The position numbers and the translations under genes are program-made. The notes under the pieces are model-generated. The model saw only the letters and a program-made list of their open reading frames with translations. It was not told the DNA's origin and made no database searches. Shown in pieces: positions 1 to 64,000 of a stretch of DNA of 64,000 nt. The DNA comes from Naegleria gruberi. Its lineage: Eukaryota. Location: assembly GCA_000004985.1 (NCBI GenBank), contig GG738897.1. The stretch is one strand, 5' to 3'. Positions within the stretch are counted from its first letter, which is position 1; the number at the start of each line of letters is the position of its first letter.

Positions 1-60
1 AAAGCCCCTTTACTAAAGAAGGCAGCACTGAAATCAGACTATTTGGACGAAAAATGTGCA

Positions 61-987
61 ATGATGAGTTCTACCCATATAGAGGATCTGGAATTGGATG
101 ATTTGGATAATGACCCAGTATTTAGCATATTCAATCCAAAGTTTAGTGCTTTGAAGAGATTATCTGTTCCAAATTCATTTATTGGGAACAGAAATGATTT
201 TTCTATGTTCAAAAACCTTACAGAGTTGAATGTTAATGAAACCAAAATAGGAAATAAGGTTCTATTGGCTATTTCAAAAATGACACAATTAACTTCTCTT
301 AATATTGGAAAAAACGATATTACAAAGAATGTTTTCAAACATTTGAAAAAATTAGATAATTTAACAGCTCTTGATTTAGAGGATTGTGGAGTAAAAGATA
401 TCACTCCACTGGCAAAATTAACCAAAATTACAAAGTTGAATTTGAAAAATAACTATTTGAAAGGAGAATGGTTGCAAAAATTAGTATCATATTTACCAAA
501 TTTAAGGAAGCTGAATTCGGAAGGAAACGAGCTGACTTCTTTGGCTCCATTATCACTATTAACAAATATTCAAAAATTGAAGTTGAAAAGTCTTAAGTTT
601 AGTGATATCAAAGAAATGCAGCTACAACATCTCTTGAAATTAGAATATTTGGATAAACTTTCAATCACATCAATGGATATTGGAGAGGAAGGAGCTAAGA
701 TATTAGGTAGAGGAAGATTTAAACATCTCAAACTTAATATTTGTGAGCTACACGATAGAGCATTACCATTCATCCTAACAAATACCTCCCTCAGAACTCT
801 TGATCTTCAGAAAAATAATCTTACCGAAAAAGGAGTTAATATAATTTCAAAATCATATTTGCCATTCATGCAAAAAGTTAACGTTTCTGAAAACAAATAC
901 TATGCATCAATTGAGGAAGATGATTCAAAATTCCAAATTGTAAACAAGAATGCAAGACCATTACCATTTAGAGTTATCTTTTTTTAA
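61..987 (+). CDS. Leucine-rich-repeat (LRR) protein; reading frame is open to window start, so the 5' end may be truncated or lie upstream
   Basis: ORF 43..987; first in-frame ATG at 61. Repeated LxxLxLxxN(x)I/L motifs (LTELNVNETKI, LTSLNIGKNDI, LTALDLEDCGV, ITKLNLKNNYL). TAA stop at 985-987. Confidence 0.6.
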   Translation: MMSSTHIEDLELDDLDNDPVFSIFNPKFSALKRLSVPNSFIGNRNDFSMFKNLTELNVNETKIGNKVLLAISKMTQLTSLNIGKNDITKNVFKHLKKLDNLTALDLEDCGVKDITPLAKLTKITKLNLKNNYLKGEWLQKLVSYLPNLRKLNSEGNELTSLAPLSLLTNIQKLKLKSLKFSDIKEMQLQHLLKLEYLDKLSITSMDIGEEGAKILGRGRFKHLKLNICELHDRALPFILTNTSLRTLDLQKNNLTEKGVNIISKSYLPFMQKVNVSENKYYASIEEDDSKFQIVNKNARPLPFRVIFF

Positions 988-1110
988 ACACCTACTCTGT
1001 CAACCATAATGTAAATAAATCCTGGAAATGTAAGTAAAATAATTGAGCGCTTTTTTGGAAACTACAAGTTGATTATTTCATTCTGATTGACTCTTTCCAA
1101 AATCAAAAAA

Positions 1111-2418
1111 ATGCAAAATTTGTGGAAAGGCTTATTTGCCAAGCCTTCACAGAAACCCTCTGCTGCTGATCAACAAGAATCGGCACTTGTAAAATCAACA
1201 GCCAATAATCAAGTAGTAGAAAATTCAAACTTGTCATCAACTTCGGGAAAATACAAAAAAGATGAACACATATTAATGAAAGTTGTTAGATATTACTACA
1301 ATTATTATAAACCAACACCACAGACTATGGCTGGATATAAGAGTGGTGCCTTCAAGTATATTGTAAAGCCAGCTGGTTTTTTGGGGTTGGGTGCTTTGGG
1401 AGTTGTCTTGCTGGATGTAGGATATCGGAAATTTCATGTTAATGAGGATGCTCCTTCAATTTTCACAACAAATAAGAAGATTACACCTCATCAATTATTA
1501 AGAAATTCAGATTGGCTTGAAATTAATATACCAGAGGAAAAGAAGGAAAGAACTCCGAATAGAATTCGTGAATACTTTATAAATAGGAGAAATAAGAAAC
1601 TGGCTCTTGAAGAAACAAAGCCAGCAGAGGAGCAAGTTCCAATTGAGCACGATTTTAAAAAGTTTTATGCAAAATTAGATTACAAACCTCCTGTGGATGA
1701 TTTTAATGAAGAATCGATTATTACACATATTCATGTGGAGAAATTTCATCCTTTTATGAAGGAAGGTCAAGGATATTGGTCAACCTTAATTGAATACGCA
1801 ATGATTAGGGATAAAGTTGGAGATAGTGATTTGGCATTACACTTAATTAAGGAGCAAAATGAAGCTTTTGGATCGAAAATATGGAGAAAAATTTTCACCA
1901 ACAAGGAATTTGAAAAATACAAGGAATCAAATATTTGGTTAGAAAAGCCATGGATTTTAAATGAATTGAATATAGATTTGAATATGGAAAAGGAATATAA
2001 TGTCAAATCGCTCAAAGACTATGTTGAAAATCATGAAGCAAATCCAGGAATTCAACAGGTATTGAAAAACACATTGAACAAGCATGATAGTCTATTAACA
2101 TCGGATGATTTACTTCAACAAAATTACTATCTCTATGTGAGTGAAGAGGCCTTTGATGAATTTAAATCTACCAGAAATTCCAATATTCGAGTTGTACAAA
2201 AATCTGCCAAACAAGGTGACATGTTCTTTGTAGTTGGAAGTAAGAAGCCACAAATCAAGGATGATATTTCATCACTCACTTTCTTGACACATAAGAAAGA
2301 GGATGACTATATACAAGAATCAAAGGAGCAAGAAAAGAAAAATCATTCACCTCTCTGGATGAGATCTGCTGTAATTGCAGGAGCTCTTGGCTTGGCTGTT
2401 TCATCCATTATTTTGTAA
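1111..2418 (+). CDS. Hypothetical membrane protein with C-terminal hydrophobic tail (AVIAGALGLAVSSIIL); unknown function
   Basis: ORF 1087..2418 (track start is a TTG; first ATG at 1111, MQNLWKG...). Internal hydrophobic segment AGFLGLGALGVVLL and terminal tail-anchor-like helix. No recognisable catalytic motifs. Confidence 0.45.
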   Translation: MQNLWKGLFAKPSQKPSAADQQESALVKSTANNQVVENSNLSSTSGKYKKDEHILMKVVRYYYNYYKPTPQTMAGYKSGAFKYIVKPAGFLGLGALGVVLLDVGYRKFHVNEDAPSIFTTNKKITPHQLLRNSDWLEINIPEEKKERTPNRIREYFINRRNKKLALEETKPAEEQVPIEHDFKKFYAKLDYKPPVDDFNEESIITHIHVEKFHPFMKEGQGYWSTLIEYAMIRDKVGDSDLALHLIKEQNEAFGSKIWRKIFTNKEFEKYKESNIWLEKPWILNELNIDLNMEKEYNVKSLKDYVENHEANPGIQQVLKNTLNKHDSLLTSDDLLQQNYYLYVSEEAFDEFKSTRNSNIRVVQKSAKQGDMFFVVGSKKPQIKDDISSLTFLTHKKEDDYIQESKEQEKKNHSPLWMRSAVIAGALGLAVSSIIL

Positions 2419-2465
2419 AATATTTTGTAATCAAGATCTGTTCTTGAAAGGTAATAAAAGGAAAA

Positions 2466-3636
2466 TTAAACCAATGACAGCCTATCTCTCCTACAAATAT
2501 TAGGTCCATATTCTTGGTATGACTCTTTTGTAATCCAACCTGTTGTAATAGTGGATCTGCTTGAATAAATTGAGGCTCCAATAAACGAAGAAAATTGAGG
2601 GGAATCCATGCTAATAAATTTCTTTCTGACATTCTTTGGAAGAAGTAAATCCAACTCTTGTTCAAGTCTCTTGTCTAGTCCATCTATTAGGGAATTTCCC
2701 CCACATAATACTATATTTCCATAAAGATCTAAGCGAGAATCTATTGGACATTTTGTAAAACTGTTGTGAACCATTTCGTGAAGACCATCCACATTCTTAT
2801 TCAAAATGAATGGATTAAATAAACATTCTGCAGAGAGATTCTGTTCGCCTGACATTTCTATCTTTGTAAGATCTGGAAGGAAGTAATCTATTTTTTGAGA
2901 ATTAATATTCGGTTCACCATTGAAACAAACAACTTTCTCCTTCATTTCTCTGACAATTTCTAGCTCAGAACTTGTATGAAAAGAAAATCCTTTCTGATTC
3001 AATAATTGTCTCAAGTGGTCTGTCACCATCCTTCCATTCACAATATTGCTCCTCAAAATTGCATTTTCAATCACAAAGCAGTCCCAGATTGGGACTATTT
3101 GCGTTAAATCCTCACCCATTTCAATAATTATTGCTGAATTTCTTCCACTCGCAAATAAGGACATTATTGGTTGATATCCAAAATCCAATCCCAAAATTCC
3201 AAACCTCTCAAACAATAAACTTGTCATTCGTTCTCTTTCTGATTTTGGATTTAAAATTGCCTCCGTACAGAAAAAACATTCTTCACTGGCATACATGTGC
3301 AATTCCTCTTTAATCAAATATTCTAACAAATTTTCAAAATTATCCCAATCCACAATTACACCATTCCTAGTCACTTCCGATTCATTAACCATTCCTCTCA
3401 TCCTTTTTAAAGCCTCTCCGATATATCCCAATTTTTGTGATTCAACAAGAGGCATTGCAATTGGATATTTCGGATAACCAACAACTGAACGAATGATACA
3501 TGCTGGCTCACTCCTTGAATTAATTCCTGGGATTCAAAATTAATCATCATCAAAAACAACAATAAAATTCCAATTTTTCAATCCTTTACCTACCAGCCTT
3601 GATAGAGTGAGAGCCTAAATCCAACACGATTGTCAT
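2466..3636 (-). CDS. Actin-related protein (Arp family), 2 exons: 3594..3636 and 2466..3526; intron 3527..3593 (67 nt, GTAGGT...CCCAG)
   Basis: ORF 2466..3455 aligns to the actin fold (NPK..RE.MTS.LFE.F, SGR..AIII..GED.T.IVPI, LYGNIVL.GG.S...G...RL..EL, KESYQEYGP). The missing N-terminal actin segment (MTIVLDLGSHSIKAG + INSRSEPACIIRSVVGYPKYPIAMPLVE) is recovered by splicing a 43-nt first exon whose ATG is at 3634-3636. Confidence 0.75.
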
Positions 3637-3964
3637 TTTTTTTTATTGTAATTAATAATCTGATAAGATTTAATTGGGAGGGTGATGAACTTGGATGTTT
3701 TTTTCTTTCTTAACGAAATTGTAATTCCTCAGACGAAATGTTCCCTCCAAGAAAACCATCTTTGCGAGTTAAAAACAATCTTGTTTATTCAAATGTTCAG
3801 CCCATCTCCATTGTAAAACTTCTTCACAGTTCTTTCTCACACTGGATCCTATAATCTATTTTTAAAATTTGAATTTCAAACTCATCACACAAAAATTTTT
3901 AAGTGAGTTGAACTCGTTTTGTAAAAGAGACAACAATACATTTCGAAAAAAATATTCCAAAACC

Positions 3965-4201
3965 ATGCAAATTAACATCAAGACATTGTCAGGTGGTATT
4001 ACCAAGTTGGACGTCGAAGATACTGACAAGGTTACCTATCTTAAACAACTCATCCAAGAAAAAGTTGGTATTGCTGTTCCGCAACAAAGACTTGTCATGA
4101 ACGGTAAGATTTTGCCTGATGATAAGACTTGTGTGGATGCTGGTCTTAAGGCTGGTGATACCGTCCAATTGATTTTGCAATTGAAGGGAGGTTGTTTGTA
4201 A
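3965..4201 (+). CDS. Ubiquitin-like protein, NEDD8/Rub1-like (78 aa, ends LKGG-CL)
   Basis: MQINIKTLSGG...QQRLVMNGKIL.DDKT..D.G...D.V.L.LQLKGGCL: ubiquitin beta-grasp with the NEDD8-type QQRL motif and a Gly-Gly before a short C-terminal extension. The ORF track start at 3869 is an upstream non-ATG extension; the ATG is at 3965. Confidence 0.7.
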   Translation: MQINIKTLSGGITKLDVEDTDKVTYLKQLIQEKVGIAVPQQRLVMNGKILPDDKTCVDAGLKAGDTVQLILQLKGGCL

Positions 4202-4568
4202 ATTCATCACGATCTTGTAATTTATGTAATAAATAATTTAAAAATTGTACAATTTAATATTGTTATTATTATTAATTGATGTGATGATGATCAAAATTTT
4301 GTATTTATGTTCAACATGATCGTCATCAGCAGCACAACAATAATTATCCACACACGGTGAACTTGTTTTAGCTAGAGAACTTTATGATCAGCAGCTGCCA
4401 TACAATGTGTATTCACTCTCTACAGCACAGAAGAGAGACAATCCAAGAATGATTAATTTCCTTTTCCCTTCCTTCATAATAGAGAGTCTCTCCTGTGTAA
4501 AGCAACAAACAAAAGGAACATCATCATACGACTGCCATTTGGTGATAAAGTAAAAATAGTACAAAAAA

Positions 4569-6061
4569 ATGGCCAAAGTGAACATGATAGCCTACACCTT
4601 GCTGAGGTGGTTCTTTGAGTAGGTTTTTAAAAAAGTGATGAGGATTAATAACTTCTTTTAATATGGTGACTTTAGATTTTGTATTCACATGTTCTATGGT
4701 AATGTGAGTGCAAGAGGAACAGAAAATATTCCAAAAGATCGTCCTGTCATATTGTAAGTGATCAATCATTTAGAAATGATCAATAATGAGGATAAAGTGT
4801 TGTCAATCATTATAATGGATTAGTGGATGCATTGTTTCTCTATTCAGAAGTGAGCAATAGACTTATTAGAGGTGTTGCTAAACAAGAATTATTTAATTTA
4901 CCTGTTGTTGGATTCTTTATGAAATTACTCGGAATTATTCCAATCATTAGACCATGTGATGTGAATGGAAAGGATTTGGAAGAACAAAGAAAATTATCGA
5001 ATCTAGCTGCTATTAATGCTATGGCCGAAGTGTTGATTGATGGACATTGTATAGTCATATTCCCTGAAGGAACAAGTCACAATAATAGTGACATTCTAAC
5101 AATCAAGACAGGTTTTGCCAGAGCAGCTTTTACTTGTTTGGAGAAGTGTGAAAATTTGGATAAGATTTATCTAGTACCAGTTGGATTAAACTATGATAGT
5201 AAGAATGAATTTAGATCAGATGTTTATGTTCAATTTGGAAAGGAAATTCCTATTGATAGAAATGATTTACAAGAATACCAACAAGATAGTGGAAAGACTT
5301 TGCATAGACTTGCTGATGTTGTAAAGGATGCTTTGAGAAATGTCACAGTTGTTGCCAAGGAACCAGATACAATTTTGGCTGCTCAAGTCGCTAGATCACT
5401 TGTTAGAAATAGATCCTTCCCATTAACTCAAGAAGAATACTTGCTCATTACTCAAAGATTTATTGATTTATTTGAAAATGAGCCAGAGGCAAAACCTGTT
5501 TACGAGACTCTCAAACAATTCAATGCCCATATCAGATTATTGAATATGAAGTATTATGAAATTTCTATGAAATATTCATTTGTCAGAAAGATTATTACCC
5601 TATTGTTCACTTTACCAATTTGTTTACCTGGTTCTTTGTATCATGGTCCTATTGGTCTACTTTGTTCTCATCTTGGAAAAAAGCTTGCTGCTGGATATAA
5701 AGATCAAGAGGCTCACTACAAGCTTATGATTGTTATCAGCTTACTTCCAATTTATTATTTGATAACCATTGGAATATTGACCTATTTATTTAGTTTCTAC
5801 TTTGCCTTGTACTGTGCACTTTTATTGGCAATTTCAGGAATTTTAGCTGTTAGAATTAGACCAGTTGCCGTCTCATTGCAAATTATGAAATCTCTAGGAA
5901 AATTGCTAGTTATTAATAGAGAAGAAATCTTGAAGGTCCAAAGACAAATTAGAAATGATTTGGCACCACTAGTTGGAAAGCACTGTCAAGATCTTATCAA
6001 ACTTAATTTATTCGATACTGAAATTGTTGCCAAGAGTGAAAGCTCTATTAAACAAAATTAA
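4569..6061 (+). CDS. Glycerol-3-phosphate acyltransferase of the Sct1/Gpt2 type (PlsC superfamily), 3 exons: 4569..4618, 4676..4753, 4798..6061; C-terminal multi-TM region
   Basis: Spliced N-terminus reads MAKVNMIAYTLLRWFFEFCIHMFYGNVSARGTENIPKDRPVIFVVNHYNGLVDALFLYSEV. This matches the Sct1 block TWLLYNIFHCFF...GPCIFVAAPHANQFVDPVIL including the HX5D variant of acyltransferase motif I. Motif III is IFPEGTSHNNSD (Sct1: FPEGGSHDR). Introns 4619..4675 (GTAGGT..TTTAG) and 4754..4797 (GTAAGT..AAAG). Hydrophobic helices after residue about 250. Confidence 0.75.
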
Positions 6062-6098
6062 TTCACTACCATTATTACTCACACAATAACATTTAATA

Positions 6099-8233
6099 TT
6101 ACAATGATTTTTGCATCTTGTTAAGAGTTTCGTCCAATTTACAAGCAGCAGAAATAAGAGAAATGAAAGTGAACGCTTGTGGGAAATTTCCAAGTGCAGA
6201 ACCATTGAAACTCATTTCCTCCGAGTATAAATTCAAGTGATTTCCATAGGTAATCATTTGTTCAAGCATCATTCTACCTTCCTGAAGGAGATCCTTCGAT
6301 TCACCATAACTACATGCTCTAGCAATTGATTCAATCAACCAGAAAGTACACAAATTGAAGGTTCCCTCCTCTCCTCCACTAAACCCATCATCAGTTTTTT
6401 CAACCAGATATCTGTAGACAAGACTAGAGCTCACTAATCCATTTTCTTCGGGCGGCTTATTGATTGCCTTAATGGTATTGACTACGAGAGTATCGGATGG
6501 ACTCAGGAAGGAAACTAATGGAATAATCAAAGTGGAAGCATCAAGTGTATCAGATCCGTAGAAACTTGTGAAGGATTCAAGTTCTCTATTGTAACCCTTT
6601 TCGATTACTTGTTCGAATATTTGATTTCTGACTTTAATCCATTTGTCAACATCCGCTGGGAAAGATCTGGATTGTGCAATTTTTATAGCTCTATCCAAAC
6701 AAACCCATGTCATGATTCTACTGTAAACAAAATGTTGTCTTCCACCTCTAACTTCCCAAACACCCTCTGCCAAATGTCATTTCTATTGAAATTCACAAAA
6801 AACTTACCATCTTTTTCATCCCAATTATTACAAACCCAATTTGTAATAAATCTCAAATGCTTCCAAAAGTCATAAGAAATTGAATTCCCATACTTGTCAT
6901 AAATATACATTGAATCCATCAATTCACCATAAATATCCAATTGCAATTGATCATAGGCTCCATTTCCAATTCTAACAGGTTTAGAATTCATATAACCAGA
7001 CAAGTGATCAATAGTTCTCTCAATCAACTCATGTTCTCCATCAATACTGTACATGACCTGAAGTGGGGGTGGAGAACCCTTCTCATCTGATTGTTTGTAC
7101 TTTAAATTCATTTCTGATATTCTAGCTTCCAGATATTTCACAAATTTAGTTGCTTCCTCCATGAAACCAATGCTCATGAAACTGTAGAGTGTGAAGGAGG
7201 CATCTCTAATCCAAGTGAATCTGTAATCCCAATTTCTCACCCCACCAATGCCTTCAGGAAGTGATGTGGAGGCAGCTGCTAGAATGGCACCTGTCTTTTC
7301 ATAGGTTAAAAGCTTGAGAGCTAGTGCACTTCTTTTCACTTGTTCTCTCCATCTGCCTTTATAGGTACATTTTTGAAGCCAATCATGCCAATAATCGAGA
7401 GTTTCATTGAGCATTTCTTCACCATATTGAGTAATTGTCTTGGAACCAAAGATGGATGATAGTTCTTGCTCTGGACAAGTCAAAGCATCGTCGAATGTAC
7501 CAAATACGAAAGTTACACTTTCATCTTCCTCAATGGTAAATTCGCATTCAACACAATTACCAGTCATTGAATCAACGTATGGATCCATCATACACATGGA
7601 TTGTCTTCTGACAGTTGGGGATAGAGTATTCGATTGAGTATTTACACCATTCACAATTGGAATGATTGGTAAAACTGGAATAATCTTGAGAATTGGCTTA
7701 CTACAATACAATGTAGCGTGTTCACAATTGATACTACTCTCTGGAATGTTCAATGGATTCATTGGATTATAAAATGGTTTAAAGAATGCTTTTTTACCAT
7801 GAGCTCCAATTTTACATTCATGCAAATCACTTGCATAATTAAAGGATGGACAGCAACTAACCTTAAATGTCATGGATCCATGGATACAGTTAACTTTTCT
7901 AATAAGAAAGTTTGTACAAGGCCTCTTTTCAGAAACTGGCATAAAATCAATCAATTCACCAATTCCATGCTTGGACATGAATCTTGTAATGAGAATATTT
8001 GTATCAGGCCAATAATGTTGTTTAGTTTTTGTGTAATTCATAGCACGAATTGAGAAACTTCCACCCTTTCTACAATCGAGAATTCGTCCAAAAACACTTG
8101 AAGAATTGAATTGTGGATAACACATCCAGTCAATTGTGCCTTCGGTTCCAACCAATGCACAAGTTTCCATATTTCCAATCATTCCATGAGAATCTATTGG
8201 AAGATAATCGATTCGTTGTGCTGGAGAGGACAT
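6099..8233 (-). CDS. Glycoside hydrolase family 15 (bacterial/archaeal-type glucoamylase / glucodextranase / trehalase-like), 2 exons: 6808..8233 and 6099..6766; intron 6767..6807 (41 nt)
   Basis: N-terminus IDYLPIDSHGMIGNMETCALVGTEGTIDWMCYPQFNSSSVFGRILDCRKGG is the GH15 N-domain signature (Y..IGD..T.ALV...GSIDW.C.PRFDS.S.F). Splicing GATG|GTAAGT...GGCAG|AG joins ...[35 protein letters not shown], the conserved GH15 W.EPDEG.WE.RG...FTYSK.M.WVALDRA block. Unspliced reading hits a stop. Confidence 0.8.
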
Positions 8234-8483
8234 GTTAGAGAGTTTTTTTTAATGATTGAATAAGTAAGTTGCAAAATTGTACTCCTCAAGCAATTCTAAT
8301 AAAAAAATTAATTTGGAAAGTTTCCATATTTATTTTGGATGAATAATGTAATGTTTAGAAACTGTTTCAAATACTAAAGATAATTACATTTCCAATTTCA
8401 GGAAAAGGTAACCAGAATGTACTGCTTGCCTTAGAAGAGTATTTGAGATTCTTTTGTTAATATTTAATCTTAAATGCTCAAAT

Positions 8484-9206
8484 TCAATCCATGAGTTTAT
8501 AAACTTCTAAGTCTTCAATAAGGAAACCAATTCTTGGAAAGTACTGATTCTCCAACAATTCACCATATTCATTGACTTGATTACCACCCTCTTTCTTTAG
8601 TAATTTACACTCTGGAAAAATGTGATCCTCCATTTCATCATGTGATCCAGACGTGGCAGATGTGTTTGCATTGGTACCAATCCAAAAGCAATATCCAAAC
8701 GCAAATAAATGAAATGAGCTATATCTATACAATGCATAGATCCTATCTTCAGGTAATAATCTGAAAATACACAATCGATTGTTATCAAATCGAAACGTAA
8801 ACATTTCTTCATCCTTGACATACATTCCTCTCTCATCAAGTTTCATACTTTCACTCGTATATCCTCCAAATAAATCTCCACATTTAGATTTTAAAATAAT
8901 TACAATCTTTCCTTGATCATCACAATGTTTATGAAAATCTGAATCTGAAAATCCATCCCTACTCGCTCTGAATATTAATTTTGGAGTTTGATGAGTTCTC
9001 AATTCCTTTCTAAATAATTGATGATATTGAGTAGAGTTAATCAGTGCACGGGAAAGCTTGGCTTCTTTCCGATATAAATGAGTGAGTGTAGGTGATCCGA
9101 TGTGTTGATCGAGCTTGATTGTGATACACTCTCCGATTGGTTCTTCAAAGTTTTCCATTTTTTTGTAATTATTTAATAAATACTTATTCATCAGAAATAT
9201 ATCCAT
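8484..9206 (-). CDS. TLDc-domain protein (Oxr1/NCOA7-like)
   Basis: LIFRASRDGFSDSDFHKHCDDQGKIVIILKSKCGDLFGGYTSESMKL matches the TLDc core (LLYR.S.DGFS...FH..CD..GPT..LIK...G..FGGY.S..W). True start may be the internal MENFEEP. Confidence 0.65.
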   Translation of the reverse strand: MDIFLMNKYLLNNYKKMENFEEPIGECITIKLDQHIGSPTLTHLYRKEAKLSRALINSTQYHQLFRKELRTHQTPKLIFRASRDGFSDSDFHKHCDDQGKIVIILKSKCGDLFGGYTSESMKLDERGMYVKDEEMFTFRFDNNRLCIFRLLPEDRIYALYRYSSFHLFAFGYCFWIGTNANTSATSGSHDEMEDHIFPECKLLKKEGGNQVNEYGELLENQYFPRIGFLIEDLEVYKLMD

Positions 9207-9392
9207 TATTTAAAGGTCAAACGGTGAAATAATAAGGCTGTTATCTAACGAAAACCTGTCGCAATTTAGTAAGCTATGGGTATGTTATTAATCAACTCAT
9301 TTCAATTAATTTTCATCAAACCAAAATTTCAATCACCACTAAAGTCAAATATTTTTTATAAATAAATTTAAAAAAAGTTAGCGCTAAAAAAA

Positions 9393-11637
9393 ATGAGTGA
9401 CTCTGAATCAACGGCTTCGTCATCCAATATGATGGTGGATGAACAAACATCATCATCAACACGAAACGGAGATGAACAATCTGATAAGATGAAAGAGTTG
9501 GTCATTAAATATTTACAACAACAAGGATATCACCGATCATTGAAAGCCTTGGAGGAAGAAGCTATTGTCGGATCATCTTCACTGCCAGAATATGCAGCAG
9601 TTTTGGAAAGGGAAAGAATGATACGATCATCAGGTAGGTTTTGTAGTACAATAGTAATATAATGTTGTTATTAGGAGATTCTTTGAATAGTTTTCTAAGT
9701 GAAGCACCAAGTGGAAAGGGATTTCTTCAAGCCTATCAATCTCTCACAGATTGGGTATTCTCCTCTCTGGAAATCTATAAGGTATGTGTTGTATTATGGA
9801 CAGTCAATAATATTGAATATCATAATAATATTAGAATGAATTGATTCAAGTATTGTATCCTGTCTTTGTCCATTGTTATTTGGAATTAGTAAGCAAAAAT
9901 CATTCTGAGGAAGCTAGAAAATTCTTGAACAAGTACAAGACACAACATTCACATTTTCACTATGATGACATTTTAACACTTCAAAGTTTACAAACTCCTG
10001 AAATTGTAAATCAAAATGAATTTTCTAAAAGATTATTGTCACACAAATTTATAATCAGATTAAGTGAAGCTAGTTTTCACTTATTAATGAAGTTCTTACA
10101 AGACTCTAGTGAACTAAGACTTTTATCTATTCTCAATAGATTTGTTAATTTTAAAACATACAAAGGACAACCTAGCTTACAAGCACCAGCAATGATTGAT
10201 GGAATTCTTCTAATGGATCATGATATTAAAAGCCAACAACAAAAAAAGAAAAGAAAATCTGAGGATGTGGAAGGATCGGATGATGATGACTCTGAGGATG
10301 ATGACGACGAATTTGAAGCTATTTTCGGAAGAAATAAGAAAATTTCATGGGAAGTTGAAAACAGAGAAAAGGAGGAAGCATTAGCTGCCACTGCTGTTGT
10401 TCAACCTACTGCACCAACAGCACCTCAACCTAGTAGAAGAGGAAGAAAGAAAAAAGGAGCAGCCACAGCTCAACAAGAAATTAAGAAATTGATTGATGTT
10501 GCTAAGGAACAGGTTCCACCTTGTCCTTCTGCATGTTTCTATACACTTTTCAATTGTAATAATAATTTAAATGCTGTGGAAATCGGAACAAACTTTGAAC
10601 ACAAACCATCCAACTATTTTGTTGATGATGGCGATTTTGCTCCTCAATATAACCTAAGAAATGGTCCTGTTATTGCAGCAGGTTTTGCTGATTCTACTAT
10701 TAAATGTTGGAATTGGAGAACTCTTAATGGTACCATCCCTAATACTAAATCATATCAGAGAAATTATGAAAGTATTAATCTTGAAGATAATGAAAATAGA
10801 GAATGTCAATATGATACATTAATTGGTCACTCAGGACCAGTTTACTCCCTATCATTCAATTCTGATCAACAATGGCTTTTATCCTCCAGTGAAGATTGTA
10901 CAGTACGTTTGTGGAATGTCAATAATGCAGAATCTGTTGTTGTGTATAAGGGACATCAATATGCTGTTTGGAATGTTAGTTTCAGCCCAACAGATTACAT
11001 GTTTGCAACAGCATCACATGATCGTACAGCAAGACTTTGGGTTACTGATAGAGTTACTCCTGTCAGAGTTTTTGCTGGACATTTAGCTGATGTTGAATGT
11101 GTCAAATTCCATCCAAACTGTAATTATGTTGCAACTGGTTCTAGTGATAAGACTGTTCGTTTGTGGGATGTACAAACTGGAGAATGTATGAGAATGTTCA
11201 TAGGTCATCATGGGTCTATTAACACCTTAGCATTTTCACATGATGGTAGATATTGTGCCTCTGCAGGTGATGATGGTCAAGTTCTAGTTTGGGATATTGG
11301 ATCTGGAAAGATTGCTTACAAATTTATTGGACATACCAAACCAGTGTGGTCTCTTGACTTTAATAGAAATGACACTTTCCTTGCTTCAGCTTCATTAGAT
11401 TCAACTGTTAGAGTTTGGTCAATGTTTGACACTATTGATACAGGTTCTGTTGAGGGAAGTCAATCTGCTGCTCAAATCCTCAAAGAAAAGAAACTTGAAT
11501 TGGACAAGCACAAGATTATTTCAAAAGAACCATACAAGACTTACTATTCGAAACAAACACCAGTTTATTCACTCAAGTTCACACAACAAGACTTTATGGT
11601 GGCAGGTGGTGTTTTCACTCCAAATTTAACTTTGTAA
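9393..11637 (+). CDS. TAF5: TFIID subunit TAF5 (LisH + TAF5-NTD2 + WD40 propeller), 3 exons: 9393..9633, 9675..9781, 9835..11637
   Basis: Exon 1 carries the LisH motif (MKELVIKYLQQQGYHRSLKALEEEA). Exon 2/3 junction gives SLTDWVFSSLEIYK|NELIQVLYPVFVHCYLELV, the TAF5 NTD2 signature. C-terminus has WD repeats (GHSGPVYSLSFNSD, RLWNV, GHQYAVWNVSFSP, DRTARLW, GHLADVECVKFHPN, DKTVRLWDV, GHHGSINTLAFSHDG, VLVWDI, GHTKPVWSLDF, STVRVWS). Introns 9634..9674 (GTAGGT..TATTAG) and 9782..9834 (GTATGT..ATTAG). Confidence 0.85.
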
Positions 11638-11689
11638 AAGCAAAACTATTATAAATTATTATTATTAAATTTAATTTATTTAAAAAGTG

Positions 11690-11930
11690 GAATACTGTGA
11701 AAAAAGGGAAGGAAATTTGATTTCAAAAAGAAGGAGGGAATATTGTGTGGTAGTCTAATCTCCTATAAATTGTTTGTTGTTGTTATTATTACTCTAATAA
11801 ATAGGAGAGAGAAAATAGTGAAATGAGAAAGAATGGAAGAGAAAGTGTGTGTGGAAAAAGAAAGTGAACAAAGATGAGCACTTCGGGGAGAGAGAAGGTT
11901 ATGTAGTGTTGTTGATAGATGGTTTCATAT
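11690..11930 (+). repeat. Polypurine (A+G-rich) tract in the 3' intergenic region between convergent TAF5 and the 11952..12347 gene
   Basis: About 240 nt that is almost entirely purine on the plus strand (gggaaggaaatttgatttcaaaaagaaggagggaa...gagagagaaaatagtgaaatgagaaagaatggaagagaaagtgtgtgtggaaaaagaaagtgaacaaagatgagcacttcggggagagagaaggttatg). Confidence 0.6.
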
Positions 11931-11951
11931 GATTATTGAAGCCATCACAAA

Positions 11952-12347
11952 TTATTGATTCTTACAACCACCAGCATTTGCTTTTCCTTCTTCCTTTGGT
12001 GCTGTCCTAGAGAGTTTCTTTCCTTCAATAACATCCTGAGCAGTACAAACAATTCCATCAAATTGACCAACAGCTACACCATGTCGAGCCAATTCAATAG
12101 CTTTTTCAGCTCCCTTTTCCTTGTTAAATTGTATCACAGCAGAGCTGAAAACGAGGGCATTAGCTTTGATCACATCAATAGAACTAATTCCTCCACTAAC
12201 TTTCTCAAAGAATTCTCGAATTTGTTTTTCTTCAGCAACGAAAGGCAGTTCAAATACTACAATTGTTCGTTTCAAAAGTTTTTCACCTTCCTTATCGTTG
12301 AGCATTTCTTCAAGTTTTTGTTTTATAAGATTTCTTGATGTAGACAT
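11952..12347 (-). CDS. Small hypothetical protein, possibly an RRM-like fold (RNP2-like TIVVFELPF, RNP1-like SAVIQFNK)
   Basis: 131-aa ORF with start ATG and ordinary composition. The opposite-strand ORFs 11955..12338 and 12121..12375 are low-complexity and rejected. Weak pattern match only. Confidence 0.35.
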   Translation of the reverse strand: MSTSRNLIKQKLEEMLNDKEGEKLLKRTIVVFELPFVAEEKQIREFFEKVSGGISSIDVIKANALVFSSAVIQFNKEKGAEKAIELARHGVAVGQFDGIVCTAQDVIEGKKLSRTAPKEEGKANAGGCKNQ

Positions 12348-12618
12348 TTTCTATATATTTGTTTTAATTATTTGATGATGAAATCCTTGTCCAAGCTGTT
12401 TATCGTTGTGTGTGTTCTTCTCGGGTTGATGATGGCAGCTTGACAGCAATTATTTTTTTTAAATTGTGATGGATGCTTGACAAGTGAAAAAAGCAGCAGC
12501 GATGTTAACCAAAGGTGAGAAGACGGAATAACGTTTCTCATATTCACAAAATATGTAAATAATAGTTATTATTCAGTTAGTATTCTTTAAAATTGGATAA
12601 TTATTCTATTGTACTAGT

Positions 12619-13071
12619 TTACCACTTTTCATTGAGTAATTTGTAATATTCTTTCAGTTCCTCGTCATCCTCTGAAATATTATCATTTGATGATTTAAAA
12701 TTCAGACTCTTCAAAGTTCTTGAAGGCAAAGAAGGCTTTTGAATAGTTGTAGATGATACAGTATATTGAGTCGATTCCCACTGAAACCCTTCTCCTTTCT
12801 TTATGGTTGATGTTGAAGGAGGAAGCCTTTCATTATCAAATGAATCATTCCTTGATAGAGAAGGTTCTTGTTTTGAAGGCTTAGTTGATTTGAATTCATT
12901 ATCCTTGATCGTTGTTTTGTTTTGTTTTTTCCTCTCCTTTCGTGAGTTGATTTGATTTCTTTGTTTACGAGTCGATGAAGGAACACCTAATGTAGGACTC
13001 TTTGGAGCCTTCTTCTTCAAGACGATCATCTTTGATTGAGGTGAAACTCTTACTGTATGAGTGGTGGTCAT
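12619..13071 (-). CDS. Hypothetical basic, Ser/Lys-rich protein (150 aa)
   Basis: Uninterrupted ORF with ATG; K/R/S-rich (KKKAPKSP, RKERKKQNK); acidic C-terminal tail. No recognisable domain. Confidence 0.3.
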   Translation of the reverse strand: MTTTHTVRVSPQSKMIVLKKKAPKSPTLGVPSSTRKQRNQINSRKERKKQNKTTIKDNEFKSTKPSKQEPSLSRNDSFDNERLPPSTSTIKKGEGFQWESTQYTVSSTTIQKPSLPSRTLKSLNFKSSNDNISEDDEELKEYYKLLNEKW

Positions 13072-13306
13072 AGTGAGTTGTTTTTTTTAAATTTTATTTG
13101 TAGACTTAATCATTCAATTTGGCGCCTAATTTCTTTCCACAAGAATAAGAGTTCCCAATGCTGATGATGTAATAATTATCTTCCTATTGCATCAATATTC
13201 AAAAGGAATTACTTGTTAGAAGAAACAAATATGATTTCTTGGAAGGCTTGTGAAGTTATATCCCCGTAAGCTAGCCGTTACATTTTAAAATTTAAAAAAA
13301 AGGCAA

Positions 13307-16153
13307 ATGTTCAGATCATCACCAAGTAGTCCCTCCGAAACTCAAACTCTTGTCGCTTGTTCTTCTCCTCTCTCATTGATGGGCTTTTCTGATGATGAAG
13401 AGGATGAACAGCCAAAACATGAACTTAACATCCACACACCAATTACACCTCAAATTAAAAACATTCCTTCTCATAATAATTTAATGAATTCTCCACTAAA
13501 GTCTCCTCCGAATACTAATACATCAAATGGTAAATTATTACTCAATCTTCAACAAGGTAGTACTTCCATCACTAATAAGAATCCATTCAATATGAGCAAT
13601 ACAATGGATAGTAGTGATGATGATTTATTGGTTGATATTGATTCTCCACTATTAGAATTTGGACAAGACAATGTATTTAATAACAACACCACCACCTCTA
13701 CAGCAATTAATAGAAACAACAATTCAGGAAAGTCTTCAAGTGATTCATCATCTTCGGAGAAGACTTCCCAAGGAGGCTCCTCTGATACATCATCAAGTTC
13801 TTCAAGTAGTAGTAAGAAATCTTCATCACTTAAAGGCAGCAATAGCAGTAATAGTATTGCAAGTACGAGTAATACTAATAATAATGGAGGATCAACTCTT
13901 ACTATTAAGCCAAAGGCTAAATCCACAAAAGAAAAGAAAGAAAAGAAAGAAAAGAAAGAAACTAAATCTCCAAAGAAAAAGAAGGAAACTCCAAAAAAGA
14001 AAGTCGAATTCAAGAAGGTGGAAAGTAGTTTCAGTGACAGTAGTCCATCACCCCAAAGAGAATCAGAAAGTTCTAAGAAGAGAAAGAAATCCACTCCTGA
14101 AGAGGTTCCTAAAAAGTGGAAAAAGAAGAAAGTGGAAGAAGTTCCTCCTCTAGCTCAACCACCTCCATCAGTTGGAGGAAAGAAAAGTCTCTGTCGACAA
14201 TTTACTGACATGATTACAGAAATTAAAAAGACAGCAAAGAAAAAGAAGTATCATGATGATTTGGATGTGAGTGAGGATGATTCAGATGATTTGATGGATA
14301 TTTCATCAAGTGAGGAGTTGCTATCTTCTGATTCAGAGGATGAAGTGGTTGTGAGAAAGAGAAAGAAATTAACTCCAAAGAAAAAGAAGCTCTTTGCAAA
14401 TATGCGTTTTGTAATTTCAAATTCTCTTATTGAAAGTGATAAAGAAAAACTGGAAAAGAAAATTAAGGAAGAAAATGGAACAATTATAAGACAATTATCA
14501 TCTAGTAATTTGGATAGTTGTGAAATTGGTAAAACTGTACTCATTTCAGAAAAGACATCAACAAAACCAACCTATTTAATTGCACTATTACTCGATATTC
14601 CAATACTGAAGAAGGATTGGATATTCGATTCAATTACCGAGAAGAAACTCATAACAGATGAGAAGACTATACAGAAGTATCTATTAGATAGAGGTACAAC
14701 TAGTTCTAGATTGGATCCATCTACTCTTCATGTTGAAAAACAAACATTCAATTCATCAATGATGTGCTGTAAAAAGGAAAATAGAATTTTCTATGGTTGT
14801 CGAGTGAAGATTTTGGGAAATGAAAAAGAATTGTCCAGTTGGATCAGTATATTGGTTGCTGGTGGAGCCATCATAGATAATGAATTGACTACACAAACAA
14901 GTGAAGGATCGAATTTCATTTTTGTAAAAGATTCGAATAAGCTTACTGAAGAAGATGTGGAGAAGGCAACATCTATGAAGCTTCCAATACTTGATGGAGA
15001 AAGTTTGCTTCAAATTGTAATTACACTAGAAAGAAAATTCTCAGAAGAGCAAGTTTTAAACTATGCAGAGCTTTCGCAGATAACTAGAAAGATGCAACCA
15101 CTTCCTTCGATCAATCTATTGGAAATGTCAATGCCACTAATTGAATTGCCAGATGAAACTGATGTTATCAACAATATGGATCTCATAGATAAGATTGAGT
15201 TTGGTAACTTTTTTAATATTAATGAGAAAGATTCCATTCAAAAAACCTCATTCACAAGAGTTACAACTTGTAGTGGTGATACTATATGTGAAAAGTATTA
15301 CATTCATGATATGGTTGTTTTGGATTATTTGAATGAGGAGTTAATTTGTAGAATAGATAGTTTATACTATTGTGGAAATATTCCAACACTAAGGGCTACC
15401 CAATATTATTCGAATCCAAAACGAAAGCTTCAAAAAACTGAAAGAGTAGTCAATTGTTCCGTAGAGCATATCAAGTACAAGCTTAATATTTGTGGACCTA
15501 CCCGTCACAAATCCCAACACTTTTATTCGAATCAACGTTTCAACACCAAGACACAGGTCATTTCTGATATTTTGGAAGATATCAAAACAGTTGGAGAAAC
15601 TTGTCTTGGCTTGGAACAATGTAAAGAGCACAAATTCAAATGGCTACCACCTTTCAAAACCAATATTTTCAATGACCACATTATGGTTAGCACACTCAAA
15701 TGGAGGAAGCAATTATTCCAACAGGGAGACTTTGTTCTCATCAAACAAAAACAATCTGATTTACAAATTGTTGGATGCATAACAGAGATGAGGGAGAATG
15801 ATACCAATATTTTCGCCATTCCATCTTCCAGAAAGTTTCCAATTTCACAGGGATCACTCTTTGTGGAAATATTCGAAAAGCTCGACCAAGATTTTTGTGT
15901 ACTCTCCAAAAACTCCAACGTGATAACAACAACAACTGATAACCACCAACAAGGAAACACTGTTGTCAGTCAATTGTGTGTGAATAACAGTAATAATCAA
16001 CAGTACAAGACAACTCACCAAGTTTCAAGATTGGATGTTGAATCTATTCAGCACATCCAATCATTTGTAGCCATTAATGGTCAATTAATTGGAGACAATT
16101 CAATTAACACGCTAGTCCAACAATACTCTAACAATCTGATCATCATCCACTAG
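13307..16153 (+). CDS. Tandem BRCT-domain protein with long low-complexity Ser/Lys/Glu N-terminus (948 aa)
   Basis: Two BRCT-like modules: KKLFANMRFVISNSLIESDKEKLEKKIKEENGTII...KPTYLIALLLDIPILKKDWIFDSI, and IFYGCRVKILGNEKELSSWISILVAGGAIID...NFIFVKDSNKLTEEDVEKATSMKLPILDGESLLQIVI. Antisense ORFs 13549..14094 and 13659..14153 lie in the repetitive (AAG/GAA)n segment and are rejected. Confidence 0.5.
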   Translation: MFRSSPSSPSETQTLVACSSPLSLMGFSDDEEDEQPKHELNIHTPITPQIKNIPSHNNLMNSPLKSPPNTNTSNGKLLLNLQQGSTSITNKNPFNMSNTMDSSDDDLLVDIDSPLLEFGQDNVFNNNTTTSTAINRNNNSGKSSSDSSSSEKTSQGGSSDTSSSSSSSSKKSSSLKGSNSSNSIASTSNTNNNGGSTLTIKPKAKSTKEKKEKKEKKETKSPKKKKETPKKKVEFKKVESSFSDSSPSPQRESESSKKRKKSTPEEVPKKWKKKKVEEVPPLAQPPPSVGGKKSLCRQFTDMITEIKKTAKKKKYHDDLDVSEDDSDDLMDISSSEELLSSDSEDEVVVRKRKKLTPKKKKLFANMRFVISNSLIESDKEKLEKKIKEENGTIIRQLSSSNLDSCEIGKTVLISEKTSTKPTYLIALLLDIPILKKDWIFDSITEKKLITDEKTIQKYLLDRGTTSSRLDPSTLHVEKQTFNSSMMCCKKENRIFYGCRVKILGNEKELSSWISILVAGGAIIDNELTTQTSEGSNFIFVKDSNKLTEEDVEKATSMKLPILDGESLLQIVITLERKFSEEQVLNYAELSQITRKMQPLPSINLLEMSMPLIELPDETDVINNMDLIDKIEFGNFFNINEKDSIQKTSFTRVTTCSGDTICEKYYIHDMVVLDYLNEELICRIDSLYYCGNIPTLRATQYYSNPKRKLQKTERVVNCSVEHIKYKLNICGPTRHKSQHFYSNQRFNTKTQVISDILEDIKTVGETCLGLEQCKEHKFKWLPPFKTNIFNDHIMVSTLKWRKQLFQQGDFVLIKQKQSDLQIVGCITEMRENDTNIFAIPSSRKFPISQGSLFVEIFEKLDQDFCVLSKNSNVITTTTDNHQQGNTVVSQLCVNNSNNQQYKTTHQVSRLDVESIQHIQSFVAINGQLIGDNSINTLVQQYSNNLIIIH

Positions 16154-16213
16154 TGATGAATTTGCAATGCCACATGTCACTACTAATTATTATAATGAAA
16201 CACCAATAAAAAA

Positions 16214-19200
16214 ATGAGCAATTCCAACCCGAGAGGAGGAGGATATGGTGAGTCAGCATCATCATCTCTGGGTGGTGGTGGTCAAGTAAAGGAATCTAAA
16301 CGATATACGATGGATTTTAAAAAACTTGGTCTCAATCCCATGAATTTGAATAAATCATCAAATAATAGCAAGACAAATAATTTAGGAGGAGCTAACAGTT
16401 TATTACAACAAATAATTAATGATGATAAGAATTATCATTTGCAACAAGTGGGTGAAGTGATTGAAGGACAAACTACGGAGGGAATTAATGATGTGTTTTT
16501 TAATGTACCTCCAGGTAAATTTAAAGTACAAGTTTCGAATACGACTGGAACTGGATTGAGAATATTTTCATCTGTAGTGTTGAGAGCTGATGTTTCATGT
16601 CAATCATCAGTGACATCAACTATTCAAAATGATAATGATCAATTACATAATTCAGAAAATATAGAAAAAGGTAATTCATGGAGTACTCTTGTTACAACAC
16701 CAATGGATTCACAACAATCTACAATTAGAATTACTTTATTTTGTGAACCACCTGATGCTAAATGTAGTTACAAAATTCAAGTTCATCAAATTTTTAATAT
16801 TGTACATACTAAAGGTTTCGAATTGGGAAAAGGTGAGGAAAATGATTACAAATTTGATTTGAGTCCTGGTCAATATCACATATTTGTTCAATCATTGAAT
16901 TCTCAACCATTTGCTTGTAGTTATCAATTAGCCAATTCTACAAGTTATTCAGAGGATAATATCAAAGATTTAAAGATTCTTCCACATCCAATTGTGGTCA
17001 TCATTGAAGATGATCAACAACAGAGTACCAATTTACTTGATGTGAAAGTTGCATCAAAAACACAAAAAGCAGTCAAGGCAAAATTATTAATTTTACAATC
17101 TATTAGTGAATTTGAATTGAAAAGAACTCTGGATAGTGAACAGAGAGTTACAATTAATGAGTTTAAATCATTAATTGATGATAGTTACAGAGAAAGAAAT
17201 GTAGAAACAATGCAAGGATTGGAATTAATGTTGACAGATTTATATGAAAAGAAGGGGTCAAGATTTCAACCTATTCATGCCTATGGGAAGGCAATGAAAA
17301 CTCATTTGGAAGAATCTTTGGAATTGGAAAAACAGTTAAAAGAAATCACTCATGTTGATAATAATTTGTTAAAATCAAATTTGTTGGACAATTTGATTAA
17401 ACAATTTAAGAATTTGAAATACTTGACAGAGAAAAACAAACTTGACACTAAGGTTTTGATCAATCTTTCTGAATCAGAGCAAAAAGTAATCAAATTCAAG
17501 GAAATTGTAAAGAAAATCAATGAATGGAAACCAAAATTGAAGGAAGTCCTGCACAATCCAGACAGCAAAGTTCTCCAGGAAACACTTGATCAAATTAGTG
17601 ACGATACACTTTTACAAGATGATTCGTGCTCTGAAATTATCAATAACATGCTTGAAGAACCGTCAATTTTGCTGAAACGACTTCAAGCAGTTGACAAGAC
17701 CAAAAAGAAAATCAAAAAGTTCGTTGCTGAGGAAAATGAAACTGCTCTTCAATCACTTAAACCTGTCATTGAAGATTATGACAAGGTAGAGAGAAAATAC
17801 ATTGAAAAGGAGTATAATCTCATTCTCCAAACATTGGAAAAGATTAGTTTGAGAAAGAATGCAGAAAAGAAATTGAGAGAAGCCATTTTAACAAAACAAA
17901 CTCACAGAATTGGTGCTGATATCAAAGCTTTTGAACCATATCTGAAAGGAACTGATCTACTCAGAGATGCCAAGCAAATATTGGAAGATTTACTTGACAA
18001 TGGTGATGCCGACGTTTCTAAATATTTACATGGAGCAGATGAGGTGATTGTTGCTTCTCCACCAATTCAAAAATCAACACCCAAACAACCAGAACCTAAA
18101 AATCCATCGAGTCCAGTAGTGAAAATTCCACTCACCAACAAGGAAGATTTACTGAATAGTTTACTTGCTGAGGATGATGGCTTACCGAGTGCCAGAGGAG
18201 AAAATACAGAACCACTGAAAGCAACAACAATTAATTCGCCAACCACTTCAACAAGTGCTGTTGAACCATCTACTGCCTCCTCTGTTAAATCGCCACAGGA
18301 GGAACAAGTTCAAACTGAAAGGGAAAAGAAGGATGCCTTGTTGAATTCCATTCTTGCAGATGATGATGGATATGAAGAACAAGTGACCAATATTCAACAA
18401 CCATCAGCAGCTGTTGTTGCAACAAAAACGGTCAAGAAGATTCCAACCAAGATTTCAATTCCAAAAACTAAAAAGATTACAAAAAATAGTGATTCTGGTA
18501 AGATAATCAACTCTATCAGATCTCCAATGACAGATAAACAAAAGACTGGAAGTACAGATACTCAATCTGATATTAGTGAGCTTTCTGATAGTGATTACGA
18601 AATGTCAGATGATGAAGATGAAATTCCAAAACCAAAAGCTTCACTTTTAGAATCACTTGGATCAATATATAGTGATGTGTTAACAGAGGATGACAAGAAG
18701 AGTTCTGAAAATATTGCATCATCACCAATACCACTTGATATTCTTTTGAGAAAACCATCTTCAACTCCAACTGAAATACCAAAGAAGGATCAAGACTTTA
18801 CTCCAAAGAATAGCAGTCCAATCGTCAGTTCCATGTCTCCAAAGGAACAACAACCATTGCCAACCATTAAAACAAGTATTGAGAAGAAAGCAGAACAAAC
18901 AGTTACCTTCTCTCCTCAATTTCCAACTCCAAAACCTAAAAAGACAGTCTTCTCTCAAGCATCTGTTCTCCAAAATAAGAAGCAATGGCAAGATGAGTTG
19001 AAGCAGAAAGAAAACTCACTCTTGGAGAGATTTGAAAGGATGATTTCCAAACCAGTGAGTAATACATTGGATATTAACAATAAGGAAATGGTAAAACTCA
19101 TGATGAGACAACACAAAATATCAAACCATCCTCTGCTTAATCAACTTCACCAGGAAATACTCATTCTCATTAATAGCAATGGAGGCGATCCTAGAAATAA

Positions 19201-20413
19201 TGGTGTGATAACAGTCACCAAATTTGATCATTTTGTGGAACATGATATTGTGTATAGTCCAATTAATACTCAAAATGGAACACTTTCACAATATACAGCT
19301 CAATACTATGATCACTTTATCAAAATATTGGCAAGTGTTTGTTTGAATAGAACTAAAAAGAAGTTCTTTGGAATGTCAGAAAGAACATTCTACAGTATTC
19401 TATACGATTGTGTTTCTGATAACAGTTTGGTAATGATTAATGATCCATCACTGAGATATATGAATACTCATAGAATTCACTTGTTATTGGAATATTTTGA
19501 TTCAAAGAAATATGCCCAGAAATATCAACAACAATATCAACAATCCAAGGATATTAGTTTAATGGAATTCTTGTTGGATATTGGTGAATTGGTTGATATT
19601 TTCAATTTTATTTGTAAATATTGTAATAATTACTTATCAACAGTTTATGATCCAACATCAATCATGGTAGATAGTACTCATAGAGATGAATTCCTCTCAA
19701 TTGTTGAATTATTGAATCAGATGAACTTTTGTTTAGGATACACTCCAAAAAAACTTGATGTTTATGCAATTAATATTCATTTGAAAGGAAGTGTTGAAAA
19801 TGTACTTCAACTCACAAGAGCAACAGAGGATATTGCTAAATTTGTTGGATCTAAGAAGAATCTCAAAGTTGATGATCTAGTTCACATATCAAAGTTTGCC
19901 AGATGTACTCTGTGTCCAATTCTTGAACGAATTTTCAAGCAGGGAATTAAATTCCAATCAGTAATGAAAGGATACTATCACATATGGAGTGTAATTCTTG
20001 AAATGTTTTATTATTTACAATATCAATTGCCTGATTATGTAAAGAGTGGGTTGTCGACTGCCATTGCCCAACAGGAATTAATTGACACTTCAGGTTTGAG
20101 TAATGAACAATTACACTACTTTGATTTTGTTCATTACACACTCCTTATTTCTAAATCCATTACTAGAAACGAGCTGCTTTTCGATAGGCATTTACATTTT
20201 AGAACTTGGTTGTGTTTGGCATTGAATCATCACAGATTATTCAATTTTATTAATTTAATATTCAAGAATCAAGCTATACTGAAGAGATATTACAATATTG
20301 AAGCATCTATATTAGATCCTCACGTTCAAGAATTAATATTATCATGTGTGAACACACTGTGTGAAATTGATTTCCAAATCAAATTGGACCATCCTGAAAT
20401 GTATAATTTTTAA
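16214..20413 (+). CDS. Large hypothetical protein (1399 aa), coiled-coil middle, conserved-looking globular C-terminal region; no domain recognised
   Basis: Single uninterrupted ORF with ATG at 16214. Heptad-like K/E-rich segment at about 17000-17900; Ser/Pro/Thr-rich linker at about 18050-18950. Stop at 20411-20413 lies 1 nt from the Spo11 stop on the other strand. Confidence 0.5.
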   Translation: MSNSNPRGGGYGESASSSLGGGGQVKESKRYTMDFKKLGLNPMNLNKSSNNSKTNNLGGANSLLQQIINDDKNYHLQQVGEVIEGQTTEGINDVFFNVPPGKFKVQVSNTTGTGLRIFSSVVLRADVSCQSSVTSTIQNDNDQLHNSENIEKGNSWSTLVTTPMDSQQSTIRITLFCEPPDAKCSYKIQVHQIFNIVHTKGFELGKGEENDYKFDLSPGQYHIFVQSLNSQPFACSYQLANSTSYSEDNIKDLKILPHPIVVIIEDDQQQSTNLLDVKVASKTQKAVKAKLLILQSISEFELKRTLDSEQRVTINEFKSLIDDSYRERNVETMQGLELMLTDLYEKKGSRFQPIHAYGKAMKTHLEESLELEKQLKEITHVDNNLLKSNLLDNLIKQFKNLKYLTEKNKLDTKVLINLSESEQKVIKFKEIVKKINEWKPKLKEVLHNPDSKVLQETLDQISDDTLLQDDSCSEIINNMLEEPSILLKRLQAVDKTKKKIKKFVAEENETALQSLKPVIEDYDKVERKYIEKEYNLILQTLEKISLRKNAEKKLREAILTKQTHRIGADIKAFEPYLKGTDLLRDAKQILEDLLDNGDADVSKYLHGADEVIVASPPIQKSTPKQPEPKNPSSPVVKIPLTNKEDLLNSLLAEDDGLPSARGENTEPLKATTINSPTTSTSAVEPSTASSVKSPQEEQVQTEREKKDALLNSILADDDGYEEQVTNIQQPSAAVVATKTVKKIPTKISIPKTKKITKNSDSGKIINSIRSPMTDKQKTGSTDTQSDISELSDSDYEMSDDEDEIPKPKASLLESLGSIYSDVLTEDDKKSSENIASSPIPLDILLRKPSSTPTEIPKKDQDFTPKNSSPIVSSMSPKEQQPLPTIKTSIEKKAEQTVTFSPQFPTPKPKKTVFSQASVLQNKKQWQDELKQKENSLLERFERMISKPVSNTLDINNKEMVKLMMRQHKISNHPLLNQLHQEILILINSNGGDPRNNGVITVTKFDHFVEHDIVYSPINTQNGTLSQYTAQYYDHFIKILASVCLNRTKKKFFGMSERTFYSILYDCVSDNSLVMINDPSLRYMNTHRIHLLLEYFDSKKYAQKYQQQYQQSKDISLMEFLLDIGELVDIFNFICKYCNNYLSTVYDPTSIMVDSTHRDEFLSIVELLNQMNFCLGYTPKKLDVYAINIHLKGSVENVLQLTRATEDIAKFVGSKKNLKVDDLVHISKFARCTLCPILERIFKQGIKFQSVMKGYYHIWSVILEMFYYLQYQLPDYVKSGLSTAIAQQELIDTSGLSNEQLHYFDFVHYTLLISKSITRNELLFDRHLHFRTWLCLALNHHRLFNFINLIFKNQAILKRYYNIEASILDPHVQELILSCVNTLCEIDFQIKLDHPEMYNF

Positions 20414-20414
20414 T

Positions 20415-21641
20415 TTATTTAACAATATTAAATTTTGAAATTTTCTTAGCTAGATATGTTGATAAAAAGTTTAATCCCTTCACTGTAATGATTATCTCAA
20501 TTTCGAATTTTCTTAATTTCATACTTTGCAATTCATCTCTGACATGATCTAGTTCTTTTCTTTTGATGGAATCCTTGATATGACGATCAATAAGATTAAT
20601 TTCTCTTTGAGATATTGGCTGATTGTAATAATGTGGAATGTCCTTAACATCTTCGTAATTCATTCCAAGCCATTGAAGTCTATCTTTGAGTGCTGACTCT
20701 TGTTGAACTTTGTGTCTACTCATTTCAACACTTCCATACTTGTATGTACTCATAATTTGATATCCAAAAATATTGAAATCACATAAAGCATATAATCTAG
20801 CATTTGGAAATCTAGTAGAAACATGTTTCACAACATAACGAGTCACAATCGATGGATATCCACATCCAGTAATCAACAAACAATTCCTAACAAGTTTGAA
20901 AATCTTATCTTCCACAAGTCTTCTAAATATTGCATCTTTCTCAATAATTAACACAGTGTCCACATTTCCAAAATAATCAATTGAGGGAAAATCTCCTGGA
21001 ATGCTTTCCACTGAGGCCTGTTTGTTTCCATTAAGCGATAACAAGCTATTTCCTCTTCCATCATTGCTGTAAATAAATCCCTTACTCATGCAAATGATAT
21101 TCAATAAGGATCTGTCAACCTTCAACACATCACCAACAGTTGACAAACATCTATTACATTGAATTTGATCCCTGAATGTAGTAACATTCATATAAAACAA
21201 TTCTCTCTGAGTAATCTTCTTCCTACAATTCAACAGTAAATGAACATCCTTCATCAACAGCCAAACAAGATGATTCTTCTTAAGATGATTATTTTTCAAA
21301 CTCTTCTTCTCAAATGTTCCACTTTTTGATTTAATTATTTGATGAAGCCTTTCTCCATTAGACTGATTCGAATCCCTTGTTCCGAATGAATAATTTAAAA
21401 TCAAATCTTGTCCATTCTTTTCATCATTCTCAATCAATTTAAATAGAAACTCCAAAACATATGATTCAATCAATGATATAATCTCCTCATTCGGTAGTAA
21501 ATAGTGAATCTCACACATCTTTTCAATATCAAACAAGTTTAATTCATCTTCCATATCATCTTCATTCTCCTCCAAAACAAGCCTTGTTGCATTTTCAGAC
21601 AAGCCTTGTTCCTCATCCTCAGCATCGTTCTCATGATTCAT
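20415..21641 (-). CDS. SPO11: Spo11 / topoisomerase VI subunit A homologue (meiotic double-strand-break transesterase), intronless
   Basis: Toprim block CLLITGCGYPSIVTRYVVKHVSTRFPNARLYALCDFNIFGYQIMSTYKYGS matches Spo11/TopVIA (KGYPD.ATR.FL..L......PIY.LVD.DP.G..I...YKYGS). Upstream 5Y-CAP-like block RELFYMNVTTFRDQIQCNRCLSTVGDVLKVDRSLLNIICMSKGFIY contains the catalytic Tyr region (R..YY.....F..Q......I.D...ML...R..LNI.A..KG). Confidence 0.85.
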   Translation of the reverse strand: MNHENDAEDEEQGLSENATRLVLEENEDDMEDELNLFDIEKMCEIHYLLPNEEIISLIESYVLEFLFKLIENDEKNGQDLILNYSFGTRDSNQSNGERLHQIIKSKSGTFEKKSLKNNHLKKNHLVWLLMKDVHLLLNCRKKITQRELFYMNVTTFRDQIQCNRCLSTVGDVLKVDRSLLNIICMSKGFIYSNDGRGNSLLSLNGNKQASVESIPGDFPSIDYFGNVDTVLIIEKDAIFRRLVEDKIFKLVRNCLLITGCGYPSIVTRYVVKHVSTRFPNARLYALCDFNIFGYQIMSTYKYGSVEMSRHKVQQESALKDRLQWLGMNYEDVKDIPHYYNQPISQREINLIDRHIKDSIKRKELDHVRDELQSMKLRKFEIEIIITVKGLNFLSTYLAKKISKFNIVK

Positions 21642-21810
21642 TGTAATACAATTTACTCTAAATCTCTTTCAATGTTGTTTTATTTTTTTTAAAGCCTAAA
21701 ATTAATCAATTAATAATGAATTTGAATGAATTAATCGATAAATTAATGAGTGGTGCATTGTTTTTGTACATTAAGAGTAATCTAACTTCTCCTATTGGCA
21801 GCTTTAATAT

Positions 21811-22479
21811 TTACATTAATTTTGTTGTTTGTAGACTACAATTTGAGTTAATAAGATGTTGGAATATATTAGTTTCATAATACTTACAATGAGGATTAAG
21901 TCTTAGTTTGTTTAAAAACTTTTGTAACCATGTATCTAGAATATTGGTTGGCAAAACGAGCATTTCTCTCATAGTACCTGATTCATTAACTTGATATGGC
22001 TTAGTAAAGCTTGACATGAAATTGAATAAATCATTGGCAATAGCCTTGACTAATTGTTGAACTTGAGATTGTTCCATTTGTTGTTTTCCGACAGCATTAC
22101 AAGTCAAATTATTAATTGTATCAATTGGTTCTAAGGAAATACCAACAAATAATTGATCAACATTATTATTATAATTAATTCCTTGGAAAGCAGATTGAAC
22201 ACTTGATGATGAATCAAAGGATAAAGGAACGTGAATATGTGTACTTGGTTTATCAATTGTCAAGAAATCCAAAAATTCCCAATTATTTGAATCTTTAGAA
22301 ATATAAATTGTAAATCCGTGGCTTAATGGAGGCATTCCAACATTTGGCAATGCAAAAATCGTCAACTCCGATATCGATTGTCCATTCACTTTATCAGGTA
22401 TTTGTATAAACCAACGATTTTCACCCACTTGATTAAAATTTGCATAACAAGGTCTTCCAGGACTAACCAATCCAAACAT
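21811..22479 (-). CDS. Hikeshi (nuclear import carrier for Hsp70; OPI10/C11orf73 family)
   Basis: MFGLVSPGRPC...FIQIPD...ISELTIFALPNVGMPPLSHGFTIYIS...WEFLDFLTIDKPS...VGISLEPID...LFNFMSSFT...MREMLVLPTNILDTWLQKFLNKLRLNPHCKY parallels Hikeshi end to end (MFGCLVAGRL...FDLPD...HVVVFMLG..PFP.G.GGSVYFS...W.LLGF.TN.KPS...LDNFYNFASSFA...[24 protein letters not shown]). Confidence 0.8.
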   Translation of the reverse strand: MFGLVSPGRPCYANFNQVGENRWFIQIPDKVNGQSISELTIFALPNVGMPPLSHGFTIYISKDSNNWEFLDFLTIDKPSTHIHVPLSFDSSSSVQSAFQGINYNNNVDQLFVGISLEPIDTINNLTCNAVGKQQMEQSQVQQLVKAIANDLFNFMSSFTKPYQVNESGTMREMLVLPTNILDTWLQKFLNKLRLNPHCKYYETNIFQHLINSNCSLQTTKLM

Positions 22480-22573
22480 TTTTTTGATTTTGTTTTCTAA
22501 AAATAAATTTTCATCAATTTTTTGATATTCTTTTTAGGACCTTCTTCGGAATTGGTTTTCGGAATCAGAAAAA
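22480..22573. promoter_or_regulatory. 94-nt divergent promoter spacer between Hikeshi (minus) and the Vma22-like gene (plus)
   Basis: Start codons at 22479 (minus) and 22574 (plus). The spacer is A/T-rich (ttttttgattttgttttctaaaaataaattttcatcaattttttgatattctttttagg). Confidence 0.45.
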
Positions 22574-23233
22574 ATGCCAAAAAAACAAAAATCTTCTCCA
22601 CCAGCAACACAAACTTCCGAAGTTATTGAAGAAAAGGAAGTAACATTAACTGCTGATGAGTCAAAAGTAACAAAGGAGGATAAAGAAAATTTGGAAATAA
22701 CAGAAGAATATACAATTAATTATTTATCACTTGTTGATCGATATATGAATATTTATAAAAATGATTTGATACCAAATATTAAAAGTGGATTTTTTGGTTT
22801 GTCTACAACCAGATTGAATATGGGTGCTGAATATTTAGGAATCGAGCATATTCCTAATGAAGATATATTAAAATCAAAAATTCATTTGGATTCACAATCA
22901 TTGGAAATTATAGATTTTGATAATGTTGCCAGCCATTTTGATAAATCATTAAAAGAAGAGGATGAAGAAGAAAATGGAAAATCCAAACTCAGGAATAGAA
23001 AATCGAAAAAAGAAACAGAGGAAACTGAGGAATCAAATGGCTCCAAATTGGAAGCTGACTATGAAGAAAATTTAAAAAAGAAGAATCCTATTTATTGGTA
23101 TGGAACCATTCAACTTTCAGAAGATTTAGTTCAAGCTCAATCATATTTTGTAAATGCTCTCAAATCTGCTCTAGAATTAGGGAAAATTGTAAAGGAGTTG
23201 AATGAATTGGAAGCAAAGAAAACTACCATGTAA
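22574..23233 (+). CDS. Possible V-ATPase assembly factor Vma22/CCDC115-like protein (acidic, coiled coil)
   Basis: C-terminal NPIYWYGTIQLSEDLVQAQSYFVNALKSALELGKIVKELNELEAK resembles the CCDC115/Vma22 signature (P..WFG.LVP.SLRQAQ..F...L..A.......R). The rest is acidic low-complexity. Only 94 nt separate its ATG from the Hikeshi ATG on the opposite strand. Confidence 0.4.
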   Translation: MPKKQKSSPPATQTSEVIEEKEVTLTADESKVTKEDKENLEITEEYTINYLSLVDRYMNIYKNDLIPNIKSGFFGLSTTRLNMGAEYLGIEHIPNEDILKSKIHLDSQSLEIIDFDNVASHFDKSLKEEDEEENGKSKLRNRKSKKETEETEESNGSKLEADYEENLKKKNPIYWYGTIQLSEDLVQAQSYFVNALKSALELGKIVKELNELEAKKTTM

Positions 23234-23303
23234 ATTCTCATTCCCATCAATTAACTAAAGCCATACTTCCATCATTACTGCCACCAAGTAGATGTTGTGT
23301 TCA

Positions 23304-23783
23304 TTAAGGGCACAATTTCACAAGAGTCTCATTTCCATATTTATCTTTCATAACCTCATAAAATTCATTTGCAATATCACCATCATCATCCATATAATAA
23401 GGTTGAGCTCCAATTTTATATTCTTTAATATCTTGCAGTGTGAGAATATTTCCTCTTTCATTCATTAATTTTTCTATATTTTCCACTATTTTGAAAGATG
23501 GATCTATTTGTTTCCTATTGCTACGTTTCAATCCAATATATTTTGATTGTGATGATAGATGAGAAATTGATAAATCACTTTCCATTGCTTTTGAGGGAAA
23601 TAAATGTCGGATCAAGGAAGAAAGTCTAGTCACATGTTTAGAAGTCATGTAATGACCACTACATGAATTTTCCGATATTAATAATCCATCACCTCGATGA
23701 CCTATTGTATCTGTTAAATTCCATTCATTCAATTTGATTTCATTTAGTCTTGCCCTGCTGGATATGAAACTCTCCTCTATCAT
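23304..23783 (-). CDS. Hypothetical protein (159 aa)
   Basis: Clean ORF with ATG, ordinary composition, no recognisable motif. Confidence 0.3.
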   Translation of the reverse strand: MIEESFISSRARLNEIKLNEWNLTDTIGHRGDGLLISENSCSGHYMTSKHVTRLSSLIRHLFPSKAMESDLSISHLSSQSKYIGLKRSNRKQIDPSFKIVENIEKLMNERGNILTLQDIKEYKIGAQPYYMDDDGDIANEFYEVMKDKYGNETLVKLCP

Positions 23784-23870
23784 GTTGTTTAATATTTTTT
23801 TATTCTTATTTAATTATTGGAATTAATAGATATTAAAACAATAATTAATAAATCATTGTAAAAGGAAAAT

Positions 23871-24299
23871 TTATTCAGTAGGATTGAAAATGGTTCTATA
23901 AATCTTTCCATCTTGTTCATTACGTTCAGCTTGAACAACCATTGAACACTTGAATAATTCCTCATCCTTTTGATCAACTAAAGCTACAACAATAACAGCT
24001 ACATTATTCAACAACATTGGCGATACTCCATCCAAATTAATTCTATCAATTTGATATTTAAATGTTGTTTCTTCCGAAGGTGAATAATTCATCACTTCAC
24101 TCTGTCCCAAAACTACCGACTGTTTAGTATTAGCCATATCCACCACATAGGTTATCTTCCAGTGTACATTTTCCAAATTTTCCAATACATTCAGAGAGAA
24201 ATCCACAACAAAACCATCTTCCAACAAGCCAGCCTTGTTTTCCAAGGTCACTCTCTTCAGGAGAACATTTTTGTTTTGCATTTTTGTTGTTGGCTGCAA
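23871..24299 (-). CDS. Hypothetical 142-aa protein; distant pattern resemblance to the ASF1 histone-chaperone core (..LE.L...HWKITYV.......VVLG...V....F....D.......V.V.V.L.....E.F.....VV)
   Basis: Spacing of hydrophobic beta-strand positions parallels ASF1 (LEWKLTYVGS...ILVGPVPVG..FVF.AD......VTV.LL.C.Y.G.EF.RVGYYV). Identity is far below the usual ASF1 conservation, so this is a fold-level guess only. Confidence 0.3.
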   Translation of the reverse strand: MQPTTKMQNKNVLLKRVTLENKAGLLEDGFVVDFSLNVLENLENVHWKITYVVDMANTKQSVVLGQSEVMNYSPSEETTFKYQIDRINLDGVSPMLLNNVAVIVVALVDQKDEELFKCSMVVQAERNEQDGKIYRTIFNPTE

Positions 24300-24383
24300 T
24301 TTTTAGATTTCTAGCCGTTACATTTAATTTCATCATCAAATAAAACAAGTAAAAAATTACCTTGATTTTTGTACATACAAAAG

Positions 24384-25443
24384 ATGACCAAAGTTGTTCG
24401 AACAACTCCTATTGATAGATCCAAGAGAACAGCTGTTAAAGGAGATGTTGTATCAGAAGTGAATATTATTCACGGAAAGAGAAAACGTCGATTGAGTAAT
24501 AACTCGTTTACTGATGATTATATTGTTTCAAGTCCTAAAACACCAAAGAAGAATAAGAAAAAGACTAAAAAGACACAGCAGAAAAAGAAGGAATTATCGG
24601 AATCCTCAGAGGATGATGATGAACAAGCTGAAGAATCAGAATCAGGAGATGAAATTATTATTCCTCTCTCTGGTAATAGAAATAAGTATAAAATTGTGGA
24701 TGAAGATGATGAGGAAGAGGAAATGGAATTAAAACAAGAACCTGAGGAAGAAATGTATTCATTATTTAGTCAGGAATTGAAAAGAACTGAAAGAAAGAAG
24801 AAACAATCTTCTTCATCTGCTCCTAAAGAATTATCAACCAAAGTTAAGACTGAAGAACCAGCTATTGCTGTTTGTGATTGTAGTGAATTTGGACCTATTC
24901 CTGTGGATCCATATAAATTCTTTTCGAAAAAGATTGTAGATAATGTAAAACGTTTGGGTGGTGAATTTCCAGAATTTTACGATTCCAGAATTCCAATTGT
25001 TTATAATGATGTCAAGTTTTTCTCACCTGATTCTTTGAGATTATTTACCCTAATTAAGTGGGGAGGAAAGCAATGTACGTTTTATTCTATTATTTAGATT
25101 TATTATAACTTTAATTCAAGTCAAGAGTTCACTAGTTTCTGAAATTATTGGGCTGAAAATTGAATTGTTTGTTATTGAGGAAATTAAGAACTTTGAATTT
25201 ATTCTATCTTATGTTGATCGTATTGTATTAATTGGTGATGCTGCTGATTGTGTTTTGGGTGTAGATGCTTGCTACCCAATCTGTGTTAATGAGGAACTTG
25301 GAGATTTTTGGATCTATATCATAATAGATGATAAACGAAAAGAAGCACCTCATAAACTGCGTTTATCAACTCTACTGGAAAGTCTTACAATAGATGAAAC
25401 TGATTATGATGTGCTAGTTGATGTTGAATTCACTCAAAAATAA
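24384..25443 (+). CDS. Hypothetical acidic protein, 2 exons: 24384..25074 and 25121..25443 (intron 25075..25120, GTACGT..TTCAAG)
   Basis: ORFs 24369..25097 and 25165..25443 join in frame via a 46-nt GT-AG intron (...LIKWGGKQ|F|KSSLVSEIIGLKIELFVIEEIKNFEF...). First ATG at 24384 (MTKVVRT). Stop is 1 nt from the PRP3 stop on the other strand. Confidence 0.4.
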
Positions 25444-25444
25444 A

Positions 25445-26968
25445 TTAAACTGTATTACTATTCTTATCATTGGCAAAAACATCGAAATAATGGATACATC
25501 CATGGTCATTCAGATAATTTTTGATGGATTCCTCATCCTCAAACTTTTGGAATTTAAAGTATTGGAAATTTCTTTTTAAAACAGTTCCTTTCCATAACAT
25601 TCTGGCACTAGGTTGGTTGTCTGATTGTGTTGGAATGGTATTTTCTGATTGTACACCTTCAACTTTTGACCAGTCAATCTTATTTAATATTACATCGTCG
25701 TATTTCTTTAAAAACTTTTTACCTCCTTCAGCAATAAGTAAAATTCTATCTTTGTCTCTTGTTTGGGATGGATATGATAGGACAGCTCCTGTTATACCCT
25801 TTTCTTTGGCAGTATTAATCTTGAATCTGGTTTGAGGATGAGCAATATTTGGTATAGAATAGAGAATTGTAATGAGTTCTGATTCGGCATCTTCAGTAAT
25901 CTTTCTAATTTTCTTTTCTTTCCGTTGCTCCTTGGTTAACTTTTCATTGTTATTTCTTTCTTCGTGAGCTTGCATTCTTTCCTCAATTTCCTTCTTAATT
26001 TTCATTTCCAATTCAGTTGCATCCTGACCAGAAGCCAATAGAGCTTTCATGTAATTTCCCATATTGGCCTTTGGTGGTGGAGGAGGTGTCAATCCAAGAG
26101 CAATCTTTCTTTGATTTTCCTTTTCACGTTGAATTCTTTGTTGTGTTCTCATCTTCTTTTGTTCTTTCTTTGTTAACATGAGAGGTAATGGACCAGCATC
26201 AACCTTCTTCTTGAGTGGATCAACAATGATTGGGTGTTCCACAAAATCATGTTTCACTAATTTCTCCTTGATAGAATACACTTCATTTTCTGCATCAAAA
26301 TCTCTCTGATAAATATCTACATGGTTATTAACATTTTCATCTGCTTTTTTACAACTCTTAAGAATCTTTTTATCCCACCAGAAAGCATCTGGAATAGTTG
26401 ATTCAAAATCCTCAATTCTTCTACAACCTAGCATCATGTGTAATTCTCCAATTTCTAATTCTTCTTGAATTAATCGAAGTCTTTCCTTTTCTTTTTCAAT
26501 TTTTTCTTGTTCCTTTCGTTCTTTTTCCAATTGTTCTTTCAAAAGTGCTCTTTGTCTTTCTTCCTCTTCCAATTCTCTCATCATTTTGGCTTTCTCAATA
26601 AATTCGCCTTGTTCATGGAAAGCTAATCCTCTATTTCTTTTCTTTCTTTCAGCCTTTGGAACACTTAAAGTAGAATCATAAAAATCTAATTTCTTAATAT
26701 TTGGTGGCTTTTCAATTTTCAAAATATTTTCCTTCTTTTGTTTTCTATTTTGATTAATCTTTGCACTGCTGACAGTCCTTTTAGATTGTATAATTTTACC
26801 ATTAGCATCCACCAAATTACCAAACTCATCCATAATTAATGATCCATAATCTACTTCCTCTTCCTTTTGTTCAGCACCATCCCGACCATCATTTTCCTGT
26901 TGTTGCTGATGTTCTGCTCGTTGTTGTTGCGTCGAAGATGATGATGATTGCTTTCTATTTAAAAACAT
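25445..26968 (-). CDS. PRP3: U4/U6 snRNP protein Prp3 (PRPF3) homologue
   Basis: Central PRP3 domain (MLTKKEQKKMRTQQRIQREKENQRKIALGL.PPPPPKANMGNYMKALLASGQDATELE...NEKLTKEQRKEKKIRKITED) plus C-terminal DUF1115-like block (RILLIAEGGKKFLKKYDDVILNKIDW...MLWKGTVLKRNFQYFKFQKFEDEESIKNYLNDHGCIHYFD). Confidence 0.8.
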   Translation of the reverse strand: MFLNRKQSSSSSTQQQRAEHQQQQENDGRDGAEQKEEEVDYGSLIMDEFGNLVDANGKIIQSKRTVSSAKINQNRKQKKENILKIEKPPNIKKLDFYDSTLSVPKAERKKRNRGLAFHEQGEFIEKAKMMRELEEEERQRALLKEQLEKERKEQEKIEKEKERLRLIQEELEIGELHMMLGCRRIEDFESTIPDAFWWDKKILKSCKKADENVNNHVDIYQRDFDAENEVYSIKEKLVKHDFVEHPIIVDPLKKKVDAGPLPLMLTKKEQKKMRTQQRIQREKENQRKIALGLTPPPPPKANMGNYMKALLASGQDATELEMKIKKEIEERMQAHEERNNNEKLTKEQRKEKKIRKITEDAESELITILYSIPNIAHPQTRFKINTAKEKGITGAVLSYPSQTRDKDRILLIAEGGKKFLKKYDDVILNKIDWSKVEGVQSENTIPTQSDNQPSARMLWKGTVLKRNFQYFKFQKFEDEESIKNYLNDHGCIHYFDVFANDKNSNTV

Positions 26969-27427
26969 TTTTTTTGAAGGTGAATCAAAAAATTAAAGCC
27001 TAAATTTTTCATCATTTCAAAATCAAACAACAATTAACAAAAAAGCCTTCTGAAATAATTTTCCAATTTAAAATATTCAAAGAATTGTAGTTCATTTTCT
27101 TTTGAATACCAAATAGGTTCACCATCCAATCAGTAACCATTAGAAAAACAAGGTAACTTTTTCAAATAGAATCTATTTGATTTTTATATTGATGCGAAAG
27201 CCTTTCCTCAACGGTTCTATTTTTTAAAATGTAGTTGATGGCTAATGACCAAAGAGGGGAGATGGGTTTTATTTAGATTTTTAAAAAAAAATTTCAAACT
27301 TTAGCTGTTACTCAAGAGGAAGTTTTCTCAGAGTTCTTTGATTATTGTTATTGGTTTAATTTGAATAATATAATTATTATTACTATTGATTAGGAATATC
27401 TAGTTGGATAAATTGATCGGATAAAAC

Positions 27428-28200
27428 ATGCCTATTAAATATTTTCTCGTAACTGATGGTGCTGATGTTATTGCTGAACATCCATCACAACAAAAATTGA
27501 GAAGTGTTCTTTTGGATAAAGTTATTCCAAAGTTGGAGAGAACTAATCACAAGAGAGTATTAACAAACGACGAGTAGGTTTAATTATATTTATACAATAT
27601 TGATTATATTGTATCAACAAAACAGTAATAATATTTATGTCAAGTACAGTGGTAGATATTATTATTTTTGTATTGCTACTCAAGAAATCAAACAAAGAGT
27701 TTCTTGGAGTTTGATTGATGAAGTTGAAAATGAAACATTGAAGAATAATCTCGATAAAAATCTTTTGAAGGAAAAGGTTAAATTCTATAACAATCCAGAT
27801 AATGACAAGATTCAAAGATTGCAAAACGAAATTGACAAGGGTAAGTGACAATATTTATTCTACTTTGTATTAATGAATTCAGTCCGAGATGTCATGGTTG
27901 AAAACGTTGACAAGATTTTGGCCAACCAAGTTGTTATGGATGGTTTGATTGAAACAACAGAAGAATTAGCTCAACAAGGTGAAGAGTAAGTTGAAATTCA
28001 ATGATTTTAGTTGACTAATTTAAAATAGATTCCAAAGAGGTGGTAAAAAGTTGAAATGGAGCATGAGAAAGCGTTTGATTATTATTATTCTTATTGCCAT
28101 TATCATTTTCGCTATTATTATTGCCATTATTGTTATTGTTCTTATTTCTGTCTTTGCTGGCAAAGGTAGTAGCAACAACAACTCAACTAAATCTGTTTAA
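27428..28200 (+). CDS. Longin-type R-SNARE (Sec22/VAMP7-like synaptobrevin), 4 exons: 27428..27573, 27626..27840, 27883..27985, 28029..28200
   Basis: Spliced product: longin-like N-domain (MPIKYFLVTDGADVIAEHP...YVKYSGRYYYFCIATQEIK), SNARE heptads with the zero-layer Arg (RLQNEIDKVRDVMVENVDKILANQVVMDGLIETTEELAQQGEEFQRGGKKLKW), then an Ile-rich TM anchor (LIIIILIAIIIFAIIIAIIVIVLISVF). Introns 27574..27625 (GTAGGT..AACAG), 27841..27882 (GTAAGT..TTCAG), 27986..28028 (GTAAGT..AATAG). Confidence 0.75.
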
Positions 28201-28244
28201 TTAAATTATTTATTATTATTTATTTGTATCACTAGTCTATCAAT

Positions 28245-30675
28245 TTATTTGAGTAATTTAGATATGGCATCCCATCTTTCAAGTAATCCACCAACAAGCT
28301 CACTAATATCACAAATATCACTAAACTCTGAAAATACAGATTCTGTACCAACAATTTGACTAATTTGTTTAACTTTTTTGTCGGCAATATCTCTTATTGC
28401 TAAGAGCTCTGCATAAGCATTTGCAAACTTGGTGTGTTTCTTGTCATGCAAATTCATACCACCCTCAATTTGAAGATAATAAGTGGCAAGTTGGTCTATT
28501 AATTGCAACATAAAGTTAAGCAGAGGAGTTAAATTAAGTAACAATTCCTTGTGCTCATAATTTTTCAAGATGGCTGCTTCTTTCTCCTTATTGAGATTTG
28601 TAATGGATTTTTGAAGCTCCTCCAATTGATTTTTCACACTAGATAGATTATCCGTTAAGGTTGATTTTTCAAGCTTAAGCGAGTCTATGGTCTTTTGATT
28701 TTCATCTAAGGATTCTTTTTGTGTATCGTTGGTCTTTTTTAATAGGTCCATATCTGCAAGTAACTGCTTGTGTTTAGATTCATAATTTTTCACCTCAGTT
28801 TCAAGAGAGCTAATTTGTACAAGTTGACCCTTTGATTTTGATTCACTGGCTTCCAATTTCTTCTTTAGGTCTGCAGACTCTTTCATGGCATCCTCGGATA
28901 TGTGCATATTCTTTTGATAAATTTCCAATTCCAGTTCTTTTTCAGTCAAACTCGTCATTAAATTACTTGTTTTCATTTGCTCTTCAGCAATTAGTTTCGA
29001 GTGAGATTCGGAAGATTTCTTGTGTTCTTCCAATAACCTCTTCAATTCTTCATTTTCTTTCAAAATGGCTTCGAGCTTTGTACATGTTTCATCCTTGGTA
29101 AGTATTACTGATTGCAAATTTGACTGTAAAGTTTCGATTTGCTTTTCGTATGCTTCATTTTGTTGTGTGATTTCAGAAAGTTTCATATTCAATTCTGAAT
29201 TTTTTTGAGAGAGCTCTGTCAACTCTTTACTATTCTTTGTGGATCCCAGAAAAGAGAATGTCTTTACAAATGAAAAGTCAGAACTATTTTCTAAAGAGTC
29301 ATCAATATCTGAGTATTTGATTTTGAACTTGAAGAGACTTTGAGAGTGTTTTTTAACTAACTCATTTACAGTTTCATCACTCAGAGATAGGTCTGGAGTG
29401 ATAAAAGAGCTCTTATTTACATAACTAACTGTCTGCTCAACACATGGTATTATTGTAGAAATATTGACAAGTGAATAATTACTATCTTCTGTGATCAGGT
29501 CGATAAAGTAGTTTCTTCTTTCATTTTCTTCTTTTATGAATGAGTTAATTTCGTCTATAGTAGCACTCAGAATATTTCTAAACTTATTTCTCTGGTGCAA
29601 TTCTAAAATTGTAAGCTCGTATGTTCTATCAAGAGTTGACAATGCCTTTTGAAGTTATTACATCAATATTTGATGGAAAGACTTACTTTAATACGTGGAT
29701 AAAACCTGTCAATCATAAGTTTCAAATTACTGAAAGAAACTGAAAATTTGATCGTGTAACTGCAAATTCTATAGAACTCATCTGTTACATTCTTTCTTCT
29801 TGTAATGATATCAGAAGAACTATTTTGTAAATCTATTGAGGAGAACTTTTGTGACAACATTAACTTCAATTCATTATATTTTGGAAATATCTTTTCATTG
29901 AATAGACTGAGATTCTTCTCTGGTTCCTTAAAATAATCAATTAACGATTTTCCTCCAAACTTTTTATCCACAATAACATCCGAAACGTGATCGAAATTCA
30001 TATTTTTACATTCTTCCAATTTACCATGTAATTCCTCCAATTTGGTGGCATACTTTTGTTGAATAATTTCAATATATTTAAGAAATACTTCCAATGATTC
30101 AAATTGAATTTTACACGATTCCACTAATGAGTCTTCTCTCGATTGATCTTGTTTATAATTTAAAAGTAATTGATCCTCAATTATTTCAGGAATGATTATA
30201 TAAAACCTATTACTTCTTTTAAACTGTTAATGGTTTCAACCGATTAGAATTGTGTCATCATCAACCTACCTGTTGCAAACAAGAACTCAATCTATGAGGA
30301 GCATATCCATCACTATTAATAATTAATGGAGTTGTTTGTAATTTCAAACGATCAGCAATAAACGATCCAAAATCACTCCAACTATTTAAATTGTAATTGG
30401 AGAGTGTTTTCATATGAAACAAACCTTGTCAGAGTAGGTGGTACATTATTATTCAAATCAAGTAGCCTTTCTCCTGTATTTGCTACAATCAATTCAACTT
30501 GAGCAATGAGAGTTCCGTTTTCTTGTTGTTGATCAGCAAGAATAGAAGAAGAGGTGGTGGCTGCATTGGTATTATTACTCTCATCTAACAATGGAGAAGA
30601 AGGTGAATCAATCACATCAAGACATTTAAATTGACAAAGTTTCGGAGGTGTTGTTGTTATTTGATGATGCTTCAT
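28245..30675 (-). CDS. Coiled-coil protein, multi-exon: 28245..29645, 29687..30223, 30270..30381, 30426..30675 (alternative model starts at ATG 30413 and lacks the first intron)
   Basis: ORFs 28245..29642, 29663..30124 and 30382..30675 join in frame across short GT-AG introns. Intron 29646..29686 (GTAAGT..AAAAG) joins ...DRFYPRIK|ALSTLDRTYE. Intron 30224..30269 (GTAGGT..TAACAG) joins ...RLSSCLQQ|FKRSNRFYIII. Optional intron 30382..30424 (GTTTGT..AAATAG). Long heptad-rich region at 28400-29300 (LEELQKSITNLNKEKE, LKRLLEEHKKSSESHSKLIAEEQ). Confidence 0.55.
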
Positions 30676-31090
30676 AATAATAAAATTCTTTTTGCTTTTA
30701 TGATAAAAAGGCTTTTTTTCTTCTAATTAATTTCAAAAATAGATTTTTGCACCAAGAATTCATGTGATACATGAGGAATCGGAAGGCAAGAAGTGTTGCA
30801 TTGATTCAAGAGTTGGTAATGTAGAACATCTTTAAACTGAACATTAAGAAGGATAATGAATTGGACTGGTTTTGATTTTAAGTTTGCCTTCTTTATTGCT
30901 TAGTAGTGATAATTTCGAATATAAGAGATGGAATCAGGTAAAGTTTCAATTACATGTTCACATTCCGTAACGGTGCCCTATTGTTCAACAATTTGATATC
31001 AGCTTCCAATCAATTCATTGTTGGTTTAATTATTAATAAATTGATTTGGTGATGAACTAAATCATCAAGGAATTATTAATAATTAAAAAA

Positions 31091-32322
31091 ATGTTGAAAT
31101 CAATAAAGCCAGGTTCTCATTCCTGGAGAAAGGCTTTTTCAGTAAATAATTTAAATTTGAGAGATTTTCATACCAAATCGTCATGTTTATTAGATCCGGT
31201 ACGAGTTATTGTCTCCCAATCTAATAATCCATACTTTAATTTGGCTACTGAAGATTATTTGTTTTCCATTGATAAAGAGGCTTTGGAATATCCAACTCTA
31301 TTCTTGTGGAGAAATGATAAGACTGTTGTTATTGGAAAACATCAAAATCCATTCAAGGAATGTAATCTTGCTCGGATGGAACAAGATGATGTTAATTTAG
31401 TGAGACGTAGATCAGGTGGAGGTGCTGTCTATCAAGATATGGTATGTATTAATTTGTTTTGAATCTTCATTATTAATAATCAATTATATACCAAATTGAA
31501 TAATAATAGGGAAATAGTATTTTCACTTTCTTATCACCAAAGGAAAGTTATTCAAAGGAATTGAATTTTAAAATTCTGATGGAATCTCTTAATAATGGAT
31601 TTAATATTAACAGTGAATTGAGTGGAAGAAATGATCTTATATTATCAGATTGTAAAAGAAAAATAAGTGGTTCAGCATTTAAACAAGGAAAGGATGTTTG
31701 TTTTCATCATGGTACAATGCTCTTAAATCTTGATACAGAAGCTTTACAAAAATATTTGACACCACACAAACTCAAATTACAAAGTAAGGGAGTAGCAAGT
31801 GTTGCTAGCAGAGTTTGTAATTTGCAAACCGTTTGCCCAACTATTTCACATGACAAATTTAATGAAGAACTTATCAGAGCCTTTTGTAGTAGATATGGAC
31901 AAACTGCTTCAAGTGTTGAAATTGAAAATGTGAATGAGAGCTACTTTTCTAATAATCAATCATGGAAAAACTTTTATGATGAATTGAGTGATAAGGAGTG
32001 GAATTACGGGTTAACTCCTGATTTTTCAAACAATATTGAAACAAAATTTGATTGGGGTCTTGTTGACCTACATATTGATTACAAAGCTGGCAAAATAGCT
32101 AATGTTAAAATGTACAGTGATGTCTTATTCCCAGTATTTGTAGAAATAGTCGAAGAGGGTCTTGTAAATAATGATTTTTCAAAGGAAGGTATTGACAATT
32201 TTGAAAGCTGGACTAAAGAGAGAATCAAGTTACTTCCAAATATCGACGATGCTTCTAAGGAAATTTTAACCAATTTTTCGAAACAGCTTTCCTCTTGGAT
32301 GTCAGTAGCGCTATTCGAGTAA
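31091..32322 (+). CDS. Lipoyltransferase / lipoate-protein ligase (LplA/LIPT1 family), 2 exons: 31091..31441 and 31510..32322
   Basis: FNLATEDYLF...PTLFLWRNDKTVVIGKHQNPFKECNLARMEQDDVNLVRRRSGGGAVYQDM|GNSIFTFLS matches LplA (FNLA.EE.IF.....LFLW.N..TVVIGR.QNPW.ECN...ME.D.V.L.RR.SGGGAV.HDLGN..F.F). GTATGT..AATAG intron 31442..31509. N-terminal presequence-like MLKSIKPGSHSWRKAFS suggests mitochondrial targeting. Confidence 0.8.
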
Positions 32323-32425
32323 ATAACCCTGCAATTGGATTACTAGTATTAATTTATAAAGTAGGAACTCTTTTGATAAGCAAAGAACAAGATTAGTTTC
32401 GTGGAACTCGAAAAAAAACCACAAA

Positions 32426-33481
32426 ATGCACACATCTCTTCACCAATTACCGTACGAGTTGTTTTGTGAAATCTTGTCATTTCTCCACTCCCACACCATA
32501 GTATCAACTTGTTCATTGGTATCAAAGGAATGGCTCGAAATGATCAAGAACCATGTAAAATTATTAATTGAATTTAAATTATTGAAACTATCCGGTGATG
32601 AAATATTAACAATGATGATTAATAGTCAATTCAAGGATTGTATCACAAATATTGAGAAAATTTATCCAAAGAAAATTACACATGAAGTATTACAAAATAT
32701 TACAAAATTGGAGAAGGTTAATTATGTTGATATTGCAGCAATAAGAATAGGTGATGAAGGAGCTAGTATGATTGGGCAAATGAAACAACTGACATATCTC
32801 GATATTTCGTTTACTGGTATCAGTTATAATGGAATGAGATCTATTGGTCAATTGACCAATTTAACCCAATTGATTTTTTCTTCAGATGATTATGAAAACT
32901 ATTCCGCTCCAAAAGGTGTTACAGTTGCTATACATTTGAGAAATTTGAAAAAATTAACACACCTTGATATTACTTACAATGAAATAGGTGATGAGGGATC
33001 TCAATTTATTAGTGAATTGCTGAATTTAACTTACTTGGAAATGCCAAATAATCAATTGAGAAACGAAGGTTTCAAAATGATTTCTAAACTTGAAAATTTA
33101 ACACATCTCAATATTAGTAATAACGATTTCAATTGTGAAAGTATGAAACATTTATGTGAATTGAAAAATTTAACAAGCTTGGAAGCATTCAACACTGGTA
33201 TAACTTCAAATGATGTTAAATTAATTGCAAATCATTTAAAGTACTTGACAGAGCTTGATTTATCCTGCAATGATATTGGAAATGAGGGTGCAAAGTATGT
33301 TAGTGAACTAAAACAATTACAATCTCTTCAATTGGCCCAAACTAATTTAGATTCTGAAGGAGTTAAATATTTAGTTAGATTGGACCAATTGACTGATCTT
33401 GATGTTAGTGAAAATTCCATTGATGCAGAAAGATGTAAATATCTTAATGAAATGAAACAATTAGAAGAACTTTCAATTTAA
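32426..33481 (+). CDS. F-box / leucine-rich-repeat protein (RNI-like LRRs)
   Basis: N-terminal F-box (LPYELFCEILSFLHSHTIVSTCSLVSKEWLEMI) followed by about nine LRRs (LTYLDISFTGIS, LTQLIFSSDD, LTHLDITYNEIGDEGSQFISE, LTYLEMPNNQLRNEGF, LTHLNISNNDF, LTSLEAFNTGITS, LTELDLSCNDIGNEGAKYVSE, LQSLQLAQTNLDSEGVKYL, LTDLDVSENSIDAE). Confidence 0.7.
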   Translation: MHTSLHQLPYELFCEILSFLHSHTIVSTCSLVSKEWLEMIKNHVKLLIEFKLLKLSGDEILTMMINSQFKDCITNIEKIYPKKITHEVLQNITKLEKVNYVDIAAIRIGDEGASMIGQMKQLTYLDISFTGISYNGMRSIGQLTNLTQLIFSSDDYENYSAPKGVTVAIHLRNLKKLTHLDITYNEIGDEGSQFISELLNLTYLEMPNNQLRNEGFKMISKLENLTHLNISNNDFNCESMKHLCELKNLTSLEAFNTGITSNDVKLIANHLKYLTELDLSCNDIGNEGAKYVSELKQLQSLQLAQTNLDSEGVKYLVRLDQLTDLDVSENSIDAERCKYLNEMKQLEELSI

Positions 33482-33933
33482 TGATAGTGAAATTGTTAAA
33501 TATTTCTTATTAACATTAAAGGAAATTTCTTTTAAACGAGAGAGTTAACATGGGCAATAACATATCCTTCTACACAACCATGTACTTTCTATTCCACTAA
33601 AGGGAAACTCTATCCCTTATTTGATATCTATTTGAATTCTAGATAATTAGTTGGTTAGAATGATTTTGGAATCTACTCAAATATTTTGAATTATCAGAGG
33701 AGGAATAAAACTATTGGAAACTTAATAAACAATGCTCAAACAGAAGAGTTCTACTGTTTCATTTGCTCACTCATCACCATTCCAACATTTATGAAGATTG
33801 TTCCGTTGAGTCCTGTCACCCATCGCTCTGTGCTTTCACACTTTAAAAAAAACGAGTTCTCATTCTTCCAACACAGAGCACATACAATTAACACCCACCC
33901 ACACAGCTGTTGTAGTTTTCCATCATCATCATT

Positions 33934-36506
33934 ATGAGTATCACAACATCAACAGCCGAGTCCAAACATTTAAAAGCTGGACAACGGCTCAACATTATGA
34001 AGGAAATTCTCGACACGGAAAAGAATTACATTGAAGAATTGGATGTATGTAATATTAAACAGTAATGTAAATTAAATTGTTATATATATACACTGATGAC
34101 TATTATGATAATTGAAAAGATTCTTGAAGATTTCTATGCAAAACCATTGAGGGAGTTAATTGGACAAAAACAAAAATTCATCACCAAAGAATTGCACAGT
34201 AAAATATTTAAAGGAGATTTGGTGATTATTAGAAAGACGAATGGAGAGTTGTATGGTGAATTGATTGAGAATTTTGAAATGGAAAGAGCAAACAAAGTTC
34301 GTAAGTGTTATTTTGAAAAAGATTGTTAAATACTTTACAATATTATAAATAATTAAACTTTACAATGATAGCAAACAAAACATTTGGACAAATATTTCTT
34401 CAATATGCACCTTTTATCAAGGGATATACACGTTATTTTAATGAATTTGATAATATTAATGCAACATTGGAAGATATTCGAAAGAATAATAAACCTCTCC
34501 AACAATGGATGGATGATCAGAGAAGAGAAGCCAAAAACAAACCATTGGGAGGATTATTAATTACTCCAATTCAAAGAGTACCAAGATATAAACTCCTACT
34601 TACAGAATTAGTGAGATATACATCACCTTACAATAAGGATTATTCAATGTTACAAAATGCATTAAAGGAAATTTCAGAAGTTGCAACAGAGCTCAATAAG
34701 AAAATCACTGAAAATCAAAATAGAGGTCGTTTATATGCAATTGGTGATATGATAAAAGGAAGAGAAAGATTAATTGAATTGGAACCAAACAAACAAATTG
34801 TTAAACCTGGAAGAATGTTTTATCAGGAAGTTAATTTAACAGGTGTCTATAGCAAAAAGTTTAATGTTAATATTAACAATTGTACTTTATTGATTTTTAA
34901 TAACATGTTTGTGTTGTGTAAGAATAATGATTCAACCAGAACAACAATGGCAGATATTGATGGAAGAGTAACCTATGATTATGAACATTTGGAATTTATA
35001 TTTGAACCTATTGTTTGTGAGGCACGTGTTATTGAAAAATCACCTGATTTATATCCATTCCCATGGATTATTGATATTCCAAGTGAAGAAGAGAATAGAA
35101 TTGAAGAGGATGTTGCCACTACTGGAAGTAAACCAACAAGTTCAAGTGGACCACTTGTTGACTCGGAACCAAAGAGAACCAAACACAATATCAATGAATT
35201 GTACATTTTCAAGAAACCACTCTTCCAATTGGTTTCTCAAAAGGATGTTTACACATTACAATTTAGTGGTGTTGAGGAAAAACTTGATTGTTTGAAAGCA
35301 GTTCACGATGCCATTGATGAACAATACAAGGATTGTAAATTAAAGGACAAGGAAAATAGAAGATGTCCATTTTTGAATTACGAAAAGGAGAGAATTCAAT
35401 TCTATTCGGAGAAGAAGGTTAATCCATTCCCTAAGGAACAAGTTGATGAATCAGATACAGTTGCTCAACTTTTCACAAATTATTCCTACATGTTAGGAAA
35501 GGATTTACCAAAATCAAGCTCAAAGAAGAAACAAGAAGAAATGGCAAATATTGTTAATGAGAAAGTATTGGAAGAGCTGAGACAGAAATTCAATTCCAAA
35601 TGTATTGAAGAACAAGCTTTGGGTGCTTTCTATGCTACGTATGATTGTTGTGAAGCTGATGCATCTCAATTCCAATTGAATTTCCATGTTGGTGACATTT
35701 TCATTTTATGGCAAAAGGTAAAGAAGGGTAAGAAATGGTTGCTGGTCCAGAAAACTGGTCTCAATTTCAGTCCAGTTAGAAAAATGCAACTTCTCGATGA
35801 ATTATTGCCAAATAATCTCAAAGATATGAAGAGTGTGATGAGAAAACAAAATCTTGCAAAGAAGAAGAAACCAAAAACACCAAAACAAGTAATTGCCATC
35901 ACTGATCATTATTGTAAAATAGAAAAAGAAATGGAAGCTGACAAATTATATGAAGAAATTGCTTTGGAATTGAACTTTTTATCACTTTTGTCTGAAACAA
36001 GCTTTGGAGTTTCCGCAAAGAAATCATCAGAAAGGGATAAGAATGAATATAAGAATCAAATCAGAAAATCAGTTCATCCAAGTTTATTAGGAGCAAAGAA
36101 GGATGAATACAAGCAAAACCCAGAAACTGTATTTTTCAAGAATATATTCAATGTGAGCGCAGATAGAAATCAGGTTGGTATTGTCCCAACTAAGGTTCTA
36201 TCTGAGCTACCAAATCAAACCTTCAAAACTCTCATTACACTCATGGAAAAGAGAGATGCACTCGAAGAGAAGAAGATTAGAAATTTCACAGTTTCTAAAA
36301 AGGGTCCAACAACAACAACAATTGGAGCAGGTAATAGCACACCTTCCACTTTGAGTACAGGCAATTCCAATAGTAAGACCAATTCTTCCAATAATACCCC
36401 AACTTCACCTTCTACCACTACTGAACAAGTTTCTCAAAGTGTTGATAATTTACAAACAGAAGGAAAGAGAAATAGACTCTTCTCCATATTTACAAAGAAT
36501 AAATAA
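33934..36506 (+). CDS. RhoGEF (Dbl-homology domain, probable PH domain, Ser/Thr-rich tail), 3 exons: 33934..34044, 34120..34300, 34372..36506
   Basis: DH signature across exons: ...IMKEILDTEKNYIEELD|ILEDFYAKPL...|...FGQIFLQYAPFIKGYTRYFNEF...LGGLLITPIQRVPRYKLLLTELVRYT. Introns 34045..34119 (GTATGT..GAAAAG) and 34301..34371 (GTAAGT..TGATAG). Confidence 0.7.
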
Positions 36507-36602
36507 TCATCTCTAATAGATTGATTTCATAAAAACTCAAATAAAACTTCAATTTCTCAATGCTAAACGCTGCCAATTTTTAAATTAGAAATTCAAAAAA
36601 AA

Positions 36603-37769
36603 ATGGGAAGAAAAACAAAAGGATTTGATGATGACGGTTACTACAATAATAAAGAAAAAGCTGGTGGTAGTGCTGGTAAAGCATTAAAAGGAGTTTTTAA
36701 TAAGAGAGGATCAAATCATAGAGGATATAAAGCCGGAGGATATGGTGGATATTACAAGGCTATGGAAATGCTCGATAATGAATCATCTATGGAAATGGAA
36801 AGAAAGAAAAAACCAATAGAAGATTCTGAAGAGGAGGAAGAAGAGGAGAAAGAAGAAAAGGAAGAAGAAAAATCTGAAGAAGAGGAAGAAGAATCCGAAG
36901 AAGAAGAGGAAGAAGAAAAATCGGAAAAGCCTAAAATTGATGATGGTGAATTCCAACCTCAAAGAGTACAAAAAACTAAAAAGCAAATGCGTTTAGAAAG
37001 ATTAGCACAAAGAAAATCAGAGAAGGAAAAGGAAAAACCCGAAGTTAAAAAAGAAGCACCTAAAAAGAAGACAAATTTCCCTATTGATTTAGCAATGTGG
37101 GATTTCCAACAATGTGATTCAAAGAGATGTACAGGTAAAAAGTTAGAAAGAATGAGAATGTTGAGATCATTACCTGTCTCTTGTCACTTTAGAGGAGTTG
37201 TTCTTACACCACAAGGTAAACAATCAGTTTCAGCAGCAGATAGAGAAGTTGTTAAAGAACATGGTGCATGTGTTGTGGATTGTTCATGGAATTGTTTAGA
37301 TATGGTACCATTCCATAAATTGAAATCACCAAATAATAGATTATTACCTTACCTTGTTGCTGCCAATCCTGTAAATTATGGTAGACCATTGAAATTAAGC
37401 TGTGCTGAAGCTCTTGCTGGAACTATGTATATTTGTGGATTGAAAGAAGAAGCTAAAGCTCTTTTAGCAAAATTCAAATGGGGACATTCATTTATTGAAC
37501 TCAATTATGATTTATTAGAAGCTTATTCACAGTGTAAGAATAGTGCAGAAGTTGTCGCCGTTCAACAAGATTATATTACAAAATTAGAAAAGGAAGCTAG
37601 TTCAAAAGAAAAGAGTGATTCTTCAGGAAATATTGTTTCTGCTGATGATTTATATGGCGAATATTTTACAAAAGATGATGAAAATGAAGAAGAAGGTGTT
37701 GAAGATGATTTGGTAGAACCACTTTCTGATGAAGAAGAGGAAGATGATGACGATGAAGAAGAAGAATAA
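36603..37769 (+). CDS. TSR3: Ribosome biogenesis protein Tsr3 (18S rRNA aminocarboxypropyltransferase) with poly-Glu N-terminal insert and acidic C-tail
   Basis: FPIDLAMWDFQQCDSKRCTGKKLERMRMLRSL...GVVLTPQGKQSVSAADREVVKEHGACVVDCSWNCLD.VPF......NRLLPYLVAANPVNYGRPLKLSCAEALAGTMYICGLKEEAKALLAKFKWGHSFIELN matches human TSR3 almost motif by motif (LAMWELGHCDP.RCTG.KLARLGLV, LLPYLVAANPVNYGRP..LSCVEA). Confidence 0.8.
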   Translation: MGRKTKGFDDDGYYNNKEKAGGSAGKALKGVFNKRGSNHRGYKAGGYGGYYKAMEMLDNESSMEMERKKKPIEDSEEEEEEEKEEKEEEKSEEEEEESEEEEEEEKSEKPKIDDGEFQPQRVQKTKKQMRLERLAQRKSEKEKEKPEVKKEAPKKKTNFPIDLAMWDFQQCDSKRCTGKKLERMRMLRSLPVSCHFRGVVLTPQGKQSVSAADREVVKEHGACVVDCSWNCLDMVPFHKLKSPNNRLLPYLVAANPVNYGRPLKLSCAEALAGTMYICGLKEEAKALLAKFKWGHSFIELNYDLLEAYSQCKNSAEVVAVQQDYITKLEKEASSKEKSDSSGNIVSADDLYGEYFTKDDENEEEGVEDDLVEPLSDEEEEDDDDEEEE

Positions 37770-37902
37770 ATTATTATAAACAAAATAAGATCCAATGAAG
37801 AAAATTATTTATCGTTGTTATCTTTGTGTTTTTCTTGTAATTTCTTGGTAATTGGTTCTATGGCTTGATGGAAAATCAAATTAAATTTTTTTCCAGTAAA
37901 AA

Positions 37903-39538
37903 ATGAACAAACGTCGAAGCACCTCTTCCGTTGGATCATCAACAGCCTCTTCTTCATCATCAATGAGTGTCGTGCAACAAAGAGGCTTTAATTTATATGA
38001 TGGTTCAACTAATCACAGTACAGCTAGCAGTACAACACTTTCATCAAATTCTGTTAGTCAGAGCATGTTTCCAGGACAAACACCTCTTCTTTTTCCACCA
38101 CAACAACAAAACCTTCAACAACAACAACAAGTGTTAATAACTGCTACAAAGACTGGACACTTGTGTACGGAACAAGAAGAGGAAACTAGATTGCAATATC
38201 TCTTTCAAAAATACTATAATCTTGAGAAGAGACACCGAATTGAAATGCAGTGGTATGGGCATCCAATCAGGTATGTAAATTTTGTGCGATCAAGCATGCT
38301 AAATAATTTTACCACATGATAACAGTAATAATAATAACTGTCCAGCTATGGTTGATATTTTGGTGACTAGTAGAAAGTTGAAAAACGAAGAAACCTCACC
38401 AACAGAAGTACTATTCAAAACACATTCATACGAAATTAAATTAATACCGAATGAGTATTTCTTTGAGTGGAATGGTGGAAAAAAGAGTGGATATAATGTT
38501 GAACTTAAATTATTTAAAAAAGCTGTTAGTGGAAAAAAGAAGAAAGGAGAGGAATCACAAGAAGTATATAATGAACACACTGATTGTGGTGTTCCATTGA
38601 TTAGTTATACATATACAGAGGATGTGTTCACAAATTCTTGGATTTTGAACTTGATATGGCCAGATGAAAAAACTAAAACATCCTTCAGAGGAGACTTTTA
38701 CTTTTCAATTTCTGTTTATAGAAAAATTGATGAAGATACATTTAGAAGACTTTTCACAAGAGTTTCAAGTAGATTTAAGATTGTATCAAAACCTGGTGTA
38801 TATTTAAGTAAGAAGAGAAAAAAGTCTGAGGAAGATGAAGAAGTTTCCAATGAAGTACCAAGCTCTAAGAAACTTCAACCACCACAAAAGGTCATTCCTC
38901 CAAATTCATCATCAAGTGCCACCTCAACTTTATTACTTCCAAGCTTAGAAGCTACTCCAATGCCAACTTCCAATTCAAACCTAAATACTATTTTCACAAA
39001 TACTGTACATGATGCATCATTATTCCTTCCTCTTCCACAAACAATCAAGCAACAACCATTATCTCAATTATCTACACAAGAGAATCTCCTATCTGATAAT
39101 CAATTCTTTGCAGAAATGGACTCTAATAGAAATTTGATGCAACCACCAATAACCAATGAATCTACCAAGTCTGTGGATACATCTTTAAAGATTGATAACT
39201 CCCAGCTGAAGCCATCCTTTGATAATTTATTCTTTTCACAAGCTTCTCAACCATTCCTTTCATTTTCTCTTATTGAACCAACTCCAAAACCATCATCAGA
39301 AGAAATTAATCCATTCTCACCAATAACACCTCATACACCATCAACACCAAATGGTATTTTTGGAGAACATCAACAAAATCCTCAAAAAGGTGTGTTGACA
39401 CTCAATTTTTCACAAGAGGGAGCAACTGAAAATGATTGGTGGTTCTACAATACTTCTCAATTACCAGAGAAAGAAGCTCAAACCAATGATGATTTCTATC
39501 ACAAAATGTTGGAAGATACTAATAATAGGAAAGTGTAA
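37903..39538 (+). CDS. Hypothetical Ser/Gln-rich protein, 2 exons: 37903..38270 and 38326..39538 (intron 38271..38325, GTATGT..AACAG)
   Basis: ORFs 37903..38319 and 38348..39538 are 28 nt apart. A phase-2 GT-AG intron joins ...QWYGHPI|S|NNNNCPAMVDILVTSRKLK. No domain recognised. Confidence 0.4.
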
Positions 39539-39587
39539 ATTTGAATTTATTAAATAATTATGATGACTAACAAGTGTGTTTTGAAAG

Positions 39588-40790
39588 TCAAAGGTTAAAA
39601 TCCTCTACAATTATTGTGCAGGCAGGATCTAATGTAGAATCACTAACATGACTCAACGAAATTAGAGTTGCAGTATTAGTATTAACACTGCCAGTTAACT
39701 CTTCGTCTATTGATTGTCTATTAGAGGAATCAGTAATGCAATCAAAATTGTCTAATGAATTCTTAATCATTTGACTAGTGCATTTAGATTCTCTCCAAGT
39801 ACGGTATTCTTTAGTTTGTATAAATCTGGAAAAGGAATCAAAAAGATTTGTACAAACATCTCTTTTCAAAAATTCCAAAACTGTTTTGGAAGTTTCAACA
39901 TCAATCTTCTTTGAAAATCTTTCTCTTTCAACAAGTTTTCTACTTGAATGGGAAACATTCACCTCTTTATCACTTGAACTACTAAGAAATCTATCATGAA
40001 TTGATTTGATATGTTTACTTCTCTTACTTGATGAAATATTTGACAAGCGTTGTTCAAGTATTTCTAATTCTTTAAATAATTCAATATTTTCAGTACATAA
40101 TTGTTGTTCACAAAACTCATAAAACAATTGCATTCCACTTGGATCTCTCAAAAGTGCAATTATTTCTTGTATATTAATTGATGGATTTAAACTATTGAAA
40201 ATATCTTCGTCTTCGTTAGAGGATGAGGATAAGATTGGTGATGTTGAAACTGATGATGTTAGTGATGATTTGTTTGGTGATAATTGTAATAATCTCTTAT
40301 GTTTTGGAATGGTAGTTGAACTTGGAGAAAGTGAAACTGATTTACGGTCATTAAGTATATTTTTGCTGTTTGGCATATTGACAAGTGAAAATCTTTTTTC
40401 TTGACTGTTAGATTGATCATTAGAATGTTTGTTGGAAGAATTAATGTCGTTCGGATGACGTTGTTTCTTATCCTTTGTTGGTGTGCCCAAAGACACTGTA
40501 AATCTCTTATTAGAAGAAGCAGAAGAATTCGGTGATGATGAATTATTATTGTTGGTACTAGTAATAATACTTGATGAAGTTATTGTCAAATGTGTTGGAA
40601 GATGTGAATTGGTAAGACTCTTACGATCACCACTACCTCCAACCATCATCAAACGACCAAGACTATTTCTATTAGTAGTCGTAGATTTAGATTCATCAAT
40701 AGTGGATTCAAAATCATCGGCATATTCATTCGAATGTCCATACAGAACTGAATGACGTTTCAGGGAGGATTTCTGTTGATTATTTCCCAT
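39588..40790 (-). CDS. RGS-domain protein with N-terminal myristoylation-type MGNNQQK start and Ser-rich middle
   Basis: RGS box: EIIALLRDPSGMQLFYEFCEQQLCTENIELFKELEILEQ...HIKSIHDRFL...VNVSHSSRKLVERE...VLEFLKRDVCTNLFDSFSRFIQTKEY (pattern ..F..FL..E.S.EN..FW.A.E.F). ORF track start (MINIYTMGNN) is 6 codons upstream of the MG start at 40790. Confidence 0.6.
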   Translation of the reverse strand: MGNNQQKSSLKRHSVLYGHSNEYADDFESTIDESKSTTTNRNSLGRLMMVGGSGDRKSLTNSHLPTHLTITSSSIITSTNNNNSSSPNSSASSNKRFTVSLGTPTKDKKQRHPNDINSSNKHSNDQSNSQEKRFSLVNMPNSKNILNDRKSVSLSPSSTTIPKHKRLLQLSPNKSSLTSSVSTSPILSSSSNEDEDIFNSLNPSINIQEIIALLRDPSGMQLFYEFCEQQLCTENIELFKELEILEQRLSNISSSKRSKHIKSIHDRFLSSSSDKEVNVSHSSRKLVERERFSKKIDVETSKTVLEFLKRDVCTNLFDSFSRFIQTKEYRTWRESKCTSQMIKNSLDNFDCITDSSNRQSIDEELTGSVNTNTATLISLSHVSDSTLDPACTIIVEDFNL

Positions 40791-41217
40791 TGTATATATA
40801 TTGATCAAAATTGTTTTAAAGGTATGTAGTTGATGCAGATGATTGAATCCAACTCCTAACGACTGAGATCTTGAATATCACACAACACTTCGTTTCTTTT
40901 TTTTTCGAACGCACCATTCACCAACAGGCAATTAAATATTTGATTGATGTCCTCTTTTTTTGATGCGAAACTAAAAGGCCTTAAGGCACTCACGGTCTGT
41001 TGGTTTTTGGTGCTGATTACTCAATCATCACCTTAATTGGCACAAATTGTTTGTCATTTCTTAGATTACCATCTTTGAAATTAAGACACTCTCTGAATTT
41101 GTTTCTTTTCATTATACCCTCAATAATTTTTCAATGTAGTAATTAGTTTGGCAAGATTAAACACGAATGTGAAAATGTCTTTTTCTTTTTAACTTTTTTA
41201 TTCGTGAATTTGATATC

Positions 41218-42819
41218 TTACATCAGCTCATCTTTAATGATATGAACGATGGATTGAATCCACGAATTCAAAATTTGAGGAAGTGTTATTGAGGAATGTA
41301 AATTCTGAAAAGGTATATTATCAATACTTTTTCCAATACCAAACAATGCTTTACCTCCAATTAAATTATTAAAATATCTTCGTATATTTACAAATAAACT
41401 ATTCTTTTCTGTTGCATAATTATTTTTAAATGTTATCGAACATGGAAGAATATTTAAATCCTCTACAAGTACATCAATATTTAAATTTGGGAGTGTTATA
41501 GTTCCCTTTTCTCTTGGATGTACAATAAATATTACTGTATATACTGTATCAGATTGTTTTTCTACCTTAATTAGAGGTAGATCTACAATGTTACATGTTA
41601 GAGAGGGTAATTCATCCAATTTTACCTCATTTATCAAACTTCGTTTTATAATATCTATAGCTGCAAGTCTCTTTTTAGGATTTGGTGGTAAATTCAGTAT
41701 AGTATCTCTCTTCTTAGTCGAGGGTATTAAATCAAAACAATTTAAATCTCCTACAATTGAATTTGATGAAATTAAATATGAAAATCCTAAATTTTCAGTC
41801 AATATTTCAATACCAGCTTGAAGTTCCTTTTCTGGTAATTTCAGAATATCAAAATCTTGATCAAATTGAATTTTAAATTTCTTCTTTAAACCTTCTTTCA
41901 GAGAAGAAATAAATTTCATATGACCCTCGTTAGGTTTAAAAGTAGTTTTTTTTTCAGGAGTATTAAACAAATTGAGTAAAAATTCTAAATGTTTGGCATT
42001 TTCATTTTGTTTTGTACAGTCAATAGTTAATTTTTCATATTCATTCGATCCTTTTGGAAATTTATCCAATTTTAATTTACTTTCCTCAAGCCTTTTTTGT
42101 AAGGGTGTCAAAACTTCTGCTCTAATAAAATCTGCATGTTTTTTCAATTGTTCATAAACTTTCCAATATACAGCTGTAAAATCCTCGGTGCTATTATTTT
42201 GTAAATTATTGGAAGCAATATTACTCGTTCCAATATTAGATTTAGTATTAATACAATCAAACAATTCCTTTTGAATATTTTCTAATGTATAAGATGCTGG
42301 TTTATAATTTGTAAATATCAATTTTGCTATTGAACTTAGAAATACTTCTTTTGAAGAAGCCTTTTTCCAACCATCCACAATTTTCTCTAAAAAGTCCTTA
42401 TTATCTTCTTGTGTAATATTAGCAATTTTAGATGCCAATGAAAATAATTCCTTTCTCTTCTCTCTATTAATTTCATCCCTCCATGAAGGTTCCGATGGTG
42501 CCTGTTGTTGTTGTTGTTGATGTGCTGATGTTATTTGATGTTGTTGTTGTTGTTGTTGTTGTAGCAGTGGATTAATACTACCTCCTGTAAGTATTTTAAC
42601 AGGTTGTTTGTTATTCTTGAGTAACGACATCGGAGCAGTCCCACCTAATGGTAAGCCAATATTTGATGTCATAATATTCGGTGGAACACCAGCAACTAAA
42701 GTAGAAGAAGGAACCTTCGAAGTCATTGTCTGTATCGATGATGATAAAGGCTTGTTCGAGGTTGTTAAACCACCACCACCAGCTGCCGATGAAGAGGGTT
42801 TCATTTTTTCATCGAACAA
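41218..42819 (-). CDS. Hypothetical Gln-rich (poly-Q) nuclear-type protein, 533 aa
   Basis: Uninterrupted ORF with ATG; QQQQQQHQITSAHQQQQQQ tract encoded by (CAA/CAG)n at about 42480-42570. Structured C-terminal 300 aa without recognisable motif. Confidence 0.4.
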   Translation of the reverse strand: MFDEKMKPSSSAAGGGGLTTSNKPLSSSIQTMTSKVPSSTLVAGVPPNIMTSNIGLPLGGTAPMSLLKNNKQPVKILTGGSINPLLQQQQQQQHQITSAHQQQQQQAPSEPSWRDEINREKRKELFSLASKIANITQEDNKDFLEKIVDGWKKASSKEVFLSSIAKLIFTNYKPASYTLENIQKELFDCINTKSNIGTSNIASNNLQNNSTEDFTAVYWKVYEQLKKHADFIRAEVLTPLQKRLEESKLKLDKFPKGSNEYEKLTIDCTKQNENAKHLEFLLNLFNTPEKKTTFKPNEGHMKFISSLKEGLKKKFKIQFDQDFDILKLPEKELQAGIEILTENLGFSYLISSNSIVGDLNCFDLIPSTKKRDTILNLPPNPKKRLAAIDIIKRSLINEVKLDELPSLTCNIVDLPLIKVEKQSDTVYTVIFIVHPREKGTITLPNLNIDVLVEDLNILPCSITFKNNYATEKNSLFVNIRRYFNNLIGGKALFGIGKSIDNIPFQNLHSSITLPQILNSWIQSIVHIIKDELM

Positions 42820-43257
42820 ATTTCAATGATAATTATTATTACGGAAAGTTATTTTGTTTTGGCTGCAATGTATTTCACTGTGGTGGAAGTTTTTTAGAGT
42901 GTGATGAGTCATCAAGGAAGATCACGTTATGTTCTTTAAAGTATCCTCCTGTGAATGTTAACAAACTCATTCAAGTGAAGGACAATTTTGGTGGGTGCGT
43001 AGTTTGGAAATTTTGAGAGACAATTTCAAAATTGAGATTCCATGCTTGCTTTTTGATTGCATCCCTTCCCCCTGAGACAAACCAAAAGATATATGTAAAT
43101 CATTGATGAAGAGAATATATGATATTCTGGATTGGAAAATTAGATTATCAGAATGATGGTGATGATAATTAAACATAATAAAAAATGTCTGGAGTGGTAT
43201 GTGTTTATATTTGATGATACTGATGATGTTGATCACAAAATCTCTTAGGAAGACTAC

Positions 43258-44098
43258 ATGTTAGATATTTATGATGATGTATTAAAATCGAATGGAAATA
43301 ACAATGCGAGTGGAAATGTTGATAGCACCACCACCAGTAGTAGTAGTAGCATTAATCAACAACAATCTAATAATTTATTGTACAAAAGTAATGATCAACA
43401 GAGAAGTGGTGTAGAATATCGATCACATTCGGAAAGTGTAAATAATTATGAAGATGAGGCTGATGCCACTTCATCTATTAAAATTAGTAATTTACAATGG
43501 GTAGGTGTTTAATGATCATTCAACATTATTAATGATTAAACATTATTTAAATATATTATAGTGGACAACAGATGAATTTATGGAAAACATTTTACGAAAA
43601 TACGGAATAATTAAAAGCCTAAAATTTGAAGAAGACAAGAATAATGGAAAGAGTAGAGGAATTATAAATTGTGAATTTGAGGATAAATATCAAGCAATGA
43701 AGGCAAAGGAAGCAATGTTAGGAATGAAAATTCGTGGAAGTTTAATTCAAATAGAATATATTCAAAAAGGAGGAGCAGTACAACCAAGGTATACAAGTTC
43801 CTCTTCATTGGGAAGATCTTCTGAGAATGATCAAGAATCATCATCATCAAGGAATGATTATTATGATTCAGATAGAGATTCCAATAGAAATTCATCTGGA
43901 GGAAGAAATGATTCTGATAATAGAAAAAAGGGAAATAACAGTAGAAATGATTCTAGAAATGATTCCAGAAATGATTATTACAGATCTTTATCTAATAATT
44001 ATGATAAGAAGAGAGATCGAAATAGTAGTGGAAATGGCAATAGATCTTCCTATGAATCATCAAGAAAGTCTCCAAGAAGATACAGAGATTATAGATAA
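43258..44098 (+). CDS. RRM protein with Arg/Ser/Asp/Asn-rich (SR-like) tail, 2 exons: 43258..43500 and 43562..44098
   Basis: Intron 43501..43561 (GTAGGT..TTATAG) joins ...IKISNLQW|WTTDEFMENILRKYGIIKSLKFEEDKNNGKSRGIINCEFEDKYQAMKAKEAMLGMKIRGSLIQIEY (RNP2 ISNLQW, RNP1 SRGIINCEF). Tail RNDSRNDSRNDYYRS...SPRRYRDYR. Confidence 0.6.
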
Positions 44099-44120
44099 AA
44101 ATTTATTGAGCTATATAGGT

Positions 44121-44852
44121 TTAATCATTTCTCTTTCTCTTACCTGCCTTGTCAACAGATTCAACATTTTTATCAAAAGATTCCTTAGCTCTTTTTGTAT
44201 TGAATTTAACTTTTCTAGCTTGTTTCTTCTTATATGCATGTCCAGGATTAGGTTGAGTATTTTTCTTAACAGTTGGTTGTGGAGTTGGTGTTTTCTTATC
44301 GTTTGAAGATTGAGGAAGTGTCTTCATCTTATTCTTTAAATGTTGTTGAATAACTTGAAGAGGATTGGATTGAAAAACTGGATGATTTAAAACATTTGTA
44401 AATTGTTCAATTTCATTCTTCATTTTCTTATTCTTCTTTGCAACTTCATTCGATTCCTTTTTAGGTTTTTCTGGTTTTTTCATATCTGATGTTTCTTCAT
44501 TTTGTAAAAGTTTTGACATTGGATCAAAACTGAAAATTCCTTGTTGTTTTTGTTGTTGTTTCTTATTCTTATTCATTGATTCTTTAGTTTCCGTTATTCT
44601 TTGTAATAAACCTTTTCTTTTCTCAAATTTTTCTTGTTTTTTAAGAGTTTTTCTCTTTCTTCTTGATAATCCTCTTTCAAATTCCAAACGATCAGTTGCT
44701 GTAATATTTTCATCAATTGTTGGTTCCGATATTGTTGTTGATGTTTCATCATTAACTGTTGGTTCTTCAGCTTTTTCTACAAGTGTAGAGTGAGAAGCAT
44801 CATTACTATCTTCCACAAAACGTCTTCTCTTATTAATTGGTTGTTTAATCAT
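44121..44852 (-). CDS. Possible Slx9/FAM207-like ribosome-biogenesis protein (basic, 243 aa)
   Basis: Lys-rich protein whose C-proximal VLNHPVFQSNPLQVIQQHLKNKMK resembles the conserved Slx9/C21orf70 motif (HPAFQ.DPL.AIR.HL.N.L). Weak evidence. Confidence 0.4.
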   Translation of the reverse strand: MIKQPINKRRRFVEDSNDASHSTLVEKAEEPTVNDETSTTISEPTIDENITATDRLEFERGLSRRKRKTLKKQEKFEKRKGLLQRITETKESMNKNKKQQQKQQGIFSFDPMSKLLQNEETSDMKKPEKPKKESNEVAKKNKKMKNEIEQFTNVLNHPVFQSNPLQVIQQHLKNKMKTLPQSSNDKKTPTPQPTVKKNTQPNPGHAYKKKQARKVKFNTKRAKESFDKNVESVDKAGKRKRND

Positions 44853-45414
44853 TTTTTTTCAACTTGTTTTTTGAATTAAATATTCAATAATAATTTTATA
44901 ATATTATATTAAATATTATAAAATTATTATTACTAATAATAGTACTGGCTAGTATAATAAAAACTAGAAGAACATGAATAGCTGCTAATAATTATTACAA
45001 TATTTACATTTAGTTTAATAATTTTAAATCTTCATCATCGGGAGCGAAGAGTGATTTTTTCTTCCATTTATCTCTTCTGGTCATATTTTCTGATAATTTT
45101 AAATTATGATCATATTCCCACTTCGGAACATGAGGTATTTTGAATTTTCTTAAAATGTAATAAAATACAATTTCACCAGATCGACTGTATTAACACATTT
45201 TAAATATTATTAAATTAATTATAATAAAACAACATACAATAAAAACCATCCCCAAATTAAAGTATTAAAAATAAATTTTGGAATGTCCAAAGATGATGAG
45301 GACGAATCTCTTACCATAAGAGAAGACATTTTTTACAATTTGAATTTAATCAATTATTAATTTTGAATTGTAAAAATGATTAAGAGAAATTTACTTGAGG
45401 ATGATATTGGAATT

Positions 45415-47069
45415 CTACAGCTGAGTTATTGTAACATTATGTGAAGGTTTAATCCAAGAAGGACTATGATCATAGGTTCCTGGACCAATGTGTGGTGATT
45501 CAAATCTAGATATTGGAGCTGTCTGTACACGTGTATTCTTTGATAAATCAATTCCTTTTGGTTTCTTATCTGTAAATGAGGGTGGTAAATAATTCGGTCC
45601 AACAATTGCTGCTCTATCTCTTGGTAATTTCTCTGTAAATCTACTCGTTGTTGATGTGAACCCAGTTGTTCGTGTGGAAAATGATTTCTTTGACCAATTT
45701 TCATTTGCAATTGCATAAACTCCAACTGGAGGTGTTGTATCTTTCACTAATTTTCTTTCATTGTTATCAGAGCTTCTTGTTGTCCTGGATTGGAATGTAC
45801 TAGATCTTGCATCTGTCTTTCTTACTTGATTTAGTTTTTCAGGTACGTTATATGAACCTGGTGGAGGTGCTTTTGCTTTTTCTATATTTGTAAACCTAGC
45901 AGATGTTGAGCCAAATACACCAAAAGCACCTCTTGGTTTCTTTGTTAAATCATTTGTAAGATAATTACTATCATTGTAGCTTCCAGGTCCTGGAGGAGCA
46001 TCTTTGGATTTGTAATTAAATCTTTCAGTTTTAGCATTGAATGGTCCATGAACTTTTGTACGATCACTACTAACATATTTCTCCTCAAAAACTCTAATAT
46101 ATTCACCAGGTCCAGGTGCACTTGAAAATGTACTTGAAAAATCAAAAGGCCTAGATGTTGTACTTCCAAATGGTTGGTGTTTTGTTTTGTGAGCAAGTTT
46201 TGGCTCCTTAGAATCATAAGCTCCAGGTCCTAAATTTGGTGACCTTATTTTGTCAATTGGAACAAGTGATGATCGTTGAGTCCTAGATCCAAATATCGAA
46301 CCATAACTTCTTGACATATCATTCACTTTGCTGTCATATGCTCCAGGTCCTGGATTTTTTGGAATTTTAAATATGTCTCTTGTAGTTGAACTTGTAAATA
46401 TTCCTTGTGTTTTCCTTGGTGCTGTAATTTCTTCTACAAAATATTGACCTGGTCCAATTGAATCTTGATATGTTCCTTTATATCCTCCATCTGGTGGTCT
46501 TTGTCTTATTAATTCACCACGTGGACCTTCTTCATATCCATGTGATTGTGTATTAGCTGGAATTGATGGGGCAGTTGATAGTTGTTTAGTTGGAGTTGAT
46601 GGATTTCTTGTTTTTGGAGGTGATTTACTAAACTTTTTTTCAAGGAAACTGTCAATATCCGATTTTACTTGATAACTTCCAGGTCCTTAATTCATCAATT
46701 CAACATTAAATTATTATTCATATTAAATAGAAGAAATATAGAAAAAAAATTGGTCATAATAAACCTACCTGGATTTTCCTCAATTGATGTATTTAAATCA
46801 AATCTTGTTGTTGCAGATTTAAAAACAGAGGAACGATCGGTTTTTGAGGTGAAGGCTGTTGGACTTGAATAAGTACCAGGTCCAGGAGTGAGAAACTTTT
46901 CATTGGTTGATGTTGTGTACCTCTTTTCCGTTGAGAAGAATGGTGCTGAGGCATATTTAGGCTGTTTTAAGAATGGTTCATGAGAAATGTAACTACCCGG
47001 TCCTAGTGCATCACTTGTGTTTGTTTTGGAGAGATCAAAGTCTCTTATGGATCGGCTTACCCATGCCAT
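45415..47069 (-). CDS. STPG (sperm-tail PG-rich / SHIPPO repeat) protein, 2 exons: 46769..47069 and 45415..46685 (intron 46686..46768, GTAGGT..TTAAG)
   Basis: At least 14 copies of the G-P-G-x-Y / PGPG repeat spaced about 35-40 aa apart (LGPGSYISHEP, TPGPGTYSSP, GPGSYQVKSD, IGPGQYFVEE, NPGPGAYDSK, PNLGPGAYDSKEP, APGPGEYIRVF, PPGPGSYNDSNY, PPPGSYNVPEK, HIGPGTYDHSP). The second exon extends well upstream of the ORF-track start at 46326. Confidence 0.65.
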
Positions 47070-47418
47070 TAGGTGTTGATGATGATGAAATTATTGTTTA
47101 TTGTACTACTATCTAGATCCTAGTTGTTTATTTTTTTTAAAAAATTTTAATCGGTTTTTAAGGGCGCCAAATTATTTACGGCCGTTGAAAGATTGTGCTG
47201 ATAATTCAGATGTTTTGCTATTACTAATACCATTGATACTCAATTAATTGAGTTTGTGTGTTCGGCATCAACTCCAATCTTTCCTTAGTTTCATTTTGCA
47301 TAAAGAAAGAAAAATTTAATGCCAATAATTTGGGATATTAATGAGAAATTTCTTTTATTTACACTACTTTTTTAATTTAAATTTTGTTAGTCAAATTTTA
47401 TTATTTAACCGTTGTAAA

Positions 47419-48326
47419 TTAAAATACACCAGAGTAATATTCTTCATAGGCTTGCATAATTTCCTCTCTCGTATTCATAACAAATGGTCCTTGTCTTGCA
47501 ACTGGTTCCTTAATAGGTTGACCTGATAAAATTAAGAATTGAACTTGATCAGATGTACTTTCAAATTCAAATTGAGTATTTTCAATTGTTTCATCGAATA
47601 AAACTGCAGATTTTTCAACAACTTGTTGATTTTCAAATATTCCATTTCCTTCAAATAAATAAATTAAACCTTGAAATCCTTTTGGAATTGTTTCTATGAA
47701 TTTTTCATTCTTCTTATTGATTTTAACATGACCTACTAATACAGGAGTTTTTAAAAGCACTGGACTATTTAAATCATGTGAAATACTTTTACCTGCCAGA
47801 ACAGAATAAAGTACATTTTCCGTAATTTGCTTTTTTGGAATTTCACTTGCTCTTAAATCTTGATAATATGGATCAATTAATTTATCTTGAGATTTTAAAT
47901 TAATCCAAATTTGAAACCCATGCATAGGTCCATCTCCAATTGGTGTTTCTTCATGTCTAATTCCTCTACCAGCTATTGTAATTATATTATTGTAAATAAT
48001 TGTAAAGTATTAACAAGTATTAACATACCAGTCATCCATTGAGCATCACCAGAAGATAAATAACCACTTCTTCCCAAACTATCTCTATGCCTAGTTTGAC
48101 CAGTTAATATATAAGAAAGTGTTTCAAATCCCTTATGAGGATGTTCTGGAAATCCATTTTTAGCATTTGGTATTTTAGCTTCATCCAATAATAAGAATGG
48201 ATCATGAACTGAAACTGTTGGTCCACCAATGGTTCTACACACTTTAACACCTGCACCTTCATTCACTTCCTTTCCGAGAATTGTTTTAAGAATTTTTAAT
48301 TTCATAGCGTGTTGTTGTAGACTCAT
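47419..48326 (-). CDS. Pirin (bicupin), 2 exons: 48029..48326 and 47419..47971 (intron 47972..48028, GTATGT..CAATAG)
   Basis: Exon 1 ...HPHKGFETLSYILTGQTRHRDSLGRSGYLSSGDAQWMTG| joins exon 2 |AGRGIRHEETPIGDGPMHGFQIWINLK, giving the canonical pirin GD.QWMTAG.GI.HEE motif and HPH.GFET metal site. Confidence 0.85.
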
Positions 48327-48599
48327 TTTATTTGATTGTTTTATTTGCTTAATTGTTTATTGCTCAAGAGATGAAATATCAAAATAGATGCGTTCGGACA
48401 TGGGAGGTTATGTAATCTTTCATTTATTCCGAATTGAGTGGCTTATTTCTTGCATTTCATCCGAATGTGTATTGGTTTTTTTGTTACAATGTGTTTAATA
48501 ATTGTTGTTCTTCATCATTTAATTGTAAATAATAGTTTAATGTCAATCATTCATCAATCACCACTCATAAATAATAATTTAAATAGTTCAATTTAAAAA

Positions 48600-49619
48600 A
48601 TGTTTAAACTTGCATTTCCAATACGAGTTACCAAATTATACATGGTGATGATGATCATCATTTCCATCTCTATATTATTCATCATTATATTTACACTTTA
48701 CAATAAAAACATACAGAATAATCATGGAAAATCTACACAAGTAGAACATATATTACATGAATCATTATATCATCGGAATGATGGATTTCCATATATTCCT
48801 TATCAGATGGGAAATAATCAACTCATTCCACGAATAATTCATCAAACATTTAAAAGTCAAACTAGAAATGAAATGACAAGTGGCATGCAAAATGCAAGTA
48901 AAAGTTATGAATCCAATTCAAAATTTAAATATATTTATTATAATGATGATGCAGTTTTACAATTTTTAATTGATAATTATGGAGAAAATTCTGATGAATT
49001 TCATGCATTTAATAATTTAATTCCATTTGCATATAAAATTGATTTTTGGAGATTGGCAGTTTTATATAAAATTGGAGGTTATTATTCAGATATTGATTCA
49101 ATTTTATTAAAAGATTTAGATAAGTGGATTGAAAATAATGCAACAATGGTATTACCTGTTGGATATGCTTCATTTGCTTGGTTTGGATTTGAATTTGCAT
49201 TCATTGGAAGTATTCCTCATCATCCATTATTGAGAATTGCTATGGATATGATTATTTATAATGTGAAAAATAAGTATATTCCAGAAGTTCCTAGAAAATT
49301 ACATGAACTTGATTTATTTCTTAAATTTGTTACAATTTCAGGACCTGTTCTTATGGGAAAAGCTTTTAATAGATATATGAATGAACCTGATGAAGCTCCT
49401 CATAATATTGTAAAGGGAAGAAGAGAAGGTTTTCAATTTCTTGGATTTTGTGATAATGGTATAAAATATTTTACAACAATTCCACATCAGAGAGATTATA
49501 GAGAATGTAGAGGTGAAATTGTCATACAATTCAGATATGAGGAATATCGTCAAGAGAGGAGGAAATCTTATAAACCATATTGGGCAAGTTTTAAGGAAGG
49601 TAACATTTTTAAAACTTAG
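48600..49619 (+). CDS. GT32-family glycosyltransferase (Och1 / Sur1-Csg1 / alpha-1,6-mannosyltransferase-like) with N-terminal signal-anchor
   Basis: Signal-anchor MVMMIIISISILFIIIFTLY; IPRIIHQTFKS (GT32 IP.IIHQ.W motif); DXD-type YYSDIDSILLKDL; WRLAVLYKIGGYYSD. Confidence 0.7.
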   Translation: MFKLAFPIRVTKLYMVMMIIISISILFIIIFTLYNKNIQNNHGKSTQVEHILHESLYHRNDGFPYIPYQMGNNQLIPRIIHQTFKSQTRNEMTSGMQNASKSYESNSKFKYIYYNDDAVLQFLIDNYGENSDEFHAFNNLIPFAYKIDFWRLAVLYKIGGYYSDIDSILLKDLDKWIENNATMVLPVGYASFAWFGFEFAFIGSIPHHPLLRIAMDMIIYNVKNKYIPEVPRKLHELDLFLKFVTISGPVLMGKAFNRYMNEPDEAPHNIVKGRREGFQFLGFCDNGIKYFTTIPHQRDYRECRGEIVIQFRYEEYRQERRKSYKPYWASFKEGNIFKT

Positions 49620-49921
49620 AAAAAAGTTGTAATGCACTAACACAGAAACGAGATTAATGTTGTCGATTAATAAACGAGAAGAAATCAAAGATTTTAGGTA
49701 AAATCTAATTGATTGTGTCATTCAGCTATTTAAAAATGATCTATTAGATGAAGAGATGGTCATTGCATGAGGTAGAACATGAAATTGTTGTCTTGATTTT
49801 TAAATTAAGGGCTTCAAAGTTTTTTGATTTGTTCACAAGAGGTCAGATAGAAAGATCGAAACAATAGTGTTATTTATTCGAATTAATTTAGGGTATTTAT
49901 TTATTTTAGACATAGAGAAAA

Positions 49922-52900
49922 TCAAATAAAACTTTGATTTGATTTTGTTGGAGATGAAGAAGGTGAAGAATTAGTTGATAATTGTTTTAAATTTTTCAAT
50001 CTTGGACTATTTGGACTTGAATTTCCATTTAAATTATTATTGGTAAAAGGTGATTCTAATGAAATATTTCCATTTATAGTATTATTATTAACAATTGAAC
50101 AAATATTTGGAATTGGTAAATTAATATTTCCACTATTTAATTTAATTAAAGAATATTGTTGTAATTTTTTAATAATATTTACATAAGAATTATTTAAATC
50201 ACCATTTAAAAGTAATAAAATAATAAAAAATAAATCATCTGAATATTGAATTAAAGGTTTTTTAAATTTAAATGTTAAAAATGTTTTTAATTGATTAACA
50301 TCAATATTTGTATTAATTAAATCCTTATTTGGATTAATTTCCAAAATTAGAAGTTGTAATAAAATAAATCCAATACATTTTATATCTTTTTTAAAATAAT
50401 CATTTTGATTTTGATTTAAAAGTTCATTCATATTTTCATATTGAATTTGTTCAAATACTAAATTTGTATCGTGATGTTTTTTTAACATTGAATTAATTCT
50501 TTGTTTTAAAATTCTATTTTGGTTTTGAATTTCTAAATTTGTAAAATCTTGTAAATATTCAATTCCACTTAAAATTATTTCAAAATCTTTTTCATTAAAA
50601 AGTAAAGTTTCTAAATTTAAATGATTATGTACTTGTTGCCTTTTATGGAGATATTGAATAACTTCAATTAATTGTTTTCCTATTTTGTAAATTTCAATTT
50701 CTTCAAATAATATTGTTTGATTTTGTAAAAATTGTTGAAATGTTGGATAATAGTTTGTAACATAATAATAATTATCATTAAAATAAAATTCTTCTATTTT
50801 TGATTGTAAATATTTATGTTTAAATATATTATATTTAGAAATCTAATTAAATTAAATATAAAAATATAAAATAAATATTAAATTAAATATTAAATTAAAT
50901 TAAAATATATTATAAACATACCATATTTGTAAATTCTGATAAAGTATTAAATTTACTAATAAATGAAATTTCTAATTTTTGTAAATCATTTACTTTATAA
51001 ATAGTATATTGATTTAAATGTTTAATATTTTCAATAATTTTAAATCTTCCATTATAAATAAATTGATCATTAAATTTCTTTAAAAAATTAAAAATTGCCT
51101 TTTTCTTTTTTCTTGAACTTTTTAATTCTGGTAATTTTAATAAAACTTTATCAAATCTATTTAAACATTCCTTTCTAGCATTACTATCATCTAAATGATT
51201 TACAAAAACATTTAAAATATCAACAATTGTATCAATAGTTGGTCTTGTTAATGGATGTAATTGTAACATTGATATTACTAATCGAATTATTAATTCTGGT
51301 ATTCCATTATTTTTTAACTTGTTACAAATAATTGAATGAGTTTCATTTTCATCGGTTTTTATAGCTTCATGCATTAAAAATTTAGTTTCTTGATTTTTTA
51401 CATTTCTAATAATTTGAATTTCCAATGTTAATAATTCATAAAATACACATCCCAATGAAAATATATCTATTATTATTATTATTATTATTATTATTGGTAT
51501 GAATTAGTATGAATTAGTATCATGATGATGATGATGATATTAAGGTGATGATAAATCCAATTAAATGTTATTAAAATATTAAATATATTAAAATATTAAA
51601 CATACCACTATTTTTATCAATTTTAAAATTACCAGTTGAACATTCAGGTGATAAAGTAATTGGTGTTCCTCTAAAACTAATTGTATTTAAATCATTTGTT
51701 GAAGTTAATAAACCAAAATCACCAATTGCAACTTCTTCCATATTTAGAGTTGAAGAATAATTAATTAAAATATTTTCATTTTTTAAATCTCTATAAATTA
51801 AATTATTAAAATGAATTTGTTGTAAACCTAAACAAATTTGTAATAAAATATTTAACCAATTTGGAACTGTTTTTAAATTTCTTAATTTTGAATTTGTAAT
51901 TAATTGTTGTAATGAAGATTTATAAAAAGGCATAACAAGACAACATGAATATTCATCATTTTTCTTTTCAATTGAATAATCTAAATATGGTATTAGATTT
52001 GGATGTTTTAAATTTGAAACTTGTTCAATATTCCATTGTAATTCTTTTAATTTAATTGAATCTAAATTTTGTATTAATTTTTTAATAGCAACATCTCCAA
52101 ATTGAATTGATTTACAATGAAATACAGTTCCTTCTCCTCCACTTGCTATTTTTTTTAAAACAACATATTTACCATTACATAATGTATGTACTGTTATGGA
52201 TTTTAACCAAATTGGTTCAATTTGAATTAAATTTAAAATTAAATATTTTAATAACATTGAAATATGATTTCCTTTAGAAAATTCAGGTAATTTACCAATT
52301 ATTTGTTTACCAAATATCCACATATGTTTTAATGTATAACTAACTAATTGTATATTAAATATTTCCTTCTTTTTCTTTTTTTGATTATTCAATTTTTTTA
52401 AATCTTGTTCAATAAAACTTTTTATAGCTTCCATACTTGTTTGAAAGGCAATTTGTTCATCTTTAGATATTTTAGAATCGGGAAATTTAACCCTATCAGA
52501 TTTTACAAGTAATTTTATAGCTGCCAATATTGAACATGTTAAAATAAAGATTAAATGTGAACATGATTTTTGTGATAATAATGTATAATATCTATTCAAT
52601 TCTATATCTATATTATTACTAGTAGTAGTTGTATTATTTGTATTATTTGTATTATTTGTATTATTTGTATGAGTATTATTAGAATTATTAGAATTATTAG
52701 ATGATGAATTACCCTGATCAATAGTTGCTCTAAATGAAGTTGTAGGTAAATGTAAATTAATTTCCTCAGTGAGTGGATTATGATCATTGGAATTGAAAAA
52801 ATTATTCATACTACTTCTATTTTGATTATTTTGATTATTATTATTGAATGATTTTAAAACTCTACCAAATGTTGCAGGTGTTGGTAATTGTTTTCTATCA

Positions 52901-55366
52901 ACAAAACCAAAAGCATCAATAACTAATTTTTGTAAATCATCAAAATTATTTGGTATTTGAGTAAAGAATGGTTCATTAGAATCTTCATCAATTGAACTTA
53001 AAATTGTATCTTCTAAATATTGAATAAAAGTTTCAATTATAATTGTAATATTTTGTTCAAATGCAATCATTAGAGTATAAATTAATTCATTCAATCTTGT
53101 TGAATTTTGAAAGAAATTTGTTATATTAATATAAACAAACATGAAATCCTTATTTGATTTTAAATTTAAATGATGATTTTGTATAAAATCTTTCATTCTC
53201 TTTTTAATTAAAAATAAATAATCAAAATTTTGACCAAATTTATCAATTTGTAATTTTTGAAATTCAATTTGATTTTGTAAATAAGCATCAGAAGAAGCTT
53301 TAAAATAAAATTCAAAATATTTTAAATCATATTCACCTTGTATCATATCATATAATGAAAGTGATTGAAAATAATCTAATAATTTTTTATAATTAATTGA
53401 TTTTTCTGTAATTGAATGTAATGTAAAATAATTATCTAATAATTGAATTTTACTAAATTTATCCATTGGATATATTGCTGATTTTAATACTGTTATTACT
53501 TTACCATCACATAAAAAATCAAAATGATCAATTTTATAATAATATTGATTAAAATATTTTGTAAAAAATCTACTTTTAATATTTCCATTTATAGTAATTA
53601 TTTTACCTCTATCTGCTATAAATAAATCATTTTCTAATAATTCTGTTACATAATGTGTTAATAATATTTTAATTGGTTTATAATTTGTATATTCTCCACT
53701 ACAATATACACTTCCTGAATTACTTAAAAAGTAACAATTATTTTTAGAACATTCAATATCTATAATTGGTATATCTTGTTCTATAAAATATGTTAATTTT
53801 TCAAATTCTCCATATATATCATTAGTATGATTTAATCCAAATTTACCAAATTGATTTTCACCATATACATATATATTAAATGTTGATGTTAAAATTAAAA
53901 TACTTTTATCATGACATGAAATTTTTTTAATAAAATCTTTTTGAATATTTCTATTATTATTTAAATTATTTATATTATTTAAATTATTATTTAAATTTAT
54001 ATTATTTATATTATTATTTAAATTATTTATATTATTTAAATTAGAATTATTTAAATTAGAATTATTTAAAATTAATTGATTATTAAAATTTGGAAATGGA
54101 ATTGGTTTTGTACAAAAATTTTTAACATCTTTACATTTAATTCCAATTTCATCATCATTACAAATTCCACAAATAAATAAATCAAAATCTTTTGTAATCA
54201 TTAAAACATAATATTTTGTTAATGATGAAATTGAATGAATATTTGATGTAATAAGTGTTGGTGTTTTAATTACTTTTAATCTATTATCTGTATTACTTGT
54301 TATATCTGAATAATAATTAATTCCACATCCATATAAATTACCACTTTCTATATTATTTTAAATATTATTTATTTAATAAATATATTTAATATTATATTTA
54401 GTTCTATATTATTTTAAATATATTGTAAACATACCAGTTAAAAATAAAGTACTTTCATATAAAGTTGTAATTTTCTTAATTTTTTCACCTTTAAAATTAT
54501 TAAATTGTAATCTAGTTGGTATTTGAGTGAGAGGTTTATTATGTCCTAATCCTAATTGATAATTATTATTATTACCTGCTACCCAAATACTTTCATCCTC
54601 TTTTATTAAATATTAAATATTAAATATGATAAATATTTAAAAACATACCCATTACTATAAAAGTACAATAATTTTCAGTATAAATATTTCTAATTCTAGA
54701 AACATCAATTGAATCTCTATATTCATTCTTTACACCTAACATTATTAAATGATTTTCATACACTTCAGAGTCTTGTTGATCATCAAATTGTTGTTGATCA
54801 TCATCACCATATAATATATAATCATCATCATCAATGGCTACTAAATATTGTCCATAATTAGTATTCTCTTTAATAATACCACTATTTAATATTAATGTAC
54901 TTGATCCACTCAATTTATTTAAGTGATTAATTTTATAAAACAAATATTCTACATTAATAGTATTCTTATTGATCATATATTTACTTAGTGATGATAATGC
55001 TGATGCTGATGCTTTTATATTTTGATTAGATGATGATCCTACTCCTACTATAATATTACTACCACTATTACTACCAGGTGATGATACAGGTGAATCTATT
55101 GGTGTAGCAATTGATGATCTAAAGCCTAGTGCATTGTTATAATTACCTGAAAGGCTTGTTGATGATGATGATGGTGATATTGAAGTATCATTTTTATGAA
55201 TACTAAAATATTCTTGATCCGAAGTAAATAATTTTAATAAATTCTGAGAACTTGTAGTACTGCCACTAGATGTTGACAGTCTATTATTATTGTTATTGGT
55301 GAGAATGGATGGTGAAGAATTGGAGGGTGATAGAGAAGGTGAATTTAATGAATGTCTTGAAGACAT
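49922..55366 (-). CDS. Very large (1696 aa) RCC1-repeat + protein kinase + second kinase-like (pseudokinase?) domain protein with poly-Asn tracts, 5 exons: 54649..55366, 54435..54599, 51606..54347, 50922..51466, 49922..50842
   Basis: Introns 54600..54648 (G|GTATGT..AAAAG), 54348..54434 (GTATGT..TATAG), 51467..51605 (GTATGT..AATAG), 50843..50921 (GTATGT..AATTAG). Exon lengths sum to 5091 nt, or 1696 codons plus stop. RCC1 blades (GNNNNYQLGLGHNK, GNLYGCGINYY, YVYGENQFGKFGL). Kinase: GGEGTVFHCK..VAIKKL, HFNNLIYRDLKNENILIN, IGDFGL, GTPITLSPE, DIFSLGCVFYELL. Second degenerate kinase-like lobe (YLHKRQQVHNHLNLETLLFNE). Confidence 0.7.
52612..52700 (-). repeat. Tandem 11-mer (tattatttgta)x4 plus (attattaga)n within kinase exon 3, encoding (NNT)n / (SNN)n
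   Basis: gtattatttgtattatttgtattatttgtattatttgta at 52624-52664. Translates on the minus strand to TNNTNNTNNTNNT within ...SNNSNNSNNTHTNNTNNTNNTNNTTTTSNN. Confidence 0.8.
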
Positions 55367-55555
55367 TTTTTATACTGTCTGACACTTGGCGTTTGATTGA
55401 TCAACATTGTGGATAATTGATGGATAAAAACTCTTGAGCAGCAAAGAAAGAGCGGGAAGGTAGTTAACTTCCTTTTTTGAGTGTTAGCCACAATATTATG
55501 AATCAAATTTTGACAACAAAACAATTTAGTGTTGATTATAAATTTAAATGAATCA
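55367..55555. promoter_or_regulatory. Divergent (bidirectional) promoter spacer between the kinase gene (minus, ATG 55366) and the C5-methyltransferase gene (plus, ATG 55556)
   Basis: 189-nt spacer of moderate GC (gacacttggcgtttgattgatcaacattgtgg...agagcgggaaggtag) lying between two extremely AT-rich head-to-head genes. Confidence 0.5.
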
Positions 55556-58500
55556 ATGAGTGAATCAGAATCATCACAAGAACAAGTTGAAATTCTAGAT
55601 GATTTATCATATATACATAATTATAAAGATGATATATTATTATTAGATGAATTTTATTTATTAAATGATGAAAATGTTTACATTTCATTAACTGATAATA
55701 ATAATAAACAATCTATTTCTATATATGGAATATTATATAATAGTAATAAAATACCAAATAATTTAATTATAGATATGAATAATTTAATTCATGAAGATTT
55801 AAATATAATAATTTCAAAATTAAAATTAGAATCAAAATTTATTGGAAAATTAATTAATTTTAATATTGAATATGATAAATGTAAAAAACCAATAATTTTA
55901 TTTACTATAAATAGAAATGATAAAATATTTGAATGTGAATGTCTAAGATGTGATTCAGATTATTTTAAAATTTTTAAAAAAATTTATAATTTATCTTCAA
56001 TTACATTTTGTTTAATTTTATCTATTTTTAAATTTCCTAAACATGGAATTAATAAAATTATAAATGAATCAAATTCAATTTCAAAAGAATTTAAATTAAA
56101 TATAAATATAAATTTAGAAATAATTAAAAATAATTATAATTTTATTATTGATGAAATTCATAAATTAAATAATGAAAAAATATTTAAAAGTAAATTTATT
56201 AATGAAATTTCAAATATTTTATTTAATAATTCTGAAATGGAAGAATATTCATCAGATTCTTCAGATTCATCTGATTATGATTATAAATTAACACCTAAAA
56301 AGGAAAGAAAACAATTAAAAAGAAAAAATGAAAATTTAAATTCTAAAAAAAGAAAAAAATTTAAAGAATTTAAAAATGAATTTGAAATTGAATTTTTAAA
56401 AGATGAAAATTCTATTAAAATTAATAATGAAATTATTCAAGATGGAGAAGCAATATATTTATTTCCATATTTAGAATTATTTCCAGATTTTTTAAAAAGT
56501 AAAATTGATATAAATTATTATCCTTATTTTATTTTTCAAATTAAATTTAAAAATAATGAAATTTATGGTAAAAGATTATTTAGACATTATGATTTAGCCT
56601 TTTTAAGTTTAAAAAATAATTTAAATATTTTAACTAGAGATGTAAATGAATTATTTTTAGATGAAAATGAAATTTTAATTCCAATACAAAAATACTATAT
56701 AAGGAAATGTTATGTTTTTTATTTAATTGAAACAAATGAATTTGAATCAATTTCTAAAGATATAAGAGAACGAAGAGATATTTTTTATTGTAAACATTTA
56801 ATTAATATTAAAAATAATTTTCAAAATTTTGAATTACTAAATATAGAAAAATTATATTGTAAAAATATGTTTAATTTAATTGATAATTATTCTAAATTTA
56901 TTTTAAATAATTTAATTATTGAAAATGAAAATACAAGAAATTTATTAATTGGATTGGATTTATTTGGTGGATGTGGAGGTTTATCTTTTGGTTTATCTAA
57001 ATCTGGAATTAATATGAAATATGCAATTGATAATAATATTGATGCTATAAATAATTTTCAATTAAATTTTAAAAATTCAAATACTTTTTGTAAAGATTCA
57101 ATTAAATTTTTACAAAAAGTTAAAATTATTAATGAATTGAGAAAATTATGTANNNNNNNNNNNNNNNNNNNNNNNNNNNNNNNNNNNNNNNNNNNNNNNN
57201 NNNNNNNNNNNNNNNNNNNNNNNNNNNNNNNNNNNNNNNNNNNNNNNNNNNNNNNNNNNNNNNNNNNNNNNNNNNNNNNNNNNNNNNNNNNNNNNNNNNN
57301 NNNNNNNNNNNNNNNNNNNNNNNNNNNNNNNNNNNNNNNNNNNNNNNNNNNNNNNNNNNNNNNNNNNNNNNNNNNNNNNNNNNNNNNNNNNNNNNNNNNN
57401 NNNNNNNNNNNNNNNNNNNNNNNNNNNNNNNNNNNNNNNNNNNNNNNNNNNNNNNNNNNNNNNNNNNNNNNNNNNNNNNNNNNNNNNNNNNNNNNNNNNN
57501 NNNNNNNNNNNNNNNNNNNNNNNNNNNNNNNNNNNNNNNNNNNNNNNNNNNNNNNNNNNNNNNNNNNNNNNNNNNNNNNNNNNNNNNNNNNNNNNNNNNN
57601 NNNNNNNNNNNNNNNNNNNNNNNNNNNNNNNNNNNNNNNNNNNNNNNNNNNNNNNNNNNNNNNNNNNNNNNNNNNNNNNNNNNNNNNNNNNNNNNNNNNN
57701 NNNNNNNNNNNNNNNNNNNNNNNNNNNNNNNNNNNNNNNNNNNNNNNNNNNNNNNNNNNNNNNNNNNNNNNNNNNNNNNNNNNNNNNNNNNNNNNNNNNN
57801 NNNNNNNNNNNNNNNNNNNNNNNNNNNNNNNNNNNNNNNNNNNNNNNNNNNNNNNNNNNNNNNNNNNNNNNNNNNNNNNNNNNNNNNNNNNNNNNNNNNN
57901 NNNNNNNNNNNNNNNNNNNNNNNNNNNNNNNNNNNNNNNNNNNNNNNNNNNNNNNNNNNNNNNNNNNNNNNNNNNNNNNNNNNNNNNNNNNNNNNNNNNN
58001 NNNNNNNNNNNNNNNNNNNNNNNNNNNNNNNNNNNNNNNNNNNNNNNNNNNNNNNNNNNNNNNNNNNNNNNNNNNNNNNNNNNNNNNNNNNNNNNNNNNN
58101 NNNNNNNNNNNNNNNNNNNNNNNNNNNNNNNNNNNNNNNNNNNNNNNNNNNNNNNNNNNNNNNNNNNNNNNNNNNNNNNNNNNNNNNNNNNNNNNNNNNN
58201 NNNNNNNNNNNNNNNNNNNNNNNNNNNNNNNNNNNNNNNNNNNNNNNNNNNNNNNNNNNNNNNNNNNNNNNNNNNNNNNNNNNNNNNNNNNNNNNNNNNN
58301 NNNNNNNNNNNNNNNNNNNNNNNNNNNNNNNNNNNNNNNNNNNNNNNNNNNNNNNNNNNNNNNNNNNNNNNNNNNNNNNNNNNNNNNNNNNNNNNNNNNN
58401 NNNNNNNNNNNNNNNNNNNNNNNNNNNNNNNNNNNNNNNNNNNNNNNNNNNNNNNNNNNNNNNNNNNNNNNNNNNNNNNNNNNNNNNNNNNNNNNNNNNN

Positions 58501-59497
58501 NNNNNNNNNNNNNNNNNNNNNNNNNNNNNNNNNNNNNNNNNNNNNNNNNNNNNNNNNNNNNNNNNNNNNNNNNNNNNNNNNNNNNNNNNNNNNNNNNNNN
58601 NNNNNNNNNNNNNNNNNNNNNNNNNNNNNNNNNNNNNNNNNNNNNNNNNNNNNNNNNNNNNNNNNNNNNNNNNNNNNNNNNNNNNNNNNNNNNNNNNNNN
58701 NNNNNNNNNNNNNNNNNNNNNNNNNNNNNNNNNNNNNNNNNNNNNNNNNNNNNNNNNNNNNNNNNNNNNNNNNNNNTATATATTTATTTAATTTTATTTA
58801 ATTTTATTTATATTTATTATATATTTATTTTATATTTAATATTTAATATTTTAAAATAGAATCAAGAATATTAACAGTTAGAGAATGTACTAGAATTCAA
58901 GGATTTCCAGATACATTTATATTTGTAGATGATAAAGTACCATATTGTAAAAGTCAAAAATTAAAAGAGAAATATACTCAAATAGGAAATGCAGTACCAG
59001 TTGTATTTGGATATCAATTTGGAATTGAATTTAGAAAAGCATATTCTAAATTAAAAAATATTAATAATGATTTTAAATCAATATCAAAATTATTTGAAAC
59101 TATTTTTTTAAATGAAACTAGAGAATTTATGGAAAATAATGATTCATCTTTTATAGAATCAACTCAAATTTGGACTGTTAAAGATTTTGAAATACCAGAT
59201 GATTTAAAAGAAGGTTTTTTATTACCTTTTAGACAAGATGAATTGGATTTTCAAAAATCACAAGAATTTTTACAATATTTATCAGAACCAGTAAAAGAAA
59301 ACACTAAAATTACTACTAAAATTACTTCTAAAAAGACAATAACAACAACAACAATTAGGAATAGTAATGTTGCAGATGAGGACATTGTATCATCAACAGA
59401 TGAAGAGGAAGAATTTGGTTATACTTCTGATTTGGAAGAGGAATTAATAACAAGTTCGATGAGTGAAATTGAAGATAGTGATGATAGTACCATTTAA
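55556..59497 (+). CDS. Dnmt1/MET1-like DNA (cytosine-5)-methyltransferase with a 480-aa Lys/Asn/Ile-rich N-terminal region; exon 1 runs from 55556 into assembly gap 57153..58776, last exon 58860..59497
   Basis: Motif I LIGLDLFGGCGGLSFGLSKSGINMKYAIDNNIDAINNFQLNFKNSNTFCKDSIKFL (compare Dnmt1 LDVFSGCGGLSEGFHQAGI...[31 protein letters not shown]). After the gap and an AT-rich 3' intron end (..TTTTAAAATAG at 58859): ESRILTVRECTRIQGFPDTFIFVDDKVPYCKSQKLKEKYTQIGNAVPVVFGYQFGIEF, i.e. motifs IX (RE.AR.QGFPD.F.F) and X (R.QIGNAVPP). Motifs IV (PCQ), VI (ENV), VIII and the target-recognition domain would lie inside the N-run. ORF 59129..59497 is the acidic C-terminal tail of the same exon. Confidence 0.7.
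57153..58776. other. Assembly gap (1624 N) inside the methyltransferase gene
   Basis: Uninterrupted run of n; the flanks are in different exons of one gene. Confidence 0.99.
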
Positions 59498-59875
59498 CAA
59501 TTCATCTATTGAAATGCAATTGTGACATGTGTGTAATGAAGATGGTTTCCACTCTATCAAGAGTGAAGTTTCAGATAATTTCCAACTATTGTAAACATTA
59601 AGGTTGTTCCTAGTGAGTAAAACAATGTTTTTTTCATAAACTTTACAAAATGTTATCGATTTACGATAATTACAAGGAATTACGTTTAAACAATGTGTTT
59701 TCAATTCATTGACCAGCTTGAATACATAATCATTTGTATTGGGTAAACATCTTGGCTAATGTTTTGGGATATTTAAGGAATTTTTTTAAACAGTAAATTT
59801 CTAAACATGGAGAGTTCGCAATTTTTTTTTTTTATCCAAACGCTCATCAAAACCATTTTGTTGTTTTTTTCTAAG

Positions 59876-62526
59876 GATCTATTCTTTGCTCAATGCTGGA
59901 GTTGGTAAGAGTAGATTTATTAATACAATGATTGAGGCTGATATTTTACCTTCTTCAAGTGGAAATAATCATGTTACCAAGAGTTTAATTAATCTTCAAT
60001 ATGGCAAAGATTATTCAATGGAAATTATTCTTTGCACAGATGAAGAGTTGAGAGAAAGATGTCAAGAAACACAATATCAACTCGATCCAAATTATATTAT
60101 ATTCCTAAATTATATAGTGGTATAACTCGTTTCAAAAATGCACAAAGTCTGAAAGTAATATTGAACAAAGACAATTATCCATGACCAAGGATGATATGTA
60201 TCATGTCAAATTATTTCGTATAACTGCTCCAATTCCACTATTGAAAGAACAAAAATTGGAAATTATTGATGTACCAGGTTTGTTCAGTGGTGAATACAGT
60301 TTACTTTTTAATAGATTAGCAATAGAAGCAAGTTTAATTTCAGATACCATTAATATATTTCCAAATAATTTTCGTTCTATTTTCCCAACAGACATATTTG
60401 ATATTGTTGGAAAGGTATTCTCACATCACTCTGCACAACGTTCTCCTAAAATGTTTGTTTATACTTATGGAGGAAAATATACTAGTATGAAGAATGCTTC
60501 AATAGAATTCTTAAATTCTCTTTCAGAAAAAGAGGTCACTGAAAAAGAAATAGAATTCTCTCAACTTTTAGAAGATTATTTTGATTACAAGTTTGATGAT
60601 GTACCTTTTGATAAATCAAATAGAGTCAGTGAAATTATTGGCAAGGTGGAATTTGTAGAACCAAAAGTTCAAGTTTTAGAATTTTTGAAAGATAATTTCA
60701 TGTTATATCCAATTCCAAATTTAGATTCTAAAAATCATTCAAATGAGTTAAAGTTGACTAAAAGATATTTCAAGTTGACTATAATTAGAGATAAACTCAT
60801 TAAAGCTACAAGACTAGTTGAAGAGATTAGTAGAACAGCAATTCTTTGCTTACCTAAACTTATTTCTAGCTCCAAATATCAGTCTAAAAAGCTTGATGAA
60901 TTTGTTGATGAGATAATGACAGAATGTCAAGAAATAATAGAATTCTTACTTGGTAAATTTAAAGACTAATAATTATTCAAAGAAGGAAAAAGCAGGTAAA
61001 ATTGATAAATGGTTGGGAGATAACTTTTTAACAGAAGAGTTAGAATTTAATAGTGAGTCTAAAGCTCACAACAGTATTTTAAAGCATTTAAAACTATTAG
61101 AAGACAATATTAGAACATTAGCAGAAACATATTTTGTTTCAGAATCAAGTGGAAATGATTGTGAAGATTACAAGGGTTTTAAAGCAATGGTTTTACCAAT
61201 GTTTGATGTTGAGAGTGGTGATCATGTCATTCTTGCAACAGAAACCAAAGGTGTATTGAAAGAATTATTAGGAACCTATTTAAATTCTATTAGTAGTAAC
61301 AAATATGAACCTAATTTCAATCAACATTATGCTCACTTGCATTTATTTGAAACAAATTCCAAAAAATCTCTATCTCTACCAACTAAATCTTCCTATTCAG
61401 ATATTGATGAAATGAAACAAGCAAAGTTATTTAATAATAGAGATGACGTTAATAATTGTTTTAGACATGATAAGACTATGGCTAAAATTGTTCATGAATT
61501 AATGTCAACCATTCCACTTCAATCTAATCTTATTACAATTTCTCNNNNNNNNNNNNNNNNNNNNNNNNNNNNNNNNNNNNNNNNNNNNNNNNNNNNNNNN
61601 NNNNNNNNNNNNNNNNNNNNNNNNNNNNNNNNNNNNNNNNNNNNNNNNNNNNNNNNNNNNNNNNNNNNNNNNNNNNNNNNNNNNNNNNNNNNNNNNNNNN
61701 NNNNNNNNNNNNNNNNNNNNNNNNNNNNNNNNNNNNNNNNNNNNNNNNNNNNNNNNNNNNNNNNNNNNNNNNNNNNNNNNNNNNNNNNNNNNNNNNNNNN
61801 NNNNNNNNNNNNNNNNNNNNNNNNNNNNNNNNNNNNNNNNNNNNNNNNNNNNNNNNNNNNNNNNNNNNNNNNNNNNNNNNNNNNNNNNNNNNNNNNNNNN
61901 NNNNNNNNNNNNNNNNNNNNNNNNNAATTTCTCAATATATTCTCAAGATGAACAAATCAATCTATTCCAATGAGATTGCTGAATGTGAAAACATTAAGAA
62001 TATACTCACTTCTCAAGATAAGAATCGTTGGATTTCTGATATTTCACCATTTTTAGAAAATTTAAAAATAGTTGATAATGAAATTAATTTGAGAAAAAAA
62101 CAAACATCAAATTTAGAATCAACTTTCAAATCTTCATTCTTTTCAATGAATAAGGGTAGAGTTAGTTGTTATGATGGACGTGATACTAAATCATATGGAG
62201 ATAAGATTTATTCAAGAGAGGGATTTAATTACATGATTTCCAATGGAGTGAGTGGTGTTGAAACATTTTATCTTCCATCTATGAAGGATATTTTACCAAT
62301 TCCTGACAATTTAATTATGAAGAAATATGATGAATCAAATCAAGATTTCAATTTGAAAACCTTAATGTTGAAATTCAGATGTAACATGTTATCAAATGGA
62401 GTTGGAGGTTTCTTTCATGTTGGATTTAAATTTAAAAAGAAGATACAAAGAAAACGTTGCAGAAGAACTTCAAAGAGAAAGACTAATTCAAGTTCTTCTT
62501 CTACCATCAATAAGAAGAGAAAGTAA
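59876..62526 (+). CDS. Dynamin-superfamily large GTPase, fragmented model: exon pieces 59876..60116, 60190..60952, 60993..61544 (runs into gap 61545..61925), continuing 61926..62526 with a basic C-terminus; 5' exon not found
   Basis: G1 NAGVGKSRFINTMIEADILPSSSGNNHVTKSLINLQYGKD parallels dynamin [36 protein letters not shown]. G3 EIIDVPGLFSG lies about 95 aa downstream after removing the candidate intron 60117..60189, which is the dynamin-type spacing. Frame changes at 60118-60125 and 60950-60969 are resolved by candidate introns 60117..60189 (weak GTGGTA donor) and 60953..60992 (GTAAAT..AAAAAG), or are assembly indels. ORFs 60181..60969, 60950..61951 and 61948..62526 belong to one gene. Confidence 0.45.
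61545..61925. other. Assembly gap (381 N) inside the dynamin-like GTPase gene
   Basis: Uninterrupted run of n. Confidence 0.99.
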
Positions 62527-62821
62527 TCCAATTAATTGTAAATATGTAAACCAAATAATTGTAAATATATTGTGTAAATAAATATTGAGATTATAAAGAA
62601 ATATCTGGATTAAATCATTTACAGCTAACACTTTTAGAACAGTGTTTTTAGTGTTCAGCAAGGGGAAAAAGCGTTTCACCACCAACACATGGTTTATCAA
62701 AATTACAATAATCTCCCCATCTGTATTGAATAAAAGAAACAAGAACAATCATAATAGTAATATGGCAAATGTTACAACAAATGCAAAGTAATAGTAGAGG
62801 AGGTGTTTAACAATAATTTAT

Positions 62822-64000
62822 TTAAATAATTAATAAACCAGATTTAAAAGCATGTACAAATTCATTAAAATCAATAATACCATTCTTATCTGTATCTAAT
62901 TGATCAAAAATAATTCTAGTTTCATTCAATAATTGATTTTCATTTAAATTTTGAAATTTACTCATTGATCTTCTCATATGTAATAATTCATCAAATGTAA
63001 TTGAATTATCCTTATTAATATCAAATGTATTAAATAAATGATATAATACTTGTTCTGTATTATTATTATTATTATTTAAATTATTATTATTATTTAAATT
63101 ATTATTATTATTTATATTATTATTTAAATTATTATTATTATTATTATTTAATTGATTATAAAACATTAAAAAAGCAACAACAAATTCTCTAAAATCAATT
63201 TTACCAGAATGATCAGTATCAAATAAATTGAAATGATTTTCAATAAATAATTTATCATTAATATTAAATAATTTCATAATAATATTAATAAAATCATTTC
63301 TAGATAAAGTACCAGTTTTTTTATCTGAAATATTTTGAAAATATTCTAATAATTTGTTAAATAAATCTGAATCTATATTTGTATTTTGAGTTAATTGTTT
63401 AAAAGTTTTATATTTTAATTCAATTTCTTCATTTTCTAAATCAATTAAAGATTTACTTGATAAAGTTAAAGTTTTATAATAATCTTGATCATTTAAATTT
63501 GAAATATTTTGAATTGATTGTAAAATTTTAGATAATTTTATAATTTTATCTTTTTTTTCTTGATATTGTAATTTAAATGAATTTAATAATGGATTTGTTT
63601 GTTTTTCAATTAAATTAAAAGATTGATTTAAAATTTCTTGAATTAAATTTTCAATTTTTAAAGAAATTTCTTTAAAATTAAATTTATCAAATAAATTTTT
63701 TAAAAATAATAATAAAATATTTAAATATTCTTCTAATGATCTTGTTTGTTGTTTTGAATATTTCCAATTATTTATAGATTCTCTAATTGGTGAATTTACA
63801 ATTCCTTTTAATAAATTTAAAATTTCAATTATATTTGAAATATTAAATTTTTGTAAAATAATTAATTGATAATTTATAATTTCATTTTTAGTAACTCCAC
63901 TAAATAAAGAACTTCCTAATTGAGTAGATGGTAATAATTTACCATTTGTATTATTTAAAATTGATAATAAACAATTAATTGTATAATAAATTAATTCAAA
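62822..64000 (-). CDS. Coiled-coil protein with C-terminal EF-hand calcium-binding domains and poly-Asn insert; 5' end lies beyond the window (partial)
   Basis: The reading frame is open on the minus strand from 62822 to the window edge (...KIENLIQEILNQSFNLIEKQTNPLLNSFKLQYQEKKDKIIKLSKILQ...SDKKTGTLSRNDFINI...). EF-hand loops DTDHSGKIDFREF, DINKDNSITFDEL, DTDKNGIIDFNEF. ORF-track entry 62822..63277 is only the segment after an internal Met. Confidence 0.55.
   Translation of the reverse strand, partial: FELIYYTINCLLSILNNTNGKLLPSTQLGSSLFSGVTKNEIINYQLIILQKFNISNIIEILNLLKGIVNSPIRESINNWKYSKQQTRSLEEYLNILLLFLKNLFDKFNFKEISLKIENLIQEILNQSFNLIEKQTNPLLNSFKLQYQEKKDKIIKLSKILQSIQNISNLNDQDYYKTLTLSSKSLIDLENEEIELKYKTFKQLTQNTNIDSDLFNKLLEYFQNISDKKTGTLSRNDFINIIMKLFNINDKLFIENHFNLFDTDHSGKIDFREFVVAFLMFYNQLNNNNNNNLNNNINNNNNLNNNNNLNNNNNNTEQVLYHLFNTFDINKDNSITFDELLHMRRSMSKFQNLNENQLLNETRIIFDQLDTDKNGIIDFNEFVHAFKSGLLII
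63060..63150 (-). repeat. (AAT/ATT)n microsatellite-like tract encoding poly-Asn in the EF-hand gene; a similar tract at 53930..54080 lies in the kinase gene
   Basis: tattattattattatttaaattattattattatttaaattattattattatttatattattatttaaattattattattattattattt translates to NNNNNNLNNNINNNNNLNNNNNLNNNNNN. Confidence 0.8.

Follow-up and report, generated by a model that had tools for sequence, protein, structure and literature searches.

Among the closest known counterparts of the gene analyzed here are the bacterial dynamin-like proteins and the mitofusins (Nostoc BDLP, 2j68/2j69; SynDLP; IniA; MFN1/2; Fzo1), which give the best matches both in sequence-profile searches and at the level of the fold. 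Shared with these proteins are a Dynamin_N-type G domain (G1 core GxGKS, switch-I Thr, G3 DxPG) and the long helical region that follows it. The family to which the gene belongs differs from them in having an N-terminal coiled coil, no recognized transmembrane or paddle region, an additional C-terminal stretch of about 400 residues, made up of an alpha/beta domain and a conserved domain that lack a Pfam match, and a C-terminal polybasic KKRK tail, and in that the alignment shows no evident canonical [NT]KxD G4 motif. The IRG, GBP and Mx GTPases offer an analogy only: the family described here is lineage-restricted, with variable copy number and frequent pseudogenes between close species, a pattern reminiscent of the birth-and-death evolution of the IRG and GBP genes. 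No specific sequence relationship to these GTPases is seen, and IRG chains were matched only at E > 0.01.

The gene lies in a 64,000-nt window of the Naegleria gruberi genome (assembly GCA_000004985.1, contig GG738897.1; the window is the whole stretch of DNA that was analyzed, and all positions refer to it). This scaffold window contains one copy of a large dynamin-like GTPase, the reading frame of which is broken by two one-base shifts and which, unlike the bacterial dynamin-like proteins and mitofusins, has a defective G1 motif. With a probability of roughly 0.57, we consider this locus to be a young pseudogene, left by the recent inactivation of one paralogue in a family of large GTPases.

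A small family of dynamin-like GTPases in Naegleria

Word-index protein searches retrieved only the gene model of the locus itself, and an exhaustive HMMER search was needed to reach the family. This search showed that the family is small and is represented only in Naegleria genomes and on two unassigned metagenome contigs. Its members are about 1,000–1,100 aa long, and the E-values of the relatives reached 3.5e-115 (P0002), 5.1e-105 (P0003) and 6.7e-79 (P0005). The closest relative is about 39–40% identical to the window copy; at about 39% identity to the nearest relative, synonymous sites are saturated. Two JGI metagenome scans yielded no relatives, and exact-product look-ups of P0001 (the published model at the locus), P0003 and two window ORFs in other assemblies produced no match.

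In family members, the N-terminal coiled coil is followed by a BDLP/mitofusin-type G domain and a helical region, after which come an uncharacterized alpha/beta domain and a conserved C-terminal domain that carries a polybasic tail. The family includes Naegleria proteins annotated as Dynamin N-terminal domain-containing (NAEGRDRAFT_58724 of N. gruberi, C9374_003664 of N. lovaniensis and FDP41_011529 of N. fowleri), with which the window copy is collinear, at 36–39% identity, from just before the P-loop to KKRK. The blocks FPNxFRS..PTD, FDYKFDD, PIPN, GRVxC.DG, KIYSR.G.NY and NGVGGF.H.GFK are common to all of them. In contrast to these proteins, the window copy branches outside their clade, lacks the N-terminal 70–80 aa, carries two frameshifts and a deviant P-loop, and has its middle domain within a scaffold gap. 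In tblastn, the segments of the window copy matched P0002 residues 82–139, 162–438, 444–631 and 813–1013. Homology to the family is collinear over the whole length, up to and including the C-terminal domain with its KKRK tail.

Decay is a recurrent feature of the family. Two degraded copies exist in N. fowleri, where locus L004 (5974–8002) shows several frame changes and internal deletions. The N. lovaniensis and N. fowleri orthologues share a conserved syntenic neighborhood, and the syntenic N. fowleri orthologue lacks residues 1–161.

Organization of the locus

The features of the locus are as follows; reading frames are given by their remainder mod 3.

59498–59804, + strand: 5′ flank, from the methylase stop codon to the opening of the P-loop frame; 26–31% GC, ordinary Naegleria composition
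59805–60122, + strand: coding segment 1, remainder-0 frame; contains G1 and G2; family homology from about 59838 to 60077
59807–59809, + strand: nearest upstream ATG, one base off the P-loop frame
59822–59833, + strand: T12 homopolymer, the sole run of at least 10 A or T in the window
59889–59912, + strand: deviant Walker A/G1 motif LNAGVGKS
59970–59978, + strand: switch I/G2 (HVT), conserved alignment columns
60117–60122, + strand: frameshift 1, net +1 nt, 'gtggta'
60118–60966, + strand: coding segment 2, remainder-1 frame; rest of the G domain and start of the helical region
60268–60279, + strand: G3 (DVPG), conserved alignment columns, within coding segment 2
60961–60966, + strand: frameshift 2, net +1 nt, 'aaagac', placed by collinearity with homologues
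60965–61544, + strand: coding segment 3, remainder-2 frame; helical region, aligned to P0002 residues 444–631; runs into the gap
61545–61925, no strand: scaffold gap of 381 N, covering about P0002 residues 632–812 (about 540 nt)
61927–62526, + strand: coding segment 4, remainder-1 frame; aligned to P0002 residues 813–1013; TAA stop codon at 62524–62526
62527–62824, + strand: 3′ flank, 26% GC, ordinary composition; ends at the stop codon of a convergent AT-rich EF-hand gene

An earlier note, made from the letters of this DNA, had called the gene a dynamin-type GTPase that changes frame twice, is interrupted by a scaffold gap and lacks a usable start, and all these features were found in the sequence. 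The Dynamin_N family (PF00350) was matched with 36.6 bits (E 5.8e-9; gathering cut-off 27), compared with 43–51 bits for the intact paralogues. The G1, switch I, G3 and polybasic tail strings quoted in that note are present as well. The G1 motif, however, deviates from the Walker A consensus GxxxxGK[ST] in that the first Gly is replaced, whereas the GKS core is kept. Five homologues have G at the first P-loop position (GNAG[MV]GKS or GSSGLGKS) and P0010 has A (AKPGYGKS); the window copy has an R plus a 5-aa insertion (IYSLL) at this glycine column. At the place expected for G4, the family has the conserved block IFPNxFRS..PTD.

A profile search of the PDB matched mitofusin-1 (E 6.5e-6) and BDLP (E 2e-5). 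The AF2 model of the paralogue P0003, which was used in place of the window copy, has SynDLP, BDLP, mitofusin, IniA and dynamin as its top Foldseek matches (E 5e-8 to 1e-5). The model predicts a dynamin-like G-domain fold (pLDDT 75–90) followed by a helical stalk, the helices of which are predicted at low confidence only. The middle alpha/beta domain of the family (P0003 residues 630–880) is hidden by the scaffold gap. Coding segment 4 encodes the conserved C-terminal domain and then a Ser-rich and polybasic tail ending in KKRK; for the C-terminal half, no consistent Pfam match was obtained, even with E-values up to 10.

The frame changes are not explained by introns

The locus contains no single uninterrupted ORF: the frame changes twice, each time by a net +1, and the P-loop is not preceded by an in-frame start. 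The frame shifts had been placed at 60118–60125 and 60950–60969, and the sequence bears out the corresponding frame closures. At the first shift, TAG 60115–60117 closes the remainder-1 frame upstream and TAA 60123–60125 closes the remainder-0 frame; at the second, the remainder-1 frame of coding segment 2 closes at TAA 60967–60969.

Two short spliceosomal GT-AG introns (60117..60189 and 60953..60992), together with a 5′ exon further upstream, had been proposed to bridge these shifts. The GT and AG dinucleotides indeed sit at these positions, and short introns exist in Naegleria, as exemplified by a 56-nt intron on the minus strand of the window (48029–47974; donor GTATGT, acceptor AG). Nevertheless, the bases to be removed encode 21 and 13 residues, respectively, that align with stretches of equal length in the homologues. 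The first intron would remove YNSFQKCTKSESNIEQRQLSMTK, which is aligned to FPSLDKLVKEMSNKLKAMTDN of P0002 and to the counterparts in other members, and the second would remove KFKTNNYSKKEKA, which is collinear with GFKQKAKKNQSPK; each side counts 21 residues before the next conserved block is reached. Furthermore, the N. lovaniensis homologue is intronless and consists of one uninterrupted 3,042-nt exon, the GTGGTA donor is non-consensus, the second proposed intron, at 40 nt, falls below the length of the only intron verified in the window, and no upstream exon resembling the N-terminus of the family is found between the methylase gene and the P-loop. Splicing at these sites is therefore very improbable. 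Because the homologues align collinearly through both proposed introns, both shifts are read as net +1-nt indels. The earlier note had itself offered an assembly indel or a pseudogene as the alternative, and in this it was right.

The published model at the locus (P0001, 605 aa) is an artefact with four invented introns. Three of these remove conserved residues of the family, G1 and switch I among them; the remaining one bridges the scaffold gap. The entry P0001 should carry a flag that marks it as pseudogenic or of low sequence quality.

The 5′ end lacks the N-terminal region

In the homologues, a coiled coil of 70–120 aa precedes the P-loop, and this is absent from the window copy. No family similarity was detected by tblastn in any frame upstream of about 59832. 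From the methylase stop codon to the P-loop there are only 400 nt with nothing coiled-coil-like inside, and the 5′ flank (59498–59804) contains no ORF and nothing that resembles the coiled coil with which the homologues begin. The proposal of a missing 5′ exon is thus correct insofar as the N-terminal part is absent, but a missing N-terminal region is the better description.

The P-loop exon had been thought to open at 59876; the frame is, however, open from 59805, after TAA 59802–59804, and 59876 is merely the base 3′ of a possible AG acceptor. The reported lack of an in-frame ATG holds for the region before the P-loop but not beyond it, where the first one occurs at 59928. ATG 59807 and the T12 run at 59822–59833 are located exactly as had been described, with the ATG one base out of frame (remainder-2, compared with remainder-0 for the P-loop); T11 or T14 in place of T12 would put the ATG into the P-loop frame. 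The run itself, although singled out as indel-prone, is not more frequent than expected by chance (1 observed, 1.47 expected from shuffles). A candidate splice pair for a 5′ exon consists of a GTAAAC donor at 59743 and the AG at 59875, which is preceded by a polypyrimidine tract. A methylase-GTPase fusion via AG 59875 was rejected, as the methylase ORF contains no in-phase consensus donor.

Pseudogene or mis-sequenced gene

At the positions that are invariant among four close homologues, the window copy keeps 151 of 216 residues (70%), and intact members keep 71–88%. Among 49 deep invariants, 44 are kept, and not a single in-frame stop codon occurs in about 780 codons. Because of this conservation and the lack of in-frame stops, any inactivation is recent.

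The same conservation is, however, just what would be expected of a live gene, and the invariant-site values resemble those of intact paralogues. The gene could accordingly be intact and functional, with the two frameshifts and the length of T12 being base-calling or assembly errors. Such errors are conceivable because the copy is located on a short contig (58777–61544; 2,768 nt, or 2.8 kb) flanked by N runs, where Sanger coverage was presumably low and over-called bases are plausible. All three defects are net +1 nt, and one base less at T12, at 60117–60122 and at 60961–60966 would cure each of them, resulting in an ORF from ATG 59807 to 62526. Alternatively, ATG 59693 could serve as the start codon, in which case a 133-nt intron (59743–59875) bounded by the plausible donor/acceptor pair would be spliced out; the genuine 56-nt intron elsewhere in the window documents short introns in this genome. 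Either way, the product would be an N-terminally shortened family member. Yet long homopolymers are absent from both shift sites, the methylase exon of the same contig (58862–59494) is free of frameshifts, and two further family copies are truly degraded in a different, better assembly. The absence of the N-terminal 70–120 aa with its coiled coil and the loss of the first P-loop glycine (LNAGVGKS) cannot be explained by base-calling errors. A badly sequenced gene is, in our estimation, the less likely reading, though one of appreciable probability.

As a young pseudogene, the window copy would have split early from its paralogues and would have been held under selection through most of its history. 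Function would then have been lost, with the N-terminal region and the start codon gone, the first P-loop glycine gone, and two +1-nt frameshifts acquired.

Possible functions of the family

The intact members are presumably GTP-driven mechanoenzymes that dimerize via the G domain, with the basic tail directing them to the membrane or the nucleus. The middle domain of the family gave weak fold matches that consistently belong to the GT-A type, phage TET-associated glycosyltransferases among them. It is a speculative and rather doubtful notion that the family constitutes an unrecognized fast-turnover system of Naegleria combining a BDLP/mitofusin-type GTPase, a GT-A-like, possibly glycosyltransferase, domain and a nuclear-type KKRK tail. 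If true, such a system could serve DNA modification or defence and would be subject to birth-and-death evolution. Besides the GT-A matches, this notion draws on the position of the window copy next to a C5-DNA methylase, on the TET enzymes for which N. gruberi is known, and on the independent degradation of copies in N. gruberi and N. fowleri. That an uncharacterized dynamin-like family shows degraded copies in two species is a modest lead for work on lineage-specific large GTPases of Naegleria, among them those of the pathogen N. fowleri.

Composition and surroundings

The GC3 of the GTPase copy is 0.18–0.24, within the range of ordinary window genes (0.17–0.33), whereas that of the flanking genes is 0.03–0.07. 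Such an ordinary composition within an extremely AT-rich neighborhood suggests that the copy either is a recent arrival or has evaded the local AT bias only since recently. The GTPase copy itself is best seen as an ordinary decaying paralogue; what probably stands out more at this locus is that a gene with ordinary composition sits among intron-containing genes in an extremely AT-rich block.

The sharp difference from both neighbors could also indicate foreign DNA, namely giant virus or transposon cargo newly inserted into the AT-rich region, and giant viruses of Naegleria do encode dynamin-like proteins (PMC11043551). However, the composition fits ordinary N. gruberi genes, every identified relative is a Naegleria nuclear gene, with the N. 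lovaniensis and N. fowleri orthologues in synteny, and no viral relatives were found in an IMG/VR scan with two back-translated peptide patterns or in the exhaustive protein search. The flanks contain no terminal inverted or long direct repeats, and no TIR, LTR or target-site duplication was found at the edges of the patch. We therefore regard a foreign origin as improbable. The GTPase DNA has neither paralogues nor repeats elsewhere in the window; no Rfam families were found in 59000–63000 and no tRNAs in 49000–64000.

As had been observed previously, the GTPase copy lies directly downstream of the methyltransferase gene, the stop codon of which is at 59495–59497 on the same strand; this neighbor is a C5-DNA methylase. 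At the 3′ end of the window copy, a 23-nt tandem duplication is present at 62523–62568.

Reading frames of the GTPase locus

The dynamin-like GTPase locus of the window is divided among several reading frames, which are named here by the remainder, modulo 3, of the codon start positions. The positions that the earlier note had given for the T12 homopolymer, the nearby ATG and the frame changes proved accurate when re-read in the sequence. The P-loop frame, however, does not open at 59876, as had been claimed, but is open from 59805.

Features of the GTPase locus (plus strand), read from the sequence
59822-59833, T12 homopolymer
59807, ATG in frame 2
P-loop segment, frame 0, closed by TAA 60123-60125
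Second ORF, frame 1, closed by TAA 60967-60969
Third ORF, frame 2, continuing into a 381-N gap (61545-61925)
Post-gap ORF, frame 1, to TAA 62524-62526

The first in-frame ATG of the P-loop frame, 59928, is located 3' of the P-loop. T12 is the sole A or T run of at least 10 nt in the window (1 observed vs 1.47 expected in shuffles) and thus matches the chance level. The stop codon that ends the GTPase ORF also marks the start of a 23-nt tandem duplication (62523-62568, 91% identical).

The frame changes are not introns

The earlier note had proposed that two GT-AG introns, 60117..60189 (73 nt) and 60953..60992 (40 nt), could bridge the frame shifts, with assembly indels as the alternative. The shifts are present in the assembled sequence, but the introns are contradicted by homology, the stretches concerned being collinear with homologues. 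Homologue queries yielded collinear tblastn segments across the locus.

Collinear tblastn segments, query N. lovaniensis protein C9374_003664
Residues 82-139, window 59892-60065
Residues 162-438, window 60121-60963
Residues 444-631, window 60971-61543
Residues 813-1013, window 61927-62523

At the first site, the switch lies within 60117-60122, because TAG 60115-60117 closes frame 1 and TAA 60123-60125 closes frame 0. The stretch 3' of this site, YNSFQKCTKSESNIEQRQLSMTKDDMY, aligns with N. lovaniensis FPSLDKLVKEMSNKLKAMTDNDMY and its equivalents, and would be deleted by the 73-nt intron. At the second site, GKFK corresponds to KGFK, and TNNYSKKEKAGKIDKWLGDNF to QKAKKNQSPKRAIGKLLKDEF, with no difference in length, which implies a net gain of 1 nt at about 60961-60966; with the 40-nt intron, 13 codons that are collinear with the homologues would be lost. 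In N. lovaniensis, the gene is a single uninterrupted exon of 3,042 nt. Genuine short introns are present in the window, as illustrated by a 56-nt intron (GTATGT donor, AG acceptor) within a pirin-like gene, so that the rejection is based on homology and not just on intron size.

The database protein nearest to the locus is a 605-aa 'predicted protein [Naegleria gruberi]', the peptides of which map exactly to window 59928-59972, 60118-60276, 60391-60903, 60941-61489 and 61975-62526. Therefore, this protein (P0001) corresponds to the published automatic gene model for the locus, with these stretches as exons and ATG 59928 as start. The model is an artefact, in which the frames were mended by invented introns. 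Those of 145, 114 and 37 nt excise G1, switch I and part of the G domain, with the loss of 38 in-frame conserved codons, and the fourth, of 485 nt, spans the scaffold gap.

The 5' end and the P-loop

Frame-0 homology extends back to about 59838, right after the T run ('SKP FCCFFL' vs 'PKP IVVAFLG' in tblastn). Upstream of the P-loop, a search in all frames for the coiled-coil N-terminus revealed no resemblance, and the distance from the methylase stop codon to the P-loop is only 400 nt. The P-loop has the sequence LNAGVGKS; in the alignment, the window copy carries R and a 5-aa insertion where all other members have the first G or A of GxxxxGKS. Two candidate rescue models, ATG 59807 combined with T11, or ATG 59693 combined with a 133-nt intron (59743-59875), would each yield an N-terminally shortened protein. 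ATG 59693 opens 17 codons and is followed by a putative GTAAAC donor at 59743 and by a polypyrimidine tract with a putative AG acceptor at 59875; the junction codon of the putative intron is GGG. This structure may be a chance combination.

A lineage-specific dynamin-like family

The suggested assignment to Dynamin_N was borne out by an HMM search (36.6 bits vs a cut-off of 27, E 5.8e-9). Word-index protein searches found P0001 alone; when 1.84 billion representatives were searched exhaustively with HMMER, 11 proteins were returned.

Family members and fragments
N. lovaniensis C9374_003664, 1,013 aa, 40% identity, E 3.5e-115
N. gruberi NAEGRDRAFT_58724, 1,013 aa, 39% identity
N. fowleri FDP41_011529, 813 aa
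Two ENA metagenome proteins, 1,063 and 1,130 aa
N. gruberi NAEGRDRAFT_75306, 1,075 aa, distant paralogue
N. fowleri FDP41_003467 and FDP41_003468, adjacent fragments

Two further weak matches were not counted as members: a rotifer Dynamin_N + T5orf172 protein, and a repetitive protein with nine matches to one 30-residue query stretch (E 4.4e-5) and without a significant Pfam match (best, Collagen, 20.6 bits vs a cut-off of 27.2). A pattern-based scan of IMG/VR and scans of JGI metagenomes yielded 0 relatives, and no publications citing the family accessions were found. The family is uncharacterised, lineage-specific and dynamin-like.

Architecture of the members, from the N-terminus
N-terminal coiled coil, 70-120 aa
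Dynamin_N G domain
Helical region
Alpha/beta domain
Conserved C-terminal domain, ending in a Ser-rich and KKRK tail

In sequence-profile comparisons, the G domain matches mitofusin-1 most closely (E 6.5e-6) and also Nostoc BDLP (E 2e-5). The folds nearest to the AF2 model of the paralogue NAEGRDRAFT_58724, in which the G domain reaches pLDDT 75-90 and the whole-model mean is only 54, are those of SynDLP, BDLP, mitofusin, IniA and dynamin. Judging from fold and motif similarity only, the intact members most likely act like BDLP or mitofusin-type GTPases: GTP binding would make the G domains dimerise and alter the conformation of the helical region, and the polybasic tail would target the protein to a membrane or the nucleus. 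In its assembled form, the window copy is unable to encode a protein of this kind. The C-terminal domains of the family, as yet unexplored, deserve further work.

In a distance tree, the clade that unites NAEGRDRAFT_58724 with the orthologues from N. lovaniensis and N. fowleri does not include the window copy, which is an old paralogue; no orthologue of it was seen in N. lovaniensis or N. fowleri. The N. lovaniensis and N. fowleri members of the clade have conserved neighbours, namely genes for UbiE methyltransferase, cyclin, trypsin and abhydrolase, indicating a resident nuclear gene family rather than a mobile element. The intact N. lovaniensis member is followed, about 3 kb downstream, by a piggyBac-type DDE transposase gene (L001, the N. 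lovaniensis stretch, 16007-20781; 1,338 aa, PF13843); the annotation of the syntenic N. fowleri stretch shows no such gene.

Pseudogene or sequencing error

The locus holds an ordinary paralogue of this family that is decaying or was poorly sequenced. We favor a young pseudogene, with a probability of about 0.55-0.6. A live gene that was mis-sequenced appears less likely. In favor of a real pseudogene, the absent N-terminus and the changed P-loop are impossible as base-calling errors, the methylase exon of the same contig reads clean, and the family decays elsewhere. One degraded N. fowleri member (L004 5974-8002, VFQX01000034.1) consists of four frame segments with internal deletions and without an N-terminus; in the annotation, it is split into two small genes, FDP41_003467 and FDP41_003468. 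A second one, the syntenic orthologue (L003 9971-12424), starts only at the position that matches residue 162 and lacks residues 1-161 together with the P-loop; no P-loop coding sequence was found up to 10 kb upstream of it. Sequencing errors would nevertheless fit the location of the lesions in a 2.77-kb contig flanked by two gaps and the net +1 nt at all three frame problems. The same reading is favored by the complete lack of in-frame stops in about 780 codons and by the retention of 70% of the positions invariant in four close homologues (71-88% for intact members in leave-one-out tests) and of 44 of the 49 deep invariants. The missing stops and the retained invariant sites show at least that selection acted until recently.

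The AT-rich setting

The ORFs at 1-44 kb of the window have a GC3 of 0.17-0.33, and GC3 falls gradually between 44 and 50 kb. The region 49900-64000 is an extremely AT-rich block, with genes of GC3 0.03-0.07 and 9-18% Asn.

Genes of the AT-rich block
RCC1 and protein kinase
C5-DNA methylase
EF-hand/EH protein

The methylase gene (55529-59497, plus strand; C5-cytosine type) carries a long extension at the N-terminus and an intron that ends at 58859, and is broken by a gap of 1,624 N (57153-58776). When a database was searched with it, no N. gruberi protein was recovered, so that the gene may be unannotated; two DNMT1 enzymes have been reported for N. gruberi (PMC12344493).

The GTPase segments have a GC3 of 0.18-0.24 and non-coding flanks of 26-29% GC, as in ordinary Naegleria DNA. 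Both composition junctions lie inside contigs and, therefore, were not made by scaffolding. Apparently, the window copy is a recent arrival in the AT-biased region or has recently been sheltered from it. The block, which could be an isochore, heterochromatin, centromere-like DNA or foreign DNA, is worth following up. It also contains poly-Asn tracts and very AT-rich GT..AG introns.
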